Part shown: positions 1-64,000 of the stretch, in pieces
How the letters are laid out: the number at the start of each line of letters is the position of its first letter
Numbering within the stretch: the first letter of the stretch is position 1
Source of the DNA: an uncultured Lachnospiraceae bacterium
Lineage (GTDB): Bacteria; Bacillota; Clostridia; Christensenellales; UBA1242
Direction: 5' to 3'
Length of the DNA: 64,000 bases
NCBI GenBank assembly: GCA_964541815.1
Contig: CAZIRI010000003.1
Coordinates: forward strand, 156 to 64,155
Program-made: the position numbers and the translations under genes
The notes under the pieces: generated by a model
The model's input: the letters and a program-made list of their open reading frames with translations, nothing else
What the model was told of the DNA's origin: nothing
The model's database searches: none

Positions 1-85
1 GTTGTTGCTACAAAAGAATGATATTTTCAAAAAAAATATAAATATTTATTATATATTCTTAGTTAATAATTTTTGAAACTAATAC

Positions 86-130
86 AAAAAAAAGGAACAT
101 TGTATTTATTTTACATTGTTCCTTTATTTT
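86..130 (-). terminator. Hairpin flanked by an A-run and a T-run; probable bidirectional intrinsic terminator downstream of tRNA-Ala
   Basis: ggaacattgta (94-104) pairs with tacattgttcc (112-122): 11 bp with one T-T mismatch and a 7-nt loop. An A-run lies 5' and a T-rich run 3', so a U-tract follows on either strand. Confidence 0.4.
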
Positions 131-173
131 GCTAGTTTCAAAAAGGTTAACCCTTTGTGTCAACTTTTTTGAT

Positions 174-249
174 TGGTGGAGATAGACGGATTCGAACCGT
201 CGACCCTCTGCTTGCAAGGCAGATGCTCTACCAACTGAGCCATACCCCC
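174..249 (-). tRNA. tRNA-Ala, anticodon UGC, with encoded CCA
   Basis: The reverse complement reads GGGGGTATGGCTCAGTTGGTAGAGCATCTGCCTTGCAAGCAGAGGGTCGACGGTTCGAATCCGTCTATCTCCACCA. It has a 7-bp acceptor stem with the G3:U70 alanine identity pair. The anticodon stem is TCTGC/GCAGA and the loop is CTTGCAA, giving anticodon TGC. A GGTTCGAATCC T-arm is present. Total length is 76 nt. Confidence 0.95.
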
Positions 250-262
250 ATTTGCAAACACA

Positions 263-291
263 ATGATATCACAATTTTGTTTTTGTGTCAA
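263..291 (-). promoter_or_regulatory. Sigma-A-type promoter for tRNA-Ala
   Basis: On the minus strand: TTGACA (286-291), a 17-nt spacer, then TGaTATCAT, an extended -10 (-10 hexamer at 263-268). The -10 lies about 14 nt upstream of the mature tRNA 5' end. Confidence 0.55.
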
Positions 292-363
292 GAAAAAATC
301 AAAAATTTATGAAAGTTTCGAAAAAATTTTGATATTTTTCACAATTTTGTTGTGTTTTTGTGG

Positions 364-403
364 CAAAAAAGCAAAAAAGTGCGAACAATATTCATGTTCA
401 CAC
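364..403 (-). terminator. Intrinsic terminator after the bPH-domain gene
   Basis: On the minus strand GTGTGAACA pairs with TGTTCGCAC: 9 bp including one G-U that forms only on the minus-strand RNA. TTTTTTGCTTTTTT follows. Confidence 0.5.
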
Positions 404-424
404 TCTTTGTTTTCAAAAATAATT

Positions 425-811
425 TTACATTTTGAGTTCTGAAAGTCCAACATTGTGGAGTTTTCTTTCTTGTTCAACATAGTTGGAAATCAAATCTCTC
501 ACTTTGAATGGGTCTTTGATGTTTTTCAGTTCAAGTGTTGGATGAGTGTCATCATTACTTGTCAAAATGATTGTTCCAGTGTTGAAAATTTTCCCAATCA
601 ATGATTGATTGAGTGCGATATCTGTGATTCTGTAAAGGTTGAGTTCTTCGATATCTGAATAGAAAAATCCGATATCGCAAAACATTTTGAACCATGTTGC
701 ACCTTTTCTCACAAGTCGATATCTCGTGAAAGAAAGTGGCATTCCAAGAAATCTCTTTCTATCCGCCCAAACAAGTTCTGTGCCTTCACCAAATTTTTTT
801 TGTACATTCAT
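425..811 (-). CDS. Bacterial PH-domain protein (bPH_2 / DUF304, YdbT-like short form)
   Basis: 128 aa. The segment ...FTRYRLVRKG...LYRITDIALNQSLIGKIFNTGTIILTSNDD...LELKNIKDPFKVRDLI matches the bPH_2 pattern as I remember it (Y-x-I-T-D...Q-x-x-x-x-R/K-x-x-G-x-G-T-I). It has its own terminator. Confidence 0.75.
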   Translation of the reverse strand: MNVQKKFGEGTELVWADRKRFLGMPLSFTRYRLVRKGATWFKMFCDIGFFYSDIEELNLYRITDIALNQSLIGKIFNTGTIILTSNDDTHPTLELKNIKDPFKVRDLISNYVEQERKLHNVGLSELKM

Positions 812-897
812 AGCAGTTCTCCTGTAGTTTCAATTATTAAGTATTTTACTATAAACAAACAAAAAAGTAAAGGACTTTGATAAAAAAAATTGATTAA

Positions 898-925
898 ACA
901 AAAAAAATCCTCGAAAATCGAGGAC
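898..925 (-). terminator. Intrinsic terminator after the Cys/Gly-rich peptide gene
   Basis: tcctcga (908-914) pairs with tcgagga (918-924), a perfect stem. On the minus strand a T8 run follows (A-run 900-907 on the plus strand). Confidence 0.55.
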
Positions 926-931
926 TTTTCA

Positions 932-1144
932 TCAGTTGCAACTGTTTCCAGTGAACCCGCATTTTGACAAAATGAGCAAAAGAAGAATTGTTTTGCAGTC
1001 AAGATTTATTCCGCATTTTGAAAATCCTCCACATCCGCAGTTTTGCAAAAGCAAGAGCAGAAAGATGATTGAACAACAATCCATTCCGCCACCACATTCA
1101 TTTTGAACGCTGTCGCCACAATTGTTTCCGCCAAAAAAATTCAT
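932..1144 (-). CDS. Small Cys/Gly-rich protein with two Leu-rich hydrophobic segments; possibly a YjcZ-like tiny-TM sporulation-type peptide
   Basis: 70 aa with 10 Cys. There is an internal duplication: DCCSIIFLLLLLQNCGCGG and DCKTILLLLILSKCGFTG. A strong SD (AGGAGG, complement of 1148-1153) lies 3 nt from the ATG. The gene has its own terminator. Confidence 0.6.
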   Translation of the reverse strand: MNFFGGNNCGDSVQNECGGGMDCCSIIFLLLLLQNCGCGGFSKCGINLDCKTILLLLILSKCGFTGNSCN

Positions 1145-1309
1145 TTGTTCCTCCTAAAATTCTTATGTATTTTTTTATGCAAAATTCCATTGCACAATAT
1201 CAGTGTATTAAATAGTGCGAAAAAATGTGACTTTTTATGCAAGCGGGTTGAAAATAGTGTCTTTTGTGATAAAAATTTTTAACAAATTCTTGTTTGTATG
1301 AAATCTTTT

Positions 1310-1339
1310 TTGACTTTTGAAATTGTTATATGATAAAAT
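1310..1339 (+). promoter_or_regulatory. Candidate sigma-A promoter of the SPFH/ESCRT-III/Vps4-like operon
   Basis: TTGACT (1310-1315), an 18-nt spacer, then TGaTAAAAT, an extended -10 (1331-1339). Confidence 0.4.
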
Positions 1340-1367
1340 ATTGTTGAGGTATTGGACATAATAGACT

Positions 1368-2201
1368 ATGGAAAAAAATGTTATCACATTTGTTGGCAAT
1401 AATGAGAAACTTTTCACAAAGATTTTGGTGGAAAATGTTTCATCGCCAAAATTGACTTTGATTGTTCCAGAAACACACAACGCAATCCTTGTCAAAGATG
1501 GGCAAATGCTCCAAACTTTGTCATCTGGGAAATATTTGATGTCATCTCTTATCGATTTGAAAACGGATGCTGACAGCAAAATTGAAATTCTGTTTATGTC
1601 AAAAACAGCAAAACTGAAATTGTTGTGGGGCACAGCACAAATGTTTATGGTCTATGACTCAAATCTTGAAGAAAATTACAAGGTTGGAATGAGCGGGGAT
1701 ATCGATGTTCAAATTGGCGACCCACGAAAGTGCTATCTGTATCTCATCGGGGCGGACAGCGATTTGACAAGTGAAAATTTGCAAATGCGAATTATGTCAA
1801 CTGTGGTGTCCGTTATTGAGGGTGAAGTTGTTGAATATATAAATGCAAACAGTGTCCCATTCAACAAAATTTCTGTTGTTCGAAATGCGATGACGAATTC
1901 GGCATTGACAAAAATAAGTCAAAAACTTATGAATGAATATGGAATAACTGTTTTCACTCTCAACATTGCGAATATTATTATCGATGAGCAAGATTATGCA
2001 AGACTGAACGCTTTGTCAAAAGGGCAAAATGCAAAGAAAGAAAAAACTTGCCCCGCTTGTGGCGCTGTGTTGAATGAAAATGCAAGTTTTTGCAATGAGT
2101 GTGGCAGTGAAGTTTTGGGAGATAAAATTTGTCCTGAATGTTCGACAGTAAATCCGCCAAAATCAAAGTTTTGTTCTGGCTGTGGGCATAAGTTTGCATG
2201 A
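1368..2201 (+). CDS. SPFH/Band-7 family protein with a C-terminal double zinc ribbon (COG4260 / B. subtilis YdjI-like)
   Basis: 277 aa. The N-terminal part, ...LIVPETHNAILVKDGQMLQTLSSGKYLM...LLWGT...IGDPRKCYLYLIG, fits the YdjI-type SPFH pattern. The C-terminus has two CxxC-x(n)-CxxC ribbons: CPACGAVLNENASFCNECG and CPECSTVNPPKSKFCSGCG. Confidence 0.7.
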   Translation: MEKNVITFVGNNEKLFTKILVENVSSPKLTLIVPETHNAILVKDGQMLQTLSSGKYLMSSLIDLKTDADSKIEILFMSKTAKLKLLWGTAQMFMVYDSNLEENYKVGMSGDIDVQIGDPRKCYLYLIGADSDLTSENLQMRIMSTVVSVIEGEVVEYINANSVPFNKISVVRNAMTNSALTKISQKLMNEYGITVFTLNIANIIIDEQDYARLNALSKGQNAKKEKTCPACGAVLNENASFCNECGSEVLGDKICPECSTVNPPKSKFCSGCGHKFA

Positions 2202-2215
2202 AAAGGGAGTGAAAA

Positions 2216-2623
2216 ATGATTGCGGTTTATATATTGATTGGTGTGGCACTTGTTGGGCTTGCGGTGTATTTTGTGATTAAGGAAACAAAATTCTCTTCAC
2301 ATGTTGAAAACATGGGTAGTCATGCTGTTGAAAAAAATAAAAAAGCAATAAATAATATGGTTGCAAATGTCGAGAGTATCATTGTTTATGCAAACGGAAA
2401 TGATGTGCTTTGTAGAAGACTGGTTGAAGTGAAAGACAATATAAGATTTTTCAATCCAACTTCCGATTCAAAGGTTGAACTTATTGACACAAAAATTGCA
2501 AATCGACTTGACGACTTGAAAATTATGGTTGCAAAGGACAACACACAAGAGACTTGTTTTCGTGTGCTGGAAGAAATTGAAGCATTTATCGTGCAGAGAA
2601 AAAAGGATGAGCAGAAATCATGA
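2216..2623 (+). CDS. Small N-terminally membrane-anchored helical protein, function unknown
   Basis: 135 aa. One N-terminal TM helix (IAVYILIGVALVGLAVYFVI) followed by a predicted helical soluble part. SD AGGGAG. Lies 14 nt after the SPFH gene, and its stop overlaps the next start (ATGA). Confidence 0.6.
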   Translation: MIAVYILIGVALVGLAVYFVIKETKFSSHVENMGSHAVEKNKKAINNMVANVESIIVYANGNDVLCRRLVEVKDNIRFFNPTSDSKVELIDTKIANRLDDLKIMVAKDNTQETCFRVLEEIEAFIVQRKKDEQKS

Positions 2624-2982
2624 ACAGAGAATATTATGCTTCACCAAATGTGACTGATGAAGTTGTTCGACAAAAAGTGGTTGATGAATTGAATCTTGGA
2701 TATTTCAATTTGAGTGACGGGCTTTTTGAACAGGCAAAACTAAACTTTTCGCTTGCACTTCAATTTGACAAAAAATGCTCCGAAGCGTATTGGGGCTTGG
2801 CGCTATGCAAATTGCAAATTCGAGATGAAAGCGTGTTGAATGAAAAACCTTCGACATACAAAAATATCACGGGGTTGAGTGAATACAAAAAAGCACTTGA
2901 CTATGCAACTGAAAAACAAAAAAAAGTCTACAAAAGATTGACTGAGCAGATTATGATTATACATTCTGTCGAATACATTTAG
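2620..2982 (+). CDS. TPR-like helical protein; stand-alone paralog of residues ~45-150 of the 1,273-aa protein at 5356
   Basis: 120 aa. GLFEQAKLNFSLALQFDKKCSEAYWGLALCKL...YKKALDYA aligns by eye with LKFDEAIEAFDKIINLYPMSFNAYYGRMQARN...YKLAVQYA in ORF 5356-9177. Confidence 0.6.
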   Translation: MNREYYASPNVTDEVVRQKVVDELNLGYFNLSDGLFEQAKLNFSLALQFDKKCSEAYWGLALCKLQIRDESVLNEKPSTYKNITGLSEYKKALDYATEKQKKVYKRLTEQIMIIHSVEYI

Positions 2983-2992
2983 GTGGTGAAAA

Positions 2993-3601
2993 ATGTGGTT
3001 ATTTGGAAGAAATAAATTCAAAAAATTAAATCGTGAAGATTTGGTGAATTCAATTTGCGAACTTGAAAGACAAGAACGCACTGTTGAGGCGGAAATCTTC
3101 CAGCATGTGAAAGAAATTGACGCCCTTATGGAAAAGGGGAAAAAAGAAGCAAGCAAGGATTTGCAGTTGTTGTATGCAAAGAAAATTGGGCATCTCAATG
3201 AGCAGAAAGACGCTTGTATGCAAAGGGGAATGTATCTTTTATACAACATTCGCCTTATGGAAAAATTGAAAGATGCTTACGACAGCAACACTTTCTTCAA
3301 AACTCAAACAAAAGTGCCGTTGAGTGAACTTTTGAAAGACCAAACAGGACTTGCAAAATTCTTAAATAAGGCACTGCAAACCCGAGTCAAAAGTGAAGAT
3401 GTGCTGACAAATGCGGATGAACTTTTCACGGAAGTAAAATCTGCTTATGACATAAGCAAACCTATTTATGGTGTCAACAAAGAAGAAGATGAAGTTCTGT
3501 CAATCTTTGAGAAAGACGCAAGCATGAAAGAAGAGCAAGAATTTGCACAGGCAAAAGCAAAATCAACAATAAAAAAGAAAAAAATGATGGAGGAAGAGTA
3601 A
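2993..3601 (+). CDS. ESCRT-III (Snf7/CHMP)-like coiled-coil protein, the divergent paralog (CHMP2/Vps2-like N-terminus)
   Basis: 202 aa. It starts MWLFGRNKFKK (from memory, CHMP2A starts MDLLFGRRK). A basic helical hairpin follows with ...ALMEKGKKEASKDLQLLYAKKIGHLNEQ..., then an acidic/charged tail. SD AGGTGG. Lies 1 nt upstream of the second paralog. Confidence 0.5.
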   Translation: MWLFGRNKFKKLNREDLVNSICELERQERTVEAEIFQHVKEIDALMEKGKKEASKDLQLLYAKKIGHLNEQKDACMQRGMYLLYNIRLMEKLKDAYDSNTFFKTQTKVPLSELLKDQTGLAKFLNKALQTRVKSEDVLTNADELFTEVKSAYDISKPIYGVNKEEDEVLSIFEKDASMKEEQEFAQAKAKSTIKKKKMMEEE

Positions 3602-3602
3602 A

Positions 3603-4199
3603 ATGGGACTTTTTAAGAGCAAACAAGAAAAAGAAATCGAAAAGAAGATGTTGATAAAAAGAACAATCAACTCAATGAACAAACAAATTGACAAGTTGGA
3701 AGACCAAAAACATGTGTTTATTGAAGCGGCAAAGACAGCAAAGGAAAAGGGCTTAGACTCTCAATTCAAACTTGCTTTGAGTGGCTACAAAATGACTGTT
3801 CAACAGCAAAAAAGAGCGCAAGAAATGAAGTTGAATTTTGAAATCACCGCTCAAATGAGAGATGTGACAATGATGACTTCCGACTTTTTGCATGGGCTTT
3901 CAGATGTGAGCAAGGAAATGGCAAAACTTGCCAATGCAAAAGAATTCTCAAAAATTCAAGCACAATTTGAGCAAGCAATGGTTGCTGTTGAAACTCAAAC
4001 TGACCAAATGGACAACTTTATGGATATGACACAAGAAACTTTCTACAATGCGGGAAAGAGTAAGTCAAACAAAATGTCCGATGAAGAATTTGAAAAGTTT
4101 ATCAACGAACAAATAAGTCAAGACGATGAATTGTCCGACAGCAAAATTGACCAAGAAATGGCTGATTTGAAGAAAAAAATTGATGCTGAATCAAACTAA
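3603..4199 (+). CDS. ESCRT-III (Snf7/CHMP)-like protein (CHMP3/CHMP1-like) with a C-terminal MIM1-like motif
   Basis: 198 aa. It starts MGLFKSKQEK (from memory, CHMP3 starts MGLFGKTQEK). The hairpin is AAKTAKEKGLDSQFKLALSGYKMTVQQQKRAQEMK. The core SKIQAQFEQAMVAVETQTDQMDNFMDMT resembles CHMP1B EKISALMDKFEHQFETLDVQTQQMEDTM. The acidic tail ends DDELSDSKIDQEMADLKKKIDAESN. Confidence 0.7.
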   Translation: MGLFKSKQEKEIEKKMLIKRTINSMNKQIDKLEDQKHVFIEAAKTAKEKGLDSQFKLALSGYKMTVQQQKRAQEMKLNFEITAQMRDVTMMTSDFLHGLSDVSKEMAKLANAKEFSKIQAQFEQAMVAVETQTDQMDNFMDMTQETFYNAGKSKSNKMSDEEFEKFINEQISQDDELSDSKIDQEMADLKKKIDAESN

Positions 4200-4212
4200 A
4201 AGGTGATAGAAA

Positions 4213-5352
4213 GTGAAAGAAGAAACCAAAATCGCAGTTTTGTCAGAAACTTTTGATTTGTATATGAAAAACGCTCGTGAAGCAAAGGCTCACGGGAAGA
4301 TTGCTCTTGCAAAGAAAAATTTTCTTCTTGCAAGCGAAACGATGATGAGAATGGCAAAACAAAGTGACGGGAAGTTGAAAGAAGTCCGAATGGACAGGGC
4401 AAGAGCATTGCTTGACATTGCAGAGGGATTGGCGAAAGAAGATTTGAAAAGTTCAAAGAAAAATAACGAGACAAAAGAAGAAGATGAGAGCGTCAAGAAA
4501 TGGCAAGCAGCCAAAATTCCTGATATAAAGTTCAGTGATGTTGCAGGTCTTGAAGAAGTCAAAAAAGCAATAACAATTCGAATGATAAATCCAATAAAAT
4601 ATCCCGACAAATACAAAATGTATGGGAAAAAGACTGGGGGCGGTGTTCTTTTGTATGGCCCACCAGGAACGGGAAAAACTATGATTGCGAAAGCGATTGC
4701 AAATGAAGTTGGGGCAAAGTTCTATGCTGTGAAAGGCTCTGACATTGTGAGCAAATGGGTTGGCGACAGCGAAAAGAATATCAACTCACTGTTTGAAGAG
4801 GCGAACAAGCAAGACAGAGCAATCATTTTTATTGATGAAATGGACAACTTGCTTGCAAAGCGTGGAAATGACACTCATAACGACAAGAGAGTGAATGAGT
4901 TTTTGCAACAAATTGACGGGTTCGCTGGAAGAAATCAAAATTTGCTTCTTTTGGGAGCAACAAACAGACCTTGGGATATTGACAGTGCAGCAATGAGGTC
5001 AGGGAGATTTTCTCAAAAAATTTATCTTGATTTGCCCGATGCACCCGCAAGAAAATTTATGATTGAGAAAAATTTGAAAGGTGTGCCACTTGCGGAAGGC
5101 TTTGATGTTGACAGAGTTGTTTCTCAAACAGAGCATTTCAGCGGAGCCGATATAGAAGAATTGTGTGACAGAGCAAAAGATGAGCCACTGCTCAAAGCGA
5201 TTGCGACTGACACGGTTGTCAATGTCACAAATGAGCATTTTGACAAGGTGCTTGAAGTCATGCCACCAAGCGTGACAGAGAGTGAAATGAAACTCTTTGA
5301 AAAATACAACAACGAAGTTGCAAGTTATATCAAAAAGAAAAAAGCGGAGTAA
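4213..5352 (+). CDS. Vps4/CdvC-like AAA+ ATPase (meiotic clade) with an N-terminal MIT-like helical domain
   Basis: 379 aa with a GTG start after AAGGTGA. The N-terminal ~75 aa are helical and MIT-like (KAHGKIALAKKNFLLASETMMRMAKQSDGKLKEVRMDRARALLDIAEGL). Walker A is GPPGTGKT (4657-4680). Pore loop 1 is SKWVGDSEK (Vps4 has SKW[LM]GESEK). Walker B is IIFIDEMD. Also present: GATNRPWDIDSA and a C-terminal PSVTESEMKLFEKY. Confidence 0.8.
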   Translation: MKEETKIAVLSETFDLYMKNAREAKAHGKIALAKKNFLLASETMMRMAKQSDGKLKEVRMDRARALLDIAEGLAKEDLKSSKKNNETKEEDESVKKWQAAKIPDIKFSDVAGLEEVKKAITIRMINPIKYPDKYKMYGKKTGGGVLLYGPPGTGKTMIAKAIANEVGAKFYAVKGSDIVSKWVGDSEKNINSLFEEANKQDRAIIFIDEMDNLLAKRGNDTHNDKRVNEFLQQIDGFAGRNQNLLLLGATNRPWDIDSAAMRSGRFSQKIYLDLPDAPARKFMIEKNLKGVPLAEGFDVDRVVSQTEHFSGADIEELCDRAKDEPLLKAIATDTVVNVTNEHFDKVLEVMPPSVTESEMKLFEKYNNEVASYIKKKKAE

Positions 5353-5355
5353 AAA

Positions 5356-8300
5356 TTGAGAGAGCGTGTTTGTAAAAATTGTGGAGGAAGACGGTATGTT
5401 GTGGTTGGGCAGAACATGGTTAAATGCCAGTTTTGCGGAACTCTCTATGTCGACGAACACGCCTCAAAAGAAGAAGAATATTTGACTGTCGGTGCTTATG
5501 AGAAACTTCGAGAATTGAAATTTGACGAGGCGATTGAAGCATTTGACAAAATTATAAATCTCTATCCAATGTCATTCAATGCCTATTATGGAAGAATGCA
5601 AGCAAGAAACAAAATGGTTTTCTATCCAAACAAAAGCGGAAATGGAAGAAAGGCGAGATTTTTTGGAAAGATTATTCCATCAATTTTGGAAGATGAAGAC
5701 TATAAACTTGCGGTGCAATATGCTCCTGGTGATATCGCAAAAACTTATGAAGAGAATGCGAAAAAAATTGAAAAAGCATACACAGTTTTGTCGCAAGGGA
5801 TTCCCGAAGACAAAACAGATGTTTTTGTTTGTGCATTAAACTACACAAAGGACTCTCCAAACAGCAAAATCGACAGTGCAGTTGCGAAATTGAGAGAAGA
5901 AAATTTGTCAGTCTTTTTCTTGCAAGAATTGCAAGGGAAACTTCTTGAATGCAAGATATTCACGGCACTTAAACATGCAAAAACTTTTGTTTTGTTTGCA
6001 AATTCAAAAGTCAAGGTGACCGACCCTGAATATGTGCATTTGTTTGACAGATACAACTATTTCACACAGCAAAAAGAAAAAAGTCAAACAAGTTTTGTTG
6101 TTGTGATTGACGACAGGGTTTATGCTGATAAGTCAAATTTTCCTGACGACTTTTTGACGAATAAAACAATTGTAGATTTCAATTCAGTGACATTTGAGGG
6201 TGATTTTGTTTCGGTTGTAAAGACGGAAATTGCAAACACTCTTGAATTGTCAAAAAAATTGCAAACTGTTGATGTTGAGACAATTAAGGCGGAAAAGAAG
6301 CAAATTGTTGATGTTGAAACAGTCAACACGGTGAAACTTGGAAACTACAAAATTGACAATGTTGCACCAAATTATGAGAACAAAATAAAATGGATTTCAT
6401 TGGCGTTGCAAAATGGAGATTTTGTTTCCGCACAAGAAGCGATTGATGAAGAATTGGAAAAAAATCCAAACAATGCCGAAGTTTTGTTTGCTCAATTTAT
6501 GTGTGACAGTCGCAGTAGAACGGCTGGGGAATTTTTTTCAAGTATTGACCATTTTGCTGACAAGGAGAGATTGCAAAATATTTTGCAACTTGCATCTAAA
6601 AATTTTGCGGAAATGATTGTTGACAACTTGGAAAGATTGATTCAAAACATTGATGATGTGGGATGCTACAATGAATATGCGCTCTTTGTTGCACAGTATG
6701 AATCACCAAATCGAGCGGAGTTTGTTTCAAAACTTGCGGACAAGGCTGTTGAAACTTTGGATGCAGGATTGATTGAAAAGACGGAAAAATGTTTCCATAA
6801 AGATGAAATTGACAAGTTTTTGGATTTTTACAATCGATTGGCGGACAAAACGGGTGATGATTCTTATCACCAAAAGGTTTTGGCTCTTGACGTAGGAAAT
6901 ATTGAAAGCAATTTGGCGATGATTTTGGCAAAAATGAAGACTGTTGATGAAAAATTGACTTATCGAAATGCCGAAGAAATTGAAAGCGTTCTTCAATATT
7001 TAAGCGAAGAAGAAAGGTCTCAAATTATTATTCCAGTTTTGGGAGAAATTTTGTCTGTCGCCTTTTTTGACATTCGAAAAACTGAGGAGCAACTTGACTT
7101 TTATTTGTCCTACATTTCAGAAACAAGTCAGTTGGTGTCCGTGTTGTCAACGGTTGGACAAAAGTTGAATGAAATGGGTTTTTACACGCAGGCGGAAAGA
7201 TACTTGGCAAATGCGATTGAAAAAGACAAGCAAAATGCAAAACTTTATTGGCTTCTCATTCAAAACAAAATTCATTGTTCGAATGAAAATGAGATGATAT
7301 CTTCTGGTGTGAAAATTTCAAAAATGCCAGAGTGGGAAAGTGTTCTTGCCTATGCGGATGACAAAGAGTCTGAAAAATATGCGCTTGTTGTGAGCAAAGC
7401 AAACAGCAACACAAATTTTCCAAAACCTCAAAGATTTGAAACTTTGGACAAAATTATGTTGAAAGAAAAATTGGGTTTGTTTTTGGAGAGAAATTCAAAA
7501 ATTTTGCTTGAAGCACAAAAAGTTCACGGAAATATAAAGGGGGTGAATTACTACAAATCGCAAATCAGACCTTTTGAAGTTTTTTTTGAACAAATTGCAA
7601 AAGCAAATGATTTTGACGCATATATCAAAATTGTCAACAAGATATATGAAAGACTTCGATTGATGCATTTGACACTTGAAGCGTCAATCAGTGCATTGCA
7701 AATTGATGAAAAGTCAAACGGCTTAAAGGCTGTGAGAATGGCATCAAGAAGTTATTCTTTGACGGAAGAAGAACAAAAGAAAGCGGAAGAATTGCAAAAA
7801 AGCAAGATTGCAACACGAAAGTTTTTGTATGGATTTTTGGAAATTGCACCTGTCGCACTCACACTTCTACTGCTCATTTTGTCACTTGCCTCACCAAAAC
7901 TTGTGTTTGACTATTTCAATCAAACATTTTTGCTTGTTTTGAGTGTATATAGTGGAGTTGTTGCTGTTGGAAATTTGCTTTTTTATATATTTAAGAAGAA
8001 AAACTTGAATCCAAAGTGGAAAATCGCCGAAAAGTTTTTGATTACTCTTACATTTGTGAATTTGATTTTGTTCGTTTGTTCATTTTTCATTTTTCCATCA
8101 AAAATCACTGTGTCAAATGAAAAAGATTTGAAGAGATATGTTTCAAATGCGCAATATTCAAACATTGTTCTTGACAGTGATATCGAACTCTCAAACGAAT
8201 GGACGGCTCGCAAATTTTATGGAATTTTTGACGGAAATGGACACACAATTTCAAATATCAATATCAAATCTGGTGAAGATATAGCATTTTTTGAAGAAAA

Positions 8301-9177
8301 TAGCGGGACAATCAAATCTTTGACGCTTGTTTATGTGGAAAAGTCGTATAAAAATGTGGACAACTTTGCTGGGGTCGCTGTCACAAATTATGGAATTATC
8401 ACGAATTGTAAAATTTCTTGTGGTGGAACAATTTCAATTTCAACAAACGAAAATGCAATCATTGGCGGAATTTGTTCAGTCATGAAAAAAGGCTCAATCA
8501 CTTCTTGTGAGGTGAACGATTTTAATCTCAACATTTCATCAAATGGGAATGCTGTTGTTGGCGGACTTGTCGGAAAAACTGACATTGAAGACGATTTGAC
8601 GGTGGTAAAAAACAACTATGACTCGACTATGACCCTCGTGCTTGACGATGCAAAGGCTGTTTATGCTGGTGGAATTGTTGGGCAGAGTGACAGAAGCAAA
8701 CTTGACAACTTTAATTTGTCAAGAAATCATGCGGGAGTTTGGATTTCTTTGAAAGGCACAGCAAGCAAAATTTGTGTTGGCGGGCTTGTTGGCGAGGGTG
8801 GCTGTGAAAGTGAAAACAACTACACCACTGGAACGATTAAGTCGGAGGTTGTCGTTGACTCTGCAACAAAAATGTATGTTGGCGGGCTTTATGGCACTGC
8901 CAACACAACATCTCTTGATTTGTATGCAATAAAGACAAGTTATTCATCTGTCACAGTTGATTTGAAATCGTCTGACAGCATTGTTTATGGGGCATTGATG
9001 GGCAGTCTTAAAGATATGCAAGTGACAAACTGTTTCTCAACTGCAGACAGTGAAATTTACAACAACAACGGCAGTGGAGAAACTCTTGGGAATGCAAACA
9101 AATTCAATGCTTTTGATGGGGCGATATTCAGCAAATTTGATGAAAAAATTTGGAATAGCAACAAAACTTTGAAGTGA
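5356..9177 (+). CDS. Multidomain membrane protein: cytosolic zinc ribbon, TPR-like repeats (possibly a TIR-like segment), 3 TM helices, extracellular GLUG-repeat beta-helix domain
   Basis: 1,273 aa with a TTG start 3 nt after the ATPase stop. Zinc ribbon: CKNCGG...CQFCG. There are three copies of a TPR-like motif ending AYYGRM, VLFAQFMC or LYWLLIQNK. TM helices lie at ~7815-8100. The C-terminal part reads FYGIFDGNGHTISNINI followed by repeated (V/A/I)GG(L/I)(V/C/Y)G motifs, typical of GLUG domains. Confidence 0.7.
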   Translation: MRERVCKNCGGRRYVVVGQNMVKCQFCGTLYVDEHASKEEEYLTVGAYEKLRELKFDEAIEAFDKIINLYPMSFNAYYGRMQARNKMVFYPNKSGNGRKARFFGKIIPSILEDEDYKLAVQYAPGDIAKTYEENAKKIEKAYTVLSQGIPEDKTDVFVCALNYTKDSPNSKIDSAVAKLREENLSVFFLQELQGKLLECKIFTALKHAKTFVLFANSKVKVTDPEYVHLFDRYNYFTQQKEKSQTSFVVVIDDRVYADKSNFPDDFLTNKTIVDFNSVTFEGDFVSVVKTEIANTLELSKKLQTVDVETIKAEKKQIVDVETVNTVKLGNYKIDNVAPNYENKIKWISLALQNGDFVSAQEAIDEELEKNPNNAEVLFAQFMCDSRSRTAGEFFSSIDHFADKERLQNILQLASKNFAEMIVDNLERLIQNIDDVGCYNEYALFVAQYESPNRAEFVSKLADKAVETLDAGLIEKTEKCFHKDEIDKFLDFYNRLADKTGDDSYHQKVLALDVGNIESNLAMILAKMKTVDEKLTYRNAEEIESVLQYLSEEERSQIIIPVLGEILSVAFFDIRKTEEQLDFYLSYISETSQLVSVLSTVGQKLNEMGFYTQAERYLANAIEKDKQNAKLYWLLIQNKIHCSNENEMISSGVKISKMPEWESVLAYADDKESEKYALVVSKANSNTNFPKPQRFETLDKIMLKEKLGLFLERNSKILLEAQKVHGNIKGVNYYKSQIRPFEVFFEQIAKANDFDAYIKIVNKIYERLRLMHLTLEASISALQIDEKSNGLKAVRMASRSYSLTEEEQKKAEELQKSKIATRKFLYGFLEIAPVALTLLLLILSLASPKLVFDYFNQTFLLVLSVYSGVVAVGNLLFYIFKKKNLNPKWKIAEKFLITLTFVNLILFVCSFFIFPSKITVSNEKDLKRYVSNAQYSNIVLDSDIELSNEWTARKFYGIFDGNGHTISNINIKSGEDIAFFEENSGTIKSLTLVYVEKSYKNVDNFAGVAVTNYGIITNCKISCGGTISISTNENAIIGGICSVMKKGSITSCEVNDFNLNISSNGNAVVGGLVGKTDIEDDLTVVKNNYDSTMTLVLDDAKAVYAGGIVGQSDRSKLDNFNLSRNHAGVWISLKGTASKICVGGLVGEGGCESENNYTTGTIKSEVVVDSATKMYVGGLYGTANTTSLDLYAIKTSYSSVTVDLKSSDSIVYGALMGSLKDMQVTNCFSTADSEIYNNNGSGETLGNANKFNAFDGAIFSKFDEKIWNSNKTLK

Positions 9178-9215
9178 TTTTCACAATTTCCAAATTTATC
9201 TCATAACAATATTTT

Positions 9216-9257
9216 GAAAAGGAATTTTGCATTGTGTTGCAAATTTTCCTTTTTTAA
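9216..9257 (+). terminator. Intrinsic terminator ending the 7-gene operon
   Basis: gaaaaggaattttgca pairs with tgcaaattttcctttt around the loop ttgtgt, forming an imperfect stem with one mismatch/bulge. A T-run follows. Confidence 0.5.
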
Positions 9258-9329
9258 TTAAATTCATATAAAAAACGACAATAATTTGTGATTTTGTCGC
9301 ATATAAATGATTTTATTATGTTTTACTTG

Positions 9330-9380
9330 TTGACAATATGTGAAATGATGTGATATTATGATATATGTTGACAAGTCAAC
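9330..9380 (+). promoter_or_regulatory. Promoter of the ABC exporter operon with an adjacent perfect palindrome (candidate operator)
   Basis: TTGACA (9330-9335), then TGaTATTAT, an extended -10 (9351-9359). The palindrome GTTGAC-AA-GTCAAC lies at 9367-9380, around the expected transcription start. Confidence 0.5.
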
Positions 9381-9406
9381 TTTTTTGTGTTTATAAAAGG
9401 TGAAAA

Positions 9407-11143
9407 ATGTTTAAGTTATTCAAAAATTTGAAGAAAATTGATTATTTATTTTTGGCAATTTCCATTGCCCTTATTGTCTTGCAAGTCTATCTTGAATTGA
9501 CCTTGCCAGACTACACGGCAGTTATTGTGACAGAACTTACTTATCAAAATCCAAGTGTCAATGTCATTTTGGAAAATGGCGGATATATGCTTGCATGTGC
9601 ATTTGGCAGTTTGGCGAGTGCGATTTTGGTTGGACTTCTCATTGCACAAATTGCTTCACGGCTCGGATTCACTCTTCGTGGAAAAGTTTATGACAAAATT
9701 CAAAGTTTTTCTATGAATGAAATCAAAAGATTTTCAACGGCAAGTCTTATCACAAGAACGACAAATGATATAAGACAAGTTATGATGCTTGTTTCCATGG
9801 GAGCGCAAGCACTCATCAAAGCACCAATCATGGCAATTTGGGCGGTTGTGAAAATAGTTGGCAAGGGATGGCAATGGTCGCTTGCAACGGGAATTGTTTT
9901 GCTTGCAATGCTTCTCACAATTTTGATTGTGATGGCGCTTGTTATTCCAAAATTCAAAAAATTGCAAGCCATGATTGACAATCTAAACCGTGTCACTCGT
10001 GAAAATTTGACGGGTGTACGTGTTGTTAGAGCGTCAAATGCGGAAGACTTTGAAAAAGAAAAATTTGAAAAATGCAACGATGATTTGACGAAAACAAATT
10101 TGTTTGCAGGAAGAGTTTTGGGAGTGATGAGTCCAATTATGACACTTTTGATGTCGGGACTTGCGCTTTCGATATATTGGATAGGGGCCTATTTGATGAA
10201 ATCCGCTCCAAGTTCGGAAACCTATTCAAATATGTTGGTGTTCACACAATATGCAATGCAAGTTGTCATGTCATTTATCATGCTTGTCATCATCTTTATG
10301 TTGCTTCCAAGAGCGCTCGTTTCAGCAAAGAGAATAAACGAAGTTTTGGACACAAAAAATTCAATCCTTTCAGGGAATTTTGTAGATGAATTGCATGACG
10401 AAACTGCATCAGTTGTTTTTGAGAATGTTTCATTCAAGTATCCTGACGCTGAAAAGTATGTTTTGAAAAATGTAAGTTTTGAGGCAAAACAAGGAGAAAC
10501 AATCGCATTTATCGGTTCGACGGGAAGTGGAAAAAGCACACTTATCAACCTTATTCCAAGATTGTATGATGCAACCGAAGGAAGGATTTTGATTGATGGT
10601 GTTGATGTGAAAGAGTATGACACTGAAAATCTCAACAAAAAGATTGGATATATTCCGCAAAAAGGTGTTTTGTTTAGCGGGACGGTCAAAAGCAATGTGA
10701 ATTATGGCGACAACAACGCAGATGATGAAACAGTGAAAGAAGCAATCGAAATTGCACAGGCGACTGATTTTGTTGAAAAGATGCCAAGCGGAATTGACTC
10801 TGAAATTGCACAGGGCGGAACAAATGTTTCTGGTGGACAAAAACAAAGACTGTCCATTGCAAGAGCGGTTGCGAGAAAACCTGAAATATTTATTTTCGAT
10901 GACAGTTTTTCAGCGCTTGACTACAAAACGGACAAAAAGTTGCGCAGTGCATTGAAGAAAAAGACAAAAAATGTGACAAAATTTATTGTTGCTCAAAGAA
11001 TAGGAACGATAAAAGAGGCGGACAAAATCATTGTTCTTGACAATGGTGAAGTTGTTGGGATGGGGACTCATGACGAACTCTTGAAAAATTGCCCAGTTTA
11101 TCAAGAGATTGCTTTGTCACAGTTGTCAAAGGAGGAATTGTAA
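9407..11143 (+). CDS. ABC exporter permease/ATPase fusion, subunit 1 of a heterodimeric multidrug-type transporter
   Basis: 578 aa. N-terminal 6-TM domain. Walker A GSTGSGKST, signature VSGGQKQRLSIARA, Walker B IFIFDDSFSALD. Confidence 0.9.
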   Translation: MFKLFKNLKKIDYLFLAISIALIVLQVYLELTLPDYTAVIVTELTYQNPSVNVILENGGYMLACAFGSLASAILVGLLIAQIASRLGFTLRGKVYDKIQSFSMNEIKRFSTASLITRTTNDIRQVMMLVSMGAQALIKAPIMAIWAVVKIVGKGWQWSLATGIVLLAMLLTILIVMALVIPKFKKLQAMIDNLNRVTRENLTGVRVVRASNAEDFEKEKFEKCNDDLTKTNLFAGRVLGVMSPIMTLLMSGLALSIYWIGAYLMKSAPSSETYSNMLVFTQYAMQVVMSFIMLVIIFMLLPRALVSAKRINEVLDTKNSILSGNFVDELHDETASVVFENVSFKYPDAEKYVLKNVSFEAKQGETIAFIGSTGSGKSTLINLIPRLYDATEGRILIDGVDVKEYDTENLNKKIGYIPQKGVLFSGTVKSNVNYGDNNADDETVKEAIEIAQATDFVEKMPSGIDSEIAQGGTNVSGGQKQRLSIARAVARKPEIFIFDDSFSALDYKTDKKLRSALKKKTKNVTKFIVAQRIGTIKEADKIIVLDNGEVVGMGTHDELLKNCPVYQEIALSQLSKEEL

Positions 11144-11144
11144 A

Positions 11145-12929
11145 ATGCCAGGGCCAATGGGGAGAAAACCAGAAAAAATTGAAAAAGGAACATTCAAGAA
11201 GTCAATGGGCAAACTTCTTGTGTATTGCAAAAAATATTGGGGTGCCGTGATTGTGGCACTGCTGTGTGGGATTGTTGGTGCAATCGCACAAATTATTGGG
11301 CCAAACAAAATCAAAGACCTTGCAAATGAAATTATGAAAGCATTTTATGGGCAAATGAATATGGACACTGTGACGGGAATATGTGTGTTTTTGGTGGTTT
11401 TGTATATTTGCGGAGCGGTGTTTTCATATGCACAACAATTTGTTATGACAACTGTCACACAAAGAACAGTGAAGAGTTTAAGACGGGATATTTCAAGAAA
11501 AATAAACAGATTGCCACTCAATTATTTTGACAATCACAGATACGGAGATGTGTTGAGTCGTGTGACAAATGATGTTGACACGATTGGAGAAAGTCTTGGG
11601 GAAAGCATAGGCATTCTCATTTCAAATGTTGTTTTGTTTTTAGGTGTGCTTATAATGATGTTTGTCACACAACCCCTCATGGCACTCACTGTTGTTGTTG
11701 CGACAGTGATTGGGTTTGGAATTTCATCTATTTTCCTCACAAAATCTCAAAAATATTTCAATCAAACGCAAGAAAATTTGGGCGCAATAAATGCTCACAT
11801 CGAAGAAGTTTATTCGGGACATAATGTTGTTTCGCTTTTCAATGCAAAGAAGAAAGTGAAGCAAGAATTTGATATCGCAAACAAGAAGATATTTCAATCG
11901 GGCTGGAAATCACAATTTATTTCTGGAATTATGATGCCACTTATGGGGTTTGTTGGGAATTTTGGCTATGTTGCGGTGTGTGTTGTTGGGGCAATCCTTG
12001 TCACAAACAATCAAACTGACATTGGAACAATTGCTGCATTCATGATTTATGTGCGACTGTTCTCATCTCCATTGACTGAAATTGCACAATCAATGACAAG
12101 TCTTCAATCAGCGTCAGCATCGTGCAAGCGTGTGTTTGAATTTTTGGAAAATGAAGAAATGTCGGATGAGTCGCAAAAGACCACAAAACTTGAAAATGTG
12201 AAGGGAAATGTTGTTTTTGACCATGTCACTTTTGGATATAACAGCGACAAATTGATTATCAAAGATTTCTCCGCTGATATAAAAGCGGGGCAAAAAGTTG
12301 CAATTGTTGGGCCGACGGGTGCGGGAAAAACAACTCTTGTGAATTTGCTTATGAGATTTTATGAAGTCAATTCGGGCGACATAACAATCGATGGTGTGTC
12401 AATTCGAGATATAACAAGAGAAAATCTTCATTCGCTTTTTGGAATGGTTTTGCAAGACACTTGGCTTTTCCAAGGGACGATTAAAGAAAATTTGCGTTAT
12501 AACTCAAAAAATGTGAGTGATGAGCAGATTGTTGAGGTGTGCAAGTCGGTTGGGCTTGACCATTTCATACAAACTTTGCCACAGGGCTACGACACTGTGC
12601 TTGACGATTCATCGAGTGTTTCCGCTGGGCAAAAACAATTGTTCACAATTGCAAGAACGATGCTTGAAAACAGCCCAATGATAATTTTGGACGAAGCGAC
12701 AAGTTCCGTTGACACAAGAATGGAAATTCTTATTCAAAATGCGATGGACAAAGTTATGGAAAAACGAACATCATTTGTCATTGCTCATCGTTTGTCAACA
12801 ATCAAAAATGCGGATATAATTTTGGTGTTAAAAGACGGCGATATTGTTGAAAAAGGAAATCACGAAGAACTTTTGAAAAAGGGTGGTTTTTATGCAGAAT
12901 TATACAACAGTCAATTTGAAGAAGAATAA
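11145..12929 (+). CDS. ABC exporter permease/ATPase fusion, subunit 2
   Basis: I chose the ATG at 11145 (MPGPMGRKPE...), which follows SD AAGGAGGA (11129-11136) and lies 1 nt after the upstream stop. Walker A GPTGAGKTT, signature VSAGQKQLFTIART, Walker B MIILDEATSSVD. Confidence 0.9.
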   Translation: MPGPMGRKPEKIEKGTFKKSMGKLLVYCKKYWGAVIVALLCGIVGAIAQIIGPNKIKDLANEIMKAFYGQMNMDTVTGICVFLVVLYICGAVFSYAQQFVMTTVTQRTVKSLRRDISRKINRLPLNYFDNHRYGDVLSRVTNDVDTIGESLGESIGILISNVVLFLGVLIMMFVTQPLMALTVVVATVIGFGISSIFLTKSQKYFNQTQENLGAINAHIEEVYSGHNVVSLFNAKKKVKQEFDIANKKIFQSGWKSQFISGIMMPLMGFVGNFGYVAVCVVGAILVTNNQTDIGTIAAFMIYVRLFSSPLTEIAQSMTSLQSASASCKRVFEFLENEEMSDESQKTTKLENVKGNVVFDHVTFGYNSDKLIIKDFSADIKAGQKVAIVGPTGAGKTTLVNLLMRFYEVNSGDITIDGVSIRDITRENLHSLFGMVLQDTWLFQGTIKENLRYNSKNVSDEQIVEVCKSVGLDHFIQTLPQGYDTVLDDSSSVSAGQKQLFTIARTMLENSPMIILDEATSSVDTRMEILIQNAMDKVMEKRTSFVIAHRLSTIKNADIILVLKDGDIVEKGNHEELLKKGGFYAELYNSQFEEE

Positions 12930-12989
12930 TTTGTAAAAAATTTGAATAAAAAGAAAGGTGTTTTCACAACATAACATTGGAGGTGAATT

Positions 12990-13490
12990 GTGAGAATACT
13001 TTTCTTTTTTATGGGATTGCCAATGTTTTTGGTGCCATTTTTTCAAACTGTGGATATGTCACCATGTGAAAATTTTTGTCAGGTGATGTCGGGCGGAGAG
13101 GTTGTTGAAATTTCAAAAGAGCAGTGCAAAACTTTGAGTGAATATTTTTCTCAAATACTTGACAATGAAGATTTGCAAGTTGAAACGCAAGAAAATGTTG
13201 ATTTTGATGAAATTTTTTCAGGAAATTGTGTGAAATTTGCATTTTGTCACGTTCAAAATGTCGGAAATATTCTTTTTGATGATGTTGTTGCTGAAATTCC
13301 TCAAAATGGCGAAAATATTTGTTTGTATTTTGGCTCGCATGGAAAATTCAATGGCAATAAGGTTTGTTTAAGTGCTGAAAATGAGTCAGTTGAGACTTTC
13401 ATAAACTATGCAAATGGCTTGTTGAACACTGACAATGAAGATGATTTGAGTGATGAAAATTTGCAAACGGACGAAAGCGAAGTTGCATAA
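12990..13490 (+). CDS. Hypothetical protein with an acidic C-terminus
   Basis: 166-aa ORF with a GTG start after GGAGGTG. No family recognised. A terminator follows. Confidence 0.45.
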   Translation: MRILFFFMGLPMFLVPFFQTVDMSPCENFCQVMSGGEVVEISKEQCKTLSEYFSQILDNEDLQVETQENVDFDEIFSGNCVKFAFCHVQNVGNILFDDVVAEIPQNGENICLYFGSHGKFNGNKVCLSAENESVETFINYANGLLNTDNEDDLSDENLQTDESEVA

Positions 13491-13495
13491 ATTGA

Positions 13496-13525
13496 AAAAG
13501 ATGAAAATTTCATCTTTTTTGTTTT
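13496..13525 (+). terminator. Intrinsic terminator
   Basis: aaaagatgaaa pairs with tttcatctttt in a near-perfect palindrome, followed by TTTTGTTTT. Confidence 0.55.
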
Positions 13526-13555
13526 ATATAGACAATTTTGGCAAAAATTTGATGT

Positions 13556-14221
13556 GTGGACATCTTTTTGATTTGTTTTTTCTCAATTTTTGTCGCAAAT
13601 GGAATGATTCGTGGTGCATTTTCCACAATTTTCTCATTGCTAACTTTTGCAATTAGTGTGTTTTTTGCATGTGTTTTTTGCACTCAATTGTCAAACATTT
13701 TGATATCAATTCCATTTTTGTATGACGTTTGTTTGCAAGCGGTACAAAATGTTTTCAACTGTCTTTTTGGCGGATTTTATTCAACAATAAATCAATTTTT
13801 AAGCACTATTTTCTCATCATCAACCCCATTTTTTGGAAATTTGCGATCAATTTTAAGTGGTGTTGAGATTGACAAAAGTTTGTCGGCAGGAGAGATTTGT
13901 GGTGAAAAATTCACAGAAATATTTTTTCAAATTTCTGCATTTGTGATAATATTTCTTTGCTCAAAAATTTTAATGAAAATTATAATGCTTTTTTGTGATA
14001 ATTTTATTGAAAAAATGCACATTTCTTCAATCAATCGCATCTTGGGTGGTGCTTTGGGTGTGGTGAGAGCATGTTTTTTTGTCGCTGTCTTGTATGTTGT
14101 TTTGGAAATTTTTTCATGTCTAACAAATTGTGAAAGCGTTGTAAATTTTTTAACAAACAGTTATTTCTCAAACCTGATTTTTGATTTTGTTAGAATAAAA
14201 ATAATCGACCTAATTTTGTAG
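13556..14221 (+). CDS. cvpA: CvpA-family membrane protein
   Basis: 221 aa with a GTG start. Four or five TM helices. The N-terminus MDIFLICFFSIFVANGMIRGAFSTIFSLLTFAISVFFA fits the CvpA pattern (G-x-x-R-G-F/A...L...). Confidence 0.6.
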   Translation: MDIFLICFFSIFVANGMIRGAFSTIFSLLTFAISVFFACVFCTQLSNILISIPFLYDVCLQAVQNVFNCLFGGFYSTINQFLSTIFSSSTPFFGNLRSILSGVEIDKSLSAGEICGEKFTEIFFQISAFVIIFLCSKILMKIIMLFCDNFIEKMHISSINRILGGALGVVRACFFVAVLYVVLEIFSCLTNCESVVNFLTNSYFSNLIFDFVRIKIIDLIL

Positions 14222-14228
14222 GTCGATT
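14203..14228. terminator. Bidirectional hairpin shared by the 3' ends of convergent genes
   Basis: aatcgacct (14203-14211) pairs with aggtcgatt (14220-14228): a perfect 9 bp with an 8-nt loop. The stop codons of cvpA (14219-14221) and the divIC-like gene (14210-14212) both lie inside it. Confidence 0.45.
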
Positions 14229-14428
14229 ACTTGAACTTGTGAATAATTTTCAGTTGTTGCGATGTTGTCGAGTTTGTTTTTCATCTCGTCAATTTTCGCT
14301 TTTTTGTTTGAAAGTATCACGATTGTGACAAGCGTTGCAATGACGAGAAAAATTATGAGTGCAAACATAATAAGTTGCGTCACACTAAACTTTTTCCACC
14401 ACTTGTTTTTCTTTTTTTCTTCTTCCAT
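14210..14428 (-). CDS. Small bitopic membrane protein, DivIC/FtsB-like by position and architecture
   Basis: 72 aa: a basic N-terminus, one TM helix (LIMFALIIFLVIATLVTIVIL) and a short coiled-coil tail. It sits directly after yabP-yabQ, as divIC does in Bacillus. Confidence 0.45.
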   Translation of the reverse strand: MEEEKKKNKWWKKFSVTQLIMFALIIFLVIATLVTIVILSNKKAKIDEMKNKLDNIATTENYSQVQVIDLQN

Positions 14429-14741
14429 TGAGTTTATTGTAGCATATTTGTTTTATTTTTGTAAAGAAAAAATGCGTAATGAATTTTGATGTAAAAATTG
14501 AAATGGCAAAAATTGCGAATGTGTAGAATCTCATTTGTCCATAATTGATGAATAGATTTGTGATATAAAAACATATCAAGGTGAAAAATAAGGTGAAAAA
14601 GTCGAAAAAATATAAAAAAATCTTGATTTTTATACGCTTTTTGATTGTGTTTGCAATTTCAAACAAAAAACCGCATACAAATCCACAAAAAAGAAACCAT
14701 AAAACGATTGTGACTTGCGACAAAGTTTCAAACAAAATCAT
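14385..14741 (-). CDS. yabQ: Spore cortex biosynthesis protein YabQ-like
   Basis: 118 aa and very hydrophobic (IVLWFLFCGFVCGFLFEI...). It overlaps the yabP stop, matching the canonical yabP-yabQ arrangement. Confidence 0.6.
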   Translation of the reverse strand: MILFETLSQVTIVLWFLFCGFVCGFLFEIANTIKKRIKIKIFLYFFDFFTLFFTLICFYITNLFINYGQMRFYTFAIFAISIFTSKFITHFFFTKIKQICYNKLNGRRKKEKQVVEKV

Positions 14742-14992
14742 CTAAACAACCTTTTTATAAGGGACAATTTTTCTTCCTTTTTGCAAAATTTGATGTTTGC
14801 AATAGTCCCTGTAATGCAAACAGTTTTGTTTTCCAAATCAAGTTTTGTCACTTCAAGGTCATTTCCAAATATTGTCACCATGCCATGCTCCAAAGTGATT
14901 TGTGATTGTGTTTTTGTGGACGAATTCATTTTGATTGCCCCTTTTATAGTCAACATTTTTCTATCTTCAAGCAATAAACTTTCCATTTTCAC
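14738..14992 (-). CDS. yabP: Sporulation protein YabP
   Basis: 84 aa. LLLEDRKMLTIKGAIKMNS...ITLEHGMVTIFGNDLEVTKLDLENKTVCITGTI matches the YabP pattern (L-x-N-R-x-x-L-x-I-x-G...G-x-L-x-I-x-G-x-x-L-x-I-x-x-L-x-L-E). SD AAGGAG. Confidence 0.8.
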   Translation of the reverse strand: MKMESLLLEDRKMLTIKGAIKMNSSTKTQSQITLEHGMVTIFGNDLEVTKLDLENKTVCITGTIANIKFCKKEEKLSLIKRLFR

Positions 14993-15036
14993 TCCTTTTG
15001 CTTTGACAAATTCAAATTTTTATATATAATATTTAT

Positions 15037-15855
15037 ATGAATAAAAAAGAGATAATAGTAGAAAAAAAGAGAAAAATTGTCCCAATTCTGCAAGATTTTG
15101 GATTTTCTTATGCCGATATTCAAAAAATGCTTCGAAATAAGGATGTGAAAATTGACGGGATTGTTGCAAAAAGGGATGATATCGCAAATGCTGGCTCATC
15201 AGTTGTGTTTTATTACAAAGACGCTGATTTGCAAAAAAAATATGATGTGATTTATGAAAATGAAAATTTTTGTATAATTTTTAAGCGTGCGGGGATAAAT
15301 TCTGACGGAGAAAATGGGCTTGAAGGTGTGATTCCGCATGCAATCGCTGTTCATAGACTTGATAGAAACACGGAAGGTTTGATGATTTTTGCGAAAAATG
15401 AAGAAACGGCAATTATCCTTGAAAATGTATTCAAACAAAAGTTGGTTCACAAGATTTATTTGGCTGAAGTTGTGGGAAAATGTGATAAAAATGGGATTTT
15501 TAAGGCCTTTTTGTTAAAAAATGCGGAAAAATCGACTGTCAAAATATTTAATCACAAAGTTTTGGGTTCGGTTGAGATTGAAACAGGTGTGAAAACTGTG
15601 TCAGTTGGAGAAAAAAGCAGTCTTGTTGAAGTCGAATTGCTCACGGGCAAAACTCATCAAATTCGTGCTCATCTTGCATACATGGGTTTTCCAATTGTTG
15701 GGGATGATAAATATGGGGAATCCGCCGTCAACAAATCTTTTGGAGTAAAATTTCAGCATCTGACTTGTGTCAAATTGTCGTTTGATGATGTTGGGATTTC
15801 TGATTTATCAAACAAGGTGTTTGAGTGTCAGCCTACATGGATAAAAAATAACTAA
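15037..15855 (+). CDS. RluA-family pseudouridine synthase with an S4-like N-terminal domain
   Basis: 272 aa. Catalytic motif HRLDRNTEGLMIFAK, and GKTHQIRAHLAYMGFPIVGDDKYG. Confidence 0.85.
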   Translation: MNKKEIIVEKKRKIVPILQDFGFSYADIQKMLRNKDVKIDGIVAKRDDIANAGSSVVFYYKDADLQKKYDVIYENENFCIIFKRAGINSDGENGLEGVIPHAIAVHRLDRNTEGLMIFAKNEETAIILENVFKQKLVHKIYLAEVVGKCDKNGIFKAFLLKNAEKSTVKIFNHKVLGSVEIETGVKTVSVGEKSSLVEVELLTGKTHQIRAHLAYMGFPIVGDDKYGESAVNKSFGVKFQHLTCVKLSFDDVGISDLSNKVFECQPTWIKNN

Positions 15856-16059
15856 AAAAACAAAAAAATGTAAAAAAAATACATAAAAATTAAGAAAAAA
15901 TTGATTTTTTGTGTATTTTTTATTATTTTTTATATTTTTCAAACTTTTTTATTTATTTTTATAAAGATATTTCTTTGCTAGTGTTTATCGCATTTTTAAT
16001 TGTTTTTATTTATTTTCTATATTTTTATTTATTTATTATTATTTTTCTCGCAATTTTAT

Positions 16060-16089
16060 TTGATAAATTAGGTGGCAAAGTGGTAAAAT
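16060..16089 (+). promoter_or_regulatory. Candidate promoter of giant lipoprotein gene 1
   Basis: TTGATA (16060-16065), an 18-nt spacer, then TGgTAAAAT, an extended -10 (16081-16089). It lies about 50 nt upstream of the ATG at 16139. Confidence 0.35.
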
Positions 16090-16138
16090 ATCTTTGATAT
16101 TTATGAAATTATTTTTCATGATAAATAGGAGATTTTGT

Positions 16139-19100
16139 ATGAAAAAAAGAAATTTTGCCTTTATGTCAATTCTCGCCTTTTTGTTTGGCGGTTTTTTGAC
16201 GGCTTGTGATTTCAAAGACGCAAAAGCAAATTTTCAACAAGAGGAGATTGTTGTGTCAGTTGGCGACAGTGTCAATTTGTATGACTATCTCACTTTTGAA
16301 AATGTGGAAAAGGGCGATATTTCTTTCAAGTGCGAAAATTCGGATATTGTGGCAAGCAGTGCTGGTGAGTTGGTTGCTCTGAGTTCTGGCTCATCGCAAG
16401 TCTATGCGACTTACAAAAACAACCTCTTGTCATCAATCAATGTTTTTGTTCGAGGCTTTTTTGATGCGCCAGCAACAGTGAATTATGTTGATGGTCAATT
16501 GATTTGGTCGCCAGTTTATGCCGAGGATAAAAATGGGGACACTGAATATGCTGGTGGATACATAATTTCTGGGACAAGAACTGCCCCTGACGGAGAAGTT
16601 TCTGAAATAAATGAATTTATTTCGTCAAGCAAGAACAGTATCAATTTCACGGATGCAGGGCATTATGTGATTTCGATTCAAACTCTTGGTGGGATTGGTT
16701 ATTTTGACACAACGAAAGAAGAAAATGCAAAAATCTACACTTTTGATTGTGGTTATATGAAAAAGTTGAAAGCAAGCGACATTGTTTGGGAAAGTGACGG
16801 AAAGTTGTCATGGACGGCTGTTGCAGATGCAAAATACAAGGTCAAAGTGAATGGTGTTGAACTTGGCAACTTGCAAACTGAAACTTCTTACAATTTGTCA
16901 GAGACAATTACAAACGGAACTGCGGATGAATACAACATTTCCGTTGTTGTGTATGATGCAAATGGAAATTTGAATGGCAATCGCTATGAATGTGAAAGTG
17001 AACAAATTGTTGTGAGTAAGTTGAGTTCGCCAACGATTTTATGCGAAAATGGAAAACTTAAAGTTGTTTCACAGCAAGAAGTTGATGAATTTGATTTCAC
17101 ATTCACATCATTGAGCGGGACTGGTGGAATTATTCAAATTAATGAAAAATGCACTGGCAGGGAATACATTGATGCATTTGACACTCTGTCCGCTGGGGAA
17201 TATTTTTTGACTGTGCAAGTCAAAAAGAATGGGCTTTATTTCAGTGGTGACAGTGTGGCTACATTGCAAAAAATTGTCAAACTTTCAAAGGTGACAATTG
17301 AAGGCACGGGAGCAAATGTTGAAAACGGGACTGCTGTAAATGTTTCATTCTCGGCGGGAGATAATGCGTCGTCAAAAATGCAAGTTTCAATCAATGGAAA
17401 CGCAAGCGAAATGGCGACAACTGCCAATTCAATTGATTTTGGTGGCACTGGGACTTATGTTGTGAAAGCGATGCAAATTCCTGACGACACAAACAATGCT
17501 TATGCATTAAATTCCGTTGAAAGTGATGAAGTGACTTTTACCGTGCTTTCTTGGGGTGAAGATAAGCAAATCACACATGCATATGTCGAGGTTGGTGAGG
17601 ACCAAAAAGTTGATGTGTCAAAATTGTCATTTGACAGTGTTGATGGGGCAAGCAAATACACTTTGTTTGTGAAGTCTGCGAGTGTCTGGGAAAAAGTTGG
17701 GGATTGCGAACAAAACGCTTACACATTCAATGGCAAAATTGAAAATTTGTATGATAAAAAGGTTATAGAAAATAAACTCACTTTCAAGGTTGTTGCAAGC
17801 GGAGATGACAAGTCGACCGTTTCAGTGTCAAAAGAGAAAGTCGTTGATGTTTTGCCAAAGGCGGAAGAAGTTGTTAGAAGTGACAACACCTCAAAAACTT
17901 ATCAATGGAGTGAGGTTGCGAATGCGGGCGGATATTTGTTGACAATTTATCGCACAATGAACAGTGATTTGTATGGTGAAACTAGTCCTAATTACGAAAA
18001 TGTTGGTTGGACAGAAAGCGTAAAAACTGTGACCACAAACTCGGTGACTTTGGAAGACTTTGGATATTATCACATTGAAATTCAATCAATTTCAAATGAT
18101 GAAAATTTATATATTTCTTCGCTTGATGTTTTTAAGGGCAAGTTCTACATTTGCGAAAAATTGAGCATATCAAGTGATGATTTTAAGTTTGGATATAACA
18201 GCGAATATAACAAAGAAACTCTTGCAACGGGCGGAATTTGTCATGGATATTTCATTCAAATCAAAAACAGCACGGCAGAAAATATTGTTAAGTATGCGGT
18301 GTCATTGAGTGACGGAGAAAAAACTGAAAGTGGCGAAATAGTAAAAAGCAGTGGAGATTACACTATATACAAATTTGCCAGTGATTTTTCTGGGAGCGGA
18401 AAGACATACACAATTTCAATTGTTGAAAAAAGTGACAATGTCTATGTGAAGACTTCTGACACGGAAGTTGTGAGCAATAAAACTTACTACACGAAGACGA
18501 CGGACAACAACAAAGATGTGTATACTATTGTGACAAGTCCAACAGTTGAGAACATTGGAAATTATTATGAAAAATACACAAAATGTGATGCAACAATTTA
18601 TCTTGATAGCGATGCGGTCACAAAAACAGTTGAGAGATTGAAAAATGTTGAAATAAGCGATATCGTGGTTGGTCAATTGAATTTGTCAGTTTCTTCAAGT
18701 TTGGCAAAGGAAAGCATTTCTCAAAGTCTTTCGCTCAAATCCATTGAAAACGCTTCAACATCGATAAATTGTGGGGAAGATTTTGTGACAAATGGCAGTT
18801 ATGACATTGCAAATATTTCTTCGGGCAATAATGTCACATTCCAATACATAGGTTCTAGGATAAAATCTAATATTTACGAAGTTCAAGACAGCACGATTTA
18901 TTTGAGTGGAGAAAGTCTTGCGGTCGCATTCAAACGAATTGTGACTCCAACAAGTTTGAAATACGAAAAAGGGGAATTGCACTTTACGCTCACTAGTAGC
19001 ACGGGTGTAAATGCGACATATTACAGGGTTTTGATTTCCTTTGTTGATGAAAACCAAAGGGTGTCACGCATTGATGTTTGTGTCCCTCCTGAAAGTGGGG

Positions 19101-22100
19101 AAGTGACAGCGGAATGCGCTGGAACAAAGTATAGCCTAGGGCAGTTGAATTGCTACAACTTTGGCGATAATATTGTCAAAATTAACATCACAACAATTTT
19201 GGAAAAAATTCAAGAAAATGAAGTGTTGGGCAGTTTATACACTCAAGCAAAGGAAGTCGGATTCTCTGCAAGTTGTTTCATAAGTGAGGGGGGTGAAACA
19301 AACAATGGAATCGTTTACAACATTTCTTCACAATTTGCAACCGCCGAAGATAATTCGATTGTGCTAAAAGTTGAAAAATTGGTTGCGCCAAAACTTTCAT
19401 ACACATATGCAAACGGGACTTTGACTTTCAATTGGAATGAAGTTTCTGCAAAGGGTGACACAACATACAGACTTTACACAAATGGGGATGTTTCAGGCTC
19501 ATGCACCGTGACAAAACTTGTAAAGCAGTTTGGAAGCGACATCAGCGATTTGAAGCCAGCAACACAATATATTTTCTATGTGACGGCGATAAATGATTTG
19601 TATCTTGAATCAAGTCGTTCAAACACTTTGACGATATACAAATTGTCGCAAATTGATGCTATTTCTTTGAGTGACGGAAAGATTGTTTATCAACTTAAAG
19701 AAAAGGATTATGCAAGCGGTGTTCAATGCACAACTGATGCAGGAACCCCAACTGTCACAACTGAATCATGCACAATTGTTGGCAAAGGAACTTACAAACT
19801 TTCAGTGAAAGGGCAAGAGAAGAATGTTGAGTATGAGTATGTCAAAACTTCTGACACAAGTGTTGATGAAACAAAAACTTACTACACATTGACAAATGGT
19901 GAATATATCGCTGTGACAAGTCCAGCAGTTGAGAACATTGAAAATTATTATGAAAAATATATAGAAAGTGATGCGACAATTTATCTTGACAGTGATGTGA
20001 CGATTTGGACTGTTGAAGAGATGTCAGAACTTGCACCAACTGACAACAAAGTATCCTTTGCATCAAATTCGATTTCTTGGCAAGAGTTTGCAAGTGGGAA
20101 AACTTTGAATGTTGAATATATTCTTTATTTCAAAGATATAAATGAGAAAATTGTCTCATACAACAACGGGAAAGGTGCAAGTGTCGATTTGACAACATCA
20201 ATTGTAAGAGAAAATTTTGAGAGTTTAGCTTCTGGGGATGTGGAAATTTTTGTGGTTGCAAAACTCAACAACTATTCTGTTTCCAACGGGTCAACAGTGC
20301 AAACAATTTATTTTGCAAATGGTGTGAAATTGCCAAATGGTGAAACGGCAAACAATGTTTATTTATACACAAGCACAACCGTTCGTAAATTGGAAGCACC
20401 TACTGTGACTTCGGTTCAATTTGACGGTGAAGATGCCACGCCAAACATTGTTGTCACATTCACAGGAAATTTCACGGGCGACACAGGCTTTGATATCTAT
20501 TTTGGCGGAGTGCAGATAGATGATGAGACAAAAGATGAAGACGGTGCAACACTTTTTGAAGAGATTGAGATAGAATCAGTTTCAGGCACTGAAAATTCAT
20601 TCTCATTCACCGTGCCATATGCAAGATACAACAGCCTGATTGCAGGTGGAGAAACAAAAATTTTGAAAATTTCTGCGGACAGTGCATCGCAATTCCCATC
20701 ATCAAGTGGGAGTGTTGCAATTTCAAGAGCGGAAAGTGTGAAAAATGTCAAATTTGTCGAAAGCAATGGAAAATTGACAAAAAATGTCGAAATTGAATTA
20801 ACTTCTTCACAATTCACTGCGGGTGGGATTGCTTTGGAAATCACTGCGACACCAGTTTCAGGGAATGCAACAACAGAAGTTGTCAACATTGATTGTTCAC
20901 AAATTGTGGATAACTCTTTGAAATTAAATTATGACTTGTCAACAATTTTGAACAAGGAAGTTTATAAAGATTGTCAAAGTATCCAGTTGAATGCAAGATT
21001 GAAATGTTTTGCAGATGATGCAAACAAGACTTATATTTTGAGTTCGACATATTCATTGATGGATGTTGTCACATACAAAATCATTCCTTGTGTGGATAAT
21101 AGCACTGACTTGAAAAAGACTTCCAGTGGATTTACGATTGACAAGACATATAATGACGCTGACATCTCGTCAAAAGAAATTCAATACATTTTGACAGTCA
21201 CAAAATATAATGACGGCAAAACGGAAACAGAAAGACACAATGAATTCACGATAACTAAAAATGACAATGAAAAATATGAATTTGTCTTCCCTCGTGGTGC
21301 GGAATGGGAAAGTGGAACATACACTTTTGAAATTCAAACAGTATATGTGAATGATGCTTCAGAAAGTGCATCAACAAACAATCTCTTGGATTCGGCAAAA
21401 AGCACTTTCACATGGGAGTTGACAAGGCTTGATATTATTGACGCAAATTCAATCAGTTGCACAAGAGATGCAGACAATCTTTCGCTTGTGACAATGTCAT
21501 GGAATGTTGTTAATGGTGCAAAAGAATATGTTGTTGAGGTTGTGGATGAAAAGGGAGAAACTTTGTGCAGTCACACAATAACAGGGACAACGACTAGGGC
21601 AAGTTGTTCAATGCAAGATATGATTCAAAATGTGGAATATATATCAAGCGACATTCAAGCGACTGTTTCCATTTATGCAAAAAGTGATTTGAGTGAAGGA
21701 ATTGCAGTAAGTTTCCCAATAACAATCAGAGCAAACACACTGATAAGTGAACCAGCAAGTGTTGATGAAAATGGTGTTTTGTGTTTGTCTGTGCAAAAAG
21801 GGATGACATATTTATATAGAATTGTCAATTCGGACGGAGATGATGTCAAAAAGTGGACAAAAGTGACCGCCGAAAGCGACACAGTGAAAATTGACACAAA
21901 TGCACTTACAAAAGGTGTAAATTGGCATGTTGAAATTGCTGTCTATGGAAATGTTGACGGAAATGCTGTCAATCCAACAACAGCGAATCCAGCGATTGTT
22001 GCAGACTCAAAGATTCTTGTGGCAACAAATACATTCATCCCAACTGAAAAAATTTGTTCAATAGCAAGAAACGAACAGGAAGGGAATAAAAATATCATGG

Positions 22101-25100
22101 CAGTGGAAGCACCACAAGAATTCACAAACATTCTTGTTGGATTGAGTGAAGATGCGGTCATGACTGGCGAAGTTGCATCAATAAAAGTGAATTCCATTGG
22201 CTCATCAAAAACCGATGGCTATGCAATTTATGGACTTGCTTTGGGAGATGTGATTTCCGCATTCAAAACGGCGAATATTGATGTTCCAACTTCAAATGAC
22301 CCACAAACAATGTGGCTTTGGATTTACAAAGAATCGACTGAAAATGCAAGATATATTGTTTCGCCAAGTTTTGAGTCACAATTTATATATATGGAAAAGA
22401 CAAGCATAACATATCAAGGCACAGTGAAACTTGGAGATGAGAACACTGAAAAATTTGCGGACACCTATGTCAAGTTTGCTGGCGATAGCACTGCTCTTGG
22501 AATTTATGTGAGAATAACAACCTATGAGAAAGAGAACAATCCAATCACTGTTTTGAAATTCTGTGATAGTAAGAGCATGCTTGAAACAAGCAAAGATGTT
22601 TTTGGTGATGCCAATAATTTTGCAATCAATTTGACAGCGTTGTTTGAAAAAAAAGCTGGCGAGGGTGAAGTTTCTTTGAGAGATGTTGAAGGGGATCTTA
22701 CGATTGAATATGCAAAATTGACCTATTCGACAAGCAACAAGTTGTTTGGGCTTAATGAATGGCTTGGAACGGACGAAAATGGAAAAGAATTTGGATTTTA
22801 TAGACTTTCAAAACCAGGGAATGTCAAACTCTCGGGCGGAGATATTTCTTGGACTGACGGCAATCCAAAATCTTCAAGATATTATGTGTATTTTGCAACC
22901 CAATTGAATGAAGATCAAGACGATTTGGAAAGTGCTAGTCAATATTCATATGTATACACACAAAAAACGAGTTATTCAGCATCTGAATATGCTGGGATTG
23001 AACAAAAATATCATATTGCTGTTCAATCGATAAACAGTGACCCATTTGTGTTGTCATCTTCAAGAGTGTTTATTTCAAAGGATGACGCCATCACTGAAAT
23101 TTACAGAAATCAAGTGAGTGGCGGGTTGGAACTTGTTGGCGGAGCATTGAGATTCAAACTTGCAAACACTGAATTTGCGACAAATTTAGTAGCGTTGGCG
23201 GGTAAGGCTGAGAATGCTTCCGATTCAGATATTGAGGATTTTATGAATGAGACTTATCAAGCCCCTTTCACATTCAAGATTTCTGATTTGTTTGGCGACA
23301 ACATAAGTGTTCGATTGAAATTCACATCTCTTGATGTTGAAACGAACGGGAAATATCAAACATTTGATGTCAAAGCAAAATACTTGCTTCAAAATTTATT
23401 TGATGTGAATTCTGGTTTGGAAGGGAAGTTAAAAACCCTTGCAGACAAAACAAGCAAACTCAATTCGATAAGAGACTTCTTCTCAAGATCAACGGGCGGA
23501 ATTGCAACTCAACAACTTATTTGTGACGAAATTTTCAACTCATTGTCAATTGGGAATTATTCAATTCAATATCAAATTTTGGGTGGCACAAACACATTAA
23601 ATTCATATTGGTATGATTTCTGCAATATAGAAAATGGCAATAGAAACATCATTTATATAAACTCTCAACCTGACTATACAATAAGATGCGAAACTGATGC
23701 GAATGGCAACAATAAATACAGTGTGACATTCAAGAAAACTGATGTTGTGAGTGGTTATGAAAATGTTTACACACTCGTTGAAAATCCAGTCAGCGAAAAG
23801 ATAAAGGCATATTTTGAAAAAACATATGTTCAAACTTCTGACACGGGGATTGTGGACGGAAAAACTTACTACACAAAGACAACGGACAACGACAAAGATG
23901 TGTATACCGTTGTGGAAAGTCCAACAGTTGGCAATATTTCTACTTATTATGAAGAGGAATACACACTCACGACCGACACGGAGATTTCAAGCGAGAAAGA
24001 ATATTATGAATTGACTTCATGCACTCCAATAATGTCACCTGCAACAAGTTATGTGATGAAGTTGTATACATCAAGCGACAGTTATTACACATTTGATTTC
24101 AACGGAATTGATGTTTCTGGAAATGCGACTATGAAAATTGGCGCACAGACAATATATTCGAAAGATGTTGTGAACGAAGGAACTGTCACGGTTTATGATG
24201 CTGACAAAGACGGAAACACAACAGATAAGAGCGGAAATGCAATTGTCGGTGGTGGATATTACAAATTCTATTTGAATTGTGTTGATGATTCGCTTTTGGG
24301 AGTGTTTGGAGATTTGATAGAGAAGTATTCATACAAAATGCAAATTTATGCAGTTGGAACCGATTTCTCATTGTCTTCAAAATCACAATGCTTCAATGTC
24401 ACGTTCCTAGATTTCACAGGACTCTCACTTGAAAATGGTGTTTTGAGTTGGACTAGTGTTGGAACGACAAAAGTTTGGTGCAATTCTAGTTCCACAGATA
24501 AAGGAGGAACATCATCTTATATTGGAACGCTCACTGCAAAAGACGCAATAAATGGAAGACAAAATTTGCCAGTGAGCAAAATGGGTGCTGGCAAATATGA
24601 CAGCATTCAATTCCAAGAAATTGGTGGTGTTTATTCAGAATCTGTGGATGTTGATAGTGTTATTTATCAACTTGACAATGTCTACAAATATTCAGCACCA
24701 ACAGTCTCAACTGAATTGGGCTTGATAAAAATTGACAGCACTGCAAACGATATAGACAATATCTTCTCTCAATCTGGTGTTGATATGAGAATTATCACGA
24801 CTATACGAGAGAAAACAACCTCAAGTGAAGGTTCAGGCGAGGAAAAGGAAGGAGGTTCGGCGGAATTAATTGGAAATCTTGGAAAGATGAGGTCAAATGA
24901 TTCGATTATGTATAACGATGTTTCAACATCTTCTAGCAGACTTATCACACAATCAAAAACTTATGAAGTGGGTGGTTCTTCTGAATATGAAAGGACTGAA
25001 ATGACCGCAACTGAATTTAATGTCGCTACAGTTGGGTCAACGGTTGAGAAATTCGCAAGTGATACGAGTGGGAATTTGTTGATGAAATTGACTCCTATGA

Positions 25101-28096
25101 TTAGATTTGATTCATACACTTATAGTGAAAATGGAGATGAAAAGAAATTGACACCTAAGCAAAATCCTGAATATTACAAGTTGAGTCAATTGAAGCAAAC
25201 ATCATCATTGGGTTATGATACAGTGAAATATAAGGCTGGTGAACTTTATTATGTATATAAAATACCTGAAGAAGAGGATACAAGCAAAAATGGCTATGGA
25301 ATTGCTCTTCAAAGTGAATATACAACAATCAAAGCGAAAATGCTTGATAAGAGTGCAATAAGCAACCTCAAATTTGACAAGCAAACTGGGATGCTCACTT
25401 GGGAAAACAATTCAGGTGTCATACTTAATGATGAAGCAGATTTTGTTTATAAAATCAAAATAACTCAAACATATCGCTCAACTTCTGATCAAGGGGAGTC
25501 TCATGAAATTTTGTGTATTAAATATTTTTATACAACAAAGGAATATTTTGATTTCATCAATATGAAAGAAAGTGATTTCGTTGAAAATGCAGAGTCGTTG
25601 CAAGTCGAGATTCAAGCATTTGCAGGACAAAAATCTGACACAAAGCCATCAAATGGTTCTTCATATCAATCTCTTATTGAGGGCGGATATATTTTTGGTT
25701 CTGCAACATATATGGAGCAAACTGTAAATGAAGACGGAGTGACAACAAATGTTGACAGCGGAATATATGTTTTGAGAAGTGAGGCAGTTGCATATTCTGG
25801 ACAATTGCAAAAAACTGATTCAATCAAAGAAGACACATTGGCTGTTGCATCAGGAGATTTGACTTGGAGATTTAATGCTGTTGACGGGAGCGATAAATAC
25901 ACATTCTTTGTTTTTGATGAAAATGGTCAAGTTGTTGATGGAGAATTTAGCGAAGAGCAAAAGAGTGGAGATGAATATGAAGTTGTGTTCAAAGACAAAA
26001 ACGGAAGCATAACTGCAAAGAATCAAATCTTGACTGTTTACGCTTTGAAAACGGACGGAGTTCACTTCAAGTCTTTAGGCACAAAAATTGAGGTTTGCAA
26101 ACTTAAAGCAGTTCAAAAATCCGATGTGACAATTCGCAACGAAAGCAACTATGAAGTGATTGACTTGACAACATTCTTTGAAAACAATCAATATATGAAA
26201 TTGACTTCTGACAAAGAAATTCAATCTGGAAAGACATATTACACACTTGCTGACGGGAAGTATACTGCCGTTGATTCGCCAACAAAAGACGATATAGCAA
26301 ATTATTATGAAAAGATTGATGTCGATGTTGAAGTTGTCATGACTGTTGGCGGAAGGGAAAAGTTCGTCATGAATGCGGACAATCCAACAGTGAAAGTTTT
26401 GACATCGAATGATGGTTCAAGTGGGGCTCTTATTGTCAAAGATGCGGAGAGTTTTGATTTGGCATTTGAAACAAGAAATATCACTGTTGAGGGTTCGACA
26501 ACAAACTTCTTGTATAGCGATGTAAATGAAGACATGAAAATTGTCAGACCTGCTTGGGCGAGTGAAGACAAAATCACTTGGAACGATCAAAAGAAGCGTT
26601 TTGAGTGGGAATTCAATGGGGAACAACCTCTTGTTGAGTCTGGGAAATTTGCAAGAGTGATAATGAATGAAGATAAAACATACAATGTGAGCGAAGAAAC
26701 AATTGAAAGAAGTGCGGGAGAAAACTTCTCAATAGTTTGCAAGTATGATGATAAAAATTATATTGTCAAATTCACAAGTGGCGATATGGTTCTGATGAGT
26801 GAAGAACTTGTTTCAATTCCAATATACTATGTCACAGCAACCTACACAAATGGCGATTCAACTGAAACAAGATTGTATGAAACAACTGAAAATTACTTTG
26901 TGCCAACTATTGTTGGAGATGTTGCAATTTCAATCAGAGTGAAGTTGAGCGGGGTTAGTTTGCAATCACAAATGCTGGAATATTCAAGTGAAGATGAAGA
27001 CGGCAATGTGACAAAAACTGTGGCATATGACCTTTATACAAGCGGTTCTGGGACAAATGATGACCCTTATATAATTGGAGATGAAACACAATTTGGAAAC
27101 ATTCGATACAAAATGAGTGAACGAAGCGACTATTTGATGTCATACACGGACGAAAGCGGAGAAGTTGTGTCAGAAAAGACTGGAATTTATTATTTCAAAC
27201 TAAACAACGACATAACGCTCTCTGCATTTTCGGGTGTGATGTTTTCGGGAGACTTCTCTGGCGATATTGACGGAGATGGCAAGCAATTGACATACACAAT
27301 CTATGACAGTGTCGATTTGAGCAAGAGCGTGTCAGTGAATAATACACTCGCTTTTGAAAATCAAAAAAGTGAAGTCAACTATTCTAGTGGTGCATCGCTG
27401 TTTGAAAATTTGACAAAAACGGCAAAAATACACGATTTGAAACTCTCTGTGACTTTTTCAAAAGCGAGTGATTCAAGTTCTCTTTCTGGAGATGGAAACG
27501 GAATTTATTCAGCACTTGCAATCACAAATTCGGGAGTTGTGAATAATGTTAATCTTGTCGGATATAATTTTGCTTCAACAGACGGAAACTATTGGGCTAA
27601 AGATGGATATTATCAAGCATATGCGGGTCTTGTCGGAAAGAATGTAAACAGTGGCACAGCAATAATATCAAACTGCACAGTTTCTTGCGATATTTCCTTG
27701 ACAGATTATGGAGTCTATCAAAGACTGTATTTATCGGGAATTGTGTATTGCAATGAAGCGACTGTGACAGCGTGTTCAACTGCGACAGACACAACAATGT
27801 CATTCCTCGCACAAGGAAGCGGAACTAGTGGTGGCTCGCCAATACAAATGTCCGCACTTGTTGGTGTGAACAATTCAGGCACAGTGAAAGATTGCACAAA
27901 CAACAGTTCGTTGAATATTGCAAACAACAATAGTTCTAAGCAAATCAGCGCATATGTTGCGACAATCATTTGCAATCTAAATAATGGAACATCGACAGGG
28001 AATCATGACAACGGACAAATTTCTTCGGGTGAGGATGTTTCTTTGATAGATGAATATACAAATTCTAATATGTATGCCAAAGTTGTTCAATCATAA
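16139..28096 (+). CDS. Giant surface lipoprotein (~3,985 aa) with Big_2-like and many FN3/Ig-like modules and a C-terminal GLUG beta-helix domain
   Basis: I chose the ATG at 16139 (MKKRNFAFMSILAFLFGGFLTAC, lipobox L-T-A-C) after SD AGGAG (16127-16131). A Big_2-like segment is VSVGDSVNLYDYL...SSGSSQVYATY. An FN3-like signature recurs: W-x-x-V-x-x-A-x-x-Y (LSWTAVADAKYKVKV, YQWSEVANAGGYLLTIY, MSWNVVNGAKEYVVEV, LTWRFNAVDGSDKYTFFV). The C-terminus reads DDPYIIGDETQFGNIRY...FSGDIDGDGKQLTY plus GLUG-like repeats. The ORF is uninterrupted. Confidence 0.85.
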   Translation: MKKRNFAFMSILAFLFGGFLTACDFKDAKANFQQEEIVVSVGDSVNLYDYLTFENVEKGDISFKCENSDIVASSAGELVALSSGSSQVYATYKNNLLSSINVFVRGFFDAPATVNYVDGQLIWSPVYAEDKNGDTEYAGGYIISGTRTAPDGEVSEINEFISSSKNSINFTDAGHYVISIQTLGGIGYFDTTKEENAKIYTFDCGYMKKLKASDIVWESDGKLSWTAVADAKYKVKVNGVELGNLQTETSYNLSETITNGTADEYNISVVVYDANGNLNGNRYECESEQIVVSKLSSPTILCENGKLKVVSQQEVDEFDFTFTSLSGTGGIIQINEKCTGREYIDAFDTLSAGEYFLTVQVKKNGLYFSGDSVATLQKIVKLSKVTIEGTGANVENGTAVNVSFSAGDNASSKMQVSINGNASEMATTANSIDFGGTGTYVVKAMQIPDDTNNAYALNSVESDEVTFTVLSWGEDKQITHAYVEVGEDQKVDVSKLSFDSVDGASKYTLFVKSASVWEKVGDCEQNAYTFNGKIENLYDKKVIENKLTFKVVASGDDKSTVSVSKEKVVDVLPKAEEVVRSDNTSKTYQWSEVANAGGYLLTIYRTMNSDLYGETSPNYENVGWTESVKTVTTNSVTLEDFGYYHIEIQSISNDENLYISSLDVFKGKFYICEKLSISSDDFKFGYNSEYNKETLATGGICHGYFIQIKNSTAENIVKYAVSLSDGEKTESGEIVKSSGDYTIYKFASDFSGSGKTYTISIVEKSDNVYVKTSDTEVVSNKTYYTKTTDNNKDVYTIVTSPTVENIGNYYEKYTKCDATIYLDSDAVTKTVERLKNVEISDIVVGQLNLSVSSSLAKESISQSLSLKSIENASTSINCGEDFVTNGSYDIANISSGNNVTFQYIGSRIKSNIYEVQDSTIYLSGESLAVAFKRIVTPTSLKYEKGELHFTLTSSTGVNATYYRVLISFVDENQRVSRIDVCVPPESGEVTAECAGTKYSLGQLNCYNFGDNIVKINITTILEKIQENEVLGSLYTQAKEVGFSASCFISEGGETNNGIVYNISSQFATAEDNSIVLKVEKLVAPKLSYTYANGTLTFNWNEVSAKGDTTYRLYTNGDVSGSCTVTKLVKQFGSDISDLKPATQYIFYVTAINDLYLESSRSNTLTIYKLSQIDAISLSDGKIVYQLKEKDYASGVQCTTDAGTPTVTTESCTIVGKGTYKLSVKGQEKNVEYEYVKTSDTSVDETKTYYTLTNGEYIAVTSPAVENIENYYEKYIESDATIYLDSDVTIWTVEEMSELAPTDNKVSFASNSISWQEFASGKTLNVEYILYFKDINEKIVSYNNGKGASVDLTTSIVRENFESLASGDVEIFVVAKLNNYSVSNGSTVQTIYFANGVKLPNGETANNVYLYTSTTVRKLEAPTVTSVQFDGEDATPNIVVTFTGNFTGDTGFDIYFGGVQIDDETKDEDGATLFEEIEIESVSGTENSFSFTVPYARYNSLIAGGETKILKISADSASQFPSSSGSVAISRAESVKNVKFVESNGKLTKNVEIELTSSQFTAGGIALEITATPVSGNATTEVVNIDCSQIVDNSLKLNYDLSTILNKEVYKDCQSIQLNARLKCFADDANKTYILSSTYSLMDVVTYKIIPCVDNSTDLKKTSSGFTIDKTYNDADISSKEIQYILTVTKYNDGKTETERHNEFTITKNDNEKYEFVFPRGAEWESGTYTFEIQTVYVNDASESASTNNLLDSAKSTFTWELTRLDIIDANSISCTRDADNLSLVTMSWNVVNGAKEYVVEVVDEKGETLCSHTITGTTTRASCSMQDMIQNVEYISSDIQATVSIYAKSDLSEGIAVSFPITIRANTLISEPASVDENGVLCLSVQKGMTYLYRIVNSDGDDVKKWTKVTAESDTVKIDTNALTKGVNWHVEIAVYGNVDGNAVNPTTANPAIVADSKILVATNTFIPTEKICSIARNEQEGNKNIMAVEAPQEFTNILVGLSEDAVMTGEVASIKVNSIGSSKTDGYAIYGLALGDVISAFKTANIDVPTSNDPQTMWLWIYKESTENARYIVSPSFESQFIYMEKTSITYQGTVKLGDENTEKFADTYVKFAGDSTALGIYVRITTYEKENNPITVLKFCDSKSMLETSKDVFGDANNFAINLTALFEKKAGEGEVSLRDVEGDLTIEYAKLTYSTSNKLFGLNEWLGTDENGKEFGFYRLSKPGNVKLSGGDISWTDGNPKSSRYYVYFATQLNEDQDDLESASQYSYVYTQKTSYSASEYAGIEQKYHIAVQSINSDPFVLSSSRVFISKDDAITEIYRNQVSGGLELVGGALRFKLANTEFATNLVALAGKAENASDSDIEDFMNETYQAPFTFKISDLFGDNISVRLKFTSLDVETNGKYQTFDVKAKYLLQNLFDVNSGLEGKLKTLADKTSKLNSIRDFFSRSTGGIATQQLICDEIFNSLSIGNYSIQYQILGGTNTLNSYWYDFCNIENGNRNIIYINSQPDYTIRCETDANGNNKYSVTFKKTDVVSGYENVYTLVENPVSEKIKAYFEKTYVQTSDTGIVDGKTYYTKTTDNDKDVYTVVESPTVGNISTYYEEEYTLTTDTEISSEKEYYELTSCTPIMSPATSYVMKLYTSSDSYYTFDFNGIDVSGNATMKIGAQTIYSKDVVNEGTVTVYDADKDGNTTDKSGNAIVGGGYYKFYLNCVDDSLLGVFGDLIEKYSYKMQIYAVGTDFSLSSKSQCFNVTFLDFTGLSLENGVLSWTSVGTTKVWCNSSSTDKGGTSSYIGTLTAKDAINGRQNLPVSKMGAGKYDSIQFQEIGGVYSESVDVDSVIYQLDNVYKYSAPTVSTELGLIKIDSTANDIDNIFSQSGVDMRIITTIREKTTSSEGSGEEKEGGSAELIGNLGKMRSNDSIMYNDVSTSSSRLITQSKTYEVGGSSEYERTEMTATEFNVATVGSTVEKFASDTSGNLLMKLTPMIRFDSYTYSENGDEKKLTPKQNPEYYKLSQLKQTSSLGYDTVKYKAGELYYVYKIPEEEDTSKNGYGIALQSEYTTIKAKMLDKSAISNLKFDKQTGMLTWENNSGVILNDEADFVYKIKITQTYRSTSDQGESHEILCIKYFYTTKEYFDFINMKESDFVENAESLQVEIQAFAGQKSDTKPSNGSSYQSLIEGGYIFGSATYMEQTVNEDGVTTNVDSGIYVLRSEAVAYSGQLQKTDSIKEDTLAVASGDLTWRFNAVDGSDKYTFFVFDENGQVVDGEFSEEQKSGDEYEVVFKDKNGSITAKNQILTVYALKTDGVHFKSLGTKIEVCKLKAVQKSDVTIRNESNYEVIDLTTFFENNQYMKLTSDKEIQSGKTYYTLADGKYTAVDSPTKDDIANYYEKIDVDVEVVMTVGGREKFVMNADNPTVKVLTSNDGSSGALIVKDAESFDLAFETRNITVEGSTTNFLYSDVNEDMKIVRPAWASEDKITWNDQKKRFEWEFNGEQPLVESGKFARVIMNEDKTYNVSEETIERSAGENFSIVCKYDDKNYIVKFTSGDMVLMSEELVSIPIYYVTATYTNGDSTETRLYETTENYFVPTIVGDVAISIRVKLSGVSLQSQMLEYSSEDEDGNVTKTVAYDLYTSGSGTNDDPYIIGDETQFGNIRYKMSERSDYLMSYTDESGEVVSEKTGIYYFKLNNDITLSAFSGVMFSGDFSGDIDGDGKQLTYTIYDSVDLSKSVSVNNTLAFENQKSEVNYSSGASLFENLTKTAKIHDLKLSVTFSKASDSSSLSGDGNGIYSALAITNSGVVNNVNLVGYNFASTDGNYWAKDGYYQAYAGLVGKNVNSGTAIISNCTVSCDISLTDYGVYQRLYLSGIVYCNEATVTACSTATDTTMSFLAQGSGTSGGSPIQMSALVGVNNSGTVKDCTNNSSLNIANNNSSKQISAYVATIICNLNNGTSTGNHDNGQISSGEDVSLIDEYTNSNMYAKVVQS
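18446..18613 (+). repeat. Copy 1 of the dispersed intragenic 'TSD...KTYYT...SP...NYYEK' module
   Basis: VKTSDTEVVSNKTYYTKTTDNNKDVYTIVTSPTVENIGNYYEKYTKCDATIYLDSD. The nucleotide sequence is closely similar to copies 2 and 3. Confidence 0.8.
19841..19996 (+). repeat. Copy 2 of the module
   Basis: VKTSDTSVDETKTYYTLTNGEYIAVTSPAVENIENYYEKYIESDATIYLDSD. Long identical nucleotide runs are shared with copy 1, for example gtgacaagtcca.cagttgagaacattg.aaattattatgaaaaata. Confidence 0.8.
23828..23962 (+). repeat. Copy 3 of the module
   Basis: VQTSDTGIVDGKTYYTKTTDNDKDVYTVVESPTVGNISTYYEEEY. A degenerate half-copy follows (TLTTDTEISSEKEYYELTS). Confidence 0.75.
26201..26317 (+). repeat. Copy 4 of the module (more divergent)
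   Basis: LTSDKEIQSGKTYYTLADGKYTAVDSPTKDDIANYYEKI. Confidence 0.7.
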
Positions 28097-28125
28097 TTTT
28101 TGAGGAAAAAGAGTATAAATATGTT

Positions 28126-28992
28126 ATGAAAAAAACTGTTTATGCTCTTTTTTTGATTGTTTTGCTCTTCTCAAATGGTTGCTCAAAGGTGGAAAGCGAG
28201 AATGTGAGCGATATTTTGTGCAAATGTAATGCGTTTCGAATTTCAAAAAGTGTTGACGGAAACGGCAAAATTTCAATGTGCTACACATTTCCTATCAACT
28301 CCAAATTTTTTGTTGACAATGGATTTGAAAACAAGGATTTGGAAGTGTATAAATTCTATCTGTTGACCTATGTCAACACCCTTCAAAAGCAAGTGCAGAA
28401 AAACAGTGTTGACGGAATGGCGGTGTCTGGTGTTTTGTCTTTTGATGAGATTGATTCATATGGGTTTGCTTTTACATTTGAAAATGCGACAGTTCAAAGT
28501 GAATTTTTTGGCAAAAAGCAAACAAGCGAAAATGAAAACAAAGGGAATAATATTGAAAAAAGTGGATTTTTTGTTGAAAAAATTGCAATTTCGACAAATT
28601 TTCCTATCTCAACAATTGAAAATGCACAAAATTTTATGTCAATTTGCAAATATTCTGTTGTGGCAACATCTCAAGCAAACTCTTTAAGTCAAGAGCAGGT
28701 TGATTTGTTGAATTCAGCCATTGACAAAGCGGTTTTTGTGTATGATTATTCGACCAGCGAAACGGGGCTTTGTTCGGATATGACGTATCAACGAAACGGG
28801 CTTTATCACAATGTTTTTGTCAAATCGTTGAGCGACATTGAAAGTGACCCCAAAATTTGTTTTTGGACATGTGCTGTCAATAAGGGAGTTTGGTATATTT
28901 GTGCAACAATTTTCGTCCTTTTTCTTATGATTGGTCTTGTTTTGTGGTTAAAAATGAGTGAAAAGAAAAAAAAGTTGAAAAAAATTAAATAA
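28126..28992 (+). CDS. Hypothetical lipoprotein with an additional C-terminal TM anchor
   Basis: 288 aa. Signal/lipobox MKKTVYALFLIVLLFSNGC. C-terminal TM helix VWYICATIFVLFLMIGLVLWL followed by a poly-Lys tail. It starts 29 nt after the giant gene with no terminator between them. Confidence 0.6.
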   Translation: MKKTVYALFLIVLLFSNGCSKVESENVSDILCKCNAFRISKSVDGNGKISMCYTFPINSKFFVDNGFENKDLEVYKFYLLTYVNTLQKQVQKNSVDGMAVSGVLSFDEIDSYGFAFTFENATVQSEFFGKKQTSENENKGNNIEKSGFFVEKIAISTNFPISTIENAQNFMSICKYSVVATSQANSLSQEQVDLLNSAIDKAVFVYDYSTSETGLCSDMTYQRNGLYHNVFVKSLSDIESDPKICFWTCAVNKGVWYICATIFVLFLMIGLVLWLKMSEKKKKLKKIK

Positions 28993-29018
28993 TTTTTTGA
29001 AAATTTATTGTATTGCTA

Positions 29019-29047
29019 TTGTCTTTTTTGTTTGAAAATGGTATAAT
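29019..29047 (+). promoter_or_regulatory. Promoter of typA
   Basis: TTGTCT (29019-29024), a 17-nt spacer, then TGgTATAAT, an extended -10 (-10 hexamer at 29042-29047). Confidence 0.5.
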
Positions 29048-29077
29048 AAAAAATATTATTTTTGAAAGGAAAAGATT

Positions 29078-30910
29078 ATGGAAAATAAAAATATCAGAAA
29101 CATTGCAATTATTGCCCATGTTGACCACGGCAAAACTTCACTTGTCAACGAACTTTTGAAACAAGGAAATGTTTTCAGAGAAAATCAAGTTGTTGAAGAT
29201 CGAGTTATGGACTCAAACGACATCGAAAGGGAAAGAGGTATCACCATTTTGTCAAAAAACACATCATGTTTTTATGACGGTGTGAAAATAAATGTTATCG
29301 ACACCCCAGGACATGCTGATTTTGGTGGAGAAGTGGAAAGAGTTCTCAAAATGGTTGACGGAGTTTTGCTTGTTGTTGATGCATTTGAGGGGCCAATGCC
29401 ACAAACTCGTTTTGTTTTGGAAAAAGCACTTTCACTCAAATTGAAAGTTGTTGTTGTCATAAACAAAATTGACAGACCAGATGCAAGAGTGAAAGAAGTT
29501 GTTGATGAAGTTCTTGAACTTTTCTTGGAACTTGATGCTGACGAAGATCAACTCAATTCGCCATTTGTTTTTGCGTCCGCAAGACAAGGAATTGCCTCAA
29601 CTGACCAAAATGTTTTGGGAACGGATATGAAGCCTTTGTTTGAAACAATCATAAAGCACATTCCTGCACCAACTGGCGATGCAAATGCACCATTGCAAAT
29701 GCTTGTTTCTTCCGCTGAACACAACGAATATGTCGGGAAACTCGCTGTCGGAAAGATTGAGAGAGGAACGGCAAAAGTTGGACAAAATATTGTTGTGTGC
29801 AACTATCATGACGAAGCAAAGAAAGTGAAAGCAAAAATCGTTTCGCTTTTTGTGTATGAGGGATTGAAAAGGACGCAAGTTGAGTCGGCAAGTGCTGGCG
29901 AAATTGTTTGTATCGCTGGAATTGAAGATGTTCAAATTGGGGACACAATCTGTGCTGACACAAATGTTGAACCTATCGAATTTGTCAAAATTGCAGAACC
30001 AAGTGTTGAAATGACTTTTATTGTCAACGACAGCCCTTTTGCAGGAAGAGAAGGAAAGTATGTCACATCAAGACATTTGAGAGATAGATTGTATAAAGAA
30101 GCAATCAAAGATTTGTCATTGAGAGTCGAAGACGGTGACACTGCTGACAAATTCAAAGTTCGTGGCAGAGGCGAAATGCATTTGTCAATCTTGATTGAAA
30201 ATATGAGAAGAGATGGATATGAATTCCAAGTTTCCCAACCAAAAGTTTTGATAAAAGAAATTGACGGAGTGAAGTGTGAACCTATTGACAGATTGTTCCT
30301 TGATGTGCCAGAAGATTGTGTTGGTGCTGTGATGAACAAAATGGGCACAAGAAAGGGTGATTTGCAAGGCATGACCCCACACGGAAACCGTATGAAAATG
30401 GAATTTTTGATTCCATCAAGAGGTTTGTTTGGATTTAAGTCGGAATTTTTGACTGACACTCGTGGTGAAGGAATTATCAATTCAATTTCCTATGGATACG
30501 AACCATACAAGGGCGAAATTGTTCGCCGTGAATCAGGGTCATTGATTGCTCACGAAGACGGAAAGTCAATTGTTTATGGATTATACAACGCACAAGAAAG
30601 GGGAGAACTCTTTATCGGTGCAGGCGTTCCAGTTTATGGCGGAATGGTTGTTGGAAGCAATCCAAAGGGCGGAGACCTTGTTGTGAATGTTTGCAAGGAA
30701 AAACACCTTTCAAACTGCCGTTCTTCTGGTTCTGATGATGCATTGAGATTGACTCCACCAAGAATTATGAGTCTTGAAGACTGTATCGAATTTTTGGGTG
30801 ATGACGAATATTTGGAAGTGACTCCAAAGTCAATCAGAATAAGAAAAATCATTCTTGACCACAATTTGAGATTGAGAGAGCGTGGAAAGATGTTGAGAGG
30901 AGAGATTTAG
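29078..30910 (+). CDS. typA: Translational GTPase TypA/BipA
   Basis: 610 aa. G motifs [27 protein letters not shown] and NKIDR. The length and C-terminal domain are typical of BipA. Confidence 0.95.
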
Positions 30911-30931
30911 AGATATAAATCTCTCTTTTTC
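30900..30931 (+). terminator. Intrinsic terminator of typA
   Basis: gagagattta (30900-30909) pairs with taaatctctc (30916-30925): a perfect 10 bp with a 6-nt loop, followed by TTTTT. The stem overlaps the stop codon. Confidence 0.7.
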
Positions 30932-30943
30932 ATTGATTATAAA

Positions 30944-30972
30944 TTGACAAAATTTGTAATTGCTGTTATACT
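30944..30972 (+). promoter_or_regulatory. Promoter of the dnaB operon
   Basis: TTGACA (30944-30949), a 17-nt spacer, TATACT (30967-30972). Confidence 0.55.
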
Positions 30973-30993
30973 TTTATATAAAGGGAGTTTTAT

Positions 30994-31245
30994 GTGAGAA
31001 ACACTGAAAATCAAGACTTAAAAAGAAAACTTAAACGAATCGGATTGTTTTTGCTTATTGTGTTCATTCCAATTCTTGTTGTTTGCGTTCTTCTTATTTG
31101 TTTGAAAGTTCCACAATGGCTCAATATGATGGTTTTGGTGATACTTTTGTTTTTGACATACTTTTTGTTTATGTCGATTTGCCAAAAACTTGACAACAAG
31201 AAAAAGGATAGAATGTCAAAGAAAAAAGACCCATTTTCAGATTAA
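30994..31245 (+). CDS. Small two-TM membrane protein, unknown function
   Basis: 83 aa with a GTG start 6 nt after AGGGAG. Two hydrophobic helices and a basic C-terminus. Confidence 0.5.
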   Translation: MRNTENQDLKRKLKRIGLFLLIVFIPILVVCVLLICLKVPQWLNMMVLVILLFLTYFLFMSICQKLDNKKKDRMSKKKDPFSD

Positions 31246-31257
31246 AGGAGAGAAGAC

Positions 31258-32628
31258 ATGGCTGATTACAAAATTTTGCCCAACAGTTTGGAAGCGGAAC
31301 AAGCATTGCTTGGATGTGTTATGTTGGACAATGATGCACAAATTGATATTTTTGGCAAACTTGAAGCAGATGACTTTTATTCTGAAGCGCACAAAAATAT
31401 ATACAACAGCATGATAAAGATATACAACAAAAGCATTCCAGTTGATTTTGTCACACTCACAAATCAACTCGAAGTTGAAAAAAAGTTGGAGATTGTCGGC
31501 GGGATTGACTACATCACATATTTGACAAATGTTGTTCCGTCAGCAGCAAATTTCCAGCACTATATGGAAATTGTGAAAAACAATGCAATGCGAAGAAAGT
31601 TGATTGCACAGTCGCAAAACATAATCAAAAATGCATTTGATGCAGAAACGGGTGAGGATGCGATGCAGTTTGCAGAAAAGCAGATTTTTGACTTGTCGCA
31701 AAAAGAAACGACTTCTGATTTGGAACTTGTCGGGCGACCTGGCGGAACGCTTACAAATGTTTTGAAGCAGATTTCTGAAATTGCTGAAAACAAAGGCAAG
31801 TTGAGAGGAATTCCAACGGGTTATAAAGAATATGACGCAATCACAAACGGGTTGCAAAAAGGGACGCTAATTTTGCTCGCTGCCCGTCCTGGTGTCGGAA
31901 AAACATCTTTTGCGATGAATATAGCAGTCAATGCGGCGGTGAATGAGGGCAAAAAAGTTGCGATTTTTGACCTTGAAATGTCAAGAGAAGAATTGATGCA
32001 AAGAGCGCTCGCTTCTCTTGCGAAAGTCAACCTGGCAAATGTGCTGAATGGGACAATGAGTTCTGATGAGTGGAAGCGAATTTGGACTGCGGAAAAGAAA
32101 CTTGCTCAAAGTTCACTCTATGTTGACGATTCGTCGGTGATAACACCACTTGAAATTTTGTCAAAATGTCGAAAACTTAAAATGACGGACGGACTTGATA
32201 TGGTTGTTATCGACTATTTGCAGTTGATGACAATGGGCAAGAGTAACAGAGAATCGAGAACACAAGAAGTGTCTGATTTGACCCGTTCTTTGAAAGTTGC
32301 TTCAAAAGAATTGAATGTGCCAATCATCTTGCTTTCACAATTGTCCCGTGCGGTTGAAGTGAGAGATGATCACAAACCAATTTTGTCCGATTTGAGAGAG
32401 TCTGGCTCAATCGAACAGGATGCGGATATAGTTTTGTTTTTGTATAATCCAGAAAAATACAACGATGTGCAGACGCAAGATGAGCCAGGGACGGTTTATT
32501 TGCTCATATCAAAGCACAGAGCGGGGCGACTTGCGGAAATCAAGTTGCGTTGGGTTGGAGAATTCACAACATATCTAAATTACGACGAAAAAATTCAAAT
32601 TGAAACAAGCGAAAAGGAGGAAGTATGA
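31258..32628 (+). CDS. dnaB: Replicative DNA helicase DnaB
   Basis: 456 aa. N-terminus LPNSLEAEQALLGCVML. Walker A ARPGVGKTSFAMN. Also VIDYLQLM and LSQLSRAVE. Confidence 0.95.
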   Translation: MADYKILPNSLEAEQALLGCVMLDNDAQIDIFGKLEADDFYSEAHKNIYNSMIKIYNKSIPVDFVTLTNQLEVEKKLEIVGGIDYITYLTNVVPSAANFQHYMEIVKNNAMRRKLIAQSQNIIKNAFDAETGEDAMQFAEKQIFDLSQKETTSDLELVGRPGGTLTNVLKQISEIAENKGKLRGIPTGYKEYDAITNGLQKGTLILLAARPGVGKTSFAMNIAVNAAVNEGKKVAIFDLEMSREELMQRALASLAKVNLANVLNGTMSSDEWKRIWTAEKKLAQSSLYVDDSSVITPLEILSKCRKLKMTDGLDMVVIDYLQLMTMGKSNRESRTQEVSDLTRSLKVASKELNVPIILLSQLSRAVEVRDDHKPILSDLRESGSIEQDADIVLFLYNPEKYNDVQTQDEPGTVYLLISKHRAGRLAEIKLRWVGEFTTYLNYDEKIQIETSEKEEV

Positions 32629-33512
32629 AAAGAAAAAGTGTGATAGCAATTCTTGTTCTGTTTGTTGTTGCGGTTATTTTGGCAATTGTGTTTATTTCCT
32701 TGTTTGGAAACAAAACAACAAAAAAATTGGCAACAGCAATGAATGAAAGTGTTGAAAGTGGATATTTGTCCACAGACAGTGGCGAATATAAAAATGTGAC
32801 GAATGCACTAGAAAAAATTCAGTCCACTGTTGGAACGGCATATGCAACTGAAATAACAATCTATCTAAACACATACAAAGCATATGTTTATGTTGGAGAA
32901 TTTTTCAACGATGAAGCATATTATATGGACTACACGAAGTATTACAAAAACAACCGAAAGAAAGTTGAAAACAAGTTGTCGGACGCACAGGAGTCAATGA
33001 CAAAAATGTCAAATTATGTCAAAGAAAAGGTGACACCTGAATTGACGGGTGACAAGTCATTCTGGCTTGACACAGTTTGGTCAGATTGCAAGCAATATAT
33101 GTATGATTCTTTGAAAGACACAATTGATGCATTCAACATTGCTTCGAATATCTATCAAAAGTCAATCTCTTCAAAGTTGATAAACAACGATTTGTCGACG
33201 GTTGTGTTTAATGCCTTAAAAACTGAATCTTCAAAAGTTTTGGACGATATGACAAAATTGAAAAATGGCGACACATCAACGACGGTGACTGATATAAATT
33301 CAACGAAATTATATGATTTTGCAGAAAGTTGGTTCAAATATGATTCTCCATCATCAAATAGTGGGATAAAAGCAATTTTGAGTTATCAATACAACACAAC
33401 TGAAAACACGCAAACGATTGTTGCAAATTTGCTTGAATATGGGGAACAATCAGAAAGTTATAACAAACTTTTGGGAACAACATTGCGTGACTATGCTTGT
33501 GGAGGTGTGTAA
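32625..33512 (+). CDS. N-terminally anchored extracytoplasmic helical protein, unknown function
   Basis: 295 aa with one N-terminal TM helix. Its ATG overlaps the dnaB stop (ATGA). Confidence 0.55.
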   Translation: MKRKSVIAILVLFVVAVILAIVFISLFGNKTTKKLATAMNESVESGYLSTDSGEYKNVTNALEKIQSTVGTAYATEITIYLNTYKAYVYVGEFFNDEAYYMDYTKYYKNNRKKVENKLSDAQESMTKMSNYVKEKVTPELTGDKSFWLDTVWSDCKQYMYDSLKDTIDAFNIASNIYQKSISSKLINNDLSTVVFNALKTESSKVLDDMTKLKNGDTSTTVTDINSTKLYDFAESWFKYDSPSSNSGIKAILSYQYNTTENTQTIVANLLEYGEQSESYNKLLGTTLRDYACGGV

Positions 33513-34642
33513 TGAAAGTTGGAAATATGAAAATAAAAAGTGTTTTATTGAGTGTTTGCCTTGGATTTTTTGTGATTTTGACATCATTCACTCTTGCAGG
33601 TTGCAGTGGAAAGATAAGCACATTGCAAAAGAGTGTTGACGCAATGAATGCAAAATATGAAAGTTTCAGCACAGTTTTCAAAAAAGAGACTGTGAAATCA
33701 TACGAGTGTGAATTGAGTGAAGTCTGGAAAATTTCCTACGGAAATGAGGTTGACGGATGGGTTGAAGATGGGAAAGAATATTTTTCAGAACTTGAAACTG
33801 ACTATAATGCAATGTTTGCGATTTCCGCAGAATATGTTGAAAAAAACATGGAATATGTTTTGAAAGCAAATCAAAAAGATTTGTCTTCAAAATCAAAAAA
33901 GATTCTTTCAGAATTGAATGACAGTGTGAAAGATTTCACAAAGGAAATGACATCTTTTTGCAAAGAAGTGAGAAAAGTTGATAATTATTTCAGCGTTTCA
34001 GGGCTTGACACATCAAACACTGCATATATTGCGGTGTTAAGTCAATTGAAAGAAGAATATGGTGATTTGATTGAAGACAACATGGAAATTTCTTCAAATT
34101 TGGCAAAAATGCTTGAAAGTATGGGTGTCTTTGACACATTAAAAGAGACTGCGACCACTGGGAATGGTGCAAATGTGAAAGTTTTGTATGATTATATCTA
34201 TGTCAAAAGTTTGCCAATTTTCCACGAACTTATGATTGACGGCTTTGAAGATGAATATTGGAATTCTTATGCAAAAGAAAATCCAAACGACCGCATTGCG
34301 ATGATACTTGACAGCGTCAAAGATTCATTTTCAACATACATTAAAAATTGTGTGAACGGCAGAAATAGTGTTGGCGATATGAATGCAGAAACGCTTGAAA
34401 CAGTCATCTCTATGACAAACGATTTCTTTGATGAAACAGAAAATTATTATATGGCAATTTCAGACTTTGATTTTTCAGAGTTCAAAGATAAAATTGTTGA
34501 AAAATTTGGAAAATACACTTTGCAAGATTACACATCTGAAAATGAATTTGCAGAAAGAGATATAACAAAAATTGAGCAATATGTGAATATAACATTGCCA
34601 AACTTTATCAACAAAACAACAAATTATTTCGAATTGAGTTAG
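33512..34642 (+). CDS. Hypothetical lipoprotein
   Basis: I chose the ATG at 33512 (MKVGNMKIKSVLLSVCLGFFVILTSFTLAGC, lipobox L-A-G-C) after GGAGGTG. It overlaps the upstream stop (TAATG). Confidence 0.6.
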   Translation: MKVGNMKIKSVLLSVCLGFFVILTSFTLAGCSGKISTLQKSVDAMNAKYESFSTVFKKETVKSYECELSEVWKISYGNEVDGWVEDGKEYFSELETDYNAMFAISAEYVEKNMEYVLKANQKDLSSKSKKILSELNDSVKDFTKEMTSFCKEVRKVDNYFSVSGLDTSNTAYIAVLSQLKEEYGDLIEDNMEISSNLAKMLESMGVFDTLKETATTGNGANVKVLYDYIYVKSLPIFHELMIDGFEDEYWNSYAKENPNDRIAMILDSVKDSFSTYIKNCVNGRNSVGDMNAETLETVISMTNDFFDETENYYMAISDFDFSEFKDKIVEKFGKYTLQDYTSENEFAERDITKIEQYVNITLPNFINKTTNYFELS

Positions 34643-34651
34643 GAGAATAAA

Positions 34652-36277
34652 ATGGATTATCAAAAATTGGCAGAAATGCTTTTTCCAGACAATAAATTGA
34701 CGGTGGAAGAAATTGAAAAAAAATATCCACCAAGAAAAGTTGATGCGTCCGCACAAGTGACAAGATATGCTCCAAGTCCAACGGGATTTATGCATTTGGG
34801 GAACTTTTTTCAAGCATTTATCTCTGCGACCGTGGCAAGGATGTCAAACGGAGTTTTCTATTTGCGAAATGAAGACACGGACAAAAAGAGAGAAGTTGAC
34901 GGCGCAGTCGCTGTGATTATGGGGATTTTGTTTGATTATGGAATTATGCCACAAGAATATGAACTTAAAGGTGGTGTGACCGTTGGCGAATATGGACCTT
35001 ATATTCAAAGTGAAAGAACGGAAATTTACAAAGCATATGCAAAAAAACTTGTGAGTGAAGGCAAAGCGTTCCCATGTTTTTGCGATAAAGCGAGCGGAAT
35101 TGAAGAAATAAAGGATGAAAGAGAGAAAAAATTTGCAGTTGGATTGTCAAATGATGAAAAAGATGATTGCAGAAATTTGACAATTGAGCAAATTGAAAAC
35201 TTTTTGAAAGAGGGGCGACCTTATGCTATAAGATTGAAATCGGAGGGGAGTTCAAAAAATAAAGTTGAATTTTTTGATGTGTTGAAAGGAAAAATTAGCA
35301 TGGAAGAAAATTCAAGAGATATTGTTATTTTGAAGAGCGACGGCTTGCCACCATATCACTTTGCACATCCAATTGATGACACTCTCATGGGGACAACCCT
35401 TGTTGTTCGTGGCGAAGAATGGTTGCCATCAACACCAATTCACCTTGAAATATTCAAAGCGTTGGGCTTCCAACCAATTATGTATCTTCACAATCCACTT
35501 GTTTGCATCAAAGAGGGTGAAACAAAGCGAAAATTGTCAAAGAGAAAGGACAAAGAAGCGGATATGCGTTTTTATGCAAAGGAAGGTTATCCAACGGATG
35601 CGATTTGTGAATATATTTTGAATTTGGTCAATTCGGGATTTGAAATGTGGAGAAAGAAAAATCCAAACTTGCCATACACAGAATATCGTTTTGAAGCGTT
35701 GAATGTGACAGCAAGTTCGCCAGTTTTGGATATGAACAAATTGAATGATATTTCAAAAGATGTCATTTCAAGAATGACGGCAGAGCAGTGCTATGAATCA
35801 ATGCTCACATGGGCGAAAAAAGAATGTGTTGAAAAAGTGGATTTTCTTGTTGAAAACAAAGAATATGTGACAAAAATTTTGAATATCGACAGAGAAAAGC
35901 CAAAGCCACGAAAAGATTTGTATAAGTGGAGCATGTTTTTCGATAATTTTGATTATATGTTTGATGGTGCTTCAACAAGCGAACTTGATAAATCGGAAAA
36001 AGATAAATATGAAGAAGTTTTGAATGAATATAAAAATTATCTTGATTTGTCTTCAAAAGAAATTTGGTTTGAAAAAATCAAAAAAATGAGCGAAAAACTA
36101 AAATATGCAACTGACAATGTGTCATACAAAAACAATCCAAACAATTTCAAAGGGAATGTTGCAAAGGTCTGTGAGTTTATAAGAATTGCGATAACTGGAA
36201 GAAAAAATTCCCCTGATTTGTTTGAAATTATGACCTTGCTTGGCGAAGATGAAGTATTGAAAAGAATTTCAAAATAA
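34652..36277 (+). CDS. gltX: Glutamate--tRNA ligase (class I, long form)
   Basis: 541 aa. HIGH region RYAPSPTGFMHLGN. KMSKS-like KLSKRKD. The overall motifs look GltX-like rather than GlnS-like. Confidence 0.75.
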   Translation: MDYQKLAEMLFPDNKLTVEEIEKKYPPRKVDASAQVTRYAPSPTGFMHLGNFFQAFISATVARMSNGVFYLRNEDTDKKREVDGAVAVIMGILFDYGIMPQEYELKGGVTVGEYGPYIQSERTEIYKAYAKKLVSEGKAFPCFCDKASGIEEIKDEREKKFAVGLSNDEKDDCRNLTIEQIENFLKEGRPYAIRLKSEGSSKNKVEFFDVLKGKISMEENSRDIVILKSDGLPPYHFAHPIDDTLMGTTLVVRGEEWLPSTPIHLEIFKALGFQPIMYLHNPLVCIKEGETKRKLSKRKDKEADMRFYAKEGYPTDAICEYILNLVNSGFEMWRKKNPNLPYTEYRFEALNVTASSPVLDMNKLNDISKDVISRMTAEQCYESMLTWAKKECVEKVDFLVENKEYVTKILNIDREKPKPRKDLYKWSMFFDNFDYMFDGASTSELDKSEKDKYEEVLNEYKNYLDLSSKEIWFEKIKKMSEKLKYATDNVSYKNNPNNFKGNVAKVCEFIRIAITGRKNSPDLFEIMTLLGEDEVLKRISK

Positions 36278-36386
36278 TTTGATTTTTGAAAAAATGCAAA
36301 AAAATATATAAAAAATCAAAAAAAACACTTAAAAATCCCTATTTTTCTGGTGAAAAAATATTTTAATAAAAAAATATAATAAAATT

Positions 36387-36424
36387 AAACTTCAAAATTA
36401 TTTCAATTTTTTGAAGTTTTTTAT
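36387..36424 (+). terminator. Intrinsic terminator of gltX
   Basis: aaacttcaaaa pairs with ttttgaagttt in a perfect stem of at least 10 bp, followed by TTTTATT. Confidence 0.7.
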
Positions 36425-36558
36425 TGCAATAAAATGATACTTTTTGCGATTTTTATTATGATTTATATTTTTTCCAAATGAAATAGAGTTAAAATGATTT
36501 CTCTGACAAGAATTTATGTGAGGGAAAATTATATTTGTGTGGAATTTTTGATATTTTA

Positions 36559-36587
36559 TTGACTTTTTTGTTTGTATGAATTATACT
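36559..36587 (+). promoter_or_regulatory. Promoter of the trpS leader
   Basis: TTGACT (36559-36564), a 17-nt spacer, TATACT (36582-36587). Confidence 0.55.
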
Positions 36588-36605
36588 AAAAATATGGAGG
36601 AAAAT

Positions 36606-36644
36606 ATGTTTAGTCCATTCAAGTCTTGGCGTTGGCAAATTTAG
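36606..36644 (+). CDS. Candidate Trp-rich leader peptide MFSPFKSWRWQI (an in-frame leaderless start at 36594 would give MEENMFSPFKSWRWQI)
   Basis: SD GGAGG (36596-36600) lies 5 nt before the ATG at 36606. TGG codons occur at 36627-36629 and 36633-36635. The stop is TAG at 36642-36644. It sits between a promoter and a terminator, directly upstream of trpS. Confidence 0.5.
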   Translation: MFSPFKSWRWQI

Positions 36645-36659
36645 TTGCTGGCAAAATTT

Positions 36660-36768
36660 ATGTTTTGCGAGTGTTTTTTGTTGCGGACAAAACATATTGA
36701 ATGAATTGAAAAATATTCCAAAAGGCTCGATTTGATATGTTTTGATTGTTAAATCGGGCTTTTTTATT
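36660..36768 (+). promoter_or_regulatory. Attenuator: mutually exclusive hairpins ending in an intrinsic terminator upstream of trpS
   Basis: Terminator: GCTCGATTT (36725-36733) pairs with AAATCGGGC (36751-36759), followed by TTTTTTATT. The segment caaaacatattga (36688-36700) can pair either with atgttttg (36660-36667) or with ttgatatgttttg (36732-36744). The second pairing overlaps the 5' arm of the terminator. Confidence 0.5.
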
Positions 36769-36788
36769 GAAAATTAAGGAGAATTATT

Positions 36789-37850
36789 ATGAAAAATATT
36801 ATTTTAACTGGCGACAGACCAACGGGGAATTTGCATATTGGGCATTATGTTGGCTCGCTTCTAAACCGTTTGAAATTGCAAGAGCAGGGGGATTTTGACA
36901 AGTTTTATATCATGATTGCTGATACGCAAGCGTTGACGGACAATGCGGATAGGGTTGACAAAGTCAAAAACAACATCATTCAACTTGCGATTGACTATTT
37001 GTCTGTGGGCATTGACCCCGAAAAAGTGAATATTTTCATTCAGTCGCAGGTGCCTGAACTTGCTGAAATGACGATGTATTTCATGAATCTTGTGACTGTT
37101 TCAAGATTGACACGAAATCCAACTGTGAAAGATGAGATAAAAAGCAAAAATTTTGCAAATTCCGTGCCAGTTGGGTTTATGTGCTATCCAATAAGTCAAG
37201 CGTCTGACATTTTGGCATTCAACACAACACTTGTCCCAGCGGGAGAAGACCAACTTCCAATGCTTGAACAAGCACGAGAAATTGTGCGAAGTTTCAATTC
37301 GACATATGATTGTGATGTTTTGACTTTGCCAAAAGCAATAGTTCCGGAAAATAAGTATCAAGCACGACTTGTTGGGATTGACGGAAATGCAAAAATGAGC
37401 AAATCTCTTGGAAATTGCATCTATTTGAAAGACGAACCCGAAGTGATAAAGCAAAAAATTATGAGTGCATACACTGACCCAAATCACATCAAAATTTCTG
37501 ACCCAGGAAATGTTGAGGGGAATGTTGTTTTTGAATATTTGAGCATTTTTGCGACTGATGAATATTTCAAAAAATACCTACCTGAATATAAAAATTTGGA
37601 AGAATTGAAATCTCATTATCAAAAAGGCGGGCTTGGTGATGTGAAAATCAAGTTGTTTTTGAATGATATATTGCAAGAAATTTTGGCACCAATTCGTGAA
37701 AAGAGAAAAATTTTGGAGCAAAATATTGACCAAATTTATGAAATGTTGTTTGAAAATTCAAAAAAAGCAAGGCTTGTTGCGGGTGAAACTGTGGCAAAAA
37801 TGAAAGATGCAATGGGCATCAATTATGAAAAATTATTAAATAAAAAATAA
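36789..37850 (+). CDS. trpS: Tryptophan--tRNA ligase
   Basis: 353 aa. TGDRPTGNLHIGHYVGSL (HIGH), KMSKSLGN (KMSKS), and IADTQALTDN, typical of this TrpRS subtype. Confidence 0.9.
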   Translation: MKNIILTGDRPTGNLHIGHYVGSLLNRLKLQEQGDFDKFYIMIADTQALTDNADRVDKVKNNIIQLAIDYLSVGIDPEKVNIFIQSQVPELAEMTMYFMNLVTVSRLTRNPTVKDEIKSKNFANSVPVGFMCYPISQASDILAFNTTLVPAGEDQLPMLEQAREIVRSFNSTYDCDVLTLPKAIVPENKYQARLVGIDGNAKMSKSLGNCIYLKDEPEVIKQKIMSAYTDPNHIKISDPGNVEGNVVFEYLSIFATDEYFKKYLPEYKNLEELKSHYQKGGLGDVKIKLFLNDILQEILAPIREKRKILEQNIDQIYEMLFENSKKARLVAGETVAKMKDAMGINYEKLLNKK

Positions 37851-38067
37851 AAATATCAAAAAAAATACACAAAAATTCAATTTTTTCGCAATTTTTGGGT
37901 ATTTTTTTATTGTTTTTTGAAAAATAAATATTTTTGTTTTTTATATTTTCAAATTATTTTAGTCTTCGTGTTTATAAGGGAAAGAAATATTTTGTCGTGT
38001 CCATTTTGCTTGATTATTTAGTGTATTTTGTGATAATATATATTATATAAATATAGGAGACGGACAA

Positions 38068-41000
38068 ATGAAAAGTAAGTCAATTTATACATGGATTGTT
38101 GCGGGAGTTTTTGCACTTGTTGGGGTGCTGGGATTTTTTTCTCTCCAATCAAACAAAACGGATGTTTTTGCTGAAGGTGAGAGTGAGCAAAGTTCTGTTG
38201 GTGTCAATTCGACTGAACGAGGCACTGTGGATGTTTGGGATGGGACATATTCTTTATCGGGGGTGTCTGCCGAGATGATTTATGACGGTAGTGCTGTAAA
38301 TAAAGATTATCATATTTACACTGCCACAGATTTTGCATATTTTTGTGCCATGGTCAATGGTGGGCTTGACAGTGGATATGCCGATTATTCGGGCAAGAAA
38401 ATTTATCTTGAAACAGATATTGACTTGAATGGAAATGAGTGGACACCTATTGGTTCTAATTTAGCTTTTTATGGTGAGTTCTATGGGCAAGGGCATTATA
38501 TATACAATCTGAAAGTGTCTTCCAACACATCTTCTTCGTATGGTTTGTTTGGATATGTTGGTGCTTCAGCTATTATTGACAATGTTCATTTGAGAAATGT
38601 TGATATAAATTGTTCAAAATCTAGCGACAACCTTTATGTTGGCGGGCTTGTTGGTTGCTTTCAAGGAGATATGATTTCAAATTGCTCAGTTTATGGAAAG
38701 ATTGCTTTTTCGACATCAACCACTTCTGGTGAGCCATCTATTGGTGGTCTTGTTGGAATATTTGAAGGCTCGAAATTGGAAAAATCCAAGACTTTTGTGG
38801 ATATGAATGTGAGTGGTGGCGGTGATTGTCGTGTTGGTGGGGTCGCTGGATATGTGAATCACGAATCTGTGCAACTTGGCCAGTTGTCTTCGAGGTCAAA
38901 CATCACTCTGAATTCGAAAGTGAACTGTGTTGGAGGAATTGTTGGATATTTTGATGCATCTAAAGACTCAAAATTGTCAAATTCATATAATGTCGGGGCT
39001 ATTTCGGGCTCTACAAATGTTTCAGAAATTTACATTGGTGGGCTTGTCGGATATGCAATAACAACAAATTCTGATAGCACATTGTCTATTGACCATGTTT
39101 ACAATGCGGGAGAACTTTCTGAGGACGGCAAAACTGGTGGGCTTATTGGACGTCAAAACGCCAACTTAAATATTTCGCAAGCGATGAATTTGACTGAAAT
39201 GTCAAAGGGTTGGTTGTTTGGTGAAGAGAGCAGTGACAAGTCTTGCAAAAAAAAGCAAGTGTATTACACCTACACACCAACTTTTGTGTATGGCGATCAT
39301 TTGACAGAATCTGGAAGTGTGACTAAGACTGCACAAATTTACAAAAATTCAGATTCTGGGGTTGCAAATCTGTCAACTCATGCAAGGCAAAAGAGTTTTT
39401 ATCAAAACGAAAACTTTTGGGATGTGTATAAAGAGAGTGTGACAAATGACAATGTTTGTGGTTCGACAATTTGGGGGCTTTCGTCAAGCATCAATGACAG
39501 TTTGCCATATTTGTTGAATGTTCAAAATGTTGGACTTGCAAACGCTGATACAAACATTTCTGGGGGTAGTAAACCTTTGGGGGTTGGGTCTTTTGAAAAG
39601 CCATATGCGATTGAGACGGCAGGCGATTTGGTTTGGATGTCTTTGAATTACTCCAATCCAGATTATTCAGGAAAATATTTTGCTTTGCAGAATGATATTG
39701 ACCTTTCAGGAAAGATATTTCGTTCAATCAATGGCTTTTCGGGTGTGTTTGATGGCAACGGATTCAAAATTTCGGGACTGACTTTCCCATTGGATGGCAC
39801 GACATCCACAAGTTTGTTTAGTTCGACATCAGATGCGGTCATCAAAAATTTGAAGGTCGAAAATGTGAGGTATTTGAGTGGGACGGGGACAGCAAGTCTT
39901 ATTGACTCGTCAAGTAATGCATACATTTATAATGTAGAAGGTGACAAGACAATCGCAATAACTAATAATTTGACGAATGATAATGTTGCAACAATCAACA
40001 CAAATGGTGGGATTATCTACAAGAGAACTTTTGATGGGAGTGGATACAGCGATTCAGTCATCCGTGGGGAGTTGAGATACACGACCAATTCAGCAGTTGC
40101 CAGTCTTGACCAAAGTTTTATTTGTGATACATTGAAAAAAACGAGTGACATTTCGGCTAATAATTTCAAATATTATGTCGTAAAAACAGGATATTGTGCT
40201 TCGGAAATATCAAACACAAAAGTCTCTTGGACTGCAAAAACAATTTCTGTCACTCTTCAATACAACAAGTATGAAATGGTGATGTATAAAGAAGCGGGAG
40301 ATAATAGTCCAACAGAAGATAAATCTGTGACAAAGGACATTCCTTATGATTCAGTTTTGGGACTTTACTGCTCGGATTGGTTTATGGATTGTGACAGAGA
40401 TGGTGGAAAATACTATGTTTGTGGCTTGTATAAAGATTTTGGTGCGGCTTCATCTTATGGTAAGTGTTTCACAAATCCGCTCACTTGCGACACTTTTGTG
40501 AATGATAATTTTGTTGATAAAACAAATGATACAACAAAAACAATTTATGCAAAATGGATGGCTGTTGGAGATCTTGCGGATGACCAATCATTCACATTCA
40601 CGGTCGTCATTCAAAAGGCGAGCGGTGAGAGTGGCAAATTTAACAATTTGGCAGGAAAAATCGAGAGTGTCACTTTGACTTCAAGTGATACAACAACAAA
40701 ATTCGAATATAAACCAACAGACGAAGATGCAAATGCTGAATCTTTGACCTGCACTTTCAAGATTTTCACAAGTTCATACAGTTTGTCCCGTGACAATTAT
40801 TGGACTTTGAATGTTGCCCTTACTGAAGATGGAACAAAAAATCTTGCCTCAACCGTATCTTTCGAAAAGGGGAAATTTGATGAATATTATGGCGGATTGC
40901 TTTTGGATTGTTATGGAAGTAATTTCCAAGGCTTGAATGAAGTTTCACTTAAAGAATTGGAAATTACACATATTCTCAATTTGAAGAATGATGAAAAAGT

Positions 41001-44000
41001 CAATATTGTTCTCAAAAAGAAAGAATATACGATGAATATCAATATCAGTGACAATGTGTATTTTGCTGTCGCCCCACAAATGATAAGTGACTATAAATCG
41101 AATGCGGGCGAAACTGAAAGTTCATCAAATCCTTCATACACATATCAATATTATGTCGCAACCATAGGCAAGGGACTTGGCAGTGGCAATCAACATGTTT
41201 TAATGGGTGATAAAACGGATAAAACGAAATTGAATATTGGGCTTGATGTGAGAAACAAAACTTTTGTCGACTATCAAGTGGGCAGTGGAAATGCTACTTT
41301 TGTGGAACTTCGTTCGGGATCCTTGGATTTATTGAGTGATTTTGGCACACAAGGTTTTGTAAATGATGGGGAATGTGTCATTTTGGAAGTTATTTACAAT
41401 AATATCTCTGAATATTTCCAATATTATTGTGAAATCACAAATAGCGACACCTATTATTATTTTGCAAGTGCCAAAATGGACGAGAATGAAAATATAGTGA
41501 CGGACAAGTTGATAGCAAAGTGGACTTTGTCGAAAAGTGGCGAGGATTGGGGTGGAACTTTGTCCTATTATGCATATTCACAATTTCAAGTCATTTGTGC
41601 TGTCAGCGCAGAGGATGCGGACGCAGACAATATCATTGGCGAAAAGAATGTGTGTGAAAATTTGTTTTCAAAATATTATGGGGTGAGTGAAGAGACATAT
41701 AAAAAAGTCGATGCTGAAAACACAGTTGGATACTTCAAACTCGGATACAATATAGATGATATAAGTTTTCAAAATGTCATAAAAGAAAAGGATGTTGTTG
41801 AATATGTGAAAGATAATTTTGAATTGAAAGCAATCACTGGATACACAAGCATTGTTTTCAATTACAAGATGATTGTTGAGGATGAAAATGGTGCTTTGAC
41901 ACTCAACGACAATAAATACAAAATCATCACTGATTATGCTCCAACAATTTCCGATGCAAGTAATGTGCTGGGCAAATTTAGTGTTGTTGCAGAGGGGGCG
42001 ACTGGCACGCTTGATTGGAATGTGACATCATCTTTGATGTATCAATTTGCGGATTCGGCTTTTGTTTTTGAGACGAATGTTTTTGTTCGGGATGCAGATG
42101 GGAATGAAGTGACGGGACCTTTTTCAGTGGATAATGACGGTCCTAAATATAGTTCGAGTTTGGATAATGGCTCATATGATGTGTATTTCTTGTGCGTGAA
42201 GACGGAATACAAGGTCTCTGGAGATGTGATTTTCATTCAAAGAACAAATAAGTCAACAAGCGTCGACCTGTTGGATGAAAGTAATCGTGTTGACCTCATC
42301 AAGAGCGGTGCACAGAATTTGCCAACAATCACAATCAATGGCACGTTGACATCAAAGGATAGTGGCAACACTTATAATTATGGATACTATGACTCAACAC
42401 TCTCTGCGACAACAACTATGGAAGGGAATCAAGCATTTGTTTTCAATGGATGGTATGTTGTTGGGTGTGATGAAAATGGAGATGAAGAGGGGAAATATCT
42501 ATCAGGTTTTGGCATCTATTTGGCAAATAATTCTGAGTGGGAAAATATAGATTTGGGGGATTTTTATTATCTTAAAGCGGATGAGAATACTCGAAAAGTT
42601 GTGGTAAGTCCTGAATTTAAAATTTATGCAGTCTACATTTTGAAAGAAGTGACTTTTGATTTTGAGAGAAGTGGTGCAACATTGACGACCACCAATGACA
42701 GCAGTCTATATGTCTACAAATCATCAAAGGCATATCAATTTTCACTGACAGCCAACAGCGATGCAAAATATATCGCTGGATACACATTGAAAAATGGCAC
42801 AAGCGAAATCGCAACAATCAGTTTTGATTGGAATGTTAAAGACGGAAATTCTTATAGGGCAAGTTATGGAACGGGCAGTTCAGTGATTACAAATTTTGGA
42901 ACATTTGTAGGGTTTGAAGACGGCAACAAACTTGCAGAAAAATTTATCATAAATTATATTGACGAATATTTGGAGAAAACAAGCGGGCTGGGTGAGAACA
43001 CGACGCTCACAATTTGTCCTATCGTGAAAAATAAAAAATTGAATATAACTTTCACTTCGGGTGGAGACAAAACTGAGGTGTTAGGCGATGTTTTTGACAA
43101 TAATGGGAATAACACAACTGCCAGTTCATTTGAGCAAACAAGTGAAATTGACGAAGAAGTTTCATTTGTGGGCAAATATAATGAAAAAGATACTAATTAT
43201 GACGACATTTTTTATAAAAGAACTGGTTATAAAAAAGCGTCAATAAGTTGGAATTGGAGTTGGAAAACATCATCGGGAGAAGCATCAACTCCTGGCAACA
43301 ATTTGTATCTCAATGGAAATAAATGGACGGTCACATCTATACCTTTTGCAAATTCAAAAGATGATGAACTTTTGATTGAGATTGAAGTTTATGTCGTTTG
43401 GGAAGCGGAAACTTATGGAATTTCTCTAAAGCAAGACGATGTAAGCGCAAGAGGAACTACATATGTCACGGTCACATATGACAGTGGTTTGAATGGGAAA
43501 ATCACTGCTCCACAAAAAACGGGCTACACTTTTGGTGGCTGGATGACAACAGAAAGTGGATATGTTGAGACAACGGATGAAAACGGCAAAAAAATACAAA
43601 CCGAAGCACCTTGCGTCATTGACGAAAATGGAAATTTGATAGCGGGTGTTGCTGGCTACACAAATGACAAGGCATATTGGATACATGCAAATGCAGTCAC
43701 TTTATATGCGAAATGGACGGCAAATTCATATAATATCACAGTGAATTTGAATAATTCTGTCGAGGAAAGTTCGGTGGCAATCACAACAAGCATTGTTTAT
43801 GACCAAGCATTTTCAACAATGACAATAAGTGATGAGGAATTTGAAAAATTGGGCGTGACAAAAACTGGTGAATTCGATATTTTCACTTATTTGACAAAGA
43901 CGCTTTCTCGGGTTGGCTTCACAAACAAGGGATTGTTGACGGAGAAAGGTAGGAAAATAACAAGTGATATGACATTCAAGATTTCAATGGGCGAAATAAA

Positions 44001-47000
44001 TCTTGACGAACCCTCAGCACTCAACTTGTATGTGAAATGGGAGTTTGACAAAACTGCTTTTGCATTATCGTTCACAAATCCAGAAGTGAAAACAACTTAT
44101 AATGGCAAGGAGCAAACTTTTGGCTTGGGAAATTTTGCGAGCGGAGAGGGTTCTTATGAAGCGACAGGATTTGTTATTAATGGCAATTTCACAATCTCTT
44201 TGGGAGATAGGGTGGACATCTCTTTGGCTGTCAAACTTTCAACAGAGTCAACAGCGGTATTAAATCAAGACGATGTGACAATGAAAGTCACAAATACAGG
44301 AACCTATGAGTTTTCATTGCAATTGACAATCACGGATAATGCGAAGTATAGGTGTGAAGATTTGACTTGTGAGCCGATAAATTTGACAATTACAGTCAGT
44401 CCAGCAGAACTCAATTGGAAGTTTAATGACAGCACAAAAGAATCGATGTGGGTGAACAATATTTGCTCACTTGCGGAGCATTTTGTGTCGGGTAATTTGA
44501 CTGGATGTGAAAGCATTTCTGCTCTTGTGGGTGAACTTGGCGAAGAAATCACAGTGACGAATGACAATAAGGAGAGTGTTTACAATTATCTTCTTGTGAA
44601 ATATTATAATATTGCAACGAATTACAATAATGTTGAGTATAAAAGTTGGACCTATTCAAATTTTTCCGCTGAAAATTACACTAAATTGATTGCTCAAATG
44701 CAATTCTTTGATTTTTACGACCTAAGCGAGAAAAGTTCGACAAAAACTTTGGATTTGGGGGAATATCTTGTTGTGTCAAATGAAAGTATAAATGAAACAG
44801 TTGGCATAACAAGGGTTGAAATTGTCTCAAATGGCACATTCACGGCACAAAACGAATATGAATTGCGAGCGATTTTGAACAAGAGCAGTGCAAGCAATTT
44901 TGTTGTAGAAGAAGACGCAAATAAGAATTTATATATTGTGATTGGAAAACTTTATATGATGCCTCAATTTGTCAAATTGTCAATTGGGACAAAACTTTCA
45001 GCGTTCTACAATGAAAATATTCACACGGTTGACTGGAAAAGCGGAGACTCCTACGGCAATGGCGGGGAATATTATCTTGCAAGCAACGGAATTTATGTAA
45101 GTGCGACAATCACGACATCAAATAGTGGAAGTGAAGAAAATGACACAAAATTCACTTTTGTTGACGGGGTTAATTATCTTAAATTGTCAAATGTTGATGT
45201 GATCACTGAAAACGGATTGCGTGTCAATAAGTCAGTTGTGATTTACATTGCTCCAAGTGATTTTTACACGATTTTGCAAGTGAATTTCAAGAGGATTTAT
45301 TTGTCAGCACAATATCTCACAAAGACGGATGAAACATACACGACATCAAGATTTGGTGAAGATGTGGTTTCCAATTTGTTTAGTTTGAGTGTGACATACA
45401 CTGCGGGCGGTGAAAATGAATACACGGAAACAGATGTCATTTACAACGAGTGGAAAACTGTGACTTCTGAAGACGAGACATATGACATTCGTTTGTATAG
45501 AATTGAAGCGGACGGAACAAACGGATTTGTGATTTATATTTCCGACTATGTGAAATCAGTTCAAGTGAAAATTTCAGAGACACAGTTAGCTGACTATTTG
45601 GCACTAAAAAATTGGTATTTAGGAAAAAATGAAATAAAATATCAATCATTTTCAATTGGCGGAGCGATGTCAACAGAAGATGAATACACAATAACAAACA
45701 GTAAACTAGTCACAACACCAATAAACAAGATTGAGACGGCATATTGTTATGCAATATACACTGATTTGACTTGTGTGAAATATAAAACAGGTTTTGAAAC
45801 TGGTGAACATAAAGACGAATACACAACTTTTGTAATGAAACTCAAATCTTCAACAAAAGATGATTTTGACAAGCATCTTCCATCTCAAAATGGCTTTGTT
45901 TTGGACAAAACCACTGTTCAGGAGAATGGAAAAGAATATTCAAGTCTTTTTGATGAAAATGGTGTGTTTGATGGTGTCGCTGGAAGTCGTTTCTCAATCA
46001 CATTGAGGTTCTCTTGGTCGATTGGAAAAATAGCTTATGAGCAGACAAAGAAAGCAATTTCAATCGAGCCAAACAACACTGCACAAAAAATTTCTCCAAG
46101 TGATATTGTGTCGATAGCTAGTTCGCAATTTGCTTTCACATACAAATGGAAATTGCTTGATGACAATAACGAGGCGAAAGCAGTAGGCACAAACGGGACT
46201 TTGACAGAGGATGAGAAAAAGATTTCTGGGGTCTTGACAGTTGACAAGAGTGGAAATTTGATAGTCAAGGAGTGCGGAAAATACACATTGACCGTGACGG
46301 CAGTTTTGAGTGAGGCGGATGCAAAAAAATATTCAATCACTTTGACAACAGGCAAAGAACAATCATTCACGGTTGATTTTGAAGTTTTGAAACTTAAAAT
46401 TGCAAGTGTCAAATTTGAAAATATGGAAAGCGTCATATACAGTGGCAGTGACCACAGCAGTGGGCTTTATGCAACAGTTGGGATATATTATGCAAGTGCG
46501 GACGGTGGTTATAGTGCCAGCACAAAAACAAAAGAGTTTTATTACACTGCAAACAAAGAGAGCAAGAATCTTGCTGAAAAATTTTATATAACAAAAAATG
46601 AGGAATCATTTGTTCAAATTGTCGATGCGGGGACATATAATTTTGAGTTGACTTTTGACGAAAATTACTACATTGTTGAAAATGATGTGGTGACAACGAC
46701 AACTTTTGTTGTGCAAGAAAAAGAAATTGACTTGTCAAAATATACAAAATCTTTTGAGAAAGTGTTCAACAGCAATGATACCGAAATGAAAGGCAGTATT
46801 TTGGTTGGCAACATGACGGTTGGCTTGTTCTACACGAGAGAAAGCGGAGAAGATGTTGGGACTTATAAACTCTATTTGAAAGACAGTGAGACTTACAAAT
46901 CAAACTACAAATTCACAAGCGGAGATATTGTGTTGTTCACTGGTGGAGAATTGCAAACACTGGGCAACGAAACCTCAATCGGAACATTCACAATCAAACC

Positions 47001-50000
47001 AAGCGGAACATTGAAAATTTCATACAACATAACTTCGGATTTTCCTGCGACAATCAAAAAAGAGTATGATGGCAAAAATTACTCTGTCAATGTGAATTCA
47101 GATTTGCAAATGAAAATTCAGAGTGGAAGCGATGTTTATAAGACAATCGAACTTGTGCTTTATGATGACAACTCAAAGAAAACTATTGGGCAGAGCAAAA
47201 ATGATGCGAGTGACAGCGAAAAAGAGCAGACAAAAGAAGTGCTTGCATTGATTAAAAGTGTTTTTGGCAATTTATCAATGAGGTTTGCTGACAGAAGTCA
47301 AGGATATGCCAATGGGGTTTGCGATGTTGGAACATATAATTATTCTTTTGCAAACACGGCGATCTCAAAATATTATCAAAATGTTGTTTTTAGTGACGGA
47401 TATCAATTTGAAATCATAAAACAAAACATAAACTTCTCAACAGAAAAGTTGGACAAAGTTTATGATGGCGAAAATGTTTCATATTTCAAAACTGACGGCA
47501 CTTTGATTGGAAATTCTTTGGGTGAATATACTGGTGCTTATGTAAGGGCGGAATATTCGTCCTCACATGCGGGAGAAGTTTCTGTCACATTGACACTGGC
47601 AAAAAATGTTGATGAGGTTGACATTGAAAATTATCAACTTGCAAGCACGACTGTTGATGCGACAATCTCAAAACTTGCAGTGTCTTTGCAAATCGAATTG
47701 ACAAAAACATCATATGTCTATGGTGAAGTGACTTCTGGGGATTATGAACAACTTGTGAAAGCAACGACATTGAACAGTGGGTCAGGCACAAGTGTCAACA
47801 ATTTGCTTGGAAGCGGATATTATGAATATGTATATGATGTGACAATGACGAACGGGAGCGAAGTTAAAACAAACGGAAGCAGGCGTTTGTATGTTGGAAA
47901 TTACACATTTTCTGCAAAAAATTCAACTTTTTCTGATTTTGATGTGACATTCCAAGACAAAACTTTTGAAATCACGCCATACAATTATTCACTCTATGTG
48001 ACAAATGCGACTTTCACAAATCTTGCAACGGAAGCGGTCGCAGAAGAACTTAAATATTCTATGACAGTTGACAGCACGGGCGATTCGCTTGACATCTTGT
48101 TTAAGGCTGTTGATGGTGAAGAAAATGATGTTCGTGGCAAAACAGTTGGAGCGGGGAATTATAAACTTGTCTTATTGCAAACGGAATATGCGAACGGGAA
48201 TGTCAACGTTTCGCTTTCAAACAAAGACAACACGGGTCTTGTGATCGCTTCAACAAATCTGCTCTACATTTCAATTGACGGATTGAGTGTTGACTATGAC
48301 GGGCAAACGCATACTTTGGCATTGAATTCAGACAATGCTCTTTGTTTAGACAACACACCTTTGACAATTTCATACACAAACGACAAAAATGAAAGTGTTG
48401 ATGACGCTGATGTGGTCTTTACATTTGCTGGACTTACACAAACAAATGCGGGTTCTTACAATTTTTCAATGCAAATCACATCTGACGTATACACAAACAT
48501 TGTTCTTAAATCAAAGACATTCACAATAAACAAAAAAAGTGTCGATGCAAGTCAATTCACGACAAATTTGACAAAAGAGTATGACGGAAAAAGCACTTTA
48601 ACTTTTGATACATTCAGTGAAAAAATTGGAAATGACGATGTGTTGGTTGTTGCAAAATTTTCAAATTCGACAGTTGGCAGTGACAAAACTGTTGAATTGT
48701 CTTTGCAAGGAACAGCGAGCGGGAATTATGTTCTTTCTTCAAAGACATGCACGGGGACAATCACAAAAGCAAGTGCGATTGTCACATTGAAAAAGACAAA
48801 GTATATATATGGCGAAATTTCCGAGGGGCGAACGCTGGCATATTCCGTCATGGCAAACAATGTGGAAATTGGAAGTGGACAATACAAATTGATGCTTGCA
48901 ATTACGAGCGGACAATACAGCGGTGCAAAATATTTGAAAGTTGGCACTTATGGCATAAGTATGACAGCCACCTCAACAAATTATAAACTCGCTTTGGCGG
49001 ACAATTCAACGGAAATTGAGGTTTCTCCATATGCTTTGACAATCAACTTTACAACATCTGGACTTATTGAAGTGTTTTATGCAAGCGAAGAATCAAAAAG
49101 TCAAACATTTGCATATACATACACAACCGCCTTTGGAGAAAATATCGCTTTGACTTTGGGAAGAGATATGGTGGACAGAGTTCTTCCTGTGAGTGCGGGA
49201 TATTACAGAGTGACAAGTTGTGCAATTTCAGGTGAAAGTGATTACACGATTTCGTCATTCACTGATTCAAGTGTTTCGGGAGCATTCAAAATCAAAGCGG
49301 AAGACAAAATGATTTATTTGCTTGCTTCAAGTGAAGATTCTTTGACGACAATTTCTTCAACATTAAACATGACTTATGACGGAAAATCATACACATCAGC
49401 AAGTCTTGTGGCAAATGGCAATTCTTTCAAATTGTCAATTTTCACAGAGGAGAATGAAGAACATTCTTGGACACTAAATGCATATTTGCTTGACGGCGGA
49501 GTGTATAAAAAACAAACAATCACATTTGAGAATTTTGAATCAAATTTGACATTGAGTGGTGCTGTTCGAGATGTTGCGAATCAAAGAACAATCACAAGCG
49601 ATTATATTTTGGCGAGCAACTATTCAGCAATCACATTTGGGACAACCAATCAAATGATTGTTTCAGTGGGAAAGAAAGATGTATACTTTGTGAGCGATAA
49701 TATAACTAAAAAATTTGACTATAAAGAAGCAATCATAAGTCTTGACTCAACTGCATTGGAAGGAATTTGCGACGGGGACAATGTTTCAGTGACAGTCACA
49801 TTGAAAAATTCGAGTGGCATTGCAATTCATCGAGCGGTGGGTCTTTCAGTGACAGCGGAGTTGATTGGCGACAGCGAGAACTACACCTTGCATTGCACAA
49901 AAAGCAATGGAGATAAAGTTTCGGGCGAAATCACCCCTGCGGAAATCACTGTGACAATTCCGTCAATAACTGTGGAATATGGAAAACTTAAACTTGAAAG

Positions 50001-53000
50001 TGAAAATGATGATTTTTCACAAATTGTAAGTTATGAATCGGATGTTGAAGTTCCAGACAGCGGAATTGGACTCTCTTTGAAAATCAAGAGTCCTCAATCA
50101 TCAACTTCTGGATATTTGAAAGTTGGAACATATCTATTTGAAACAAGTCTCAACACGAGCGATTTCACGGTCACATTTGTGTATAGTGGAACGACCGCAA
50201 ATGATGAAGAAGAAGTGAAATGTGCGACAATTGTTGTTGAGCAGAGAAATTTGGCTGTGACGGCAGAGAGCGGTTCGCTTTTGGACATTTTCTCAAAGAA
50301 ATATGACGGCACAACTGATATTGAAGATGAGAAAAAGAGCAATTTGGGCTTGTCGGGAATTTTGTCTGTGAGCAGTGACACGGGAGAAATCAGTGACGAT
50401 GTTTCAATCAAGGATGCAAAATTTGCTTCAAGCGAGATTGACAACGGCATTCATGTTGTGTTTGAATTGGACGGAGCCGACAAGGATAACTACTTGTTGC
50501 AAGAGTGGGAAAGCGGAGTGATTTCTGGCTATTATGTTGAATTGGCCTATGTTCTTCAAAACGAAGAAGCGTTGGCAATTGCTGGTGGATATTCAGAACT
50601 TAAAAACCTTTTGTATCCATTCAAATCAAAAAATACTTTGACGGCAAATTCAACGACAACAAAAATCGCATTCCCATCAAATGTGACAGGGAAAGATGGA
50701 TACACATTCGGCTATTGGTCACTTGATTTGAGTGGATTGTCAGAAGACAATTTTGGCACAATCGTGACCTATGCAGGCAGTTTGTGCAAGGAAAAAGACA
50801 AAATGCTAGGAAAGGTGAAAATTGCAATTTCAAACAATTCTGAATCAGTGGCATTTTTGGATAAATTGCTCAAAGATGAAAATTTGGGATTTTATTATAA
50901 GAATCCAAGTGCAGAAAATCACAATTCTCAAAGCACTGCGGATGTCACAATAAAATTGAATGCAAACTGGACAAAAAATTCTTATGAATTCAAAGTTGTT
51001 GTCAATGAAACCTATGTCGCGTCAATGAAAATCAAGGTTAATGGAACGGAGCAAAGTGGAGAAGATGGAAAGTTGTTGACATCTGTCACAGTTGATTATG
51101 ACACATCAATTGTTGTTGAATTGACAATGAAAGACGGTTGTTCAATAACAGGGACTGATGATGAAAGTCGAGGAGGCTCAATCATTCAAAGTTCAAAAAC
51201 ATTGACATACACATTAAGCAAAATCTCACAGAAAACAACCTTGACTGTGACGACAACATGCAAGCAAGTGAAAATAATGGTCAATTTAGACAATTGCAGT
51301 GGCGCAAAAATTGGTTTTGACAAATTTAGTGGAACGGAATGGAGCGTTGGCTATCTTGACCTAGGAGAAACAACTTTTGCAGACTTGAACTTGTCTTGGA
51401 CAGGAAGAAAGTTGAAAGAAATCACCGCTCTTGCATCTTCTTCGACAAGTCAGGACTCTGCACAACAAACAATCAATGTGTTTTCGACAAAAATCAACAC
51501 ATTGATTTCGGGGGATTATGATAAATACGACACAATCACAATCACACCAACTTTTGAACTTTTATCTTACACAGTGACTTTTGTCATAGGAGATGGAGTT
51601 AAATCTGAAACTTGTGAATTACATTTTGGAGACAAATATAGTTCAGTTGGGGAAGATTTGTGGAAGAACAAGACAAAGATAGGGCATACATTCAAAGGCT
51701 GGAAGTTGAATGGAGATTTTTTGAGTGATGACGATGTGATTGATGAAAATGCGATTGCAATTGCAAGCGAGCAAGGGACTATCACACTCACGGCTGAATG
51801 GGAAGTGAACAAATATAAGGTTGAAGTCACTGCAAAACATGCAACAGTGAATGGTGCAACTGAAAGACTTGAAGCAAATGGGGTTTATTATGGCACTGAA
51901 TTTAAGATAACTATCATTTTGGAACAAGGATACGATTTTGGCGATAAAGACGCTTTGAGTAAACTTGGATTGTTGGAATATAGTTTTGATGAAAAAGATA
52001 GCAAAATTTTGTATTGCACAGTCAAAGTTGAAGACAAAGATGTCTCAATTGAAGTCCCTGTTTTGAGTGGGACAAATAAAGTCACATTGAGCGGGGCAAA
52101 TATAGACCTCACAAAAACATATGCATTCAAAGTTGTTGCGAGTGATGTTGAGGGTGAAGAAGACAAGGAAGAACAACTTTATTTCATTGAAAATGACCCT
52201 TCATCATTCAACATGTCGACTGGTGACAGGATAAGAATCAAAGCGAGTGCAAAGGCTGGATACAAAATAACAAATGCAACTGTTGAAGGTGTGGATTCAA
52301 TAACTGTCATCAAAGAAAGTTCGGGTTCCCAATACATCATTTTGATTGAGGGAATAAATCAAGATGTGGAAGTCAAATTTGAAATGGAATTGTTGAAAAA
52401 CAATGTGCATATCGAGATTGCGGACACAGAAAGTGTTTCACTTGTGTCAGCACAGGGGATAAATTTCCTGTCAACAAACAATATAAGATTTGAAGTTAAA
52501 GCAACACAAGATTTGATAGTCACTATCAAATTTGCACACGGATATGAATTTGATAAATATGAGTTGAGTGAAAATTGTGAATATTCTTTGACGACCACGG
52601 CGACAACGGACGACTATGTTGAAGTGGAAATGACCATATCAAATATTTATGCGGACGGAACAATCACAATCTTATCAAAACTTTCAACATATCAAGTGTG
52701 GTTGAAATCAATAACTTATGATGCAAATTTCAATAAAAGTGATGCAAAGGACGCACAGGGCGGAACAGTTTTCTTTGTGGATAGTCCAACAACAGAAATG
52801 GTGACGATTGAATATAAACAATCAGTCAAAATTGGATGTACTGTGAAAGACAACTACAACTTTGCGGGTTGGAGTGTTGACGGAAAAACAATTTTGTCAA
52901 CTGATCAAGAGTATATATATGTTGTTGAGAACGCTGTTATTCTTTATGCAATATTCTCTCAAACAAGTTATTCCGTTTCACTTGTGAGCATGAATTACTA

Positions 53001-56000
53001 CACAATTTATTCTGAATATAATGATTCTGACAAACTTCGAGAAGAGTTTAATGAGGCAAACGACCTTGGCGGTGTGTTTGTGGACGGAGAGAAAGAAATT
53101 TCAGACATTAAAGTTTCATTTGGAGCGAGCAAATCTCTGACTTATATTCTTCCAACGGGATACAGATATTATGGATACGGCTATATGGTTGGAGAGACAT
53201 TCACATATGTTGCATATAGTGACGGTTCAAACAAGAGCAAAGTTGAAATACTTATTGATACGACGATTGAAAACTTCCCAAAAGCAACAAATGTCAAATT
53301 GTGTGTTGTTGTGACTGCTTCAAGTTTTGAAGTGTCGGTTTCGACTGCAATAAATGTCAATGGAAGCATAGAGCAAAAAAGCGGTGTCGGAGCAACAGCA
53401 CTTGTTGGCGAAGCGGGACAAAGTGTCAATCAATATGGATATGTTGACGGAACAAGAGTGCATTATTCAAGCAAAAACTTTGTTTCGGGGAAACTTGAAA
53501 ATGCGGAGCAATTCAAAGTTATTGCATACACAGGTGAAGCAATTTGTTTGCAAGTTGAAGCAAAGAGAGAGGGCTATAAATTCCTTAATATTGTTGTTGA
53601 CGACTCATTGAAAGTTGAAAATATCAATAGCGACAACGGCAAAATTATATACAAAATATCTGGTTTTGTTGGTGGGCAAAGTTATAGCATTTCAGTTTTG
53701 TTTAAGCCTGTCCTAAACAATATAAAACTCAACTTTATGAGTGATGAAACGGTTGTTGACGGCGGAATTATAACTTGCTACATCGACCCAGATAACAAAA
53801 ATAAAGTCTTTTCATCTGGGAGTGATTATTCATCAATCACAGTGTCAGCATATTCTGATTCTGAATTTGTTGTTTATGCGTATGTCAAAAACGGATTCTT
53901 GCTTGACGAAAACAATATCAGTTTTGTTGATGAAGCGGGAATGGTGGACAAAGATTCTGTTGAATTTGTGGCACTAAATCCAGCGGAAAAGGGGTATATT
54001 GGACGAGTTAAATTCACAGTTTCAAACATCAGGAAAAATGCTTCAATAAGTTTGAAAGTGACACCAAAAACATTCACAGTCAATTTGATTGAAAACGGCA
54101 CAGTGCTTGCAACAATCAAAAATGTGAAATACAATCAAGCGATTGATTTGCAAGAAGCGAATGCGGGGAATATCAAACTCTACACCGAGCGAATCACATA
54201 CAAAATGGGGAAATTGATTTTCAATTTTGTTGATGAAGAATATACATTTGACGGATTCTTCACATATGAGAATGGTGCGGGCGTGAGATATATCAATGCA
54301 TTTGGCGAAGTGACATCTGTTTGGATGGAAAATGGTTATGACTATGACGAACTCAATTCAAAATATGTGCTTTCTGAAAATGCGACTGTTGACGAAAACG
54401 GAGATATAACAATTTCACTTTTCATCTATTGGTCATATATGAAAACACGATTCACATTTGAAATTGTGCCAAAAGTCATAACAGATTTGACGGCAAAAGA
54501 TTTTGTTTCAGGTGTTGATTACACGAATTCTTGGTATTATGAAAGTGCAACAAATTATATTGAAGTTTCATACAACACAAACATTCATTTGATTGCCCCT
54601 GAAATTGACGGATACAAATTCTATCGATATGTCATTTCTCAAAGAGATGAAAATGGGACAAAACTTGCAGATGTTGTTTCATATTCAAGCGACTTGCCAT
54701 GGTCAACAAATGAAATTGACAAGATTTCGGAATGCACAGTCAGAGTTGAATATTTTGCATACATCAACATAATTCAAAAGGGCGGAAGCGGGACTTATGT
54801 GATAACACAGGACACAAATGAAGCGAACGCACAACTTTTGATTAAAGACGGCTATGTTGACACTGAAAAAATGTTCACAATAAAGGCGACCCCTGACAAT
54901 GGCTACACATTTGTAAGGTGGAACAATATCACACTCGGTAAGAGTTGGTGGGATAGCGAATGGGAAAATGTTAAGATTGAAAGAACATCAACCTTTGTTA
55001 TGAATTTCCAAGGCAAGCGATATTCAATGTTGTTGACACAAACGGTTGGGGCAAGAGAAGAACTCTATGACACGACATACGGCAGAATTTTGAATGCAAC
55101 AATCACATCAATTGACGGAAACGAACTTGATTATCAATTTGCGACATATGAAGACGGCGTTTTCACATCGTTGTTGACAATGGCATATGTGACAATCGGT
55201 GACACAGTTAAATTTGGTGTGTCAGTTGAATATGGGTTTGCTGTGCTATGGAATTTTGACAACTTCATGTTGACGGAAGTGACGGATGATATGTATTACT
55301 TCTCCGTTGCCATAACTGCGGATATGGTTGGGGAAGATGGAAATATAAGAATTTATCCAATTATACAAAACGAAATTCTTGTCATTTATATCACAAGAGA
55401 ACTTGACCAATCTCAAATTCTCGACAACACTTACGATGACAACAATATTGACACAATCGGAAAAATCACTTATCGTGGAGTTGAGACTGATTTTGCCTCA
55501 TGCACTTATGGCGAAGAAATCAATTTATATACAACAGTGAGTGAAAGATATGCAATTTCTTCCGTGACGATAAAAAATTATGGCAAGGAAATTGACGCAC
55601 TTGAAACTTACACAAAAGACCTGAAAATTTTGCTTTCAACTGAATATCTTGAACAAAATGGAATTGTGGGGACTTTGCAACTTAAAATAACCTACACAAG
55701 ATTGTTCTGGACAAACATTGACGGAAAGCCAGATTTTTCAGGAAATGGCTCTGAAAAGACGCCTTATAGAATAAGGTCGGAAGAAGATTTGGCAATGCTT
55801 TCAAAACTTGTTAGCGAGGGAGCGGTTGACCGCTATGGAAATAAATATGCGGACTGCTCTTACACGCTGATGAGCACATTGAATTTGAGCGACAAATTCT
55901 GGACGCCAATCGGGACAAAAGAAAACCCATTCAACGGAACTTTCAATTTCAATGGATACAAAATAAACGGCATATTTAGTATTTTTGAAAATGAAAAGAC

Positions 56001-56178
56001 AAGTTTTGATGGCACTTTTGGAGTCTTGACAACAGAAGCACAAATCATTGATGAAACACCAGTTTGGTATGTCATTTTGGCGGTTGCCGTTGGCATTGCA
56101 CTTGTTGTTTCAGTCATTGCGATTGTTCTTTTGGCAAAGAAACGAAAGAAATTTTTGGACGTTTATTCAACAAAATAA
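38068..56178 (+). CDS. Giant cell-surface protein (6,036 aa): signal peptide, N-terminal GLUG domain, long Ig-like/MBG(YGX)-like and Listeria-Bacteroides-type repeat regions, second GLUG module, C-terminal TM anchor
   Basis: Signal peptide: MKSKSIYTWIVAGVFALVGVLGFFSLQS. GLUG: FYGEFYGQGHYIYNL and repeated VGGLVG/IGGLVG. Listeria-Bacteroides repeats: KTGYTFGGW...LYAKWTANSY and IGHTFKGWKLNG...LTAEWEVNKY. MBG-like repeats: K(E/K/V)YDG...NY-x-L... C-terminus: PFNGTFNFNGYKINGI, then the TM helix VWYVILAVAVGIALVVSVIAIVLLA and KKRKK. The ORF is uninterrupted. Confidence 0.85.
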   Translation: MKSKSIYTWIVAGVFALVGVLGFFSLQSNKTDVFAEGESEQSSVGVNSTERGTVDVWDGTYSLSGVSAEMIYDGSAVNKDYHIYTATDFAYFCAMVNGGLDSGYADYSGKKIYLETDIDLNGNEWTPIGSNLAFYGEFYGQGHYIYNLKVSSNTSSSYGLFGYVGASAIIDNVHLRNVDINCSKSSDNLYVGGLVGCFQGDMISNCSVYGKIAFSTSTTSGEPSIGGLVGIFEGSKLEKSKTFVDMNVSGGGDCRVGGVAGYVNHESVQLGQLSSRSNITLNSKVNCVGGIVGYFDASKDSKLSNSYNVGAISGSTNVSEIYIGGLVGYAITTNSDSTLSIDHVYNAGELSEDGKTGGLIGRQNANLNISQAMNLTEMSKGWLFGEESSDKSCKKKQVYYTYTPTFVYGDHLTESGSVTKTAQIYKNSDSGVANLSTHARQKSFYQNENFWDVYKESVTNDNVCGSTIWGLSSSINDSLPYLLNVQNVGLANADTNISGGSKPLGVGSFEKPYAIETAGDLVWMSLNYSNPDYSGKYFALQNDIDLSGKIFRSINGFSGVFDGNGFKISGLTFPLDGTTSTSLFSSTSDAVIKNLKVENVRYLSGTGTASLIDSSSNAYIYNVEGDKTIAITNNLTNDNVATINTNGGIIYKRTFDGSGYSDSVIRGELRYTTNSAVASLDQSFICDTLKKTSDISANNFKYYVVKTGYCASEISNTKVSWTAKTISVTLQYNKYEMVMYKEAGDNSPTEDKSVTKDIPYDSVLGLYCSDWFMDCDRDGGKYYVCGLYKDFGAASSYGKCFTNPLTCDTFVNDNFVDKTNDTTKTIYAKWMAVGDLADDQSFTFTVVIQKASGESGKFNNLAGKIESVTLTSSDTTTKFEYKPTDEDANAESLTCTFKIFTSSYSLSRDNYWTLNVALTEDGTKNLASTVSFEKGKFDEYYGGLLLDCYGSNFQGLNEVSLKELEITHILNLKNDEKVNIVLKKKEYTMNINISDNVYFAVAPQMISDYKSNAGETESSSNPSYTYQYYVATIGKGLGSGNQHVLMGDKTDKTKLNIGLDVRNKTFVDYQVGSGNATFVELRSGSLDLLSDFGTQGFVNDGECVILEVIYNNISEYFQYYCEITNSDTYYYFASAKMDENENIVTDKLIAKWTLSKSGEDWGGTLSYYAYSQFQVICAVSAEDADADNIIGEKNVCENLFSKYYGVSEETYKKVDAENTVGYFKLGYNIDDISFQNVIKEKDVVEYVKDNFELKAITGYTSIVFNYKMIVEDENGALTLNDNKYKIITDYAPTISDASNVLGKFSVVAEGATGTLDWNVTSSLMYQFADSAFVFETNVFVRDADGNEVTGPFSVDNDGPKYSSSLDNGSYDVYFLCVKTEYKVSGDVIFIQRTNKSTSVDLLDESNRVDLIKSGAQNLPTITINGTLTSKDSGNTYNYGYYDSTLSATTTMEGNQAFVFNGWYVVGCDENGDEEGKYLSGFGIYLANNSEWENIDLGDFYYLKADENTRKVVVSPEFKIYAVYILKEVTFDFERSGATLTTTNDSSLYVYKSSKAYQFSLTANSDAKYIAGYTLKNGTSEIATISFDWNVKDGNSYRASYGTGSSVITNFGTFVGFEDGNKLAEKFIINYIDEYLEKTSGLGENTTLTICPIVKNKKLNITFTSGGDKTEVLGDVFDNNGNNTTASSFEQTSEIDEEVSFVGKYNEKDTNYDDIFYKRTGYKKASISWNWSWKTSSGEASTPGNNLYLNGNKWTVTSIPFANSKDDELLIEIEVYVVWEAETYGISLKQDDVSARGTTYVTVTYDSGLNGKITAPQKTGYTFGGWMTTESGYVETTDENGKKIQTEAPCVIDENGNLIAGVAGYTNDKAYWIHANAVTLYAKWTANSYNITVNLNNSVEESSVAITTSIVYDQAFSTMTISDEEFEKLGVTKTGEFDIFTYLTKTLSRVGFTNKGLLTEKGRKITSDMTFKISMGEINLDEPSALNLYVKWEFDKTAFALSFTNPEVKTTYNGKEQTFGLGNFASGEGSYEATGFVINGNFTISLGDRVDISLAVKLSTESTAVLNQDDVTMKVTNTGTYEFSLQLTITDNAKYRCEDLTCEPINLTITVSPAELNWKFNDSTKESMWVNNICSLAEHFVSGNLTGCESISALVGELGEEITVTNDNKESVYNYLLVKYYNIATNYNNVEYKSWTYSNFSAENYTKLIAQMQFFDFYDLSEKSSTKTLDLGEYLVVSNESINETVGITRVEIVSNGTFTAQNEYELRAILNKSSASNFVVEEDANKNLYIVIGKLYMMPQFVKLSIGTKLSAFYNENIHTVDWKSGDSYGNGGEYYLASNGIYVSATITTSNSGSEENDTKFTFVDGVNYLKLSNVDVITENGLRVNKSVVIYIAPSDFYTILQVNFKRIYLSAQYLTKTDETYTTSRFGEDVVSNLFSLSVTYTAGGENEYTETDVIYNEWKTVTSEDETYDIRLYRIEADGTNGFVIYISDYVKSVQVKISETQLADYLALKNWYLGKNEIKYQSFSIGGAMSTEDEYTITNSKLVTTPINKIETAYCYAIYTDLTCVKYKTGFETGEHKDEYTTFVMKLKSSTKDDFDKHLPSQNGFVLDKTTVQENGKEYSSLFDENGVFDGVAGSRFSITLRFSWSIGKIAYEQTKKAISIEPNNTAQKISPSDIVSIASSQFAFTYKWKLLDDNNEAKAVGTNGTLTEDEKKISGVLTVDKSGNLIVKECGKYTLTVTAVLSEADAKKYSITLTTGKEQSFTVDFEVLKLKIASVKFENMESVIYSGSDHSSGLYATVGIYYASADGGYSASTKTKEFYYTANKESKNLAEKFYITKNEESFVQIVDAGTYNFELTFDENYYIVENDVVTTTTFVVQEKEIDLSKYTKSFEKVFNSNDTEMKGSILVGNMTVGLFYTRESGEDVGTYKLYLKDSETYKSNYKFTSGDIVLFTGGELQTLGNETSIGTFTIKPSGTLKISYNITSDFPATIKKEYDGKNYSVNVNSDLQMKIQSGSDVYKTIELVLYDDNSKKTIGQSKNDASDSEKEQTKEVLALIKSVFGNLSMRFADRSQGYANGVCDVGTYNYSFANTAISKYYQNVVFSDGYQFEIIKQNINFSTEKLDKVYDGENVSYFKTDGTLIGNSLGEYTGAYVRAEYSSSHAGEVSVTLTLAKNVDEVDIENYQLASTTVDATISKLAVSLQIELTKTSYVYGEVTSGDYEQLVKATTLNSGSGTSVNNLLGSGYYEYVYDVTMTNGSEVKTNGSRRLYVGNYTFSAKNSTFSDFDVTFQDKTFEITPYNYSLYVTNATFTNLATEAVAEELKYSMTVDSTGDSLDILFKAVDGEENDVRGKTVGAGNYKLVLLQTEYANGNVNVSLSNKDNTGLVIASTNLLYISIDGLSVDYDGQTHTLALNSDNALCLDNTPLTISYTNDKNESVDDADVVFTFAGLTQTNAGSYNFSMQITSDVYTNIVLKSKTFTINKKSVDASQFTTNLTKEYDGKSTLTFDTFSEKIGNDDVLVVAKFSNSTVGSDKTVELSLQGTASGNYVLSSKTCTGTITKASAIVTLKKTKYIYGEISEGRTLAYSVMANNVEIGSGQYKLMLAITSGQYSGAKYLKVGTYGISMTATSTNYKLALADNSTEIEVSPYALTINFTTSGLIEVFYASEESKSQTFAYTYTTAFGENIALTLGRDMVDRVLPVSAGYYRVTSCAISGESDYTISSFTDSSVSGAFKIKAEDKMIYLLASSEDSLTTISSTLNMTYDGKSYTSASLVANGNSFKLSIFTEENEEHSWTLNAYLLDGGVYKKQTITFENFESNLTLSGAVRDVANQRTITSDYILASNYSAITFGTTNQMIVSVGKKDVYFVSDNITKKFDYKEAIISLDSTALEGICDGDNVSVTVTLKNSSGIAIHRAVGLSVTAELIGDSENYTLHCTKSNGDKVSGEITPAEITVTIPSITVEYGKLKLESENDDFSQIVSYESDVEVPDSGIGLSLKIKSPQSSTSGYLKVGTYLFETSLNTSDFTVTFVYSGTTANDEEEVKCATIVVEQRNLAVTAESGSLLDIFSKKYDGTTDIEDEKKSNLGLSGILSVSSDTGEISDDVSIKDAKFASSEIDNGIHVVFELDGADKDNYLLQEWESGVISGYYVELAYVLQNEEALAIAGGYSELKNLLYPFKSKNTLTANSTTTKIAFPSNVTGKDGYTFGYWSLDLSGLSEDNFGTIVTYAGSLCKEKDKMLGKVKIAISNNSESVAFLDKLLKDENLGFYYKNPSAENHNSQSTADVTIKLNANWTKNSYEFKVVVNETYVASMKIKVNGTEQSGEDGKLLTSVTVDYDTSIVVELTMKDGCSITGTDDESRGGSIIQSSKTLTYTLSKISQKTTLTVTTTCKQVKIMVNLDNCSGAKIGFDKFSGTEWSVGYLDLGETTFADLNLSWTGRKLKEITALASSSTSQDSAQQTINVFSTKINTLISGDYDKYDTITITPTFELLSYTVTFVIGDGVKSETCELHFGDKYSSVGEDLWKNKTKIGHTFKGWKLNGDFLSDDDVIDENAIAIASEQGTITLTAEWEVNKYKVEVTAKHATVNGATERLEANGVYYGTEFKITIILEQGYDFGDKDALSKLGLLEYSFDEKDSKILYCTVKVEDKDVSIEVPVLSGTNKVTLSGANIDLTKTYAFKVVASDVEGEEDKEEQLYFIENDPSSFNMSTGDRIRIKASAKAGYKITNATVEGVDSITVIKESSGSQYIILIEGINQDVEVKFEMELLKNNVHIEIADTESVSLVSAQGINFLSTNNIRFEVKATQDLIVTIKFAHGYEFDKYELSENCEYSLTTTATTDDYVEVEMTISNIYADGTITILSKLSTYQVWLKSITYDANFNKSDAKDAQGGTVFFVDSPTTEMVTIEYKQSVKIGCTVKDNYNFAGWSVDGKTILSTDQEYIYVVENAVILYAIFSQTSYSVSLVSMNYYTIYSEYNDSDKLREEFNEANDLGGVFVDGEKEISDIKVSFGASKSLTYILPTGYRYYGYGYMVGETFTYVAYSDGSNKSKVEILIDTTIENFPKATNVKLCVVVTASSFEVSVSTAINVNGSIEQKSGVGATALVGEAGQSVNQYGYVDGTRVHYSSKNFVSGKLENAEQFKVIAYTGEAICLQVEAKREGYKFLNIVVDDSLKVENINSDNGKIIYKISGFVGGQSYSISVLFKPVLNNIKLNFMSDETVVDGGIITCYIDPDNKNKVFSSGSDYSSITVSAYSDSEFVVYAYVKNGFLLDENNISFVDEAGMVDKDSVEFVALNPAEKGYIGRVKFTVSNIRKNASISLKVTPKTFTVNLIENGTVLATIKNVKYNQAIDLQEANAGNIKLYTERITYKMGKLIFNFVDEEYTFDGFFTYENGAGVRYINAFGEVTSVWMENGYDYDELNSKYVLSENATVDENGDITISLFIYWSYMKTRFTFEIVPKVITDLTAKDFVSGVDYTNSWYYESATNYIEVSYNTNIHLIAPEIDGYKFYRYVISQRDENGTKLADVVSYSSDLPWSTNEIDKISECTVRVEYFAYINIIQKGGSGTYVITQDTNEANAQLLIKDGYVDTEKMFTIKATPDNGYTFVRWNNITLGKSWWDSEWENVKIERTSTFVMNFQGKRYSMLLTQTVGAREELYDTTYGRILNATITSIDGNELDYQFATYEDGVFTSLLTMAYVTIGDTVKFGVSVEYGFAVLWNFDNFMLTEVTDDMYYFSVAITADMVGEDGNIRIYPIIQNEILVIYITRELDQSQILDNTYDDNNIDTIGKITYRGVETDFASCTYGEEINLYTTVSERYAISSVTIKNYGKEIDALETYTKDLKILLSTEYLEQNGIVGTLQLKITYTRLFWTNIDGKPDFSGNGSEKTPYRIRSEEDLAMLSKLVSEGAVDRYGNKYADCSYTLMSTLNLSDKFWTPIGTKENPFNGTFNFNGYKINGIFSIFENEKTSFDGTFGVLTTEAQIIDETPVWYVILAVAVGIALVVSVIAIVLLAKKRKKFLDVYSTK
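46700..50540 (+). repeat. Array of MBG (YGX-type)-like beta-sandwich repeats within the giant protein
   Basis: Units of about 80-100 aa recur. They begin ...K(x)YDG(K/T/E/Q)... and end ...(G/D/S)NY(x)L...(I/V)(T/S)(K/P)(A/Y), for example KEYDGKSTLTFDTFSEKIGNDDVLVVAKFSNSTVGSDKTVELSLQGTASGNYVLSSKTCTGTITKA. The boundaries are approximate. Confidence 0.55.
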
Positions 56179-56223
56179 ATATTTTCAAATTTGAGAAAAT
56201 ATAAATAGAGCAAGGAGATAATT

Positions 56224-56982
56224 ATGGACATCCTTGCTTTATTTTTTTTGGGTGTTGTTCAGGGGCTTGCAGAATTTTTTCCAATTTCATCTTCGGGACA
56301 CCTTGTGCTGTTTTCAAAAATTTTTGGAATTCAAGAAGCACTTTTTGTGAGCGTAATTTTGCATGTTGCGACTTTGCTTTCAATTGTTGTTGTGATGAAA
56401 AAAGAACTTTGGCAAATAATAAGACATCCACTTTCGAAGCAATCAATTTTTATTGCACTTTCAACTGTGCCAACATGCATCATTGCTCTTGCAATTTTGC
56501 CACTTGTCAAATCGTCTTTTGGTGGGCAACTCTTGCCAATTTGCTTTATGATTTCTGCAATTTTGCTTTTACTTTCAACAAAGTTATCCACAAAAAATGT
56601 GGATAACCCACTTTCAATAAAATCAGTTTTGTGGATGGGAATTGCACAAGGATTTGCAGTTTTCCCTGGGGTGTCCCGCTCGGGAGCGACAATCTGCACG
56701 GGACTTTTTCAAGGTGTTGAGAAAATCGCTGTGACAAAATTTTCATTTTTGATGTCAATTCCAATCATCTTGATGTCGCTAGTTATGGAAGTCTATGAAT
56801 TGTTTTCAAACAATTTGGAAATTGATATTTCTTTCGTGGGAATGAGTGTTGCATTTGTTGTTGCATTTTTGCTTGGAATTTTTGCGATTAAATTTATGTT
56901 GAAGATAAATCAATCAAAGTATTTCAAATTTTTTGCAATTTATTTGGTTTTTATGGCGGTTTTGTCGCTGTTTGTCGTGTAA
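56224..56982 (+). CDS. uppP: Undecaprenyl-diphosphate phosphatase
   Basis: 252 aa. GLAEFFPISSSGHL and PGVSRSGATI motifs. Polytopic membrane protein. Confidence 0.9.
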   Translation: MDILALFFLGVVQGLAEFFPISSSGHLVLFSKIFGIQEALFVSVILHVATLLSIVVVMKKELWQIIRHPLSKQSIFIALSTVPTCIIALAILPLVKSSFGGQLLPICFMISAILLLLSTKLSTKNVDNPLSIKSVLWMGIAQGFAVFPGVSRSGATICTGLFQGVEKIAVTKFSFLMSIPIILMSLVMEVYELFSNNLEIDISFVGMSVAFVVAFLLGIFAIKFMLKINQSKYFKFFAIYLVFMAVLSLFVV

Positions 56983-56991
56983 GGAGGGTTT

Positions 56992-59601
56992 GTGAAAAAA
57001 GAATTTTATCAAAAAAGCGTAATGGAGTGCTTGCAAGAATTTTCTTCAAATGAAAAAGGTTTGACTGAAAAACAAGTCCAAGAAAGAATGTCGGAAAGTT
57101 TCAAATTCCTTCCAAAAAAAAGAAAGAAAATATCTTTTGCAAAAAGATTTTTCGCTCAAATAAAAGAACTGATGATTCTTGTTTTGTTGTTTTCAGGAGT
57201 TGTCTCCATTGTGATTGGAATTGTGGAAAACTCTTCAAGCGAAATTGTTGACGGGGGAATAATTTTTGCAATTGTTGTCATGAATGCACTCTTTGGAGTT
57301 TTTCAGGAAAGAAAAGGAGAAAAGGCGGTTGAAAATTTGAAAGAAATTTCCACTCCACAAACGCTGGTTTTGAGAGCGGGAAAAGTGAAGAAAATCAAAT
57401 CGGCTGAACTTGTCTTTGGAGATGTTGTTTGTTTGGAAACAGGGGAAATTGTGCCTGCTGATTTGAGGCTGATTGAATCGACAAATCTAAAAGTGAACGA
57501 ATCGGTTTTGACGGGTGAGAGTGAAGCGGTTGAGAAGTTTTCAAAATGTGAAATTCATGACACTATGCCACTTGCGGAGAGAAAAAACATGGCATATTGT
57601 GGAAGTGTTGTTGAGGGCGGACATGGGCTTGGGCTTGTCACAGCAATTGGCGTTGAAACTGAATTTGGGAAGATTGCTGAAAGTTTGAAAGTGACACAAA
57701 AAAGCAAAACACCTTTGCAGAAAAATATTCAATCTGTTGGGAAAGTTTTGACATATCTTATTTTGCTTATTGCGGGTGTGACATTTGCACTTGAAGTTGC
57801 TGTGAACCCTCAAAATATCATGACGGCATTTTTGACTGCGGTTGCAATTTCAGTCGCTGCAATTCCAGAAAGTTTGCCAGCGGTCATAACAATCATAATG
57901 AGTTTGGGTGTTGCAAAACTTGCAAAGAAAAAGGCAGTTGTCAAGCGATTGAATGCGGTTGAAACTTTGGGTTCTTGTGATGTGATTTGTTCTGACAAAA
58001 CTGGAACGATAACACAAAACAAGATGAAAGTTGACAAAATTTGCGTTTTATTTCAAAAAAATAGTGAATTTTTTGAGATTTTTCTATCTTGCATGATTTT
58101 ATGCAACAATTGCAAGGTTGGTGAAAGTGGTTTTGTTGGCTCTTCAACGGAAGTCGCCGTGAAAAATTATGCGACAAAAATTTTGAAAAAAGATTTCTCT
58201 TCGTGCAAAAGACTTGATGAAATTGAGTTTAATTCAAGCAGAAAAATTATGGCGACACTGAATCAATGTGGAGAAAAAAGAATTTGTTTTGTGAAAGGGG
58301 CTTTGGATAGAATTTTGTCCAAATGCACTCACTATGTGAGAGAAAATCAAATTTTGCCCCTTGATGAGAATGCGAAAAAAGAAATTTTGAAGCAAAACAA
58401 AATTTTGTGTGATGAGGGTTGCAGAGTTTTGTCTTTTGCATACAAAATGACAAGCGGGTTTCAATGCGAAACAAGCAATCTCATTTTTCTTGGAATGTGT
58501 GGCATTCAAGACCCGCCACGAAAAGATGTTTTGTGTGCTGTGAAAAATTGTCAAAAAGCGGGAATGAGGGTCTTGATGATAACGGGCGACCACAGAGACA
58601 CCGCTCTTTCTATTGCGAAAAAGGTCGGAATTGCAAAGTGTGAAAATGATGTTATTTCAGGGGAAGAACTTGACAAATTGACAGATGAAGATTTTTCAAA
58701 AATTGTTGAATATAAAACAGTGTTTGCCAGAGTTAGTCCCGAGCATAAGGCAAAGATTGTCACATTTTTGCAACAAAATGGGCATGTTGTTGCCATGACG
58801 GGCGATGGTGTGAATGATGCACCAAGTCTAAAAAAAGCGGATATTGGAATTGGAATGGGAAAAACTGGCACTGATGTTGCAAAAGATGTCTCCGATATGG
58901 TTGTGACGGACGACAGTTTTGTTGGAATTGTCGGCGCAGTAAAAGAGGGACGAAAAATTTACAGCAATATACAAAAGACAATAAAATATTTGTTTTCTGC
59001 AAATATGGCAGAGATTTTATCACTTTTTCTTGTGACAATTTTGTTTCCAAAATTCACTTTTTTGCTTCCCGTGCAAATTTTGTTTATAAATCTTATCACT
59101 GACAGTTTGCCCGCAATCGCACTGGGAACGGAAAATGTTGAAAAAAATGTGATGGAGCAAAGACCACGAAAGAAAAATTCAAATTTGTTTTCAGGTGGTG
59201 TGGGAGTTGAAATTGTTGTGCTTGGAATTTTGCAAACGGCACTCACAATGATTTCTTATGTGATTGGCTTGTCGATGGGCGGGGAATCACTTGCAATGAC
59301 AATGGCATTTTACACACTCAATTTGTTGCAACTGTTCTATATGTTCACCGCTCGCACGGAAGCAAGTTTATTTTCATCAAATCCGTTCAAAAACAATTTT
59401 TTCACATGTTCAATTTTTGTCGGCTTCGGGCTTTTGGCGCTTATGGCAGTCACAAGTTTTGGAGGGCTTTTGCGACTTGAAAAACTTGACCCTATGTGCT
59501 GGTTAATTGTGCTTCTTTTGTCATTATCAATCATTTTGTTTGGTGAAATCTATAAAATTGTCAAAAAAAGTGTTCAAAGAATGAATTGCATTAGAAAATA
59601 A
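56992..59601 (+). CDS. P-type cation (Ca2+-type, P2A) transporting ATPase
   Basis: 869 aa with a GTG start after AGGAGGG. TGES, phosphorylation motif CSDKTGTITQN, TGDHRDTA, and the hinge MTGDGVNDAPSLKKADIGIGMG. About 10 TM segments. Confidence 0.9.
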   Translation: MKKEFYQKSVMECLQEFSSNEKGLTEKQVQERMSESFKFLPKKRKKISFAKRFFAQIKELMILVLLFSGVVSIVIGIVENSSSEIVDGGIIFAIVVMNALFGVFQERKGEKAVENLKEISTPQTLVLRAGKVKKIKSAELVFGDVVCLETGEIVPADLRLIESTNLKVNESVLTGESEAVEKFSKCEIHDTMPLAERKNMAYCGSVVEGGHGLGLVTAIGVETEFGKIAESLKVTQKSKTPLQKNIQSVGKVLTYLILLIAGVTFALEVAVNPQNIMTAFLTAVAISVAAIPESLPAVITIIMSLGVAKLAKKKAVVKRLNAVETLGSCDVICSDKTGTITQNKMKVDKICVLFQKNSEFFEIFLSCMILCNNCKVGESGFVGSSTEVAVKNYATKILKKDFSSCKRLDEIEFNSSRKIMATLNQCGEKRICFVKGALDRILSKCTHYVRENQILPLDENAKKEILKQNKILCDEGCRVLSFAYKMTSGFQCETSNLIFLGMCGIQDPPRKDVLCAVKNCQKAGMRVLMITGDHRDTALSIAKKVGIAKCENDVISGEELDKLTDEDFSKIVEYKTVFARVSPEHKAKIVTFLQQNGHVVAMTGDGVNDAPSLKKADIGIGMGKTGTDVAKDVSDMVVTDDSFVGIVGAVKEGRKIYSNIQKTIKYLFSANMAEILSLFLVTILFPKFTFLLPVQILFINLITDSLPAIALGTENVEKNVMEQRPRKKNSNLFSGGVGVEIVVLGILQTALTMISYVIGLSMGGESLAMTMAFYTLNLLQLFYMFTARTEASLFSSNPFKNNFFTCSIFVGFGLLALMAVTSFGGLLRLEKLDPMCWLIVLLLSLSIILFGEIYKIVKKSVQRMNCIRK

Positions 59602-59649
59602 TGCAATTTTATTTTTGCTTTTTACATTTATTTATGTTAAAATAAAAGT

Positions 59650-60609
59650 ATGGATATAACGGAAGTTGTAAAAAAACAAGTTTTTTTTCAAAATTTAATC
59701 AAAAAAAGAGATGAAAATTTGCTGTCAAATGCAATATTATTTTTTTGCGAAGATAAATTCACAAGCAAGATTGTTTTGAATTTGACGGCTCTTATGATTC
59801 AATATCCAATGATGTTTGAACTTTTCAATGAAAACAGTGCTGAATACAAAAAAATTGAAAATGGAAGCGATTTGGACACAAAGGTTTATCCAAAGAATGC
59901 GGACAAGTTGCTTGTTTCCGATTCGAATGAAATCGTTTCTGAAAGTTATGTGAAACCTGTGAATTTGCCAAACAAAATTTTTGTGTTAAGAAATTTTGAT
60001 TCGTCAACGGAAGAAGCACAAAACAAATTATTGAAAGTTTTGGAAGAACCTCCAAAAAATGTATTTTTCTTGTTGAGCGCTCAAAGCGAAGACAAAGTCC
60101 TTTCGACAATCAAAAGTCGTTGCGACAAAATTTATATCAATGCATTTTCAAAAGAAGATATACAAAATTTTTGCCAAGACACGCTTGCTGTTATTTTGGG
60201 AAATGGGTTTCTTGGAAAAACTTTGGAACTTGAAAAGAATGAAAACCTGAAAAATGTTGTGCGATTTGCTGTCAGTCTGTTTTCAGAAATGAAAAACAGC
60301 AAGCAAGTTGTGAAATTTTCAAAAAAATTTTTGGATTTGAAAGGTGAAATGCAAACAATTTTGGAAGTGATGTCACTTTGCATTGAAGATATGATAAAAA
60401 TAAAGTGTGAAAGCGAAAATTTGTGCAAGTTGACACCTTTTTTACAAAATCTGAAAGATGTTGAACCAGAATTTTCTGTGTGGGCTCTTTGTGAAATATC
60501 TAAAAAAATTGAAAATTTGCTAGAAAAAATTGAATTTAATGCAAATTCAACTGTTTCCATAGACAATTTTCTGTTGGAAATTTTGGAGGTGAAATATTTA
60601 TGCAAGTAG
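59650..60609 (+). CDS. holB: DNA polymerase III delta' subunit-like protein
   Basis: 319 aa. LLKVLEEPPKNVFFLLSAQSEDKVLSTIKSRC is the clamp-loader sensor-1/SRC region. The Walker A is degenerate, as is usual for delta'. It lies upstream of ricT/yaaT, as in Bacillus. Confidence 0.7.
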   Translation: MDITEVVKKQVFFQNLIKKRDENLLSNAILFFCEDKFTSKIVLNLTALMIQYPMMFELFNENSAEYKKIENGSDLDTKVYPKNADKLLVSDSNEIVSESYVKPVNLPNKIFVLRNFDSSTEEAQNKLLKVLEEPPKNVFFLLSAQSEDKVLSTIKSRCDKIYINAFSKEDIQNFCQDTLAVILGNGFLGKTLELEKNENLKNVVRFAVSLFSEMKNSKQVVKFSKKFLDLKGEMQTILEVMSLCIEDMIKIKCESENLCKLTPFLQNLKDVEPEFSVWALCEISKKIENLLEKIEFNANSTVSIDNFLLEILEVKYLCK

Positions 60610-61418
60610 AAGTTGTTGGGGTGAAATTTCGAAACGGAAGTCATATCTACTCATTTTTAACAAACAATCTTGACATCAAAGTTGGTGATTATGTTGTTGT
60701 TGAAACGGAAAAGGGGTCTGATGTTGCAAGGGTTGTTGAAGAGAAAAAAATGGTCAATCCACTAAATTTTTCTTCGCCATTGAAAAAAATTGTGCAAGTT
60801 GCCAGTGATGAGATGATGAAAAAGGCAAAGGAATACAATGAAAATGCTGGGCAGTTGTTCAAAAAAGTGAGACAAATTGTGCAAGCGGAAAAATTGGAAA
60901 TGAAAATTGTGAATGTTGAGGCAAGTTTTGACAATTCAAAATACATCATAAATTTCACTGCGGATGGGAGGGTTGATTTTCGTGAACTTGTCAAAAAACT
61001 TTCATCGGCATTGAAAAAGAAGATTGAACTTCGTCAAATTGGGCCAAGAGATGAAGTGCGAGCATTGGGCGGATTTGGTGCTTGTGGAAAGGTGTGTTGT
61101 TGTGTTGAGGGGGTTGGAGATTTTGATCATGTTTCAATCAAAATGGCAAAAAATCAAAATTTGTCGCTCAATCCAAACAGCATAAGCGGACTGTGCGGAA
61201 AACTTATGTGTTGCTTGGCATATGAAAACCCTGTTTATCTTGAAGCATTGAAATTGATGCCAAAGGTTGGTTCGAATGTTTCAACAAAAGACGGAAATGG
61301 TGTTGTTATTTTCAATGATTTGTTGAAAAAAGAAGTTGATGTGAAGTTTGTCCGTGGCGATGATTTTGAAATAAAAACATATAAAGTTGAAGAAATTTCT
61401 TTCAAAAAGGGTGAATAA
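60600..61418 (+). CDS. ricT: PSP1-domain protein RicT/YaaT
   Basis: 272 aa. VVGVKFRNGSHIYSF...GDYVVVETEKGSDVARVV, and the Cys cluster GACGKVCCC...LCGKLMCCLAYE. Confidence 0.85.
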   Translation: MQVEVVGVKFRNGSHIYSFLTNNLDIKVGDYVVVETEKGSDVARVVEEKKMVNPLNFSSPLKKIVQVASDEMMKKAKEYNENAGQLFKKVRQIVQAEKLEMKIVNVEASFDNSKYIINFTADGRVDFRELVKKLSSALKKKIELRQIGPRDEVRALGGFGACGKVCCCVEGVGDFDHVSIKMAKNQNLSLNPNSISGLCGKLMCCLAYENPVYLEALKLMPKVGSNVSTKDGNGVVIFNDLLKKEVDVKFVRGDDFEIKTYKVEEISFKKGE

Positions 61419-62140
61419 TGAATTTGGATAAAAAAGAAAAGATTGAAGATTTGCAATGCGATAATTTGAAAATTATACAAAATTCATCGCTTTACACATT
61501 CACATCTGACAGCGTGATTTTGGCAAATTATATCAAAACAAAAAGGGGTGATATTGTTGTTGAAATTGGTGGCGGATGCGGAGTTATTTCCATTCTTGTG
61601 CAAGCGAAACATCCGCAAGCACGAATTTTTATCTTTGAAATTCAAGAAAAAATGCAAGAATTATGCAAAAAAAACATAAAATTAAACAAATTGCAAGATA
61701 AAATTTATTTAATTCCTGATGATGTGAAAAAATTTGAGCAATATCTTTTGGTCGGTTCGATTGATGTTGTCTATGCAAATCCCCCTTACTTTAAGGTGAC
61801 AAAGTTTGACCAAAAAGATGTCAAAAAGAATGCGAAAGAAGAAGTCTTTTTGAATGCAAATGACTTGATTTTGACCGCAAGCAAAATGTTGAGATTTGGC
61901 GGGGCTTTTTATTGCTGTTATCCAGCGGAACGCTCCACTGAAATTGTTTGTTTGTGTCAAAAATACAACATGGCGATAAAGGAAATGTTCTACACCGAAA
62001 ATGGCAAGGGGCAAGTGAAGTTGTTTGTTTTCAAGGCAGTTAAGGGCGGGAAAAGTGGTGTAAAAGTCTTTCCAAATCTCGTCACGAATGACAAAAACGG
62101 GGATTATTTGGAGAAATTGCACACAAAAAATTTTTTGTAG
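61418..62140 (+). CDS. SAM-dependent N6-adenine methyltransferase (YabB/TrmN6-like)
   Basis: 240 aa. The SAM motif is VEIGGGCGVISI and the catalytic motif is NPPYF. Its position after ricT matches Bacillus yabB. Confidence 0.7.
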   Translation: MNLDKKEKIEDLQCDNLKIIQNSSLYTFTSDSVILANYIKTKRGDIVVEIGGGCGVISILVQAKHPQARIFIFEIQEKMQELCKKNIKLNKLQDKIYLIPDDVKKFEQYLLVGSIDVVYANPPYFKVTKFDQKDVKKNAKEEVFLNANDLILTASKMLRFGGAFYCCYPAERSTEIVCLCQKYNMAIKEMFYTENGKGQVKLFVFKAVKGGKSGVKVFPNLVTNDKNGDYLEKLHTKNFL

Positions 62141-62142
62141 AC

Positions 62143-62649
62143 TCACATAATTTTGCAAAGTAGGCATGCAATTATCGTGCCAACAAATGAGCAGAAAAGA
62201 GCGACAGGAATTGCATAAAGCAATTTCTTTATTTTTGTTTGAGAGATGTAGATTGTTGCGACATAAAAAATCGTTTCACTGCAACCCATTATCACACTTG
62301 CACAACGGGATATATAACTGTCCGCACCATATTGAGTGAAAATGTCTTGCAAAATCGCATAACTTCCACTGCCCGTGAATGGGCGGAGAAAAACAAGTTC
62401 GCATAGTTCTGGCGGGATTCCGCAAAAGGTGAAAATTGGAGAAAGTAAGGTTGAAACAAAAGTTGTTATTCCGCTTGCTCGCAAAAGAGCAACAGCAATC
62501 ATTATTGATGCGATATATGGGAAAATGTCAACAACAAGTTGTATTGCTCCCTTTGCACCTTTGACAAATGTGTTGTATGCATTCACTTTTTTGATTGATG
62601 TGTATATAAATAGAAACAAAAACAATATTGGAAGAATGTAGACACTCAT
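62143..62649 (-). CDS. spmB: Spore maturation protein B
   Basis: I chose the ATG at 62649 (MSVYILPILFLFLFIYT...), which overlaps the spmA stop (ATGA). Polytopic nucleoside-recognition-type membrane protein. Confidence 0.7.
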   Translation of the reverse strand: MSVYILPILFLFLFIYTSIKKVNAYNTFVKGAKGAIQLVVDIFPYIASIMIAVALLRASGITTFVSTLLSPIFTFCGIPPELCELVFLRPFTGSGSYAILQDIFTQYGADSYISRCASVIMGCSETIFYVATIYISQTKIKKLLYAIPVALFCSFVGTIIACLLCKIM

Positions 62650-63221
62650 TTTTTCTTTCTCGCTTTTGATTTGAGAGTGTCTATCAAGTGAACAAGGAAA
62701 ATTCCTAGCAGTGTTGTGCATAGGGTGGAAATAAGGGTTGGAAAGATTATGTCGGCGGGAGATAATGAGCCTGCACTTGCACGCAAACCTATCACAGTTG
62801 TTGGCAAAAGTTGAATGGAGGTTGCATTTATCACAATGAGCATTATAATCGCAAAATTTGCCTTTCCGCTTTTGTCATCAAGCGATTGCACCGCTTTGAT
62901 TCCCATTGGAGTTGAAGCGTTGCCCAGTCCCAAAATGTTTGCGGAGAGATTCATTGCGATGTATTTTTGCGATTCACGATTTTCAACTTTGAAAATTTTT
63001 TGAATAAGCGGACGCAAAAGTCTTGAAAGTTTTTCACTCAATCCGCTTGCCTCAACAAGTTCCATAATCCCAAGCCACACAGCATAAATTGCACAAAGTT
63101 CGATGCAAAGTTTGACGGTGTCAGTGGATGCATCAATCATATGCGACAGCATGGCACTGGGAGAAGTGAAAAGCAAAACGAAAATGCTTGAAATCATCAT
63201 AATCAGCCAAAAAATATTCAT
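62646..63221 (-). CDS. spmA: Spore maturation protein A
   Basis: 191 aa. MNIFWLIMMISSIFVLLF...GLGNASTPMGIKAVQSL is typical of SpmA. Paired with spmB. Confidence 0.75.
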   Translation of the reverse strand: MNIFWLIMMISSIFVLLFTSPSAMLSHMIDASTDTVKLCIELCAIYAVWLGIMELVEASGLSEKLSRLLRPLIQKIFKVENRESQKYIAMNLSANILGLGNASTPMGIKAVQSLDDKSGKANFAIIMLIVINATSIQLLPTTVIGLRASAGSLSPADIIFPTLISTLCTTLLGIFLVHLIDTLKSKARKKK

Positions 63222-63287
63222 ATTTATTTGTATGCATAAATTTTCCTAAAATAGACAAATTTTGATTGAGATATTGTTTGTATATGC

Positions 63288-63316
63288 TTGCATAAAAATT
63301 TGAGATGTTGTATAAT
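63288..63316 (+). promoter_or_regulatory. Promoter of the BaxI_1-family gene
   Basis: TTGCAT (63288-63293), a 17-nt spacer, then TGtTATAAT, an extended -10 (-10 hexamer at 63311-63316). Confidence 0.55.
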
Positions 63317-63338
63317 ATGTGAATTAAAGGAGATTGAT

Positions 63339-64000
63339 ATGGAAAATAATGCTGGAAGATTCACAAATCCAGTTGTGTCCCATGTTTTGAAAGAGAGCGG
63401 AGCAAGCGAAACTTGTGTTTCATACAAATCAGTTTTCAAAAAGACAATGCTTTTTCTCTTGTCATCCGTTTTGGGAGTGATTGCATTTGTCGTTTTGCAT
63501 TGCTTGATTGGTTCGACACAAACTATCGGTGGCACATTTGTTTGTAGCACGGCAGAGATTGCAATTGCATCAATTGCATCAGTTTTGGCGGTCGTCATGT
63601 CGTTTGTTGCAAGTTGGGTGAAATCCGCAAGCGGTGTGTGTGGCACAATTTGCTGTGTAAGTTATGGAATATTGTTGGGATTTTTGGCAGTTTCAATGCC
63701 AGAAGTGCAAGGGATAATGTTGCTTGCTTTGGTGTTCACAATTGCGGTTGTCGCTGTCATGGCAGTGTTGTATTATTCGGGACTTGTCAAAGTGACTCAA
63801 AAATTGAGAACATTTGTCACTGTCGCTGTCTTTTCAATGCTCATTGGCTCACTTTTGTTCTTTTTGTGTTGCCTTATCCCTGCATTTCACAACGCAGTCA
63901 CATGGTTCTACAAAAACACAGCATTGAGCATCATTTGTGCGATTTTGGGTGTTGCATTGGGCGTGCTTTTCCTTATGTGCGACTTTGACTCAATCGCAAA
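63339..64000 (+). CDS. Bax inhibitor-1-like (BaxI_1 family) membrane protein; 3' end runs off the window
   Basis: My own translation gives MENNAGRFTNPVVSHVLKE...VTQKLRTFVTVAVFSMLIG...LFLMCDFDSIA. SD AAGGAG lies 6 nt upstream. About 6 TM helices. The N-terminal (S/T)NPV and C-terminal DFD-x-I motifs fit the family. This ORF is not in the supplied track because it has no stop in the window. Confidence 0.7.
   Translation, partial: MENNAGRFTNPVVSHVLKESGASETCVSYKSVFKKTMLFLLSSVLGVIAFVVLHCLIGSTQTIGGTFVCSTAEIAIASIASVLAVVMSFVASWVKSASGVCGTICCVSYGILLGFLAVSMPEVQGIMLLALVFTIAVVAVMAVLYYSGLVKVTQKLRTFVTVAVFSMLIGSLLFFLCCLIPAFHNAVTWFYKNTALSIICAILGVALGVLFLMCDFDSIA

Follow-up and report, generated by a model that had tools for sequence, protein, structure and literature searches.

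A conserved seven-gene operon of uncultured gut Clostridia predicted to couple ESCRT-III-type membrane remodelling to an SPFH platform

In Bacillus subtilis, the SPFH protein YdjI recruits PspA, linking it to the membrane, and requires the membrane proteins YdjG and YdjH to do so (Scholz et al. 2021, PMC8581546). Associations between PspA/Snf7-superfamily and Band-7 proteins are known (PMC11237479). In archaea, the 'Main' ESCRT type, present in Thermococcales, Methanococcales and others, combines Vps4, ESCRT-III and STK/STP, while the Meth_adaptin ESCRT loci include an SPFH, coiled-coil and Zn-ribbon protein (Makarova et al. 2024, PMC10936438). Vps4-like ATPases that were transferred from archaea have also been described among Cyanobacteria, Bacteroidetes, Verrucomicrobia, Nitrospirae as well as Planctomycetes (Ravi et al. 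2024, PMC11237479). According to the literature, the pairing of Snf7-type ESCRT-III with a Vps4-like ATPase is confined to archaea and eukaryotes. Here, we describe a conserved operon from an uncultured gut Clostridia lineage that joins these two components to an SPFH scaffold, and of which we found no published description.

The window, meaning the whole stretch of 64,000 nucleotides that was analyzed, carries seven genes, g1 to g7, all on the + strand and spanning 1368-9177; in the ORF list of the window, their coordinates agree exactly with those given in an earlier note on this DNA. The successive junctions measure 14, -4, 10, 1, 13 and 3 nt, the -4 nt junction being an ATGA overlap between g2 and g3. 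SD-like purine runs precede g2 to g7 (clearest at g2, g5 and g7), and g1 is the only gene of the seven that lacks a well-placed one. Upstream lies a sigma-A-type promoter (1310..1339, + strand) composed of TTGACT, an 18 nt spacer and TAAAAT with the TG of an extended -10, which scored 10/12 with the TG in the promoter scan. Its -35 and extended -10 elements (TGnTATAAT) are kept across 16 orthologous loci in which the DNA around them diverges. We observed neither an ECF/sigma-W-type motif nor a regulator gene within the operon, and no Rfam leader upstream. The promoter is of the housekeeping type, without stress or sporulation character, and such a conserved housekeeping promoter suggests that g1-g7 are constitutively expressed. 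Downstream, RNA folding revealed an AT-rich hairpin that the terminator scan had overlooked (9216-9254, -14.9 kcal/mol, z -2.29); together with the UUUUUU that follows, it makes up an intrinsic-terminator-like element at 9216..9260 on the + strand. The next promoter-like site is found at 9330-9359, ahead of ABC transporter genes. With its tight gaps, one conserved promoter and one terminator, the locus bears out the earlier view of a single operon with coupled junctions.

The first gene, g1 (1368..2201, +), encodes a soluble protein of 277 aa that combines SPFH with a double zinc ribbon at its C-terminus. In Pfam, Band_7_1 (PF13421) was matched at 48.4 bits (the cutoff being 24) and DZR at 40.6 bits, with both DZR and Zn_Ribbon_1 exceeding their cutoffs; four CxxC motifs are present, and no TM helix is predicted. 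This layout, a PF13421 SPFH domain followed by a C-terminal zinc ribbon, equals that of Bacillus YdjI, in agreement with the earlier assignment of the first gene to the SPFH/YdjI type. The direct similarity is weak (20% identity over 141 aa, E 5e-4, with the zinc ribbons matching separately), which rules out g1 as an ortholog of the B. subtilis protein and leaves it as a distant homolog. At the level of the operon, the likeness to pspA-ydjGHI (PMC8581546) lies in the combination of a soluble PF13421 SPFH-zinc ribbon protein, an ESCRT-III-superfamily protein and membrane-anchored partners. In contrast to pspA-ydjGHI, the operon described here carries Snf7-type ESCRT-III, probably two proteins, in place of PspA_IM30 (PF04012, which matched none of the operon proteins in Pfam), contains an AAA+ ATPase, has no recognized equivalent of the TPM-domain protein YdjH among g1-g7, and is preceded by a sigma-A-like rather than a sigma-W promoter.

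The g5 gene (3603..4199, +, 198 aa) encodes a protein that, at the family level, belongs to Snf7-family ESCRT-III. When the g5 family profile was compared with the PDB, CHMP2A ranked first (7zcg_B, E 3.9e-6, positions 8-150), followed by CHMP1B, CHMP3, Vps24 and CdvB. Pfam Snf7 (PF03357) is matched by 17/97 family members (best 1.4e-9) and by the archaeal g5 homolog (E 4e-4), but not by the g5 of the window alone; the Snf7 assignments of g4 and g5, like the TIR and GLUG assignments of g7 discussed below, are family-level evidence and not Pfam matches of the window proteins themselves. In the AF2 model of g5 (pLDDT 62), helices occupy residues 7-48, 52-109, 112-155, 160-172 and 179-197, in keeping with the ESCRT-III layout in which shorter helices come after a long alpha1-alpha2 hairpin in some 200 aa. 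Its best Foldseek matches all belong to the ESCRT-III superfamily (best E 0.075), with Vipp1 seen among weak fold matches only. The protein starts with an MGLFKSK-type N-terminus and ends, after a variable acidic linker, in the conserved motif [IL]-[DE]-x-[EQ]-[LIM]-x-x-[LI]-[KR]-K-K, which we take to match the MIM1 consensus and to be a putative MIT-interacting helix.

We propose that g4 (2993..3601, +, 202 aa), located immediately before g5, is probably a divergent ESCRT-III-like subunit. The window's own g4, which starts with MWLFGRNKFKK, showed no Snf7 match and no match in Pfam or PDB sequence searches. Its AF2 model contains a helical hairpin (14-51/55-97, pLDDT 81-89), and CdvB2 filaments rank first in Foldseek (E 0.18), although the whole models of g5 and g4 are of low confidence (pLDDT 62 and 65) and neither gave a Foldseek match at E 0.001 or better. 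The connection to Snf7 runs through archaea: the g4 family aligns with an archaeal family partly named 'SNF7 family protein' by NCBI (hhalign 76%, E 2.2e-5), and that archaeal family in turn aligns with the g5/Snf7 family (hhalign 76%, E 2.3e-5), whereas the g4 and g5 families compared directly reached a probability of only 11%. Of the Snf7-type pair that the earlier note had proposed, one member is firm at the family level and the other only probable.

The g6 gene (4213..5352, +) encodes a single-domain AAA+ ATPase, which we describe as Vps4-like in architecture with a Cdc48-D2-like core. Pfam detects AAA (144.7 bits) and AAA_lid_3 (32.5 bits) in one ATPase domain, which has a helical domain on its N-terminal side and a helix at the C-terminus; neither a protease domain nor a TM helix was found. 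The CdvC model NF041006 aligns with g6 over 6-366 of 370 positions, but it scores 203 bits, far short of the cutoff of 650, which led us to reject g6 as a CdvC equivalog, and the NCBIfam models for Cdc48 (221 bits) and FtsH (201 bits) score about equally. Vps4_C (PF09336) reaches 17.7 bits in g6 (cutoff 21.3), while four distant orthologs score 22.6-24.4 bits; since this region also aligns with the C-terminus of p97 D2, the feature does not discriminate. For the N-terminus, Pfam MIT found no match in the window g6 and reached 16.5 bits (E 0.0094, under the cutoff of 30) in the ortholog of locus L030. The N-terminal profile has 2mpk as its best, weak PDB match (E 0.2) and does not detect archaeal Vps4 by itself; in full alignment, g6 runs in register with archaeal Vps4 and with the CdvC model, starting at about residues 9-13 (residue 13 for archaeal Vps4). 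The protein also has a PWD[IL]D motif common to archaeal Vps4, a KW-V-G pore loop and a Cdc48-like SRH (R-x-G-R-F). The pairwise scores argue against a core that has Vps4 as its nearest clade among the classic AAA proteins, as p97 D2 (199 bits, 34% identity) outscores Thermococcus Vps4 (146 bits, 31%), and no Vps4 chain occurs among the best 60 PDB matches for the C-terminal half of g6. With a core nearer to Cdc48/p97 D2, the term Vps4-like thus refers to architecture and not to family membership. What stands of the Vps4-like ATPase reported earlier is the single AAA domain with its N-terminal helical domain and C-terminal helix, and the linkage to ESCRT-III, g4 and g5 being directly upstream of g6 in all loci.

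A plasmid locus of Thermococcus peptonophilus encodes homologs of g4 (E 3.9e-7), g5 (E 1.2e-17) and g6 (E 2.6e-45) within one ESCRT locus, together with a Ser/Thr kinase (STK) and PP2C, and thereby fits the archaeal 'Main' type. In both the archaeal and the bacterial loci, the ESCRT-III genes lie directly upstream of the ATPase gene. Unlike the 'Main' type, the operon has a bacterial host and adds the SPFH-zinc ribbon protein, g2, g3 and g7; no counterpart of arCOG09748 (wH) or arCOG08177 was recognized, judging by the Pfam matches of the operon genes; the ATPase is not closer to archaeal Vps4 than to p97; and kinase and phosphatase are missing from the window operon. An FHA-kinase and PP2C do occur just upstream of the core in the distant bacterial locus L038. 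As the nearest relatives of g4-g5-g6 are archaeal ESCRT loci, we interpret the triad as an archaeal-type ESCRT module that goes beyond a Psp analogue. Of the earlier note's headline, the operon, the YdjI-like g1, ESCRT-III and the Vps4-like ATPase are all supported; its analogy with pspA-ydjGHI is recast by the closest kin of the triad, and the conserved promoter is not of a stress type.

Other described systems resemble the operon in parts. Compared by description only, the Meth_adaptin loci likewise include an SPFH protein with a Zn-ribbon, and differ in their adaptin-appendage, GOLD and ProX proteins, which are not found here. The bacterial operons of Ravi et al. (PMC11237479) likewise pair a Vps4-like ATPase with a large TPR-plus-multi-TM protein, as g7 has TPR followed by three TM helices; in contrast, snf7 is displaced there, whereas Snf7-type genes are retained beside the ATPase here, the host phylum here, Bacillota, is a different one, and the SPFH, g2, GLUG and TIR-like parts are not described there. 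With eukaryotic ESCRT-III/VPS4 (CHMP2A-CHMP3), the similarities are a g5 family profile that spans CHMP2A nearly full length, the N-terminus and the amphipathic MIM1-like C-terminal motif of g5, and the KW-x-G pore loop of g6. The differences are the lack of ESCRT-0/I/II components and of a ubiquitin link, an identity of about 15% and the Cdc48-like SRH.

Two of the remaining proteins, g2 and g7, are predicted to be membrane-anchored. In g2 (2216..2623, +, 135 aa), an N-terminal TM helix (residues 2-20) anchors a cytoplasmic helical domain in which the motif D-x-K-I-x-x-[KR]-L-x-D-L-K is invariant. No g2 homologs were found in Pfam or the PDB; the protein is conserved in distant clades, where an 'MGLFFRKKK' N-terminus stands in place of the TM helix. 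The g7 gene (5356..9177, +) encodes a membrane protein of 1273 aa. Its cytoplasmic part carries a Zn-ribbon whose CxxC motifs lie at residues 6 and 24, as well as a TIR-like segment (about 150-290) and an array of TPR units matched in Pfam; three TM helices follow across 827-912, with a positive-inside charge pattern, and residues 913-1273 form an extracytoplasmic GLUG/beta-helix-like domain. Among 27 g7 orthologs, GLUG was detected in nine, Pectate_lyase_5 in two and TIR_2 in three distant ones (best 2.4e-6), while the window g7 itself has no TIR or GLUG match in Pfam. The profile of the TIR region aligns with plant TIR structures at E 0.0095-0.09 without extending past the first half of the fold, and where the distant clade has Glu in W-x-x-x-E (W-V-K-D-E-W), the g7 of the window clade has Leu, which points to a TIR-like segment that is probably non-catalytic. 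The TIR-like segment that the earlier note saw in g7 is thus weakly supported, through the family and not through the window protein. The small helical, TPR-like protein g3 (2620..2982, +, 120 aa) matches g7 residues 608-675 (BLASTP E 3e-6) and is, by this similarity, a free-standing paralog of one g7 module. It is confined to the close clade, with no reliable detection in distant clades, and it has no zinc ribbon, contrary to the earlier grouping of these genes as zinc-ribbon/TPR proteins.

The order g1-g7 is identical in 31/31 complete close-clade loci of a first set and is kept in 53/54 loci of a larger one, where the exception is broken by a contig end; g6 or g4 of the operon itself served as the seed in the scans that found these loci. 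Such identity across the close clade indicates that the arrangement is more than chance. Beyond it, the core g1-g2-g4-g5-g6 stays together in distant Bacillota and in L038, with other flanks. Gene order is clearly conserved in relatives, contrary to the loss of order that the earlier note had named among the grounds for refuting its proposal. All carriers are uncultured MAGs.

Based on these sequences and models, we consider it fairly likely that the operon specifies an ESCRT-III-type machine with archaeal affinity, which would remodel membranes at the expense of ATP and be mounted on a bacterial SPFH platform. In our model, g1 would oligomerize at the membrane, recruited by g2 and/or g7 by analogy with the recruitment of YdjI by YdjG/YdjH. 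With their hydrophobic-basic N-termini, the g4 and g5 proteins would attach to the membrane, where they would co-polymerize. A g6 hexamer would use its N-terminal helical domain to dock on g5 at the MIM1-like helix, perhaps also on a similar motif in g2, and would pull subunits through the KW-V-G pore loop, so that polymer turnover leads to repair or scission. We further hypothesize that g7 couples its external GLUG domain to the cytoplasmic TPR/TIR-like scaffold to position or gate the machine, with g3 supplying a free copy of one g7 module. The cellular event served may be repair, vesicle release, division or sporulation. More tentatively, the operon could be a genuine bacterial ESCRT, with a two-subunit Snf7-type polymer, a Vps4-like ATPase and an SPFH platform, acting as a core constitutive system of a gut Christensenellales-like Clostridia lineage in scission at the final division step, vesicle release or sporulation fission, and linked with archaeal ESCRT through an ancient inter-domain transfer. 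If that were true, the plasmid-borne archaeal locus would be a plausible transfer vehicle.

SPFH-protease pairing is an established theme, and an unlikely alternative is that the operon serves membrane-protein quality control, with an SPFH cage and an AAA+ unfoldase (as in HflK/C-FtsH or stomatin-NfeD), g4 and g5 as adaptors or regulators, and a serine protease in relatives. The near-equal fit of g6 to Cdc48, FtsH and CdvC and its proximity to p97 D2 are in keeping with this, and a trypsin-like protease does lie directly 3' of the ATPase gene in L038 and in the majority of distant-clade loci; distant clades also show a recurrent BrxL/Lon-like gene beside the core. The protease is, however, absent from the window operon and from 53/53 complete close-clade operons, and g6 supplies no protease domain or TM helix of its own. 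The Snf7-family g5 with its MIM-like tail, and the fit of the g4-g5-g6 triad to archaeal ESCRT loci, argue instead for the ESCRT-III-type machine.

We find it similarly doubtful that the operon is a Psp-like system for inducible envelope-stress repair, a copy of pspA-ydjGHI with PspA swapped for Snf7-type proteins and induced by membrane damage. This idea, a narrower form of the earlier note's reading, overlaps with the ESCRT-III-type machine and differs from it mainly in regulation and role. It draws on the YdjI architecture and Pfam family of g1, on the membrane partners by way of which YdjI ties PspA to the membrane, on the known Band-7 associations of the superfamily (PMC11237479), and on the zinc ribbon that starts g7 as in YdjG (primer-derived M-I-I-S-Y-K-C-P-N-C). 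It is opposed by the 20% identity between g1 and YdjI, by the absence of a PspA_IM30 domain, and by an extended -10, sigma-A-like promoter with no ECF/sigma-W-type motif or regulator gene; the AAA+ disassemblase and the archaeal homologs, too, favour an ESCRT-type over a Psp-type cycle.

Finally, the operon might be an anti-phage or conflict system, in which the TIR-like/TPR region of g7 senses infection and the ESCRT-III-like proteins and the AAA ATPase, with proteases in relatives, disrupt the membrane in abortive infection; we regard this as improbable. TIR_2 reaches the Pfam cutoff in distant g7-like proteins, adding to the TIR-like profile signal, BrxL-like and trypsin-like genes recurrently adjoin the core in distant clades, g7 placement is variable, and the g5 domain has relatives in fusions with a RuvB-like AAA plus a NERD nuclease and with FtsK ATPases. 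A known PADLOC anti-phage system was rejected, as the component proteins do not fit any defined system. The PADLOC IetA model did score 139 bits with g6, but such a score is expected of any classic AAA (NCBIfam IteA 120 against a cutoff of 510), and matches were limited to g6 (AAA models of IetA, TRIP13 and DolB), with none or noise for the remaining six proteins. The g7 of the window lacks a TIR Pfam match and has Leu for the candidate catalytic Glu, neither phage records nor viral contigs gave a match, and the sole plasmid match is archaeal. In addition to its conserved housekeeping-type promoter, the operon is whole in every complete close-clade locus from the g6- or g4-seeded scans and keeps a fixed chromosomal position across them; its core proteins are the most conserved of the region, with 73-81% identity against 52-72% for the flanking ABC transporters.

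Seven consecutive ORFs on the + strand span positions 1368-9177 of the window, exactly where the earlier note had placed a seven-gene operon: g1 (1368-2201, 277 aa), g2 (2216-2623, 135 aa), g3 (2620-2982, 120 aa), g4 (2993-3601, 202 aa), g5 (3603-4199, 198 aa), g6 (4213-5352, 379 aa) and g7 (5356-9177, 1273 aa). In this order, the gaps between them are 14, -4 (an ATGA overlap), 10, 1, 13 and 3 nt. Shine-Dalgarno-like purine runs precede g2 to g7, most clearly g2, g5 and g7, and g1 is the only gene of the operon without a well-placed run.

We assigned g5 to the Snf7 family through its relatives. Searches with the single sequence (Pfam, NCBIfam, PADLOC and PDB) returned only noise. The family is large, comprising 437 clusters at 90% identity in the homolog search and 356 representatives at 50% identity in the profile search. 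A profile of 97 diverse members matched human CHMP2A (E 3.9e-6, positions 8-150), followed by CHMP1B, CHMP3, Vps24 and CdvB, and 17 of these 97 members matched Pfam Snf7 when scanned singly (best 1.4e-9). The AF2 model of g5 contained the expected five helices (pLDDT 62), and its top Foldseek matches were nearly all from the ESCRT-III superfamily, the best E value being only 0.075. Divergent members of the family have a conserved core, a variable acidic linker and a conserved C-terminal helix with the motif [IL]-[DE]-x-[EQ]-[LIM]-x-x-[LI]-[KR]-K-K, whose spacing appears to fit the MIM1 consensus.

The preceding gene, g4, was harder to place. It had no sequence match in Pfam or PDB, and single-sequence NCBIfam and PADLOC searches gave only noise; the matches discarded for g4 and g5 included the PP7 coat protein and an E. 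coli 'YdjI aldolase', which is unrelated to B. subtilis YdjI. Direct hhalign comparison with the g5 family gave a probability of only 11%, the alignment being colinear over 161 columns. Using an alignment built from homolog-search sequences, AF2 predicted a hairpin (14-51/55-97, pLDDT 81-89); the top Foldseek matches were archaeal CdvB2 filaments and then CHMP2A/3 (E ~0.2), and the N-termini of g4 (MWLFGRNKFKK) and g5 (MGLFKSKQEK) are alike. g4 also matched a 201-aa protein of an archaeal ESCRT locus (E 3.9e-7), in whose family some members are named 'SNF7 family protein' by NCBI. This archaeal family aligned with the bacterial g4 family (hhalign 76%, E 2.2e-5) and with the g5/Snf7 family (76%, E 2.3e-5, 153 columns). 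We consider it quite likely that g4 is ESCRT-III-like.

The ATPase g6 carries one AAA+ domain of the classic clade together with AAA_lid_3. The NCBIfam model for CdvC covers it with 6-366 of the model's 370 positions at 203 bits against a cutoff of 650, and the Cdc48, FtsH and PAN models score about equally. Against a cutoff of 21.3 bits, Vps4_C reached 17.7 bits in g6 itself; four distant orthologs gave 22.6-24.4 bits, and one ortholog matched MIT weakly. The best PDB match of the N-terminal profile was 2mpk (E 0.2), presumably an MIT domain. The protein aligns in register with Thermococcus Vps4 from residue 13; the N-terminal profile alone did not detect that Vps4. The core of g6 resembles p97 D2 (199 bits, 34% identity) more than archaeal Vps4 (146 bits, 31%), with PWD[IL]D common to archaeal Vps4, R-x-G-R-F common to p97, and a pore loop reading SKWVG. 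The ATPase had been proposed to be Vps4-like. This description suits its architecture and context, but the comparisons do not establish membership of the Vps4 family.

At the head of the operon, g1 matches PF13421 Band_7_1 (48 bits) and double zinc-ribbon models, carries four CxxC motifs and has no TM helices. Bacillus YdjI, retrieved for comparison via the primer printed in Scholz et al. (PMC8581546), has the same layout (SPFH, linker, CPNC...CPNC). Across 141 aa, the two SPFH domains share 20% identity (E 5e-4), and the zinc ribbons align in a match of their own. g1 is therefore a YdjI-type protein, but not an ortholog of YdjI. In g2, a single TM helix at the N-terminus is joined to a helical domain in the cytoplasm; in the distant clades, the remoter carriers of the core genes, an 'MGLFFRKKK' N-terminus takes the place of the helix. 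It has no known homologs, and no relative was detected in Pfam, PDB or the ESCRT-III profiles. Residues 91-102 (window 2486-2521) form an invariant D-x-K-I-x-x-[KR]-L-x-D-L-K motif, which hhalign pairs, not significantly, with the g5 C-terminal motif. We also observed that it resembles both the MIM1 consensus and that g5 motif (residues 179-191, window 4137-4175). Judging from these motifs, g2 and g5 may offer the ATPase a common docking site. g3 is TPR-like, a paralog of g7 residues 608-675 (E 3e-6) without a zinc ribbon.

The large membrane protein g7 begins with a zinc ribbon and contains TPRs. It has three TM helices at 827-912, and the charge pattern places 1-826 inside and 913-1273 outside the cell. 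GLUG was found in 9 of 27 orthologs (best 1.4e-7) and a pectate-lyase-like adhesive domain in 2 of the 27. The TIR-like segment noticed earlier was recovered as a weak profile match of residues ~140-300 to plant TIR structures (E 0.0095-0.09) and then SARM1, over the first half of the fold only. TIR_2 was confined to the 3 distant orthologs among the 27, and where the distant clade has the Glu of W-V-K-D-E-W, the aligned residue in the window's clade is Leu. A TIR at this place, if it is one, is probably a non-catalytic scaffold.

The association of these genes recurs among relatives, in the close clade with its order conserved. A g6-seeded scan yielded 36 species-representative genomes, and the g1-g7 order was intact in all 31 complete loci of the close clade, the window's near relatives. 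Identities were 73-81% for g4/g5/g6 and 36-44% for g7, the flanking ABC transporters showing 52-72%. With the g4 family as query, relatives turned up in 128 genomes, and 80 of these were retained for locus comparison. Here, 53 of 54 close-clade loci had the order 1-2-3-4-5-6-7, the remaining one being broken off by a contig end, and 26 distant loci keep 1-2-4-5-(7)-6, with g7-like genes shifting position. In the distant loci a trypsin-like serine protease usually lies directly after the ATPase, and several carry a BrxL-like (Lon-related) gene (examples of these genes are L030 11535-12434 and 16838-18250, and L038 10408-11433); both genes are absent from the window's clade. All carriers are MAGs of uncultured gut Clostridia, among them Candidatus Caccovivens, Coproplasma and Christensenellaceae. 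We rejected archaeal contamination of the MAGs, since bacterial genes (tRNA-Ala, bPH, ABC transporters) border the operon on >80 independent contigs.

L038 is a locus in an even more remote Bacillota MAG, its g5 showing 37% identity. It encodes Band_7_1, a 97-aa protein, a 203-aa protein, g5-like and g6-like proteins and a trypsin-like protease. When the 203-aa protein, at the g4 position, was compared with the g4 and g5 families, no similarity was detected, so homology in the g4 slot is unproven beyond Christensenellales-like clades. Just upstream of the SPFH gene of this locus, L038 2089-4429 encodes a Ser/Thr kinase with an FHA domain and a PP2C phosphatase, a pair that mirrors the one in archaeal 'Main' ESCRT loci; the PP2C matches that of the archaeal locus with E 1.3e-26.

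Searches of phages, viral contigs and plasmids found no copies of the operon on bacterial mobile elements. The sole plasmid match was the 49-kb Thermococcus peptonophilus plasmid NZ_CP014751.1 (locus L042, record 17914-25817). It encodes two ~200-aa proteins with ESCRT-III-type N-termini, the second being the g4 homolog while the first matched nothing, together with a Ser/Thr kinase, Vps4 (Vps4_C 35.8 bits), PP2C and a g5-like protein. In gene content it agrees with a complete archaeal ESCRT locus of the 'Main' type (Makarova et al., PMC10936438), and ESCRT modules could plausibly spread horizontally on such a plasmid. In other Bacillota MAGs, relatives of the Snf7-like domain of g5 are fused N-terminally to RuvB-like AAA+ and wH, sometimes with a NERD nuclease (P0174, P0186, P0187, P0196, P0248, P0268), or to FtsK/SpoIIIE ATPases (P0179, P0180, P0182, P0193), architectures that we have not seen described. 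One fusion (L040 8001-9668) lies in a multi-gene cluster of another kind, which also contains a second Snf7-like gene and genes for a SpoVK-type AAA, a trypsin-like protease, Sel1 proteins and a zinc-ribbon protein. Ravi et al. (PMC11237479) described Vps4-like transfers to five other bacterial phyla, in which a TPR+6TM protein displaces snf7, and Snf7-clade proteins that occur sporadically in bacteria in association with AAA+ ATPases; a 2025 review states that Vps4-like ATPases appear absent in bacteria. We found no earlier description of this Clostridia module in the literature.

Upstream of g1, the promoter scan identified a site at 1310-1339 (TTGACT, 18 nt, TAAAAT, with an upstream TG). 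When the DNA upstream of g1 is aligned across 16 orthologous loci, conservation extends to the -35 box and the TGnTATAAT extended -10 but not to the flanking DNA, and the g1 ATG aligns throughout. The operon promoter is of the housekeeping sigma-A type, which favours constitutive expression over control of a sigma-W-like or sporulation-specific kind. Promoter-like sites within the operon did not exceed shuffle expectation (30 observed vs 22 +/- 4.4), and Rfam gave no family match except the upstream tRNA-Ala, with no riboswitch or leader RNA. The terminator scan returned no terminator 3' of g7; an AT-rich hairpin at 9216-9254 (-14.9 kcal/mol, z -2.3) is followed by a U-run. Compared with most relatives, the window has a g1 leader (1340-1367) that is shorter by ~20-25 nt, and the AGGGG/GGAG Shine-Dalgarno element that they carry immediately 5' of the ATG is missing. 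Translation of g1 in the window may start from a short, weak-SD leader.

Since YdjI needs YdjG/H to reach the membrane, where it recruits PspA (Scholz et al., PMC8581546), we hypothesize by analogy that g2 and/or g7 probably recruit the soluble g1, which would act as a platform. g4 and g5 would attach to the membrane via their N-termini and co-polymerise, and g6 would engage the g5 tail, perhaps also the similar invariant g2 motif, and extract subunits. g7 would join its external GLUG domain to a ~820-aa cytoplasmic scaffold.

One competing explanation is a defence system, to which TIR_2, the BrxL-like and trypsin neighbours, the IetA-like score of g6 and the NERD/RuvB/FtsK fusions all point. 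Nevertheless, the locus is fixed, its core is highly conserved, its promoter is of the housekeeping type, the phage, viral-contig and plasmid searches found no copy on bacterial mobile elements, and six of the seven proteins have no PADLOC match. SPFH-AAA-protease quality control would explain the Cdc48/FtsH-like core of g6 and the protease neighbours, but no close-clade operon contains a protease and g5 is a Snf7 protein. A Psp-like inducible system, which overlaps our model, is disfavoured mainly by the promoter type.

PspA and Vipp1, the relatives of ESCRT-III in bacteria, are not known to work with a Vps4-type ATPase. A module that pairs Snf7-type proteins with a Vps4-like ATPase and is conserved in at least 128 gut Clostridia genomes at species level would exemplify a full bacterial polymer-plus-disassemblase cycle. 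It would naturally link SPFH scaffolds with ESCRT-III, a link at which B. subtilis and methanogen loci hint, and would inform ESCRT evolution, whether by inter-domain transfer or from an early Cdc48-derived ATPase. With small soluble proteins, g4/g5 polymerisation on membranes and recycling by g6 could be tested in vitro.

Elsewhere in the window, two adjacent, overlapping Gate-domain genes (62143-63221, - strand) agree with the spmA/spmB pair reported in the earlier note; no tie between the operon and sporulation was found, this pair notwithstanding. Divergently upstream of the operon lies a bPH_2 (bacterial PH-domain) gene (425-811, - strand), a conserved close-clade neighbour at variable distance. 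Between the two, a 70-aa Cys/Gly-rich ORF (MNFFGGNNCGDSVQNECGGGMDCC...) occupies 932-1144 (- strand), with a strong 13-bp terminator-like hairpin directly 3' on the same strand (930-902); it may be a real gene for a small Cys-rich peptide. Finally, two giant ORFs of 4000 and 6036 aa lie at 16094-28096 and 38068-56178 (+ strand). The N-terminal 1200 aa of either gave no Pfam match, and the C-terminal part of the 6036-aa ORF matches a divergent InlB B-repeat (Flg_new_2, E 8e-10). Both ORFs probably code for giant surface proteins, and these may be of relevance to the GLUG domain that g7 exposes outside the cell.

Follow-up and report, generated by a model that had tools for sequence, protein, structure and literature searches.

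A candidate ESCRT-III/Vps4-type membrane-remodelling operon in a gut Clostridia bacterium

Does a gut bacterium of the Clostridia pair an ESCRT-III protein with a Vps4-style ATPase of its own, a combination that recent reviews confine to archaea and eukaryotes? A reading of the DNA letters (hereafter the original prediction) had proposed this for three adjacent genes of the 64,000-nucleotide stretch analysed here, which we call the window. Taken together, our gene-neighbourhood, profile and structure-model analyses suggest, with a probability that we put at roughly 0.7, that these genes belong to a seven-gene operon (1368-9177, + strand) encoding a bacterial ESCRT-III/Vps4-type membrane-remodelling module.

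Layout of the operon

The open reading frames, motifs and 13-nt spacing given in the original prediction were all found in the translations as described: 2993-3601 (202 aa, ATG), 3603-4199 (198 aa, ATG) and 4213-5352 (379 aa, GTG) lie on the + strand, with 13 nt (4200-4212) separating the 198-aa gene from the ATPase gene. Its bacterial operon setting is likewise borne out by Shine-Dalgarno sites 5' of all three (AGGTGG before 2993, GGAGG before 3603, AGGTGA before 4213), by the tight spacing of the seven genes, which runs from a 4-nt overlap up to 14 nt, and by a promoter-like site that is likely the operon start. The next strong promoter-like site in the consensus scan (9330-9359) lies 5' of an ABC transporter gene. 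The features are:

1310-1339, +: promoter-like site 5' of the first gene (TTGACT, 18-nt spacer, TAAAAT, with TG; consensus scan)
1368-2201, +: 277-aa soluble SPFH/Band-7 protein with C-terminal double zinc ribbon (Pfam)
2216-2623, +: 135-aa protein, single TM helix at the N-terminus (residues 2-20), cytoplasmic part helical (hydropathy scan)
2620-2982, +: 120-aa TPR-like helical protein (BLASTP, weak TPR-type NCBIfam matches)
2993-3601, +: ORF4, 202-aa helical protein, candidate divergent ESCRT-III-like paralogue (hhalign, synteny)
3603-4199, +: ORF5, 198-aa Snf7/CHMP-type ESCRT-III homologue (family profile, AF2 model, Foldseek)
3603-3632, +: ORF5 N-terminal motif MGLFKSKQEK, putative membrane-binding helix alpha0 (CHMP3 alignment)
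4137-4181, +: ORF5 MIM1-like C-terminal amphipathic helix DSKIDQEMADLKKKI, residues 179-193 (pattern scan, AF2)
4213-5352, +: 379-aa MIT-AAA ATPase (Pfam AAA 2.8e-42, AAA_lid_3)
4231-4443, +: predicted MIT-fold three-helix bundle, ATPase residues 7-77 (AF2, Foldseek)
4645-5031, +: AAA domain, ATPase residues 145-273, Walker A GPPGTGKT, pore loop 1 SKWVGDSEK (Pfam AAA)
5356-9177, +: 1273-aa TPR-TM protein (weak Pfam TPR_14, TPR_16 and TPR_19; hydropathy scan)

The first gene product has the architecture of Bacillus subtilis YdjI, with Pfam matches to Band_7_1 (1.2e-12), DZR (2.8e-10) and Zn_Ribbon_1 (1.8e-10) and no TM segment in a hydropathy scan, and its gene is kept 5' of the ORF4/ORF5 pair in Christensenellales loci as well as in the distant loci L086, L092 and L093. 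The 135-aa protein, possibly a membrane anchor, occurs in closer relatives only, and gave neither a family match in Pfam or NCBIfam nor a profile signal with the Snf7-like family. The 120-aa protein has a related stretch in the 1273-aa protein (residues 608-675, BLASTP E 3e-6). The latter combines an N-terminal zinc ribbon, TPR-like helical repeats, TM helices at 827-845, 858-876 and 894-912, and a probably extracellular repeat domain at the C-terminus; its residues 932-1146 share 32% identity with part of a 6036-aa ORF, and its gene lies 3' of the ATPase gene in close relatives too.

Two small helical proteins and their neighbouring ATPase

By its profile matches the ORF5 family is assigned to Snf7/CHMP-type ESCRT-III and not to the PspA/IM30 type. 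Run against 177,635 PDB sequences, the family profile (97 relatives) has CHMP2A as its top match (E 2e-6; 144 positions, profile 7-150 against residues 4-143), followed more weakly by CHMP1B (0.019) and CHMP3 (0.073), while PspA and Vipp1 are not among its PDB matches. Moreover, 17 of the 97 relatives match Pfam Snf7, the best at 1.4e-9, and none matches PspA_IM30. Identity to these eukaryotic CHMPs, the best sequence matches of the family, is however very low and ORF5 alone lies below detection; since the single sequence has no family match in Pfam, NCBIfam or PDB, its link to Snf7 is transitive, via the family profile. The AF2 model, of modest pLDDT (64.6), has the five-to-six-helix ESCRT-III layout (helices 7-48, 52-109, 112-153, 160-172 and 179-197), and the best 11 Foldseek matches among 350,542 PDB chains are all ESCRT-III superfamily members, with no match at E 0.001 or better for this model or for that of the ATPase N-terminus.

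The ORF5 start MGLFKSKQEK is conserved across the family and aligns from profile position 1 with MGLFGKTQEK of CHMP3 (3frv_A), confirming the start that the original prediction had quoted; for CHMP2A, whose solved chain begins at residue 4, the original prediction gives the start as MDLLFGRRK. The proposed resemblance of the core segment to CHMP1B is seen in the alignment of NLEKISALMDKFEHQFETLDVQTQQMEDT (8v2q_A) with the KIQAQFEQAM...QMDNFMD segment of ORF5. The MIM1-like segment lies within the AF2 helix 179-197 at the extreme C-terminus, which we liken to eukaryotic CHMPs, and 31/97 family members match a relaxed MIM1 pattern within their last 40 residues, as against 0-1/97 in three control windows. 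Both small proteins have the KG(K/L) motif and acidic tail ascribed to them, with EKGLD within residues 47-52 of ORF5 and EKGKK in the same interval of ORF4, where the KGK turn occupies residues 48-50.

ORF4 is only weakly linked to ESCRT-III. It has no Snf7, PspA or other ESCRT-III family match in Pfam, NCBIfam or PDB, but hhalign aligns it with the ORF5 family over 163 colinear columns at a score of 25.5, which none of the controls reaches (maximum 21.0 in 200 shuffles; 13.5-13.7 for reversed sequences). It starts with MWLFGRNKFKK; the N-terminal motif of its aligned family is MW(L/P)FK..K(F/Y)K.L.RE. It has a conserved IYGV..(D/E)(D/E)ELL.(M/I)FE helix, and it lies directly 5' of ORF5 in every Christensenellales locus examined. 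Of the ESCRT-III "pair" originally proposed, the 198-aa member thus stands by profile, whereas the 202-aa member has this weak hhalign match (25.5 vs 21.0).

The ATPase is Vps4-like in architecture and forms a clade of its own by pairwise scores and tree. Its residues 7-77 are confidently predicted to adopt an MIT fold, in agreement with the MIT-like domain first proposed: the AF2 bundle (helices 7-26, 30-49 and 53-77) has a pLDDT of 92, Foldseek ranks 1-2 in the PDB are the MIT domain of Sulfolobus CdvC (2w2u), and MIT domains make up about 22 of the 50 best matches (TM 0.64-0.77, rmsd 1.6-4.0 A), coming from Vps4, VPS4A/B, spartin, MITD1, katanin, calpain-7 and ULK3, with an rmsd of 1.8-2.4 A on those of VPS4A/B. 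Sequence support for the fold is sub-threshold (best PDB match a chitin synthase MIT domain, E 0.22; Pfam MIT in 1 of 13 orthologues, E 0.026). The translation carries the quoted SKWVGDSEK, GATNRPWDIDSA and PPSVTESEMKLFEKY, the pore loop comparing with SKWLGESEK and SKWMGESEK in VPS4B and yeast Vps4, and the Vps4_C-type terminal helix is visible at sub-threshold scores (18.1 bits, E 0.0027), as it is in L086. Thus the label "Vps4-like" holds for MIT, single AAA domain, terminal helix and KW pore loop, but not for clade membership. The protein is about equally distant from p97-D2 (201 bits, its best PDB match) and yeast Vps4 (180 bits); its alignment to the NCBIfam CdvC model is full length (ATPase 9-367 to model 6-366 of 370) yet reaches 203 bits, below the 650-bit equivalog cut-off, and the best HMM score is CDC48 at 221 bits, but over residues 99-369 only. 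In place of the RRRFEKR arginine-finger stretch of Vps4 it has a Cdc48-type RxGRF motif (RSGRF), and there is no room in it for the Vps4 beta-domain, a segment of about 45 residues that binds Vta1/LIP5.

Because the ORF5 family is of Snf7/CHMP type by profile and the ATPase is predicted to carry an MIT fold, neither placement that would have told against the original prediction was found for these two proteins: the ORF5 family does not fall in PspA/IM30 or outside the ESCRT-III families, and the ATPase is not an FtsH, Cdc48 or SpoVK-type protein lacking the MIT fold.

Conservation and alternative readings

In related genomes the core of SPFH protein, Snf7-like protein(s) and MIT-AAA ATPase is found again in 142 or more species genomes of Christensenellales, including Ca. 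Caccovivens and Christensenella among the MAGs, and in distant Firmicute loci; 80 loci from the 142 matching species genomes keep the order SPFH, ORF4, ORF5, AAA. Distant ORF5 relatives (about 25-30% identity) adjoin an AAA ATPase whose N-terminal domain is the same, and a Band_7_1 gene and 2-3 Snf7-like paralogues often accompany them.

One might instead see here a PspA/YdjI-type envelope-stress operon, with PspA/IM30-like coiled-coils and a generic Cdc48/FtsH-type AAA chaperone lacking any ESCRT-like coupling, which we consider unlikely. The first gene does have the YdjI architecture, and YdjI partners PspA in Firmicutes; CDC48 and p97-D2 are the best HMM and PDB matches of the ATPase, TerD stress genes adjoin one related cluster, and PspA and Snf7 share a superfamily, so that their functions may overlap. 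However, PspA_IM30 and Vipp1 matches are absent at every level, while those to Snf7/CHMP are significant, the MIT fold and the MIM1-like tail of the neighbouring protein are specific ESCRT-III/Vps4 coupling devices, and Snf7-like and MIT-AAA genes stay adjacent even in distant lineages.

Slightly less probable still is a role in phage defence or conflict, with the ESCRT-III-like protein and the ATPase acting as membrane effector or sensor and not in housekeeping remodelling. Fusions of ORF5 relatives to RuvB-like plus NERD nuclease and to FtsK/SpoIIIE ATPases occur, and locus L086 has TIR-FHA, PP2C and Ser/Thr kinase genes; the TIR, FHA, kinase, NERD and TerD genes in some related loci could indicate a conflict or stress-signalling role. 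The 139 bits that the ATPase scores on PADLOC IetA models reflect generic AAA similarity, however, and the remaining operon proteins match no PADLOC system model. Caccovivens-like genomes have the operon at a single place in the chromosome, between the same ABC-transporter and pyruvate formate-lyase flanks, and its occurrence in at least 142 species genomes from a single order is what a core function inherited vertically would show, not what a mobile defence island would; archaeal ESCRT systems, too, have FHA, kinase and phosphatase partners.

That coiled-coil composition has produced the matches and that the three genes are neighbours without a functional relation is very improbable and already largely refuted: single-sequence searches with ORF4 and ORF5 are empty, designed helical repeat proteins are among the family profile's PDB matches and Foldseek E-values are weak, but the CHMP2A match runs end to end, 17 independent relatives match Pfam Snf7, ESCRT-III entries head the Foldseek results, MIT domains prevail among the top matches of the ATPase N-terminus, and adjacency persists at 25-30% identity.

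Relation to known systems and a possible mechanism

The ESCRT-III/Vps4-type reading places the operon closest to archaeal Cdv in its MIT domain and to eukaryotic CHMPs in ORF5. Among archaeal ESCRT systems, Meth_adaptin loci contain an SPFH-coiled-coil-zinc-ribbon protein and other clades have FHA, kinase and phosphatase partners (Makarova et al. 2024, PMC10936438), both mirrored here by the SPFH-zinc-ribbon gene in the window and the FHA, PP2C and STK genes of L086. The operon differs from the archaeal systems in its bacterial host (Christensenellales and other Firmicutes) and in two further components, a large TPR-TM protein and a small TM protein; we found in it no beta-domain and no winged-helix (ESCRT-II-like), CdvA or adaptin-like component. 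ESCRT-0, -I and -II of eukaryotes are absent here. With B. subtilis pspA-ydjGHI the operon shares a Firmicute host, an ESCRT-III-superfamily protein, a Band-7/SPFH zinc-ribbon protein and small membrane proteins, YdjI there recruiting PspA to the membrane (architecture and role in PMC8581546 and PMC11237479; recruitment in PMC8581546), but the predicted polymer-forming protein is Snf7-type and has a dedicated MIT-AAA ATPase, the ydj operon encoding no ATPase at all. That bacterial relatives of ESCRT-III lack a Vps4 partner, as the original prediction states, agrees with recent reviews, but Ravi et al. 2024 report that other bacterial phyla have VPS4-like ATPases and that some Snf7 homologues of bacteria lie beside AAA+ ATPases. 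In their Text S2.2 a VPS4-like AAA ATPase is followed by a large TPR-plus-multi-TM protein, an order that the window shares as far as the descriptions can be compared; their operons belong to a phylum other than Firmicutes and lack snf7 ("displaced"), whereas here Snf7-like genes lie directly 5' of the ATPase gene.

ATP-driven turnover of an ESCRT-III polymer bound to the membrane, serving repair or scission, is the likeliest function. The analysis shows the Snf7/CHMP homology of ORF5, the MIT fold and AAA domain of the ATPase, the MIM1-like tail, the operon structure and the conserved core; polymerisation, MIT-MIM binding, disassembly and the biological role we infer, as follows. With its N-terminal MGLFKSK and the basic alpha1-alpha2 hairpin, ORF5 would attach to the cytoplasmic membrane on its inner face and then polymerise, ORF4 perhaps serving as a second, divergent subunit or adaptor, with the YdjI-like SPFH-zinc-ribbon protein and the small TM protein recruiting or nucleating the polymer at the membrane. 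The MIT domain would dock on the MIM1-like helix that ends the acidic tail of ORF5, and the ATPase would hexamerise and thread subunits through its KW pore loop; such pulling could drive the ATP-dependent polymer turnover required for constriction, scission or resealing, while the 1273-aa protein may couple the machine to an envelope site or signal. As to biological role, membrane repair or envelope stress appears most likely, and vesicle formation or division-related scission is possible. In our search of the literature we found no paper describing an SPFH/Snf7-like/MIT-AAA operon system. A Snf7/CHMP-type protein beside a Vps4-style MIT-AAA ATPase in a gut Clostridia bacterium would run contrary to the limit to archaea and eukaryotes that recent reviews have set for this pairing.

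The operon and its genes

Seven co-directional genes at 1368-9177 form an operon whose neighbours are spaced from a 4-nt overlap to 14 nt apart, and which includes two genes for small helical proteins (ORF4 and ORF5) directly followed by an ATPase gene:

1368-2201, + strand, soluble SPFH/Band_7_1 protein with a C-terminal double zinc ribbon (Pfam)
2216-2623, + strand, 135-aa protein with one TM helix (hydropathy scan)
2620-2982, + strand, 120-aa TPR-like protein (NCBIfam)
2993-3601, + strand, ORF4, 202-aa helical protein
3603-4199, + strand, ORF5, 198-aa ESCRT-III-like protein
4213-5352, + strand, AAA ATPase, 379 aa, GTG start (Pfam)
5356-9177, + strand, 1273-aa protein with a zinc ribbon, TPR-like repeats, three TM helices (827-912) and a C-terminal repeat domain

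A promoter-like site lies at 1310-1339, and the next strong site is found at 9330-9359, ahead of the downstream ABC-transporter gene. ORF4 and ORF5 are separated by 1 nt and ORF5 and the ATPase gene by 13 nt, with Shine-Dalgarno sequences AGGTGG, GGAGG and AGGTGA upstream of the three genes, respectively. The original prediction, made from the DNA sequence alone, had read these three genes as an ESCRT-III pair beside a Vps4-like ATPase; their ORFs, spacing and Shine-Dalgarno sites were confirmed on the + strand, and every motif that it quoted was found in the translations.

The first protein of the operon carries a Band_7_1 domain (Pfam E 1.2e-12, 48.4 bits against a 24-bit cut-off) together with DZR and Zn_Ribbon_1, and a hydropathy scan found no TM segment in it. 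It thereby combines all the features of the YdjI type, named after the SPFH partner of PspA in B. subtilis, namely Band_7_1, no TM segment, a C-terminal zinc ribbon and an operon shared with ORF5, the likeness being one of domain architecture as described for YdjI (PMC8581546, PMC11237479). When the 135-aa TM protein was considered as a hidden Snf7-like hairpin, its signal was not above that of shuffles. The 120-aa TPR-like protein (2620-2982) resembles residues 608-675 of the 1273-aa protein (BLASTP E 3e-6), and from this sequence likeness has the appearance of one of its helical repeat modules encoded on its own. We claim no TIR-like domain at the N-terminus of the 1273-aa protein, its similarity to the TIR-FHA protein of a related locus (L086) being non-significant (E 0.65).

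Elsewhere in the window two giant ORFs are present on the + strand, at 16094-28096 (4000 aa) and 38068-56178 (6036 aa), with essentially no Pfam families in either, the sole match being a weak Flg_new repeat. Residues 932-1146 of the 1273-aa protein are 32% identical to 38380-39051 inside the 6036-aa ORF, which suggests that the TM protein of the operon and this giant cell-surface protein may share a surface domain. On the opposite strand upstream of the operon are a tRNA-Ala(TGC) at 174-249 (-) and a bPH_2 PH-domain protein at 425-811 (-).

ORF5 and ORF4 as ESCRT-III candidates

As a single sequence ORF5 has no relevant match in Pfam, NCBIfam or the PDB (none at all at E<=1 in Pfam or the PDB), and word-indexed homologue searches did not go beyond close relatives, with identities of 71% or more. 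The distant family was reached by searching 1.84 billion representative proteins exhaustively with a profile, which gave 353 clusters at E<=1e-3, most of them ~190-230 aa long and aligning end to end. From these a family profile was built with 97 diverse sequences (22-49% identity to ORF5). Pfam Snf7 (PF03357) was matched individually by 17 of the 97 (best 1.4e-9), and against the PDB the profile found human CHMP2A (E 2e-6, profile positions 7-150), CHMP1B (0.019) and CHMP3 (0.073), with CdvB and Vps24 ranking lower. Conversely, PspA_IM30 (PF04012) was matched by 0/97 ORF5 relatives and 0/20 ORF4 relatives, and neither PspA nor Vipp1 was among the profile's PDB sequence matches at E<=10. These results bear out the claim that ORF5 is of the Snf7 type and not of the PspA/IM30 type. 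Since ORF5 alone is matchless whereas its family profile and relatives are not, this membership is transitive, and it is at the family level that ORF5 is a Snf7/CHMP-type ESCRT-III homologue. Two of the comparisons drawn in the original prediction were borne out against PDB chains, as the CHMP3 chain 3frv_A begins MGLFGKTQEK and aligns from family profile position 1, and the CHMP1B segment NLEKISALMDKFEHQFETLDVQTQQMEDT aligns in a PDB chain check to KIQAQFEQAM...QMDNFMD.

The AlphaFold model of ORF5, of modest confidence (pLDDT 64.6), has helices at 7-48, 52-109, 112-153, 160-172 and 179-197, a predicted order that is that of the ESCRT-III layout, with a long α1-α2/3 hairpin, α4, α5 and a C-terminal helix. 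In a Foldseek search of the PDB the top 11 entries all fall within the ESCRT-III superfamily (CHMP2A-CHMP3, CdvB, Vipp1, CHMP1B and Asgard ESCRT-IIIB), at E-values of only 0.06-0.75; it is here alone that Vipp1 appears for ORF5, at rank 4 after CHMP2A and CdvB. The last helix includes a putative MIM1-type amphipathic tail at residues 179-193 (DSKIDQEMADLKKKI), with counterparts such as DEDIERRLQEIR and DDEIDRRLSQLE among the relatives. When the last 40 residues were scanned with a relaxed version of the MIM1 pattern (D/E-x-x-L-x-x-R-L-x-x-L-K/R), 31 of the 97 family tails matched, against 0-1 of 97 in each of three control windows of equal length.

In the predicted ESCRT-III pair ORF4 is the weaker candidate, joined to the ORF5 family by a weak match between family profiles. 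Pfam, NCBIfam and the PDB yielded no relevant match to ORF4, and using a 20-sequence profile did not change this; its family (80 loci, 41-79% identity) shows neither Snf7 nor PspA in Pfam even at E<=10, and its family profile has no ESCRT-III match in the PDB. A weak match to the PP7 coat protein is taken to be spurious, being one E~0.3 match counted twice in a tandem-dimer chain. Compared directly, ORF4 and ORF5 show no similarity by BLASTP or by hhalign with close-relative alignments, the ORF4 family profile found nothing meaningful among 150 representatives, and ORF4 was not enriched when the ORF5 family profile was run with HMMER against all 8296 locus ORFs. Aligned family to family, hhalign gave 163 colinear columns (1-179 to 4-176) with a score of 25.5, an E of 0.0035 and a probability of 9%, compared with 13.5-13.7 for reversed alignments and a mean of 13.1 (sd 2.3, max 21.0) for 200 column shuffles, none of which aligned at least 120 columns. 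The N-terminus of ORF4 is likewise aromatic-basic, and its KGK turn stands at the position equivalent to the KGL of ORF5, which makes it plausible, although not proven, that ORF4 is a divergent paralogue.

The MIT-AAA ATPase

Pfam identifies one AAA domain in the ATPase (residues 145-273, E 2.8e-42), followed by the AAA lid (297-331). Its N-terminus has no significant sequence match in Pfam, NCBIfam or the PDB; the best PDB match, to an oomycete chitin synthase MIT domain, has an E of 0.22, and Pfam MIT is matched, sub-threshold, by one of 13 orthologues (E 0.026). In the AlphaFold model, which for this region was built from only 7 homologous fragments, residues 7-77 form a three-helix bundle (pLDDT 92) whose first and second Foldseek ranks against the PDB are the MIT domain of Sulfolobus CdvC (2w2u). 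MIT domains make up ~22 of its top 50 matches (TM 0.64-0.77), including those of S. solfataricus Vps4, VPS4A/B, yeast Vps4, spartin, MITD1, katanin, calpain-7, ULK3 and chitin synthase, and no match in this search reaches an E of 0.001, as is expected for a 70-residue bundle. We conclude that the N-terminus is, by predicted fold, an MIT domain that remains sub-threshold by sequence, in agreement with the MIT-like domain that had been proposed from its sequence.

Pore loop 1 (SKWVGDSEK) resembles that of VPS4B (SKWLGESEK) and yeast Vps4 (SKWMGESEK), both verified in the reference sequences, and over its C-terminal 32 residues the ATPase matches only the final helix of Vps4_C, with 18.1 bits (cut-off 21.3). 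The NCBIfam CdvC model NF041006 aligns end to end (ATPase 9-367 to model 6-366 of 370), with a score of 203.4 bits that misses the 650-bit equivalog cut-off; the CDC48 model scores 221 bits, over residues 99-369 only. Other features set the ATPase apart from Vps4. Only ~48 residues follow the AAA lid, leaving no room for the β-domain that Vps4 carries in its small AAA subdomain, and the alignment to yeast Vps4 ends at residue 341 whereas that to p97-D2, which is also without a β-domain, reaches 364. Moreover, where Vps4 has RRRFEKRIY in its arginine-finger stretch, the ATPase has MRSGRFSQKIY, a Cdc48-like RxGRF. Scores of single reference sequences against it were as follows:

Reference sequences scored by phmmer against the window ATPase
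p97-D2, 201 bits
Yeast Vps4, 180 bits
VPS4B, 168 bits
p97-D1, 166 bits

Among four more distant bacterial family members tested, Vps4 outscores p97-D2 in three, the exception being the L086 ATPase (p97-D2 194 bits, Vps4 175 bits). A small neighbour-joining tree, built with four verified references and leaving out archaeal Vps4, katanin, spastin, FtsH and PAN, puts the bacterial MIT-AAA proteins in a group of their own (137/200 bootstraps), apart from both Vps4 and p97. Taken together, these domain, pore-loop, scoring and tree results indicate that the ATPase is Vps4-like in architecture and not demonstrably in clade membership. Of the predicted Vps4-like ATPase the MIT fold, the single AAA domain and the KW pore loop are retained, while the CdvC cut-off is missed and the β-domain is lacking.

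Related loci, proposed role and significance

A motif scan covering a single genome for each GTDB species, with a 7-sequence ORF5 family query subset biased to Christensenellales, found relatives in at least 142 genomes, the best 80 of these 142 all being Christensenellales-type MAGs (Ca. Caccovivens, Coproplasma, Christensenella, Catabacter). In these best 80 loci the order SPFH, ORF4, ORF5, AAA gene is retained and ORF4 and ORF5 are always adjacent. One of the related loci (L055, contig CANQAE010000002.1) has ORF5 and ORF4 homologues 64% and 55% identical to those of the window. In several close relatives (L011, L014, L015, L030 and L037) the two homologues are ~0.5-1 kb apart, the ATPase gene beginning ~500-950 bp after ORF5 compared with the usual ~20 bp, implying an insertion between the two, and in a Coproplasma-like group 1.6-4 kb of other genes lie between the homologues. 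Distant ORF5 relatives (~25-30% identity), when traced to their contigs, all proved to lie within similar clusters, including these:

Gene content of distant related loci
L084, multi-TM protein, Snf7-like, then AAA ATPase with the same N-terminal domain
L086, Band_7_1, coiled coil, Snf7-like, MIT-AAA, Zn-ribbon-TIR-FHA, PP2C, Ser/Thr kinase
L088, Snf7-like, then AAA ATPase
L090, in a spore-former beside spoIVA, two tandem Snf7-like paralogues and AAA ATPase
L092, Snf7-like-FtsK fusion, two more Snf7-like genes, Band_7_1, MIT-AAA, large protein
L093, Band_7_1, Snf7-like, two MIT-AAA, Snf7-like-RuvB fusion, four TerD

We therefore consider an SPFH protein with one or more Snf7-like proteins and an MIT-AAA ATPase to be a recurrent Firmicute module. 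The L086 MIT-AAA has the pore loop SKWYGESEK and weak Pfam MIT and Vps4_C matches.

Several of these loci have further features of their own. At L090 (5908-11991) the two Snf7-like genes and the ATPase gene lie between der/plsY and spoIVA, and the 355-aa ATPase has a different pore loop, DSYIGKTGK. Some proteins carry the Snf7-like domain fused at the N-terminus to FtsK/SpoIIIE-type or RuvB-like AAA ATPases, a NERD nuclease domain being present at the C-terminus of some (P0296, P0299, P0300, P0303, P0306, P0309, P0315, P0316, P0373 and P0387), and the fusion genes at L092 6001-7863 and L093 6001-7812 lie within Band_7_1/Snf7-like/MIT-AAA clusters. To our knowledge, no fusion of an ESCRT-III-like domain to a DNA translocase or helicase has been described. 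At L086 (6175-15141) a Zn-ribbon-TIR_2-FHA protein, a PP2C phosphatase, a 700-aa Ser/Thr kinase and a multi-TM protein are encoded in sequence, a cluster reminiscent of archaeal ESCRT systems, whose partners include FHA proteins, kinases and phosphatases (Makarova et al. 2024, PMC10936438). At L093 (7935-13482) a P-type cation ATPase gene and four tandem TerD genes are directly downstream of the Snf7-like/MIT-AAA cluster, an arrangement that hints at a stress-response context.

The architecture of the operon predicts an ESCRT-III/Vps4-type cycle, all steps of which past homology we infer. ORF5 would be recruited by the YdjI-like SPFH protein and the small TM protein and would bind membrane and polymerise, possibly jointly with ORF4; the MIT domain of the ATPase would recognise the MIM1-like tail of ORF5, and the ATPase would then extract subunits of the polymer through its pore. 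Experiments in B. subtilis showed that recruitment of PspA to the membrane requires YdjI, which itself depends on the TM proteins YdjG and YdjH (PMC8581546). By analogy with YdjI, and considering the TerD neighbours, a role in stress or repair is favoured. That the operon might instead serve in defence is a minority possibility. PADLOC returned no specific system match, and the locus holds a fixed chromosomal position in related genomes. The boldest reading would be of a genuine and vertically maintained Firmicute ESCRT machine, in which composite Snf7/CHMP-type polymers (2-3 paralogues per locus) would be nucleated by an SPFH protein and taken apart by a dedicated, MIM-recognising MIT-AAA disassemblase in ATP-driven membrane scission or repair, and to this we give a probability of about 0.5.

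The means by which ESCRT-III relatives are taken apart in bacteria is recognised as an unsolved question, and a 2025 review states that a Vps4-like ATPase seems absent in bacteria (PMC7619361). Ravi et al. (2024) described VPS4-like ATPases transferred to five other bacterial phyla, where snf7 is 'displaced' by a TPR-6TM protein, as well as some divergent bacterial Snf7 proteins near double-AAA ATPases. In contrast to those operons, the one described here, from Firmicutes, has Snf7-like genes together with the MIT-AAA and a TPR-TM protein, and adds a YdjI-type SPFH partner to this set. Our literature searches found no description of this Firmicute system. The operon belongs to a wider Firmicute locus family in which an MIT-AAA ATPase is paired with a Snf7/CHMP-type protein that bears a MIM-like tail. 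If this pair works as its architecture predicts, there would be an ATP-driven ESCRT-III cycle in bacteria, the SPFH-ESCRT-III link of B. subtilis and archaea would be a shared ancient theme, and a third, bacterial lineage would be available for examining how Vps4 arose from a Cdc48-like ancestor. The idea is testable, with relatives in Christensenella, a culturable human-gut genus, and with operon proteins that are small and should be tractable for reconstitution. If the Firmicute ESCRT machine is real, the coupling of ESCRT-III to Vps4 would extend beyond archaea and eukaryotes, would be either older than the split between archaea and bacteria or the result of an early transfer across domains, and would be open to study in a culturable gut bacterium such as Christensenella.

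Follow-up and report, generated by a model that had tools for sequence, protein, structure and literature searches.

On the evidence described below, we lean modestly towards reading the leader of trpS as a young, lineage-specific attenuator, in which a ribosome translating a short ORF with two Trp codons would raise trpS expression when charged tRNA-Trp runs short. No part of such a device is missing, and they follow one another as they should: a promoter, a mini-ORF with its own Shine-Dalgarno (SD) sequence, a set of alternative helices, an intrinsic terminator and trpS itself (Table 1). An earlier sequence-only reading had proposed ribosome-mediated attenuation at this site from the promoter TTGACT-17-TATACT and from a 12-codon ORF with GGAGG 5 nt before its ATG and two Trp codons one codon apart; both are there as described. 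Below, the window means the whole 64-kb stretch of DNA that was analysed.

Table 1. Features of the gltX-trpS region, in window coordinates
Feature	Coordinates	Strand	Details
gltX and terminator-like hairpin	34652-36422	+	gltX 34652-36277; A+U-rich hairpin 36387-36419, then U tract
Sigma-70-type promoter	36559-36587	+	-35 TTGACT 36559-64; 17-nt spacer; -10 TATACT 36582-87
SD of mini-ORF	36596-36600	+	GGAGG; 5 nt from ATG at 36606
Leader mini-ORF	36606-36644	+	MFSPFKSWRWQI; 12 codons; TGG 36627-29 and 36633-35; stop TAG 36642-44
Segment 1, 5′ strand of anti-antiterminator helix 1:2	36609-36638	+	inside mini-ORF; pairs with 36681-36710
Hairpin H1	36647-36679	+	36647-49, 36651-57 / 36662-68, 36670-72, then U6 36674-79; tip of helix 1:2
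Segment 2	36681-36710	+	pairs with segment 1 in free leader; core 36688-36702 is antiterminator 5′ strand
Antiterminator, helix 2:3	36688-36744	+	36688-36702 / 36730-36744; 15 bp including 2 G-U
Intrinsic terminator, helix 3:4	36720-36768	+	stem 36720-37/36747-64; G+C core 36724-29/36755-60; 9-nt loop; tail UUUUUUAUU
trpS	36776-37850	+	SD AAGGAG 36776-81; CDS 36789-37850; 353 aa; tryptophan--tRNA ligase

The regulated gene is identified by NCBIfam TIGR00233 (248 bits; cutoff 176.75), and gene identification across the window found no other gene with Trp as its substrate. As read directly in the sequence, GGAG at 36778-81 precedes the trpS start, an ATG at 36789. The gene upstream is gltX (TIGR00464, 295 bits; cutoff 290), and trpS is the syntenic, gltX-linked copy, which makes it apparently the housekeeping one. 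The hairpin that follows gltX (36387-36419; -8.8 kcal/mol, z -3.8) and its U tract are predicted to set the gltX and trpS transcription units apart in the source species. The leader promoter agrees with the consensus at 10 of 12 positions and is among the two best matches in a promoter scan of 34000-39000; transcription probably starts near 36594. An in-frame ATG lies at 36594, 7 nt past the -10 TATACT, and the mini-ORF ATG sits 19 nt past the -10, near the predicted transcription start and with its own ribosome-binding site. Between the terminator and trpS, the same scan gave no acceptable promoter; inspection by eye picked out TTGATT-17-TATTGA as the best sequence there, which we rejected as it does not have the invariant final T. 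Since the only good promoter precedes the terminator and none good follows it, trpS needs read-through. The leader has a G+C content of 32.6%, against 17.1% in the remainder of the gltX-trpS intergenic region. A 68-aa ORF on the minus strand (36489-36695) was set aside because it is not preceded by an SD sequence.

Trp occupies residues 8 and 10 of the mini-ORF, that is 2 of its 12 residues, as compared with 0.67% Trp in the proteins encoded in the window; two codons is the minimum for the class of leader-peptide attenuators. When the 511-nt intergenic region was shuffled with its dinucleotide composition retained, an SD-preceded ATG mini-ORF with a W..W pattern appeared in 6 of 5000 shuffles. 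Real sequence, sampled over about 0.95 Mb, has such mini-ORFs at 0.0095 per kb, and the 64-kb window contains one, that of the trpS leader. The ten contigs of the species differ at one position in the transcript: most strains carry C36615T, which changes the peptide to MFSSFKSWRWQI (P4S) and at the same time closes a bulge in helix 1:2 (-58.3 versus -53.8 kcal/mol), making that helix stronger by 4.5 kcal/mol.

Both the minimum free energy (MFE) structure and the centroid of the free leader contain helix 1:2 (-32.8 kcal/mol, z -3.08). The 5′ strand of this helix is the mini-ORF itself, so the logic of attenuation holds better than it had originally been described. At the tip of the helix, H1 was scored as terminator-like in the terminator scan (-11.2 kcal/mol, z -3.97, equalled in none of 200 shuffles), and together with its U6 run it may serve as a transcription pause site or a weak first terminator. 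The segment at 36688-36700 had been noted as able to pair either upstream or with the 5′ arm of the terminator, and we recover both pairings, the first as 9 bp between 36659-67 and 36688-96 and the second as the 15-bp antiterminator. The antiterminator (about -11 to -12 kcal/mol) is A+U-rich and shares 8 nt with the 5′ arm of the terminator; taken alone it is unexceptional, with a z of -0.99 and a comparable helix in 657 of 1000 shuffles. The terminator has 18 pairs when those between its A tract and U tract are counted and is far stronger than expected by composition (-19.7 kcal/mol, z -5.78, none of 200 shuffles as good). The 9-bp stem (36725-33/36751-59) and U tract of the sequence-only reading are real, although they form only the core of this longer hairpin.

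To model the switch we folded the growing transcript stepwise, by MFE and ensemble calculations with the ribosome represented as a mask. In the free leader, helix 1:2 dominates (probability 0.67-0.98 in the ensemble, and 0 with the ribosome masked), the antiterminator is absent and the terminator forms. With the mask extended to 36642 or 36648, helix 1:2 is lost and, at transcript end 36746, all 15 antiterminator pairs are made; over transcript ends 36746-52 the probability of the antiterminator is 0.90-0.92 with the ORF masked and at most 0.21 without. Ribosome positions are distinguished when the transcript reaches 36756, where that probability is 0.90 for a ribosome at the first Trp codon, 0.19 at the second, 0.01 at the stop codon and 0.00 for free RNA. 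A ribosome at the stop codon still allows the antiterminator at ends 36746-52, and the terminator is favoured again by 36756; this is also the one ribosome position at which H1 does not fold. The expected effect of a ribosome footprint over the Trp codons, a switch of the predicted fold to the antiterminator, is thus borne out in the calculations, and within this model mask folding yields the three classical attenuator states. A full switch, with the antiterminator absent in the free leader and present with a stalled ribosome, was obtained in 2 of 1000 shuffles of the spacer. Once the 3′ arm of the terminator is complete, the terminator wins at equilibrium in every ribosome state, so the attenuator model would have to work through kinetics; the energy gaps between the leader states, at a few kcal/mol, are inside the error of the energy model.

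From these results we infer the following scheme. RNA synthesis would begin at about 36594, and a ribosome would load at the GGAGG and ATG and translate its 12 codons. With no ribosome on the ORF, either because it was never translated or because the ribosome has finished and gone, helix 1:2 would form with H1 at its tip and sequester segment 2; the 36720-64 hairpin could then fold, and RNA polymerase would stop on reaching the U tract, about 25 nt short of trpS. When tryptophan is short, a ribosome stalled at codon 8 or 10 would cover segment 1. H1 can still form in this state, possibly holding the polymerase for a while, and 36688-36702 would be left free. As 36730-44 emerges it would pair with this free strand and take away the 5′ arm of the terminator, and the polymerase would read on into trpS.

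The absence of a T-box, which the sequence-only reading had reported from inspection, stands up to systematic search. No Rfam family matched the window at its gathering threshold, the T-box model RF00230 gave no match even at E<=10 in 36280-36900, and nowhere in the 64 kb does the T-box core GGGTGGTACCGCG occur, even with up to 3 mismatches allowed. A divergent T-box riboswitch sensing uncharged tRNA-Trp would have precedent on its side, as T-boxes are the usual control of aminoacyl-tRNA synthetase genes in Firmicutes (PMC1262725, PMC2965389), and the leader does contain UGG triplets. However, besides these negative searches, the predicted antiterminator is a continuous helix with no UGGN bulge, a leader of about 170 nt is too short to accommodate a normal-sized Stem I along with its other helices, and the trpS genes of relatives are also without a T-box; we regard this reading as scarcely credible. 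The proposal that the attenuator stands in place of a T-box fared badly as well: neither a T-box nor any other relevant known RNA element was found in the loci of 40 relatives, each taken with up to 3 kb upstream. In the closest relatives (82% TrpS identity) gltX and trpS are separated by 44 nt with no leader. Because these relatives have neither leader nor T-box, the leader was added rather than exchanged for a T-box, and it appears from this comparison to be an addition to a formerly leaderless gltX-trpS pair.

The terminator could also be made conditional by something other than a ribosome, such as an RNA-binding protein (TRAP-like, or TrpRS itself), a small RNA or a non-canonical contact with tRNA-Trp, with the mini-ORF being incidental. 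The terminator and antiterminator alternatives do exist independently of translation, and the leader carries three UGGC motifs (36627, 36633 and 36649) that may pair with a 3′ GCCA end, if a G discriminator is assumed, or whose UGG may pair with the anticodon of tRNA-Trp, CCA. In TRAP-regulated leaders, of the Bacillus trp/trpG/trpP type, a long and dense array of (G/U)AG repeats must overlap the antiterminator; a TRAP-type leader was rejected here, as 36594-36765 holds only four GAG/UAG triplets, irregularly spaced. RNA-binding proteins often regulate themselves through attenuators (discussed in PMC2965389). Against control of this kind, neither a T-box nor any other Rfam family was detected, and such control would make mere coincidences of the ideally spaced, strong SD and of the way the ORF overlaps segment 1; we judge it improbable.

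The leader is confined to one species, in which an exact-protein look-up returned the 10 near-identical contigs; the contigs come from ERZ27279215-28, ERZ27245998 and SRR11880821/27/30. It is missing from 67 genome loci, from 30 metagenome loci and from the four closest TrpS relatives (80-82% identity), and in all about 100 relatives have neither the mini-ORF and hairpins nor a T-box at trpS. Searches of the 67 genome loci with blastn and nhmmer gave low-complexity matches only, and a scan of 62 + 29 loci found no W-rich mini-ORF upstream of trpS within the clade; a few matches in distant loci were discarded, since they either had no SD or were G+C-rich stretches with many TGG codons that are probably coding. 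The W-x-W mini-ORF, which the sequence-only reading had suggested looking for in related genomes, is thus found, like the hairpins, in the source species only. Nor is there a second copy of the intergenic sequence in the window, as an origin from a repeat or mobile element might have left. Given the limitation to one species, the comparison yields neither covariation nor any sign that the Trp codons are under selection. In the loci compared, then, the regulatory codons and helices are not conserved in orthologous leaders; conservation is customary support for an attenuator and lies outside the definition of the mechanism. What became of the attenuation proposal is therefore divided: its anatomy and logic hold in silico, beyond what was first described, and comparative support for it is absent.

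This distribution bears on two further readings. One is that the promoter-to-terminator unit, whose layout is complete, is an independent small gene for a micropeptide or small RNA and that trpS is expressed by incidental read-through. We think this very improbable: the peptide varies inside the species (P4S), a degenerate DNA pattern for it had no match in JGI metagenome contigs, and leader-like DNA turned up neither in the loci of relatives nor elsewhere in the window. It would moreover leave trpS with no good promoter past the terminator, and a structured spacer of 75 nt with mutually exclusive helices would have no role. The other, which we consider unlikely while giving it real weight, is that the leader senses nothing: an expanded spacer would have gained a promoter-like site, a mini-ORF and a hairpin by chance, with leaky termination lowering or insulating a constitutive trpS. 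The gltX-trpS spacer is indeed A+T-rich, and its length differs widely among relatives (44 to more than 400 nt); this reading accords with a leader seen in one species with no sign of selection and with an antiterminator that is unremarkable against shuffles. On the other side, the elements are improbable jointly (6 of 5000 for the ORF, z -5.8 for the terminator, z -3.1 for helix 1:2 and 2 of 1000 for the switch), the leader has twice the G+C of the surrounding spacer, and a strong unregulated terminator right before an apparently housekeeping trpS would be costly. Hairpins upstream of trpS are also rare and milder in relatives: terminator-like ones occur in 4 of about 43 close relatives (-8.1 to -14.2 kcal/mol), the three that were inspected have short A+U-rich stems, and none of the four is accompanied by a promoter and mini-ORF arranged as in the source species.

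If the leader is an attenuator, its logic and four-segment layout are those of E. coli trpL (Rfam RF00513), in which helices 1:2, 2:3 and 3:4 are mutually exclusive. There too a short ORF with two nearby Trp codons lies in segment 1, the terminator has a G+C core followed by a U tract, and the helix energies are of similar size (about -12 kcal/mol for 2:3 and -20 kcal/mol for 3:4 in the trpS leader). Unlike trpL, the trpS leader belongs to a low-G+C Clostridia organism and is predicted to regulate a synthetase rather than a biosynthetic operon, an Arg codon lies between its two Trp codons, and it has the extra H1 and U6 at the tip of helix 1:2. Its stop codon lies 37 nt upstream of segment 2, so that a ribosome at the stop leaves segment 2 unmasked. 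The two share no sequence or model homology: membership in the Trp_leader family was rejected at 14.0 bits against a gathering threshold of 41 (E=7), with only the terminator aligned. By these comparisons the trpS leader would be an analogue of the proteobacterial trpL family and not a member of it.

Streptomyces trpRS1/trpS2 likewise has a leader-peptide attenuator before a tryptophanyl-tRNA synthetase gene, answering a shortage of charged tRNA-Trp, and its attenuator, which has been predicted (PMC1262725), is reportedly the subject of an experimental paper by Vecchione and Sello from 2010, cited in PMC4787780. In that high-G+C actinomycete the gene is an auxiliary, indolmycin-resistant paralogue, whereas the Clostridia leader precedes the syntenic, apparently housekeeping trpS, and the two leaders are unrelated in sequence. 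A synthetase operon under ribosome-mediated attenuation is also found in E. coli pheM-pheST (mentioned in PMC1262725), where the leader peptide is again rich in the cognate amino acid; the host there is a proteobacterium, the codons are for Phe and the sequence is unrelated.

Within the Firmicutes, S. aureus ilvD (ilv-leu) has a Leu-rich attenuator peptide where B. subtilis has a T-box (PMC5794164), and His leader peptides have been predicted before hisS paralogues and hisZ in bacilli (PMC2965389). In both, leader-peptide attenuation is found at genes that other Firmicutes control by T-boxes; by analogy, these cases show that the mechanism works in the phylum. They differ from the trpS leader in amino acid and target gene and in being conserved across a genus, rather than restricted to a single species. 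A T-box would have the same purpose as we propose for the trpS leader, induction of an aminoacyl-tRNA synthetase on uncharged tRNA, and the same terminator/antiterminator output. The sensor differs, with no Stem I or specifier and no T-box bulge in the trpS leader.

A bolder reading, which we offer tentatively and judge somewhat less likely than not, is that the leader is a functional attenuator born recently and de novo from an expanding A+T-rich spacer, and that it is the first case in Firmicutes of leader-peptide control of a housekeeping trpS. The aminoacyl-tRNA synthetase genes of the phylum are generally expected to rely on T-boxes, and a 2005 survey knew of none with classical attenuation (PMC1262725). 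A functional trpS leader would add an aminoacyl-tRNA synthetase gene of Clostridia to those under classical leader-peptide attenuation. For annotation it carries a warning, as Rfam and comparative genomics, being based on conservation, are blind to lineage-specific attenuators. It would also indicate that a complete attenuator can arise as one species diverges from leaderless relatives, and would support the idea, raised in PMC2965389, that random sequence gives rise to leader peptides again and again. If this is true, the trpS leader would be a very young natural case of a ribosome-sensing regulatory RNA coming into being.

The trpS at 36789-37850 is a bona fide gene for tryptophanyl-tRNA synthetase and, judged by synteny, appears to be the housekeeping copy. 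The elements that an earlier sequence-only reading had listed upstream of it (promoter, Shine-Dalgarno sequence, mini-ORF and in-frame ATG) were all found at the coordinates it gave. The promoter ranks among the top two promoter-like sites in a scan of 34000-39000, and no acceptable promoter was found between the 36720-64 hairpin and trpS, so any trpS transcript must pass the terminator. That terminator ends ~25 nt 5′ of the trpS start and is stronger than had been claimed (-19.7 kcal/mol, z -5.78, equalled by 0 of 200 shuffles): the 9-bp stem described earlier exists, but it is only the core of the full hairpin. The local hairpin H1, together with the UUUUUU that follows it (36647-36679), resembles an additional, weaker terminator, or else a pause site, 5′ of the main one. 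The leader is also compositionally distinct, with 32.6% G+C vs 17.1% in the rest of the gltX-trpS spacer. An ATG ORF of 68 aa on the minus strand (36489-36695), antisense to promoter and leader and lacking a Shine-Dalgarno sequence, is probably spurious.

Features of the gltX-trpS region
Feature	Position	Strand	Details
gltX	34652-36277	+	5′ neighbour of the trpS leader
Weak A+U-rich terminator-like hairpin of gltX	36387-36419	+	Hairpin analysis
Promoter	-35 36559-64; -10 36582-87	+	TTGACT, 17-nt spacer, TATACT; read from sequence
In-frame ATG	36594	+	Read from sequence
Shine-Dalgarno	36596-600	+	GGAGG, 5 nt 5′ of ATG 36606
Mini-ORF	36606-36644	+	MFSPFKSWRWQI, then stop; 12 codons; TGG at 36627 and 36633
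H1	36647-72	+	-11.2 kcal/mol, z -3.97; U6 directly 3′ at 36674-79
Intrinsic terminator hairpin	36720-37/36747-64	+	18 pairs, 9-nt loop, then UUUUUUAUU
trpS	36789-37850	+	TIGR00233, 248 bits vs cutoff 176.75

As the sequence-only reading had proposed, the leader is predicted to adopt mutually exclusive folds, according to where the ribosome is. The ribosome-free leader (36594-36719) forms one long hairpin (-32.8 kcal/mol, z -3.08, equalled by 1 of 200 shuffles) in which parts of the mini-ORF (36609-14, 36616-22 and 36631-38) pair with 36681-36710 and H1 sits at the tip. Within that 3′ partner, 36688-36702 can form 15 bp with 36730-36744, a segment that takes in the loop-proximal half of the terminator's 5′ arm and part of the terminator loop. 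The arrangement has the four segments of E. coli trpL, with the ORF as segment 1, 36681-36710 as 2, 36730-44 as 3 and 36747-64 as 4; pairing 2:3 is the antiterminator.

We folded the growing transcript stepwise with the ribosome footprint masked and calculated ensemble probabilities (P). With no ribosome, 1:2 was kept however long the transcript (P 0.67-0.98). The antiterminator never exceeded P 0.21 in this state, and the terminator formed as soon as its 3′ arm emerged. When the mask extends to 36642 or 36648, as for a ribosome stalled on Trp codon 8 or 10, H1 folds and the antiterminator reaches P 0.90-0.92 at transcript ends 36746-52. Masking to 36657, as for a ribosome on the stop codon, blocks H1; at transcript end 36712, 36659-67 is then paired to 36688-96 with P 0.89, and this is the upstream pairing that the sequence-only reading had pointed out. 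By transcript end 36756, antiterminator P is 0.90 for codon 8, 0.19 for codon 10, 0.01 for the stop codon and 0.00 for the free leader. As in known attenuators, the complete terminator is favoured at equilibrium in every state, and the choice between termination and read-through must therefore be kinetic; the predicted energy gaps between ribosome states are only a few kcal/mol.

The best-supported reading of these models, to which we give somewhat better than even credence, is ribosome-mediated attenuation that would induce trpS when charged tRNA-Trp is limiting; the interpretation given by the sequence-only reading is thereby partly supported, in its attenuator logic, and the function is predicted. 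For this scheme we infer the transcription start, translation of the mini-ORF, the footprint sizes and the physiological response. By analogy with trpL, where the 1:2 hairpin is the pause hairpin, a pause at H1 and its U6 tract may synchronise polymerase and ribosome. Unlike in E. coli trpL, the stop codon lies 37 nt 5′ of segment 2, so termination under Trp sufficiency would need either ribosome release and refolding of 1:2 or the 36659-67/36688-96 pairing, which is weaker than the 1:2 alternative. TrpS itself contains no tryptophan (0 of 353 residues), as is true of all 120 of its closest homologues, so Trp shortage itself cannot limit synthesis of the enzyme; Trp makes up 0.67% of residues encoded in the window.

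When the 511-nt gltX-trpS spacer was dinucleotide-shuffled 5000 times, an ATG ORF of 5-30 codons preceded by a Shine-Dalgarno sequence and carrying two Trp within three positions arose in 6 shuffles. Both strands of the window and of 67 loci, together 0.95 Mb of real sequence, contain nine such ORFs; the mini-ORF is the sole example in the window. That the terminator is conditional under some other factor, with this ORF incidental, seems to us distinctly unlikely. When the ORF and terminator were held fixed and the 75-nt spacer shuffled (n=1000), a stalled-state antiterminator was common (657), and the full switch, with the antiterminator absent when free and present when stalled, appeared twice.

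TrpS groups the organism with uncultured gut Clostridia bearing Candidatus Caccovivens, Clostridiales or Christensenella-like MAG labels, with a best identity of 79% in species-representative genomes; in a collection of 5.8 billion proteins, there is a gap in identity from 100% to 82%. Relatives at 80-82% have a gltX-trpS spacing of 44-45 nt, or else an A+T-rich spacer of 226 nt that contains no ORF. No leader-like sequence was found in 67 genome loci or 30 metagenome loci, no W-rich mini-ORF precedes trpS within the clade in either set, and no relative's locus has a comparable promoter, mini-ORF and terminator arrangement before trpS. The W-x-W mini-ORF, whose conservation the sequence-only reading had proposed checking, is absent from related genomes, and only same-species copies were found. 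This total lack of conservation is the main argument for a leader that arose by chance, senses nothing and has a leaky terminator; however, the parts are jointly improbable, and an unregulated -19.7 kcal/mol terminator would be costly before a trpS that synteny marks as apparently housekeeping. We regard such a leader as a serious alternative, though an unlikely one. The gltX-trpS pair is syntenic across the clade (window 36278-36788 vs L001-L032 and L078-L091, relatives' loci). Its spacer is extremely A+T-rich (17% G+C in the window) and ranges from 44 nt to >400 nt among relatives, implying rapid expansion and turnover of this intergenic region. In L083 (940-1000) and L084, a small A+U-rich hairpin and U run (AAATTGAATTCGAACTCAATTTTT) inside the 44-nt spacer may partly terminate transcription between gltX and trpS.

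Among ten same-species contigs the leader is almost unchanged, with only two differences in the transcript region: a 2-nt insertion just 5′ of ATG 36594, which places it at the inferred 5′ end or ahead of it, and C36615T, present in 7 of the 10. The latter changes Pro4 of the peptide to Ser and closes the only bulge in helix 1:2 with a base pair, so that the stem runs uninterrupted for 14 bp (MFE -58.3 vs -53.8 kcal/mol without it). Such a pattern would be expected of a leader in which the RNA helix is important but the peptide sequence is not, as judged from a single event; that the mini-ORF is an independent micro-gene we consider very improbable.

The window also holds two giant plus-strand ORFs, at 16094-28096 (4000 aa) and 38068-56178 (6036 aa). 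The second lies directly 3′ of trpS, has a hydrophobic start and ends in a hydrophobic segment followed by KKRKK; the only matches on record are faint ones to Flg_new/Flg_new_2 repeats, and the length varies from 6036 to 6042 aa among strains.

Over the whole window, tRNA-Ala was the single Rfam match; as anticipated, no T-box was listed at E<=10 in 36280-36900, and the T-box core motif was not found in all 64 kb with up to three mismatches allowed. We give a divergent T-box almost no credence. The only thematically related match in 36280-36900 at E<=10 was the proteobacterial Trp_leader (14 bits, gathering score 41, E=7), for which we rejected homology: the alignment rests on the terminator. 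Two stretches, 2202-2992 (791 nt) and 14222-15036 (815 nt), have neither an ORF of at least 150 aa nor an Rfam match. The earlier proposal that the leader stands in place of a T-box did not survive comparison: a scan of 40 loci from relatives, taken with as much as 3 kb of upstream sequence, found no T-box, so the ancestral state is a leaderless gltX-trpS pair rather than a T-box, and the closest relatives have no leader.

In function the closest known system is E. coli trpL. In the gene that is regulated, the Streptomyces trpS2/trpRS1 attenuator comes closest; PMC1262725 predicted it, and an experimental paper on it is cited in PMC4787780. According to PMC1262725, no Firmicutes aminoacyl-tRNA synthetase gene was known to use classical attenuation; His leader peptides were later predicted 5′ of hisS paralogues in bacilli (PMC2965389), and a Leu-rich attenuator peptide was demonstrated 5′ of ilvD in S. 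aureus, at a position that a T-box occupies in B. subtilis (PMC5794164). The leader-peptide mechanism is already known and has precedent in the phylum. The trpS leader, apparently very young, would if true be non-homologous to known attenuators and represent a new combination of gene and phylum.
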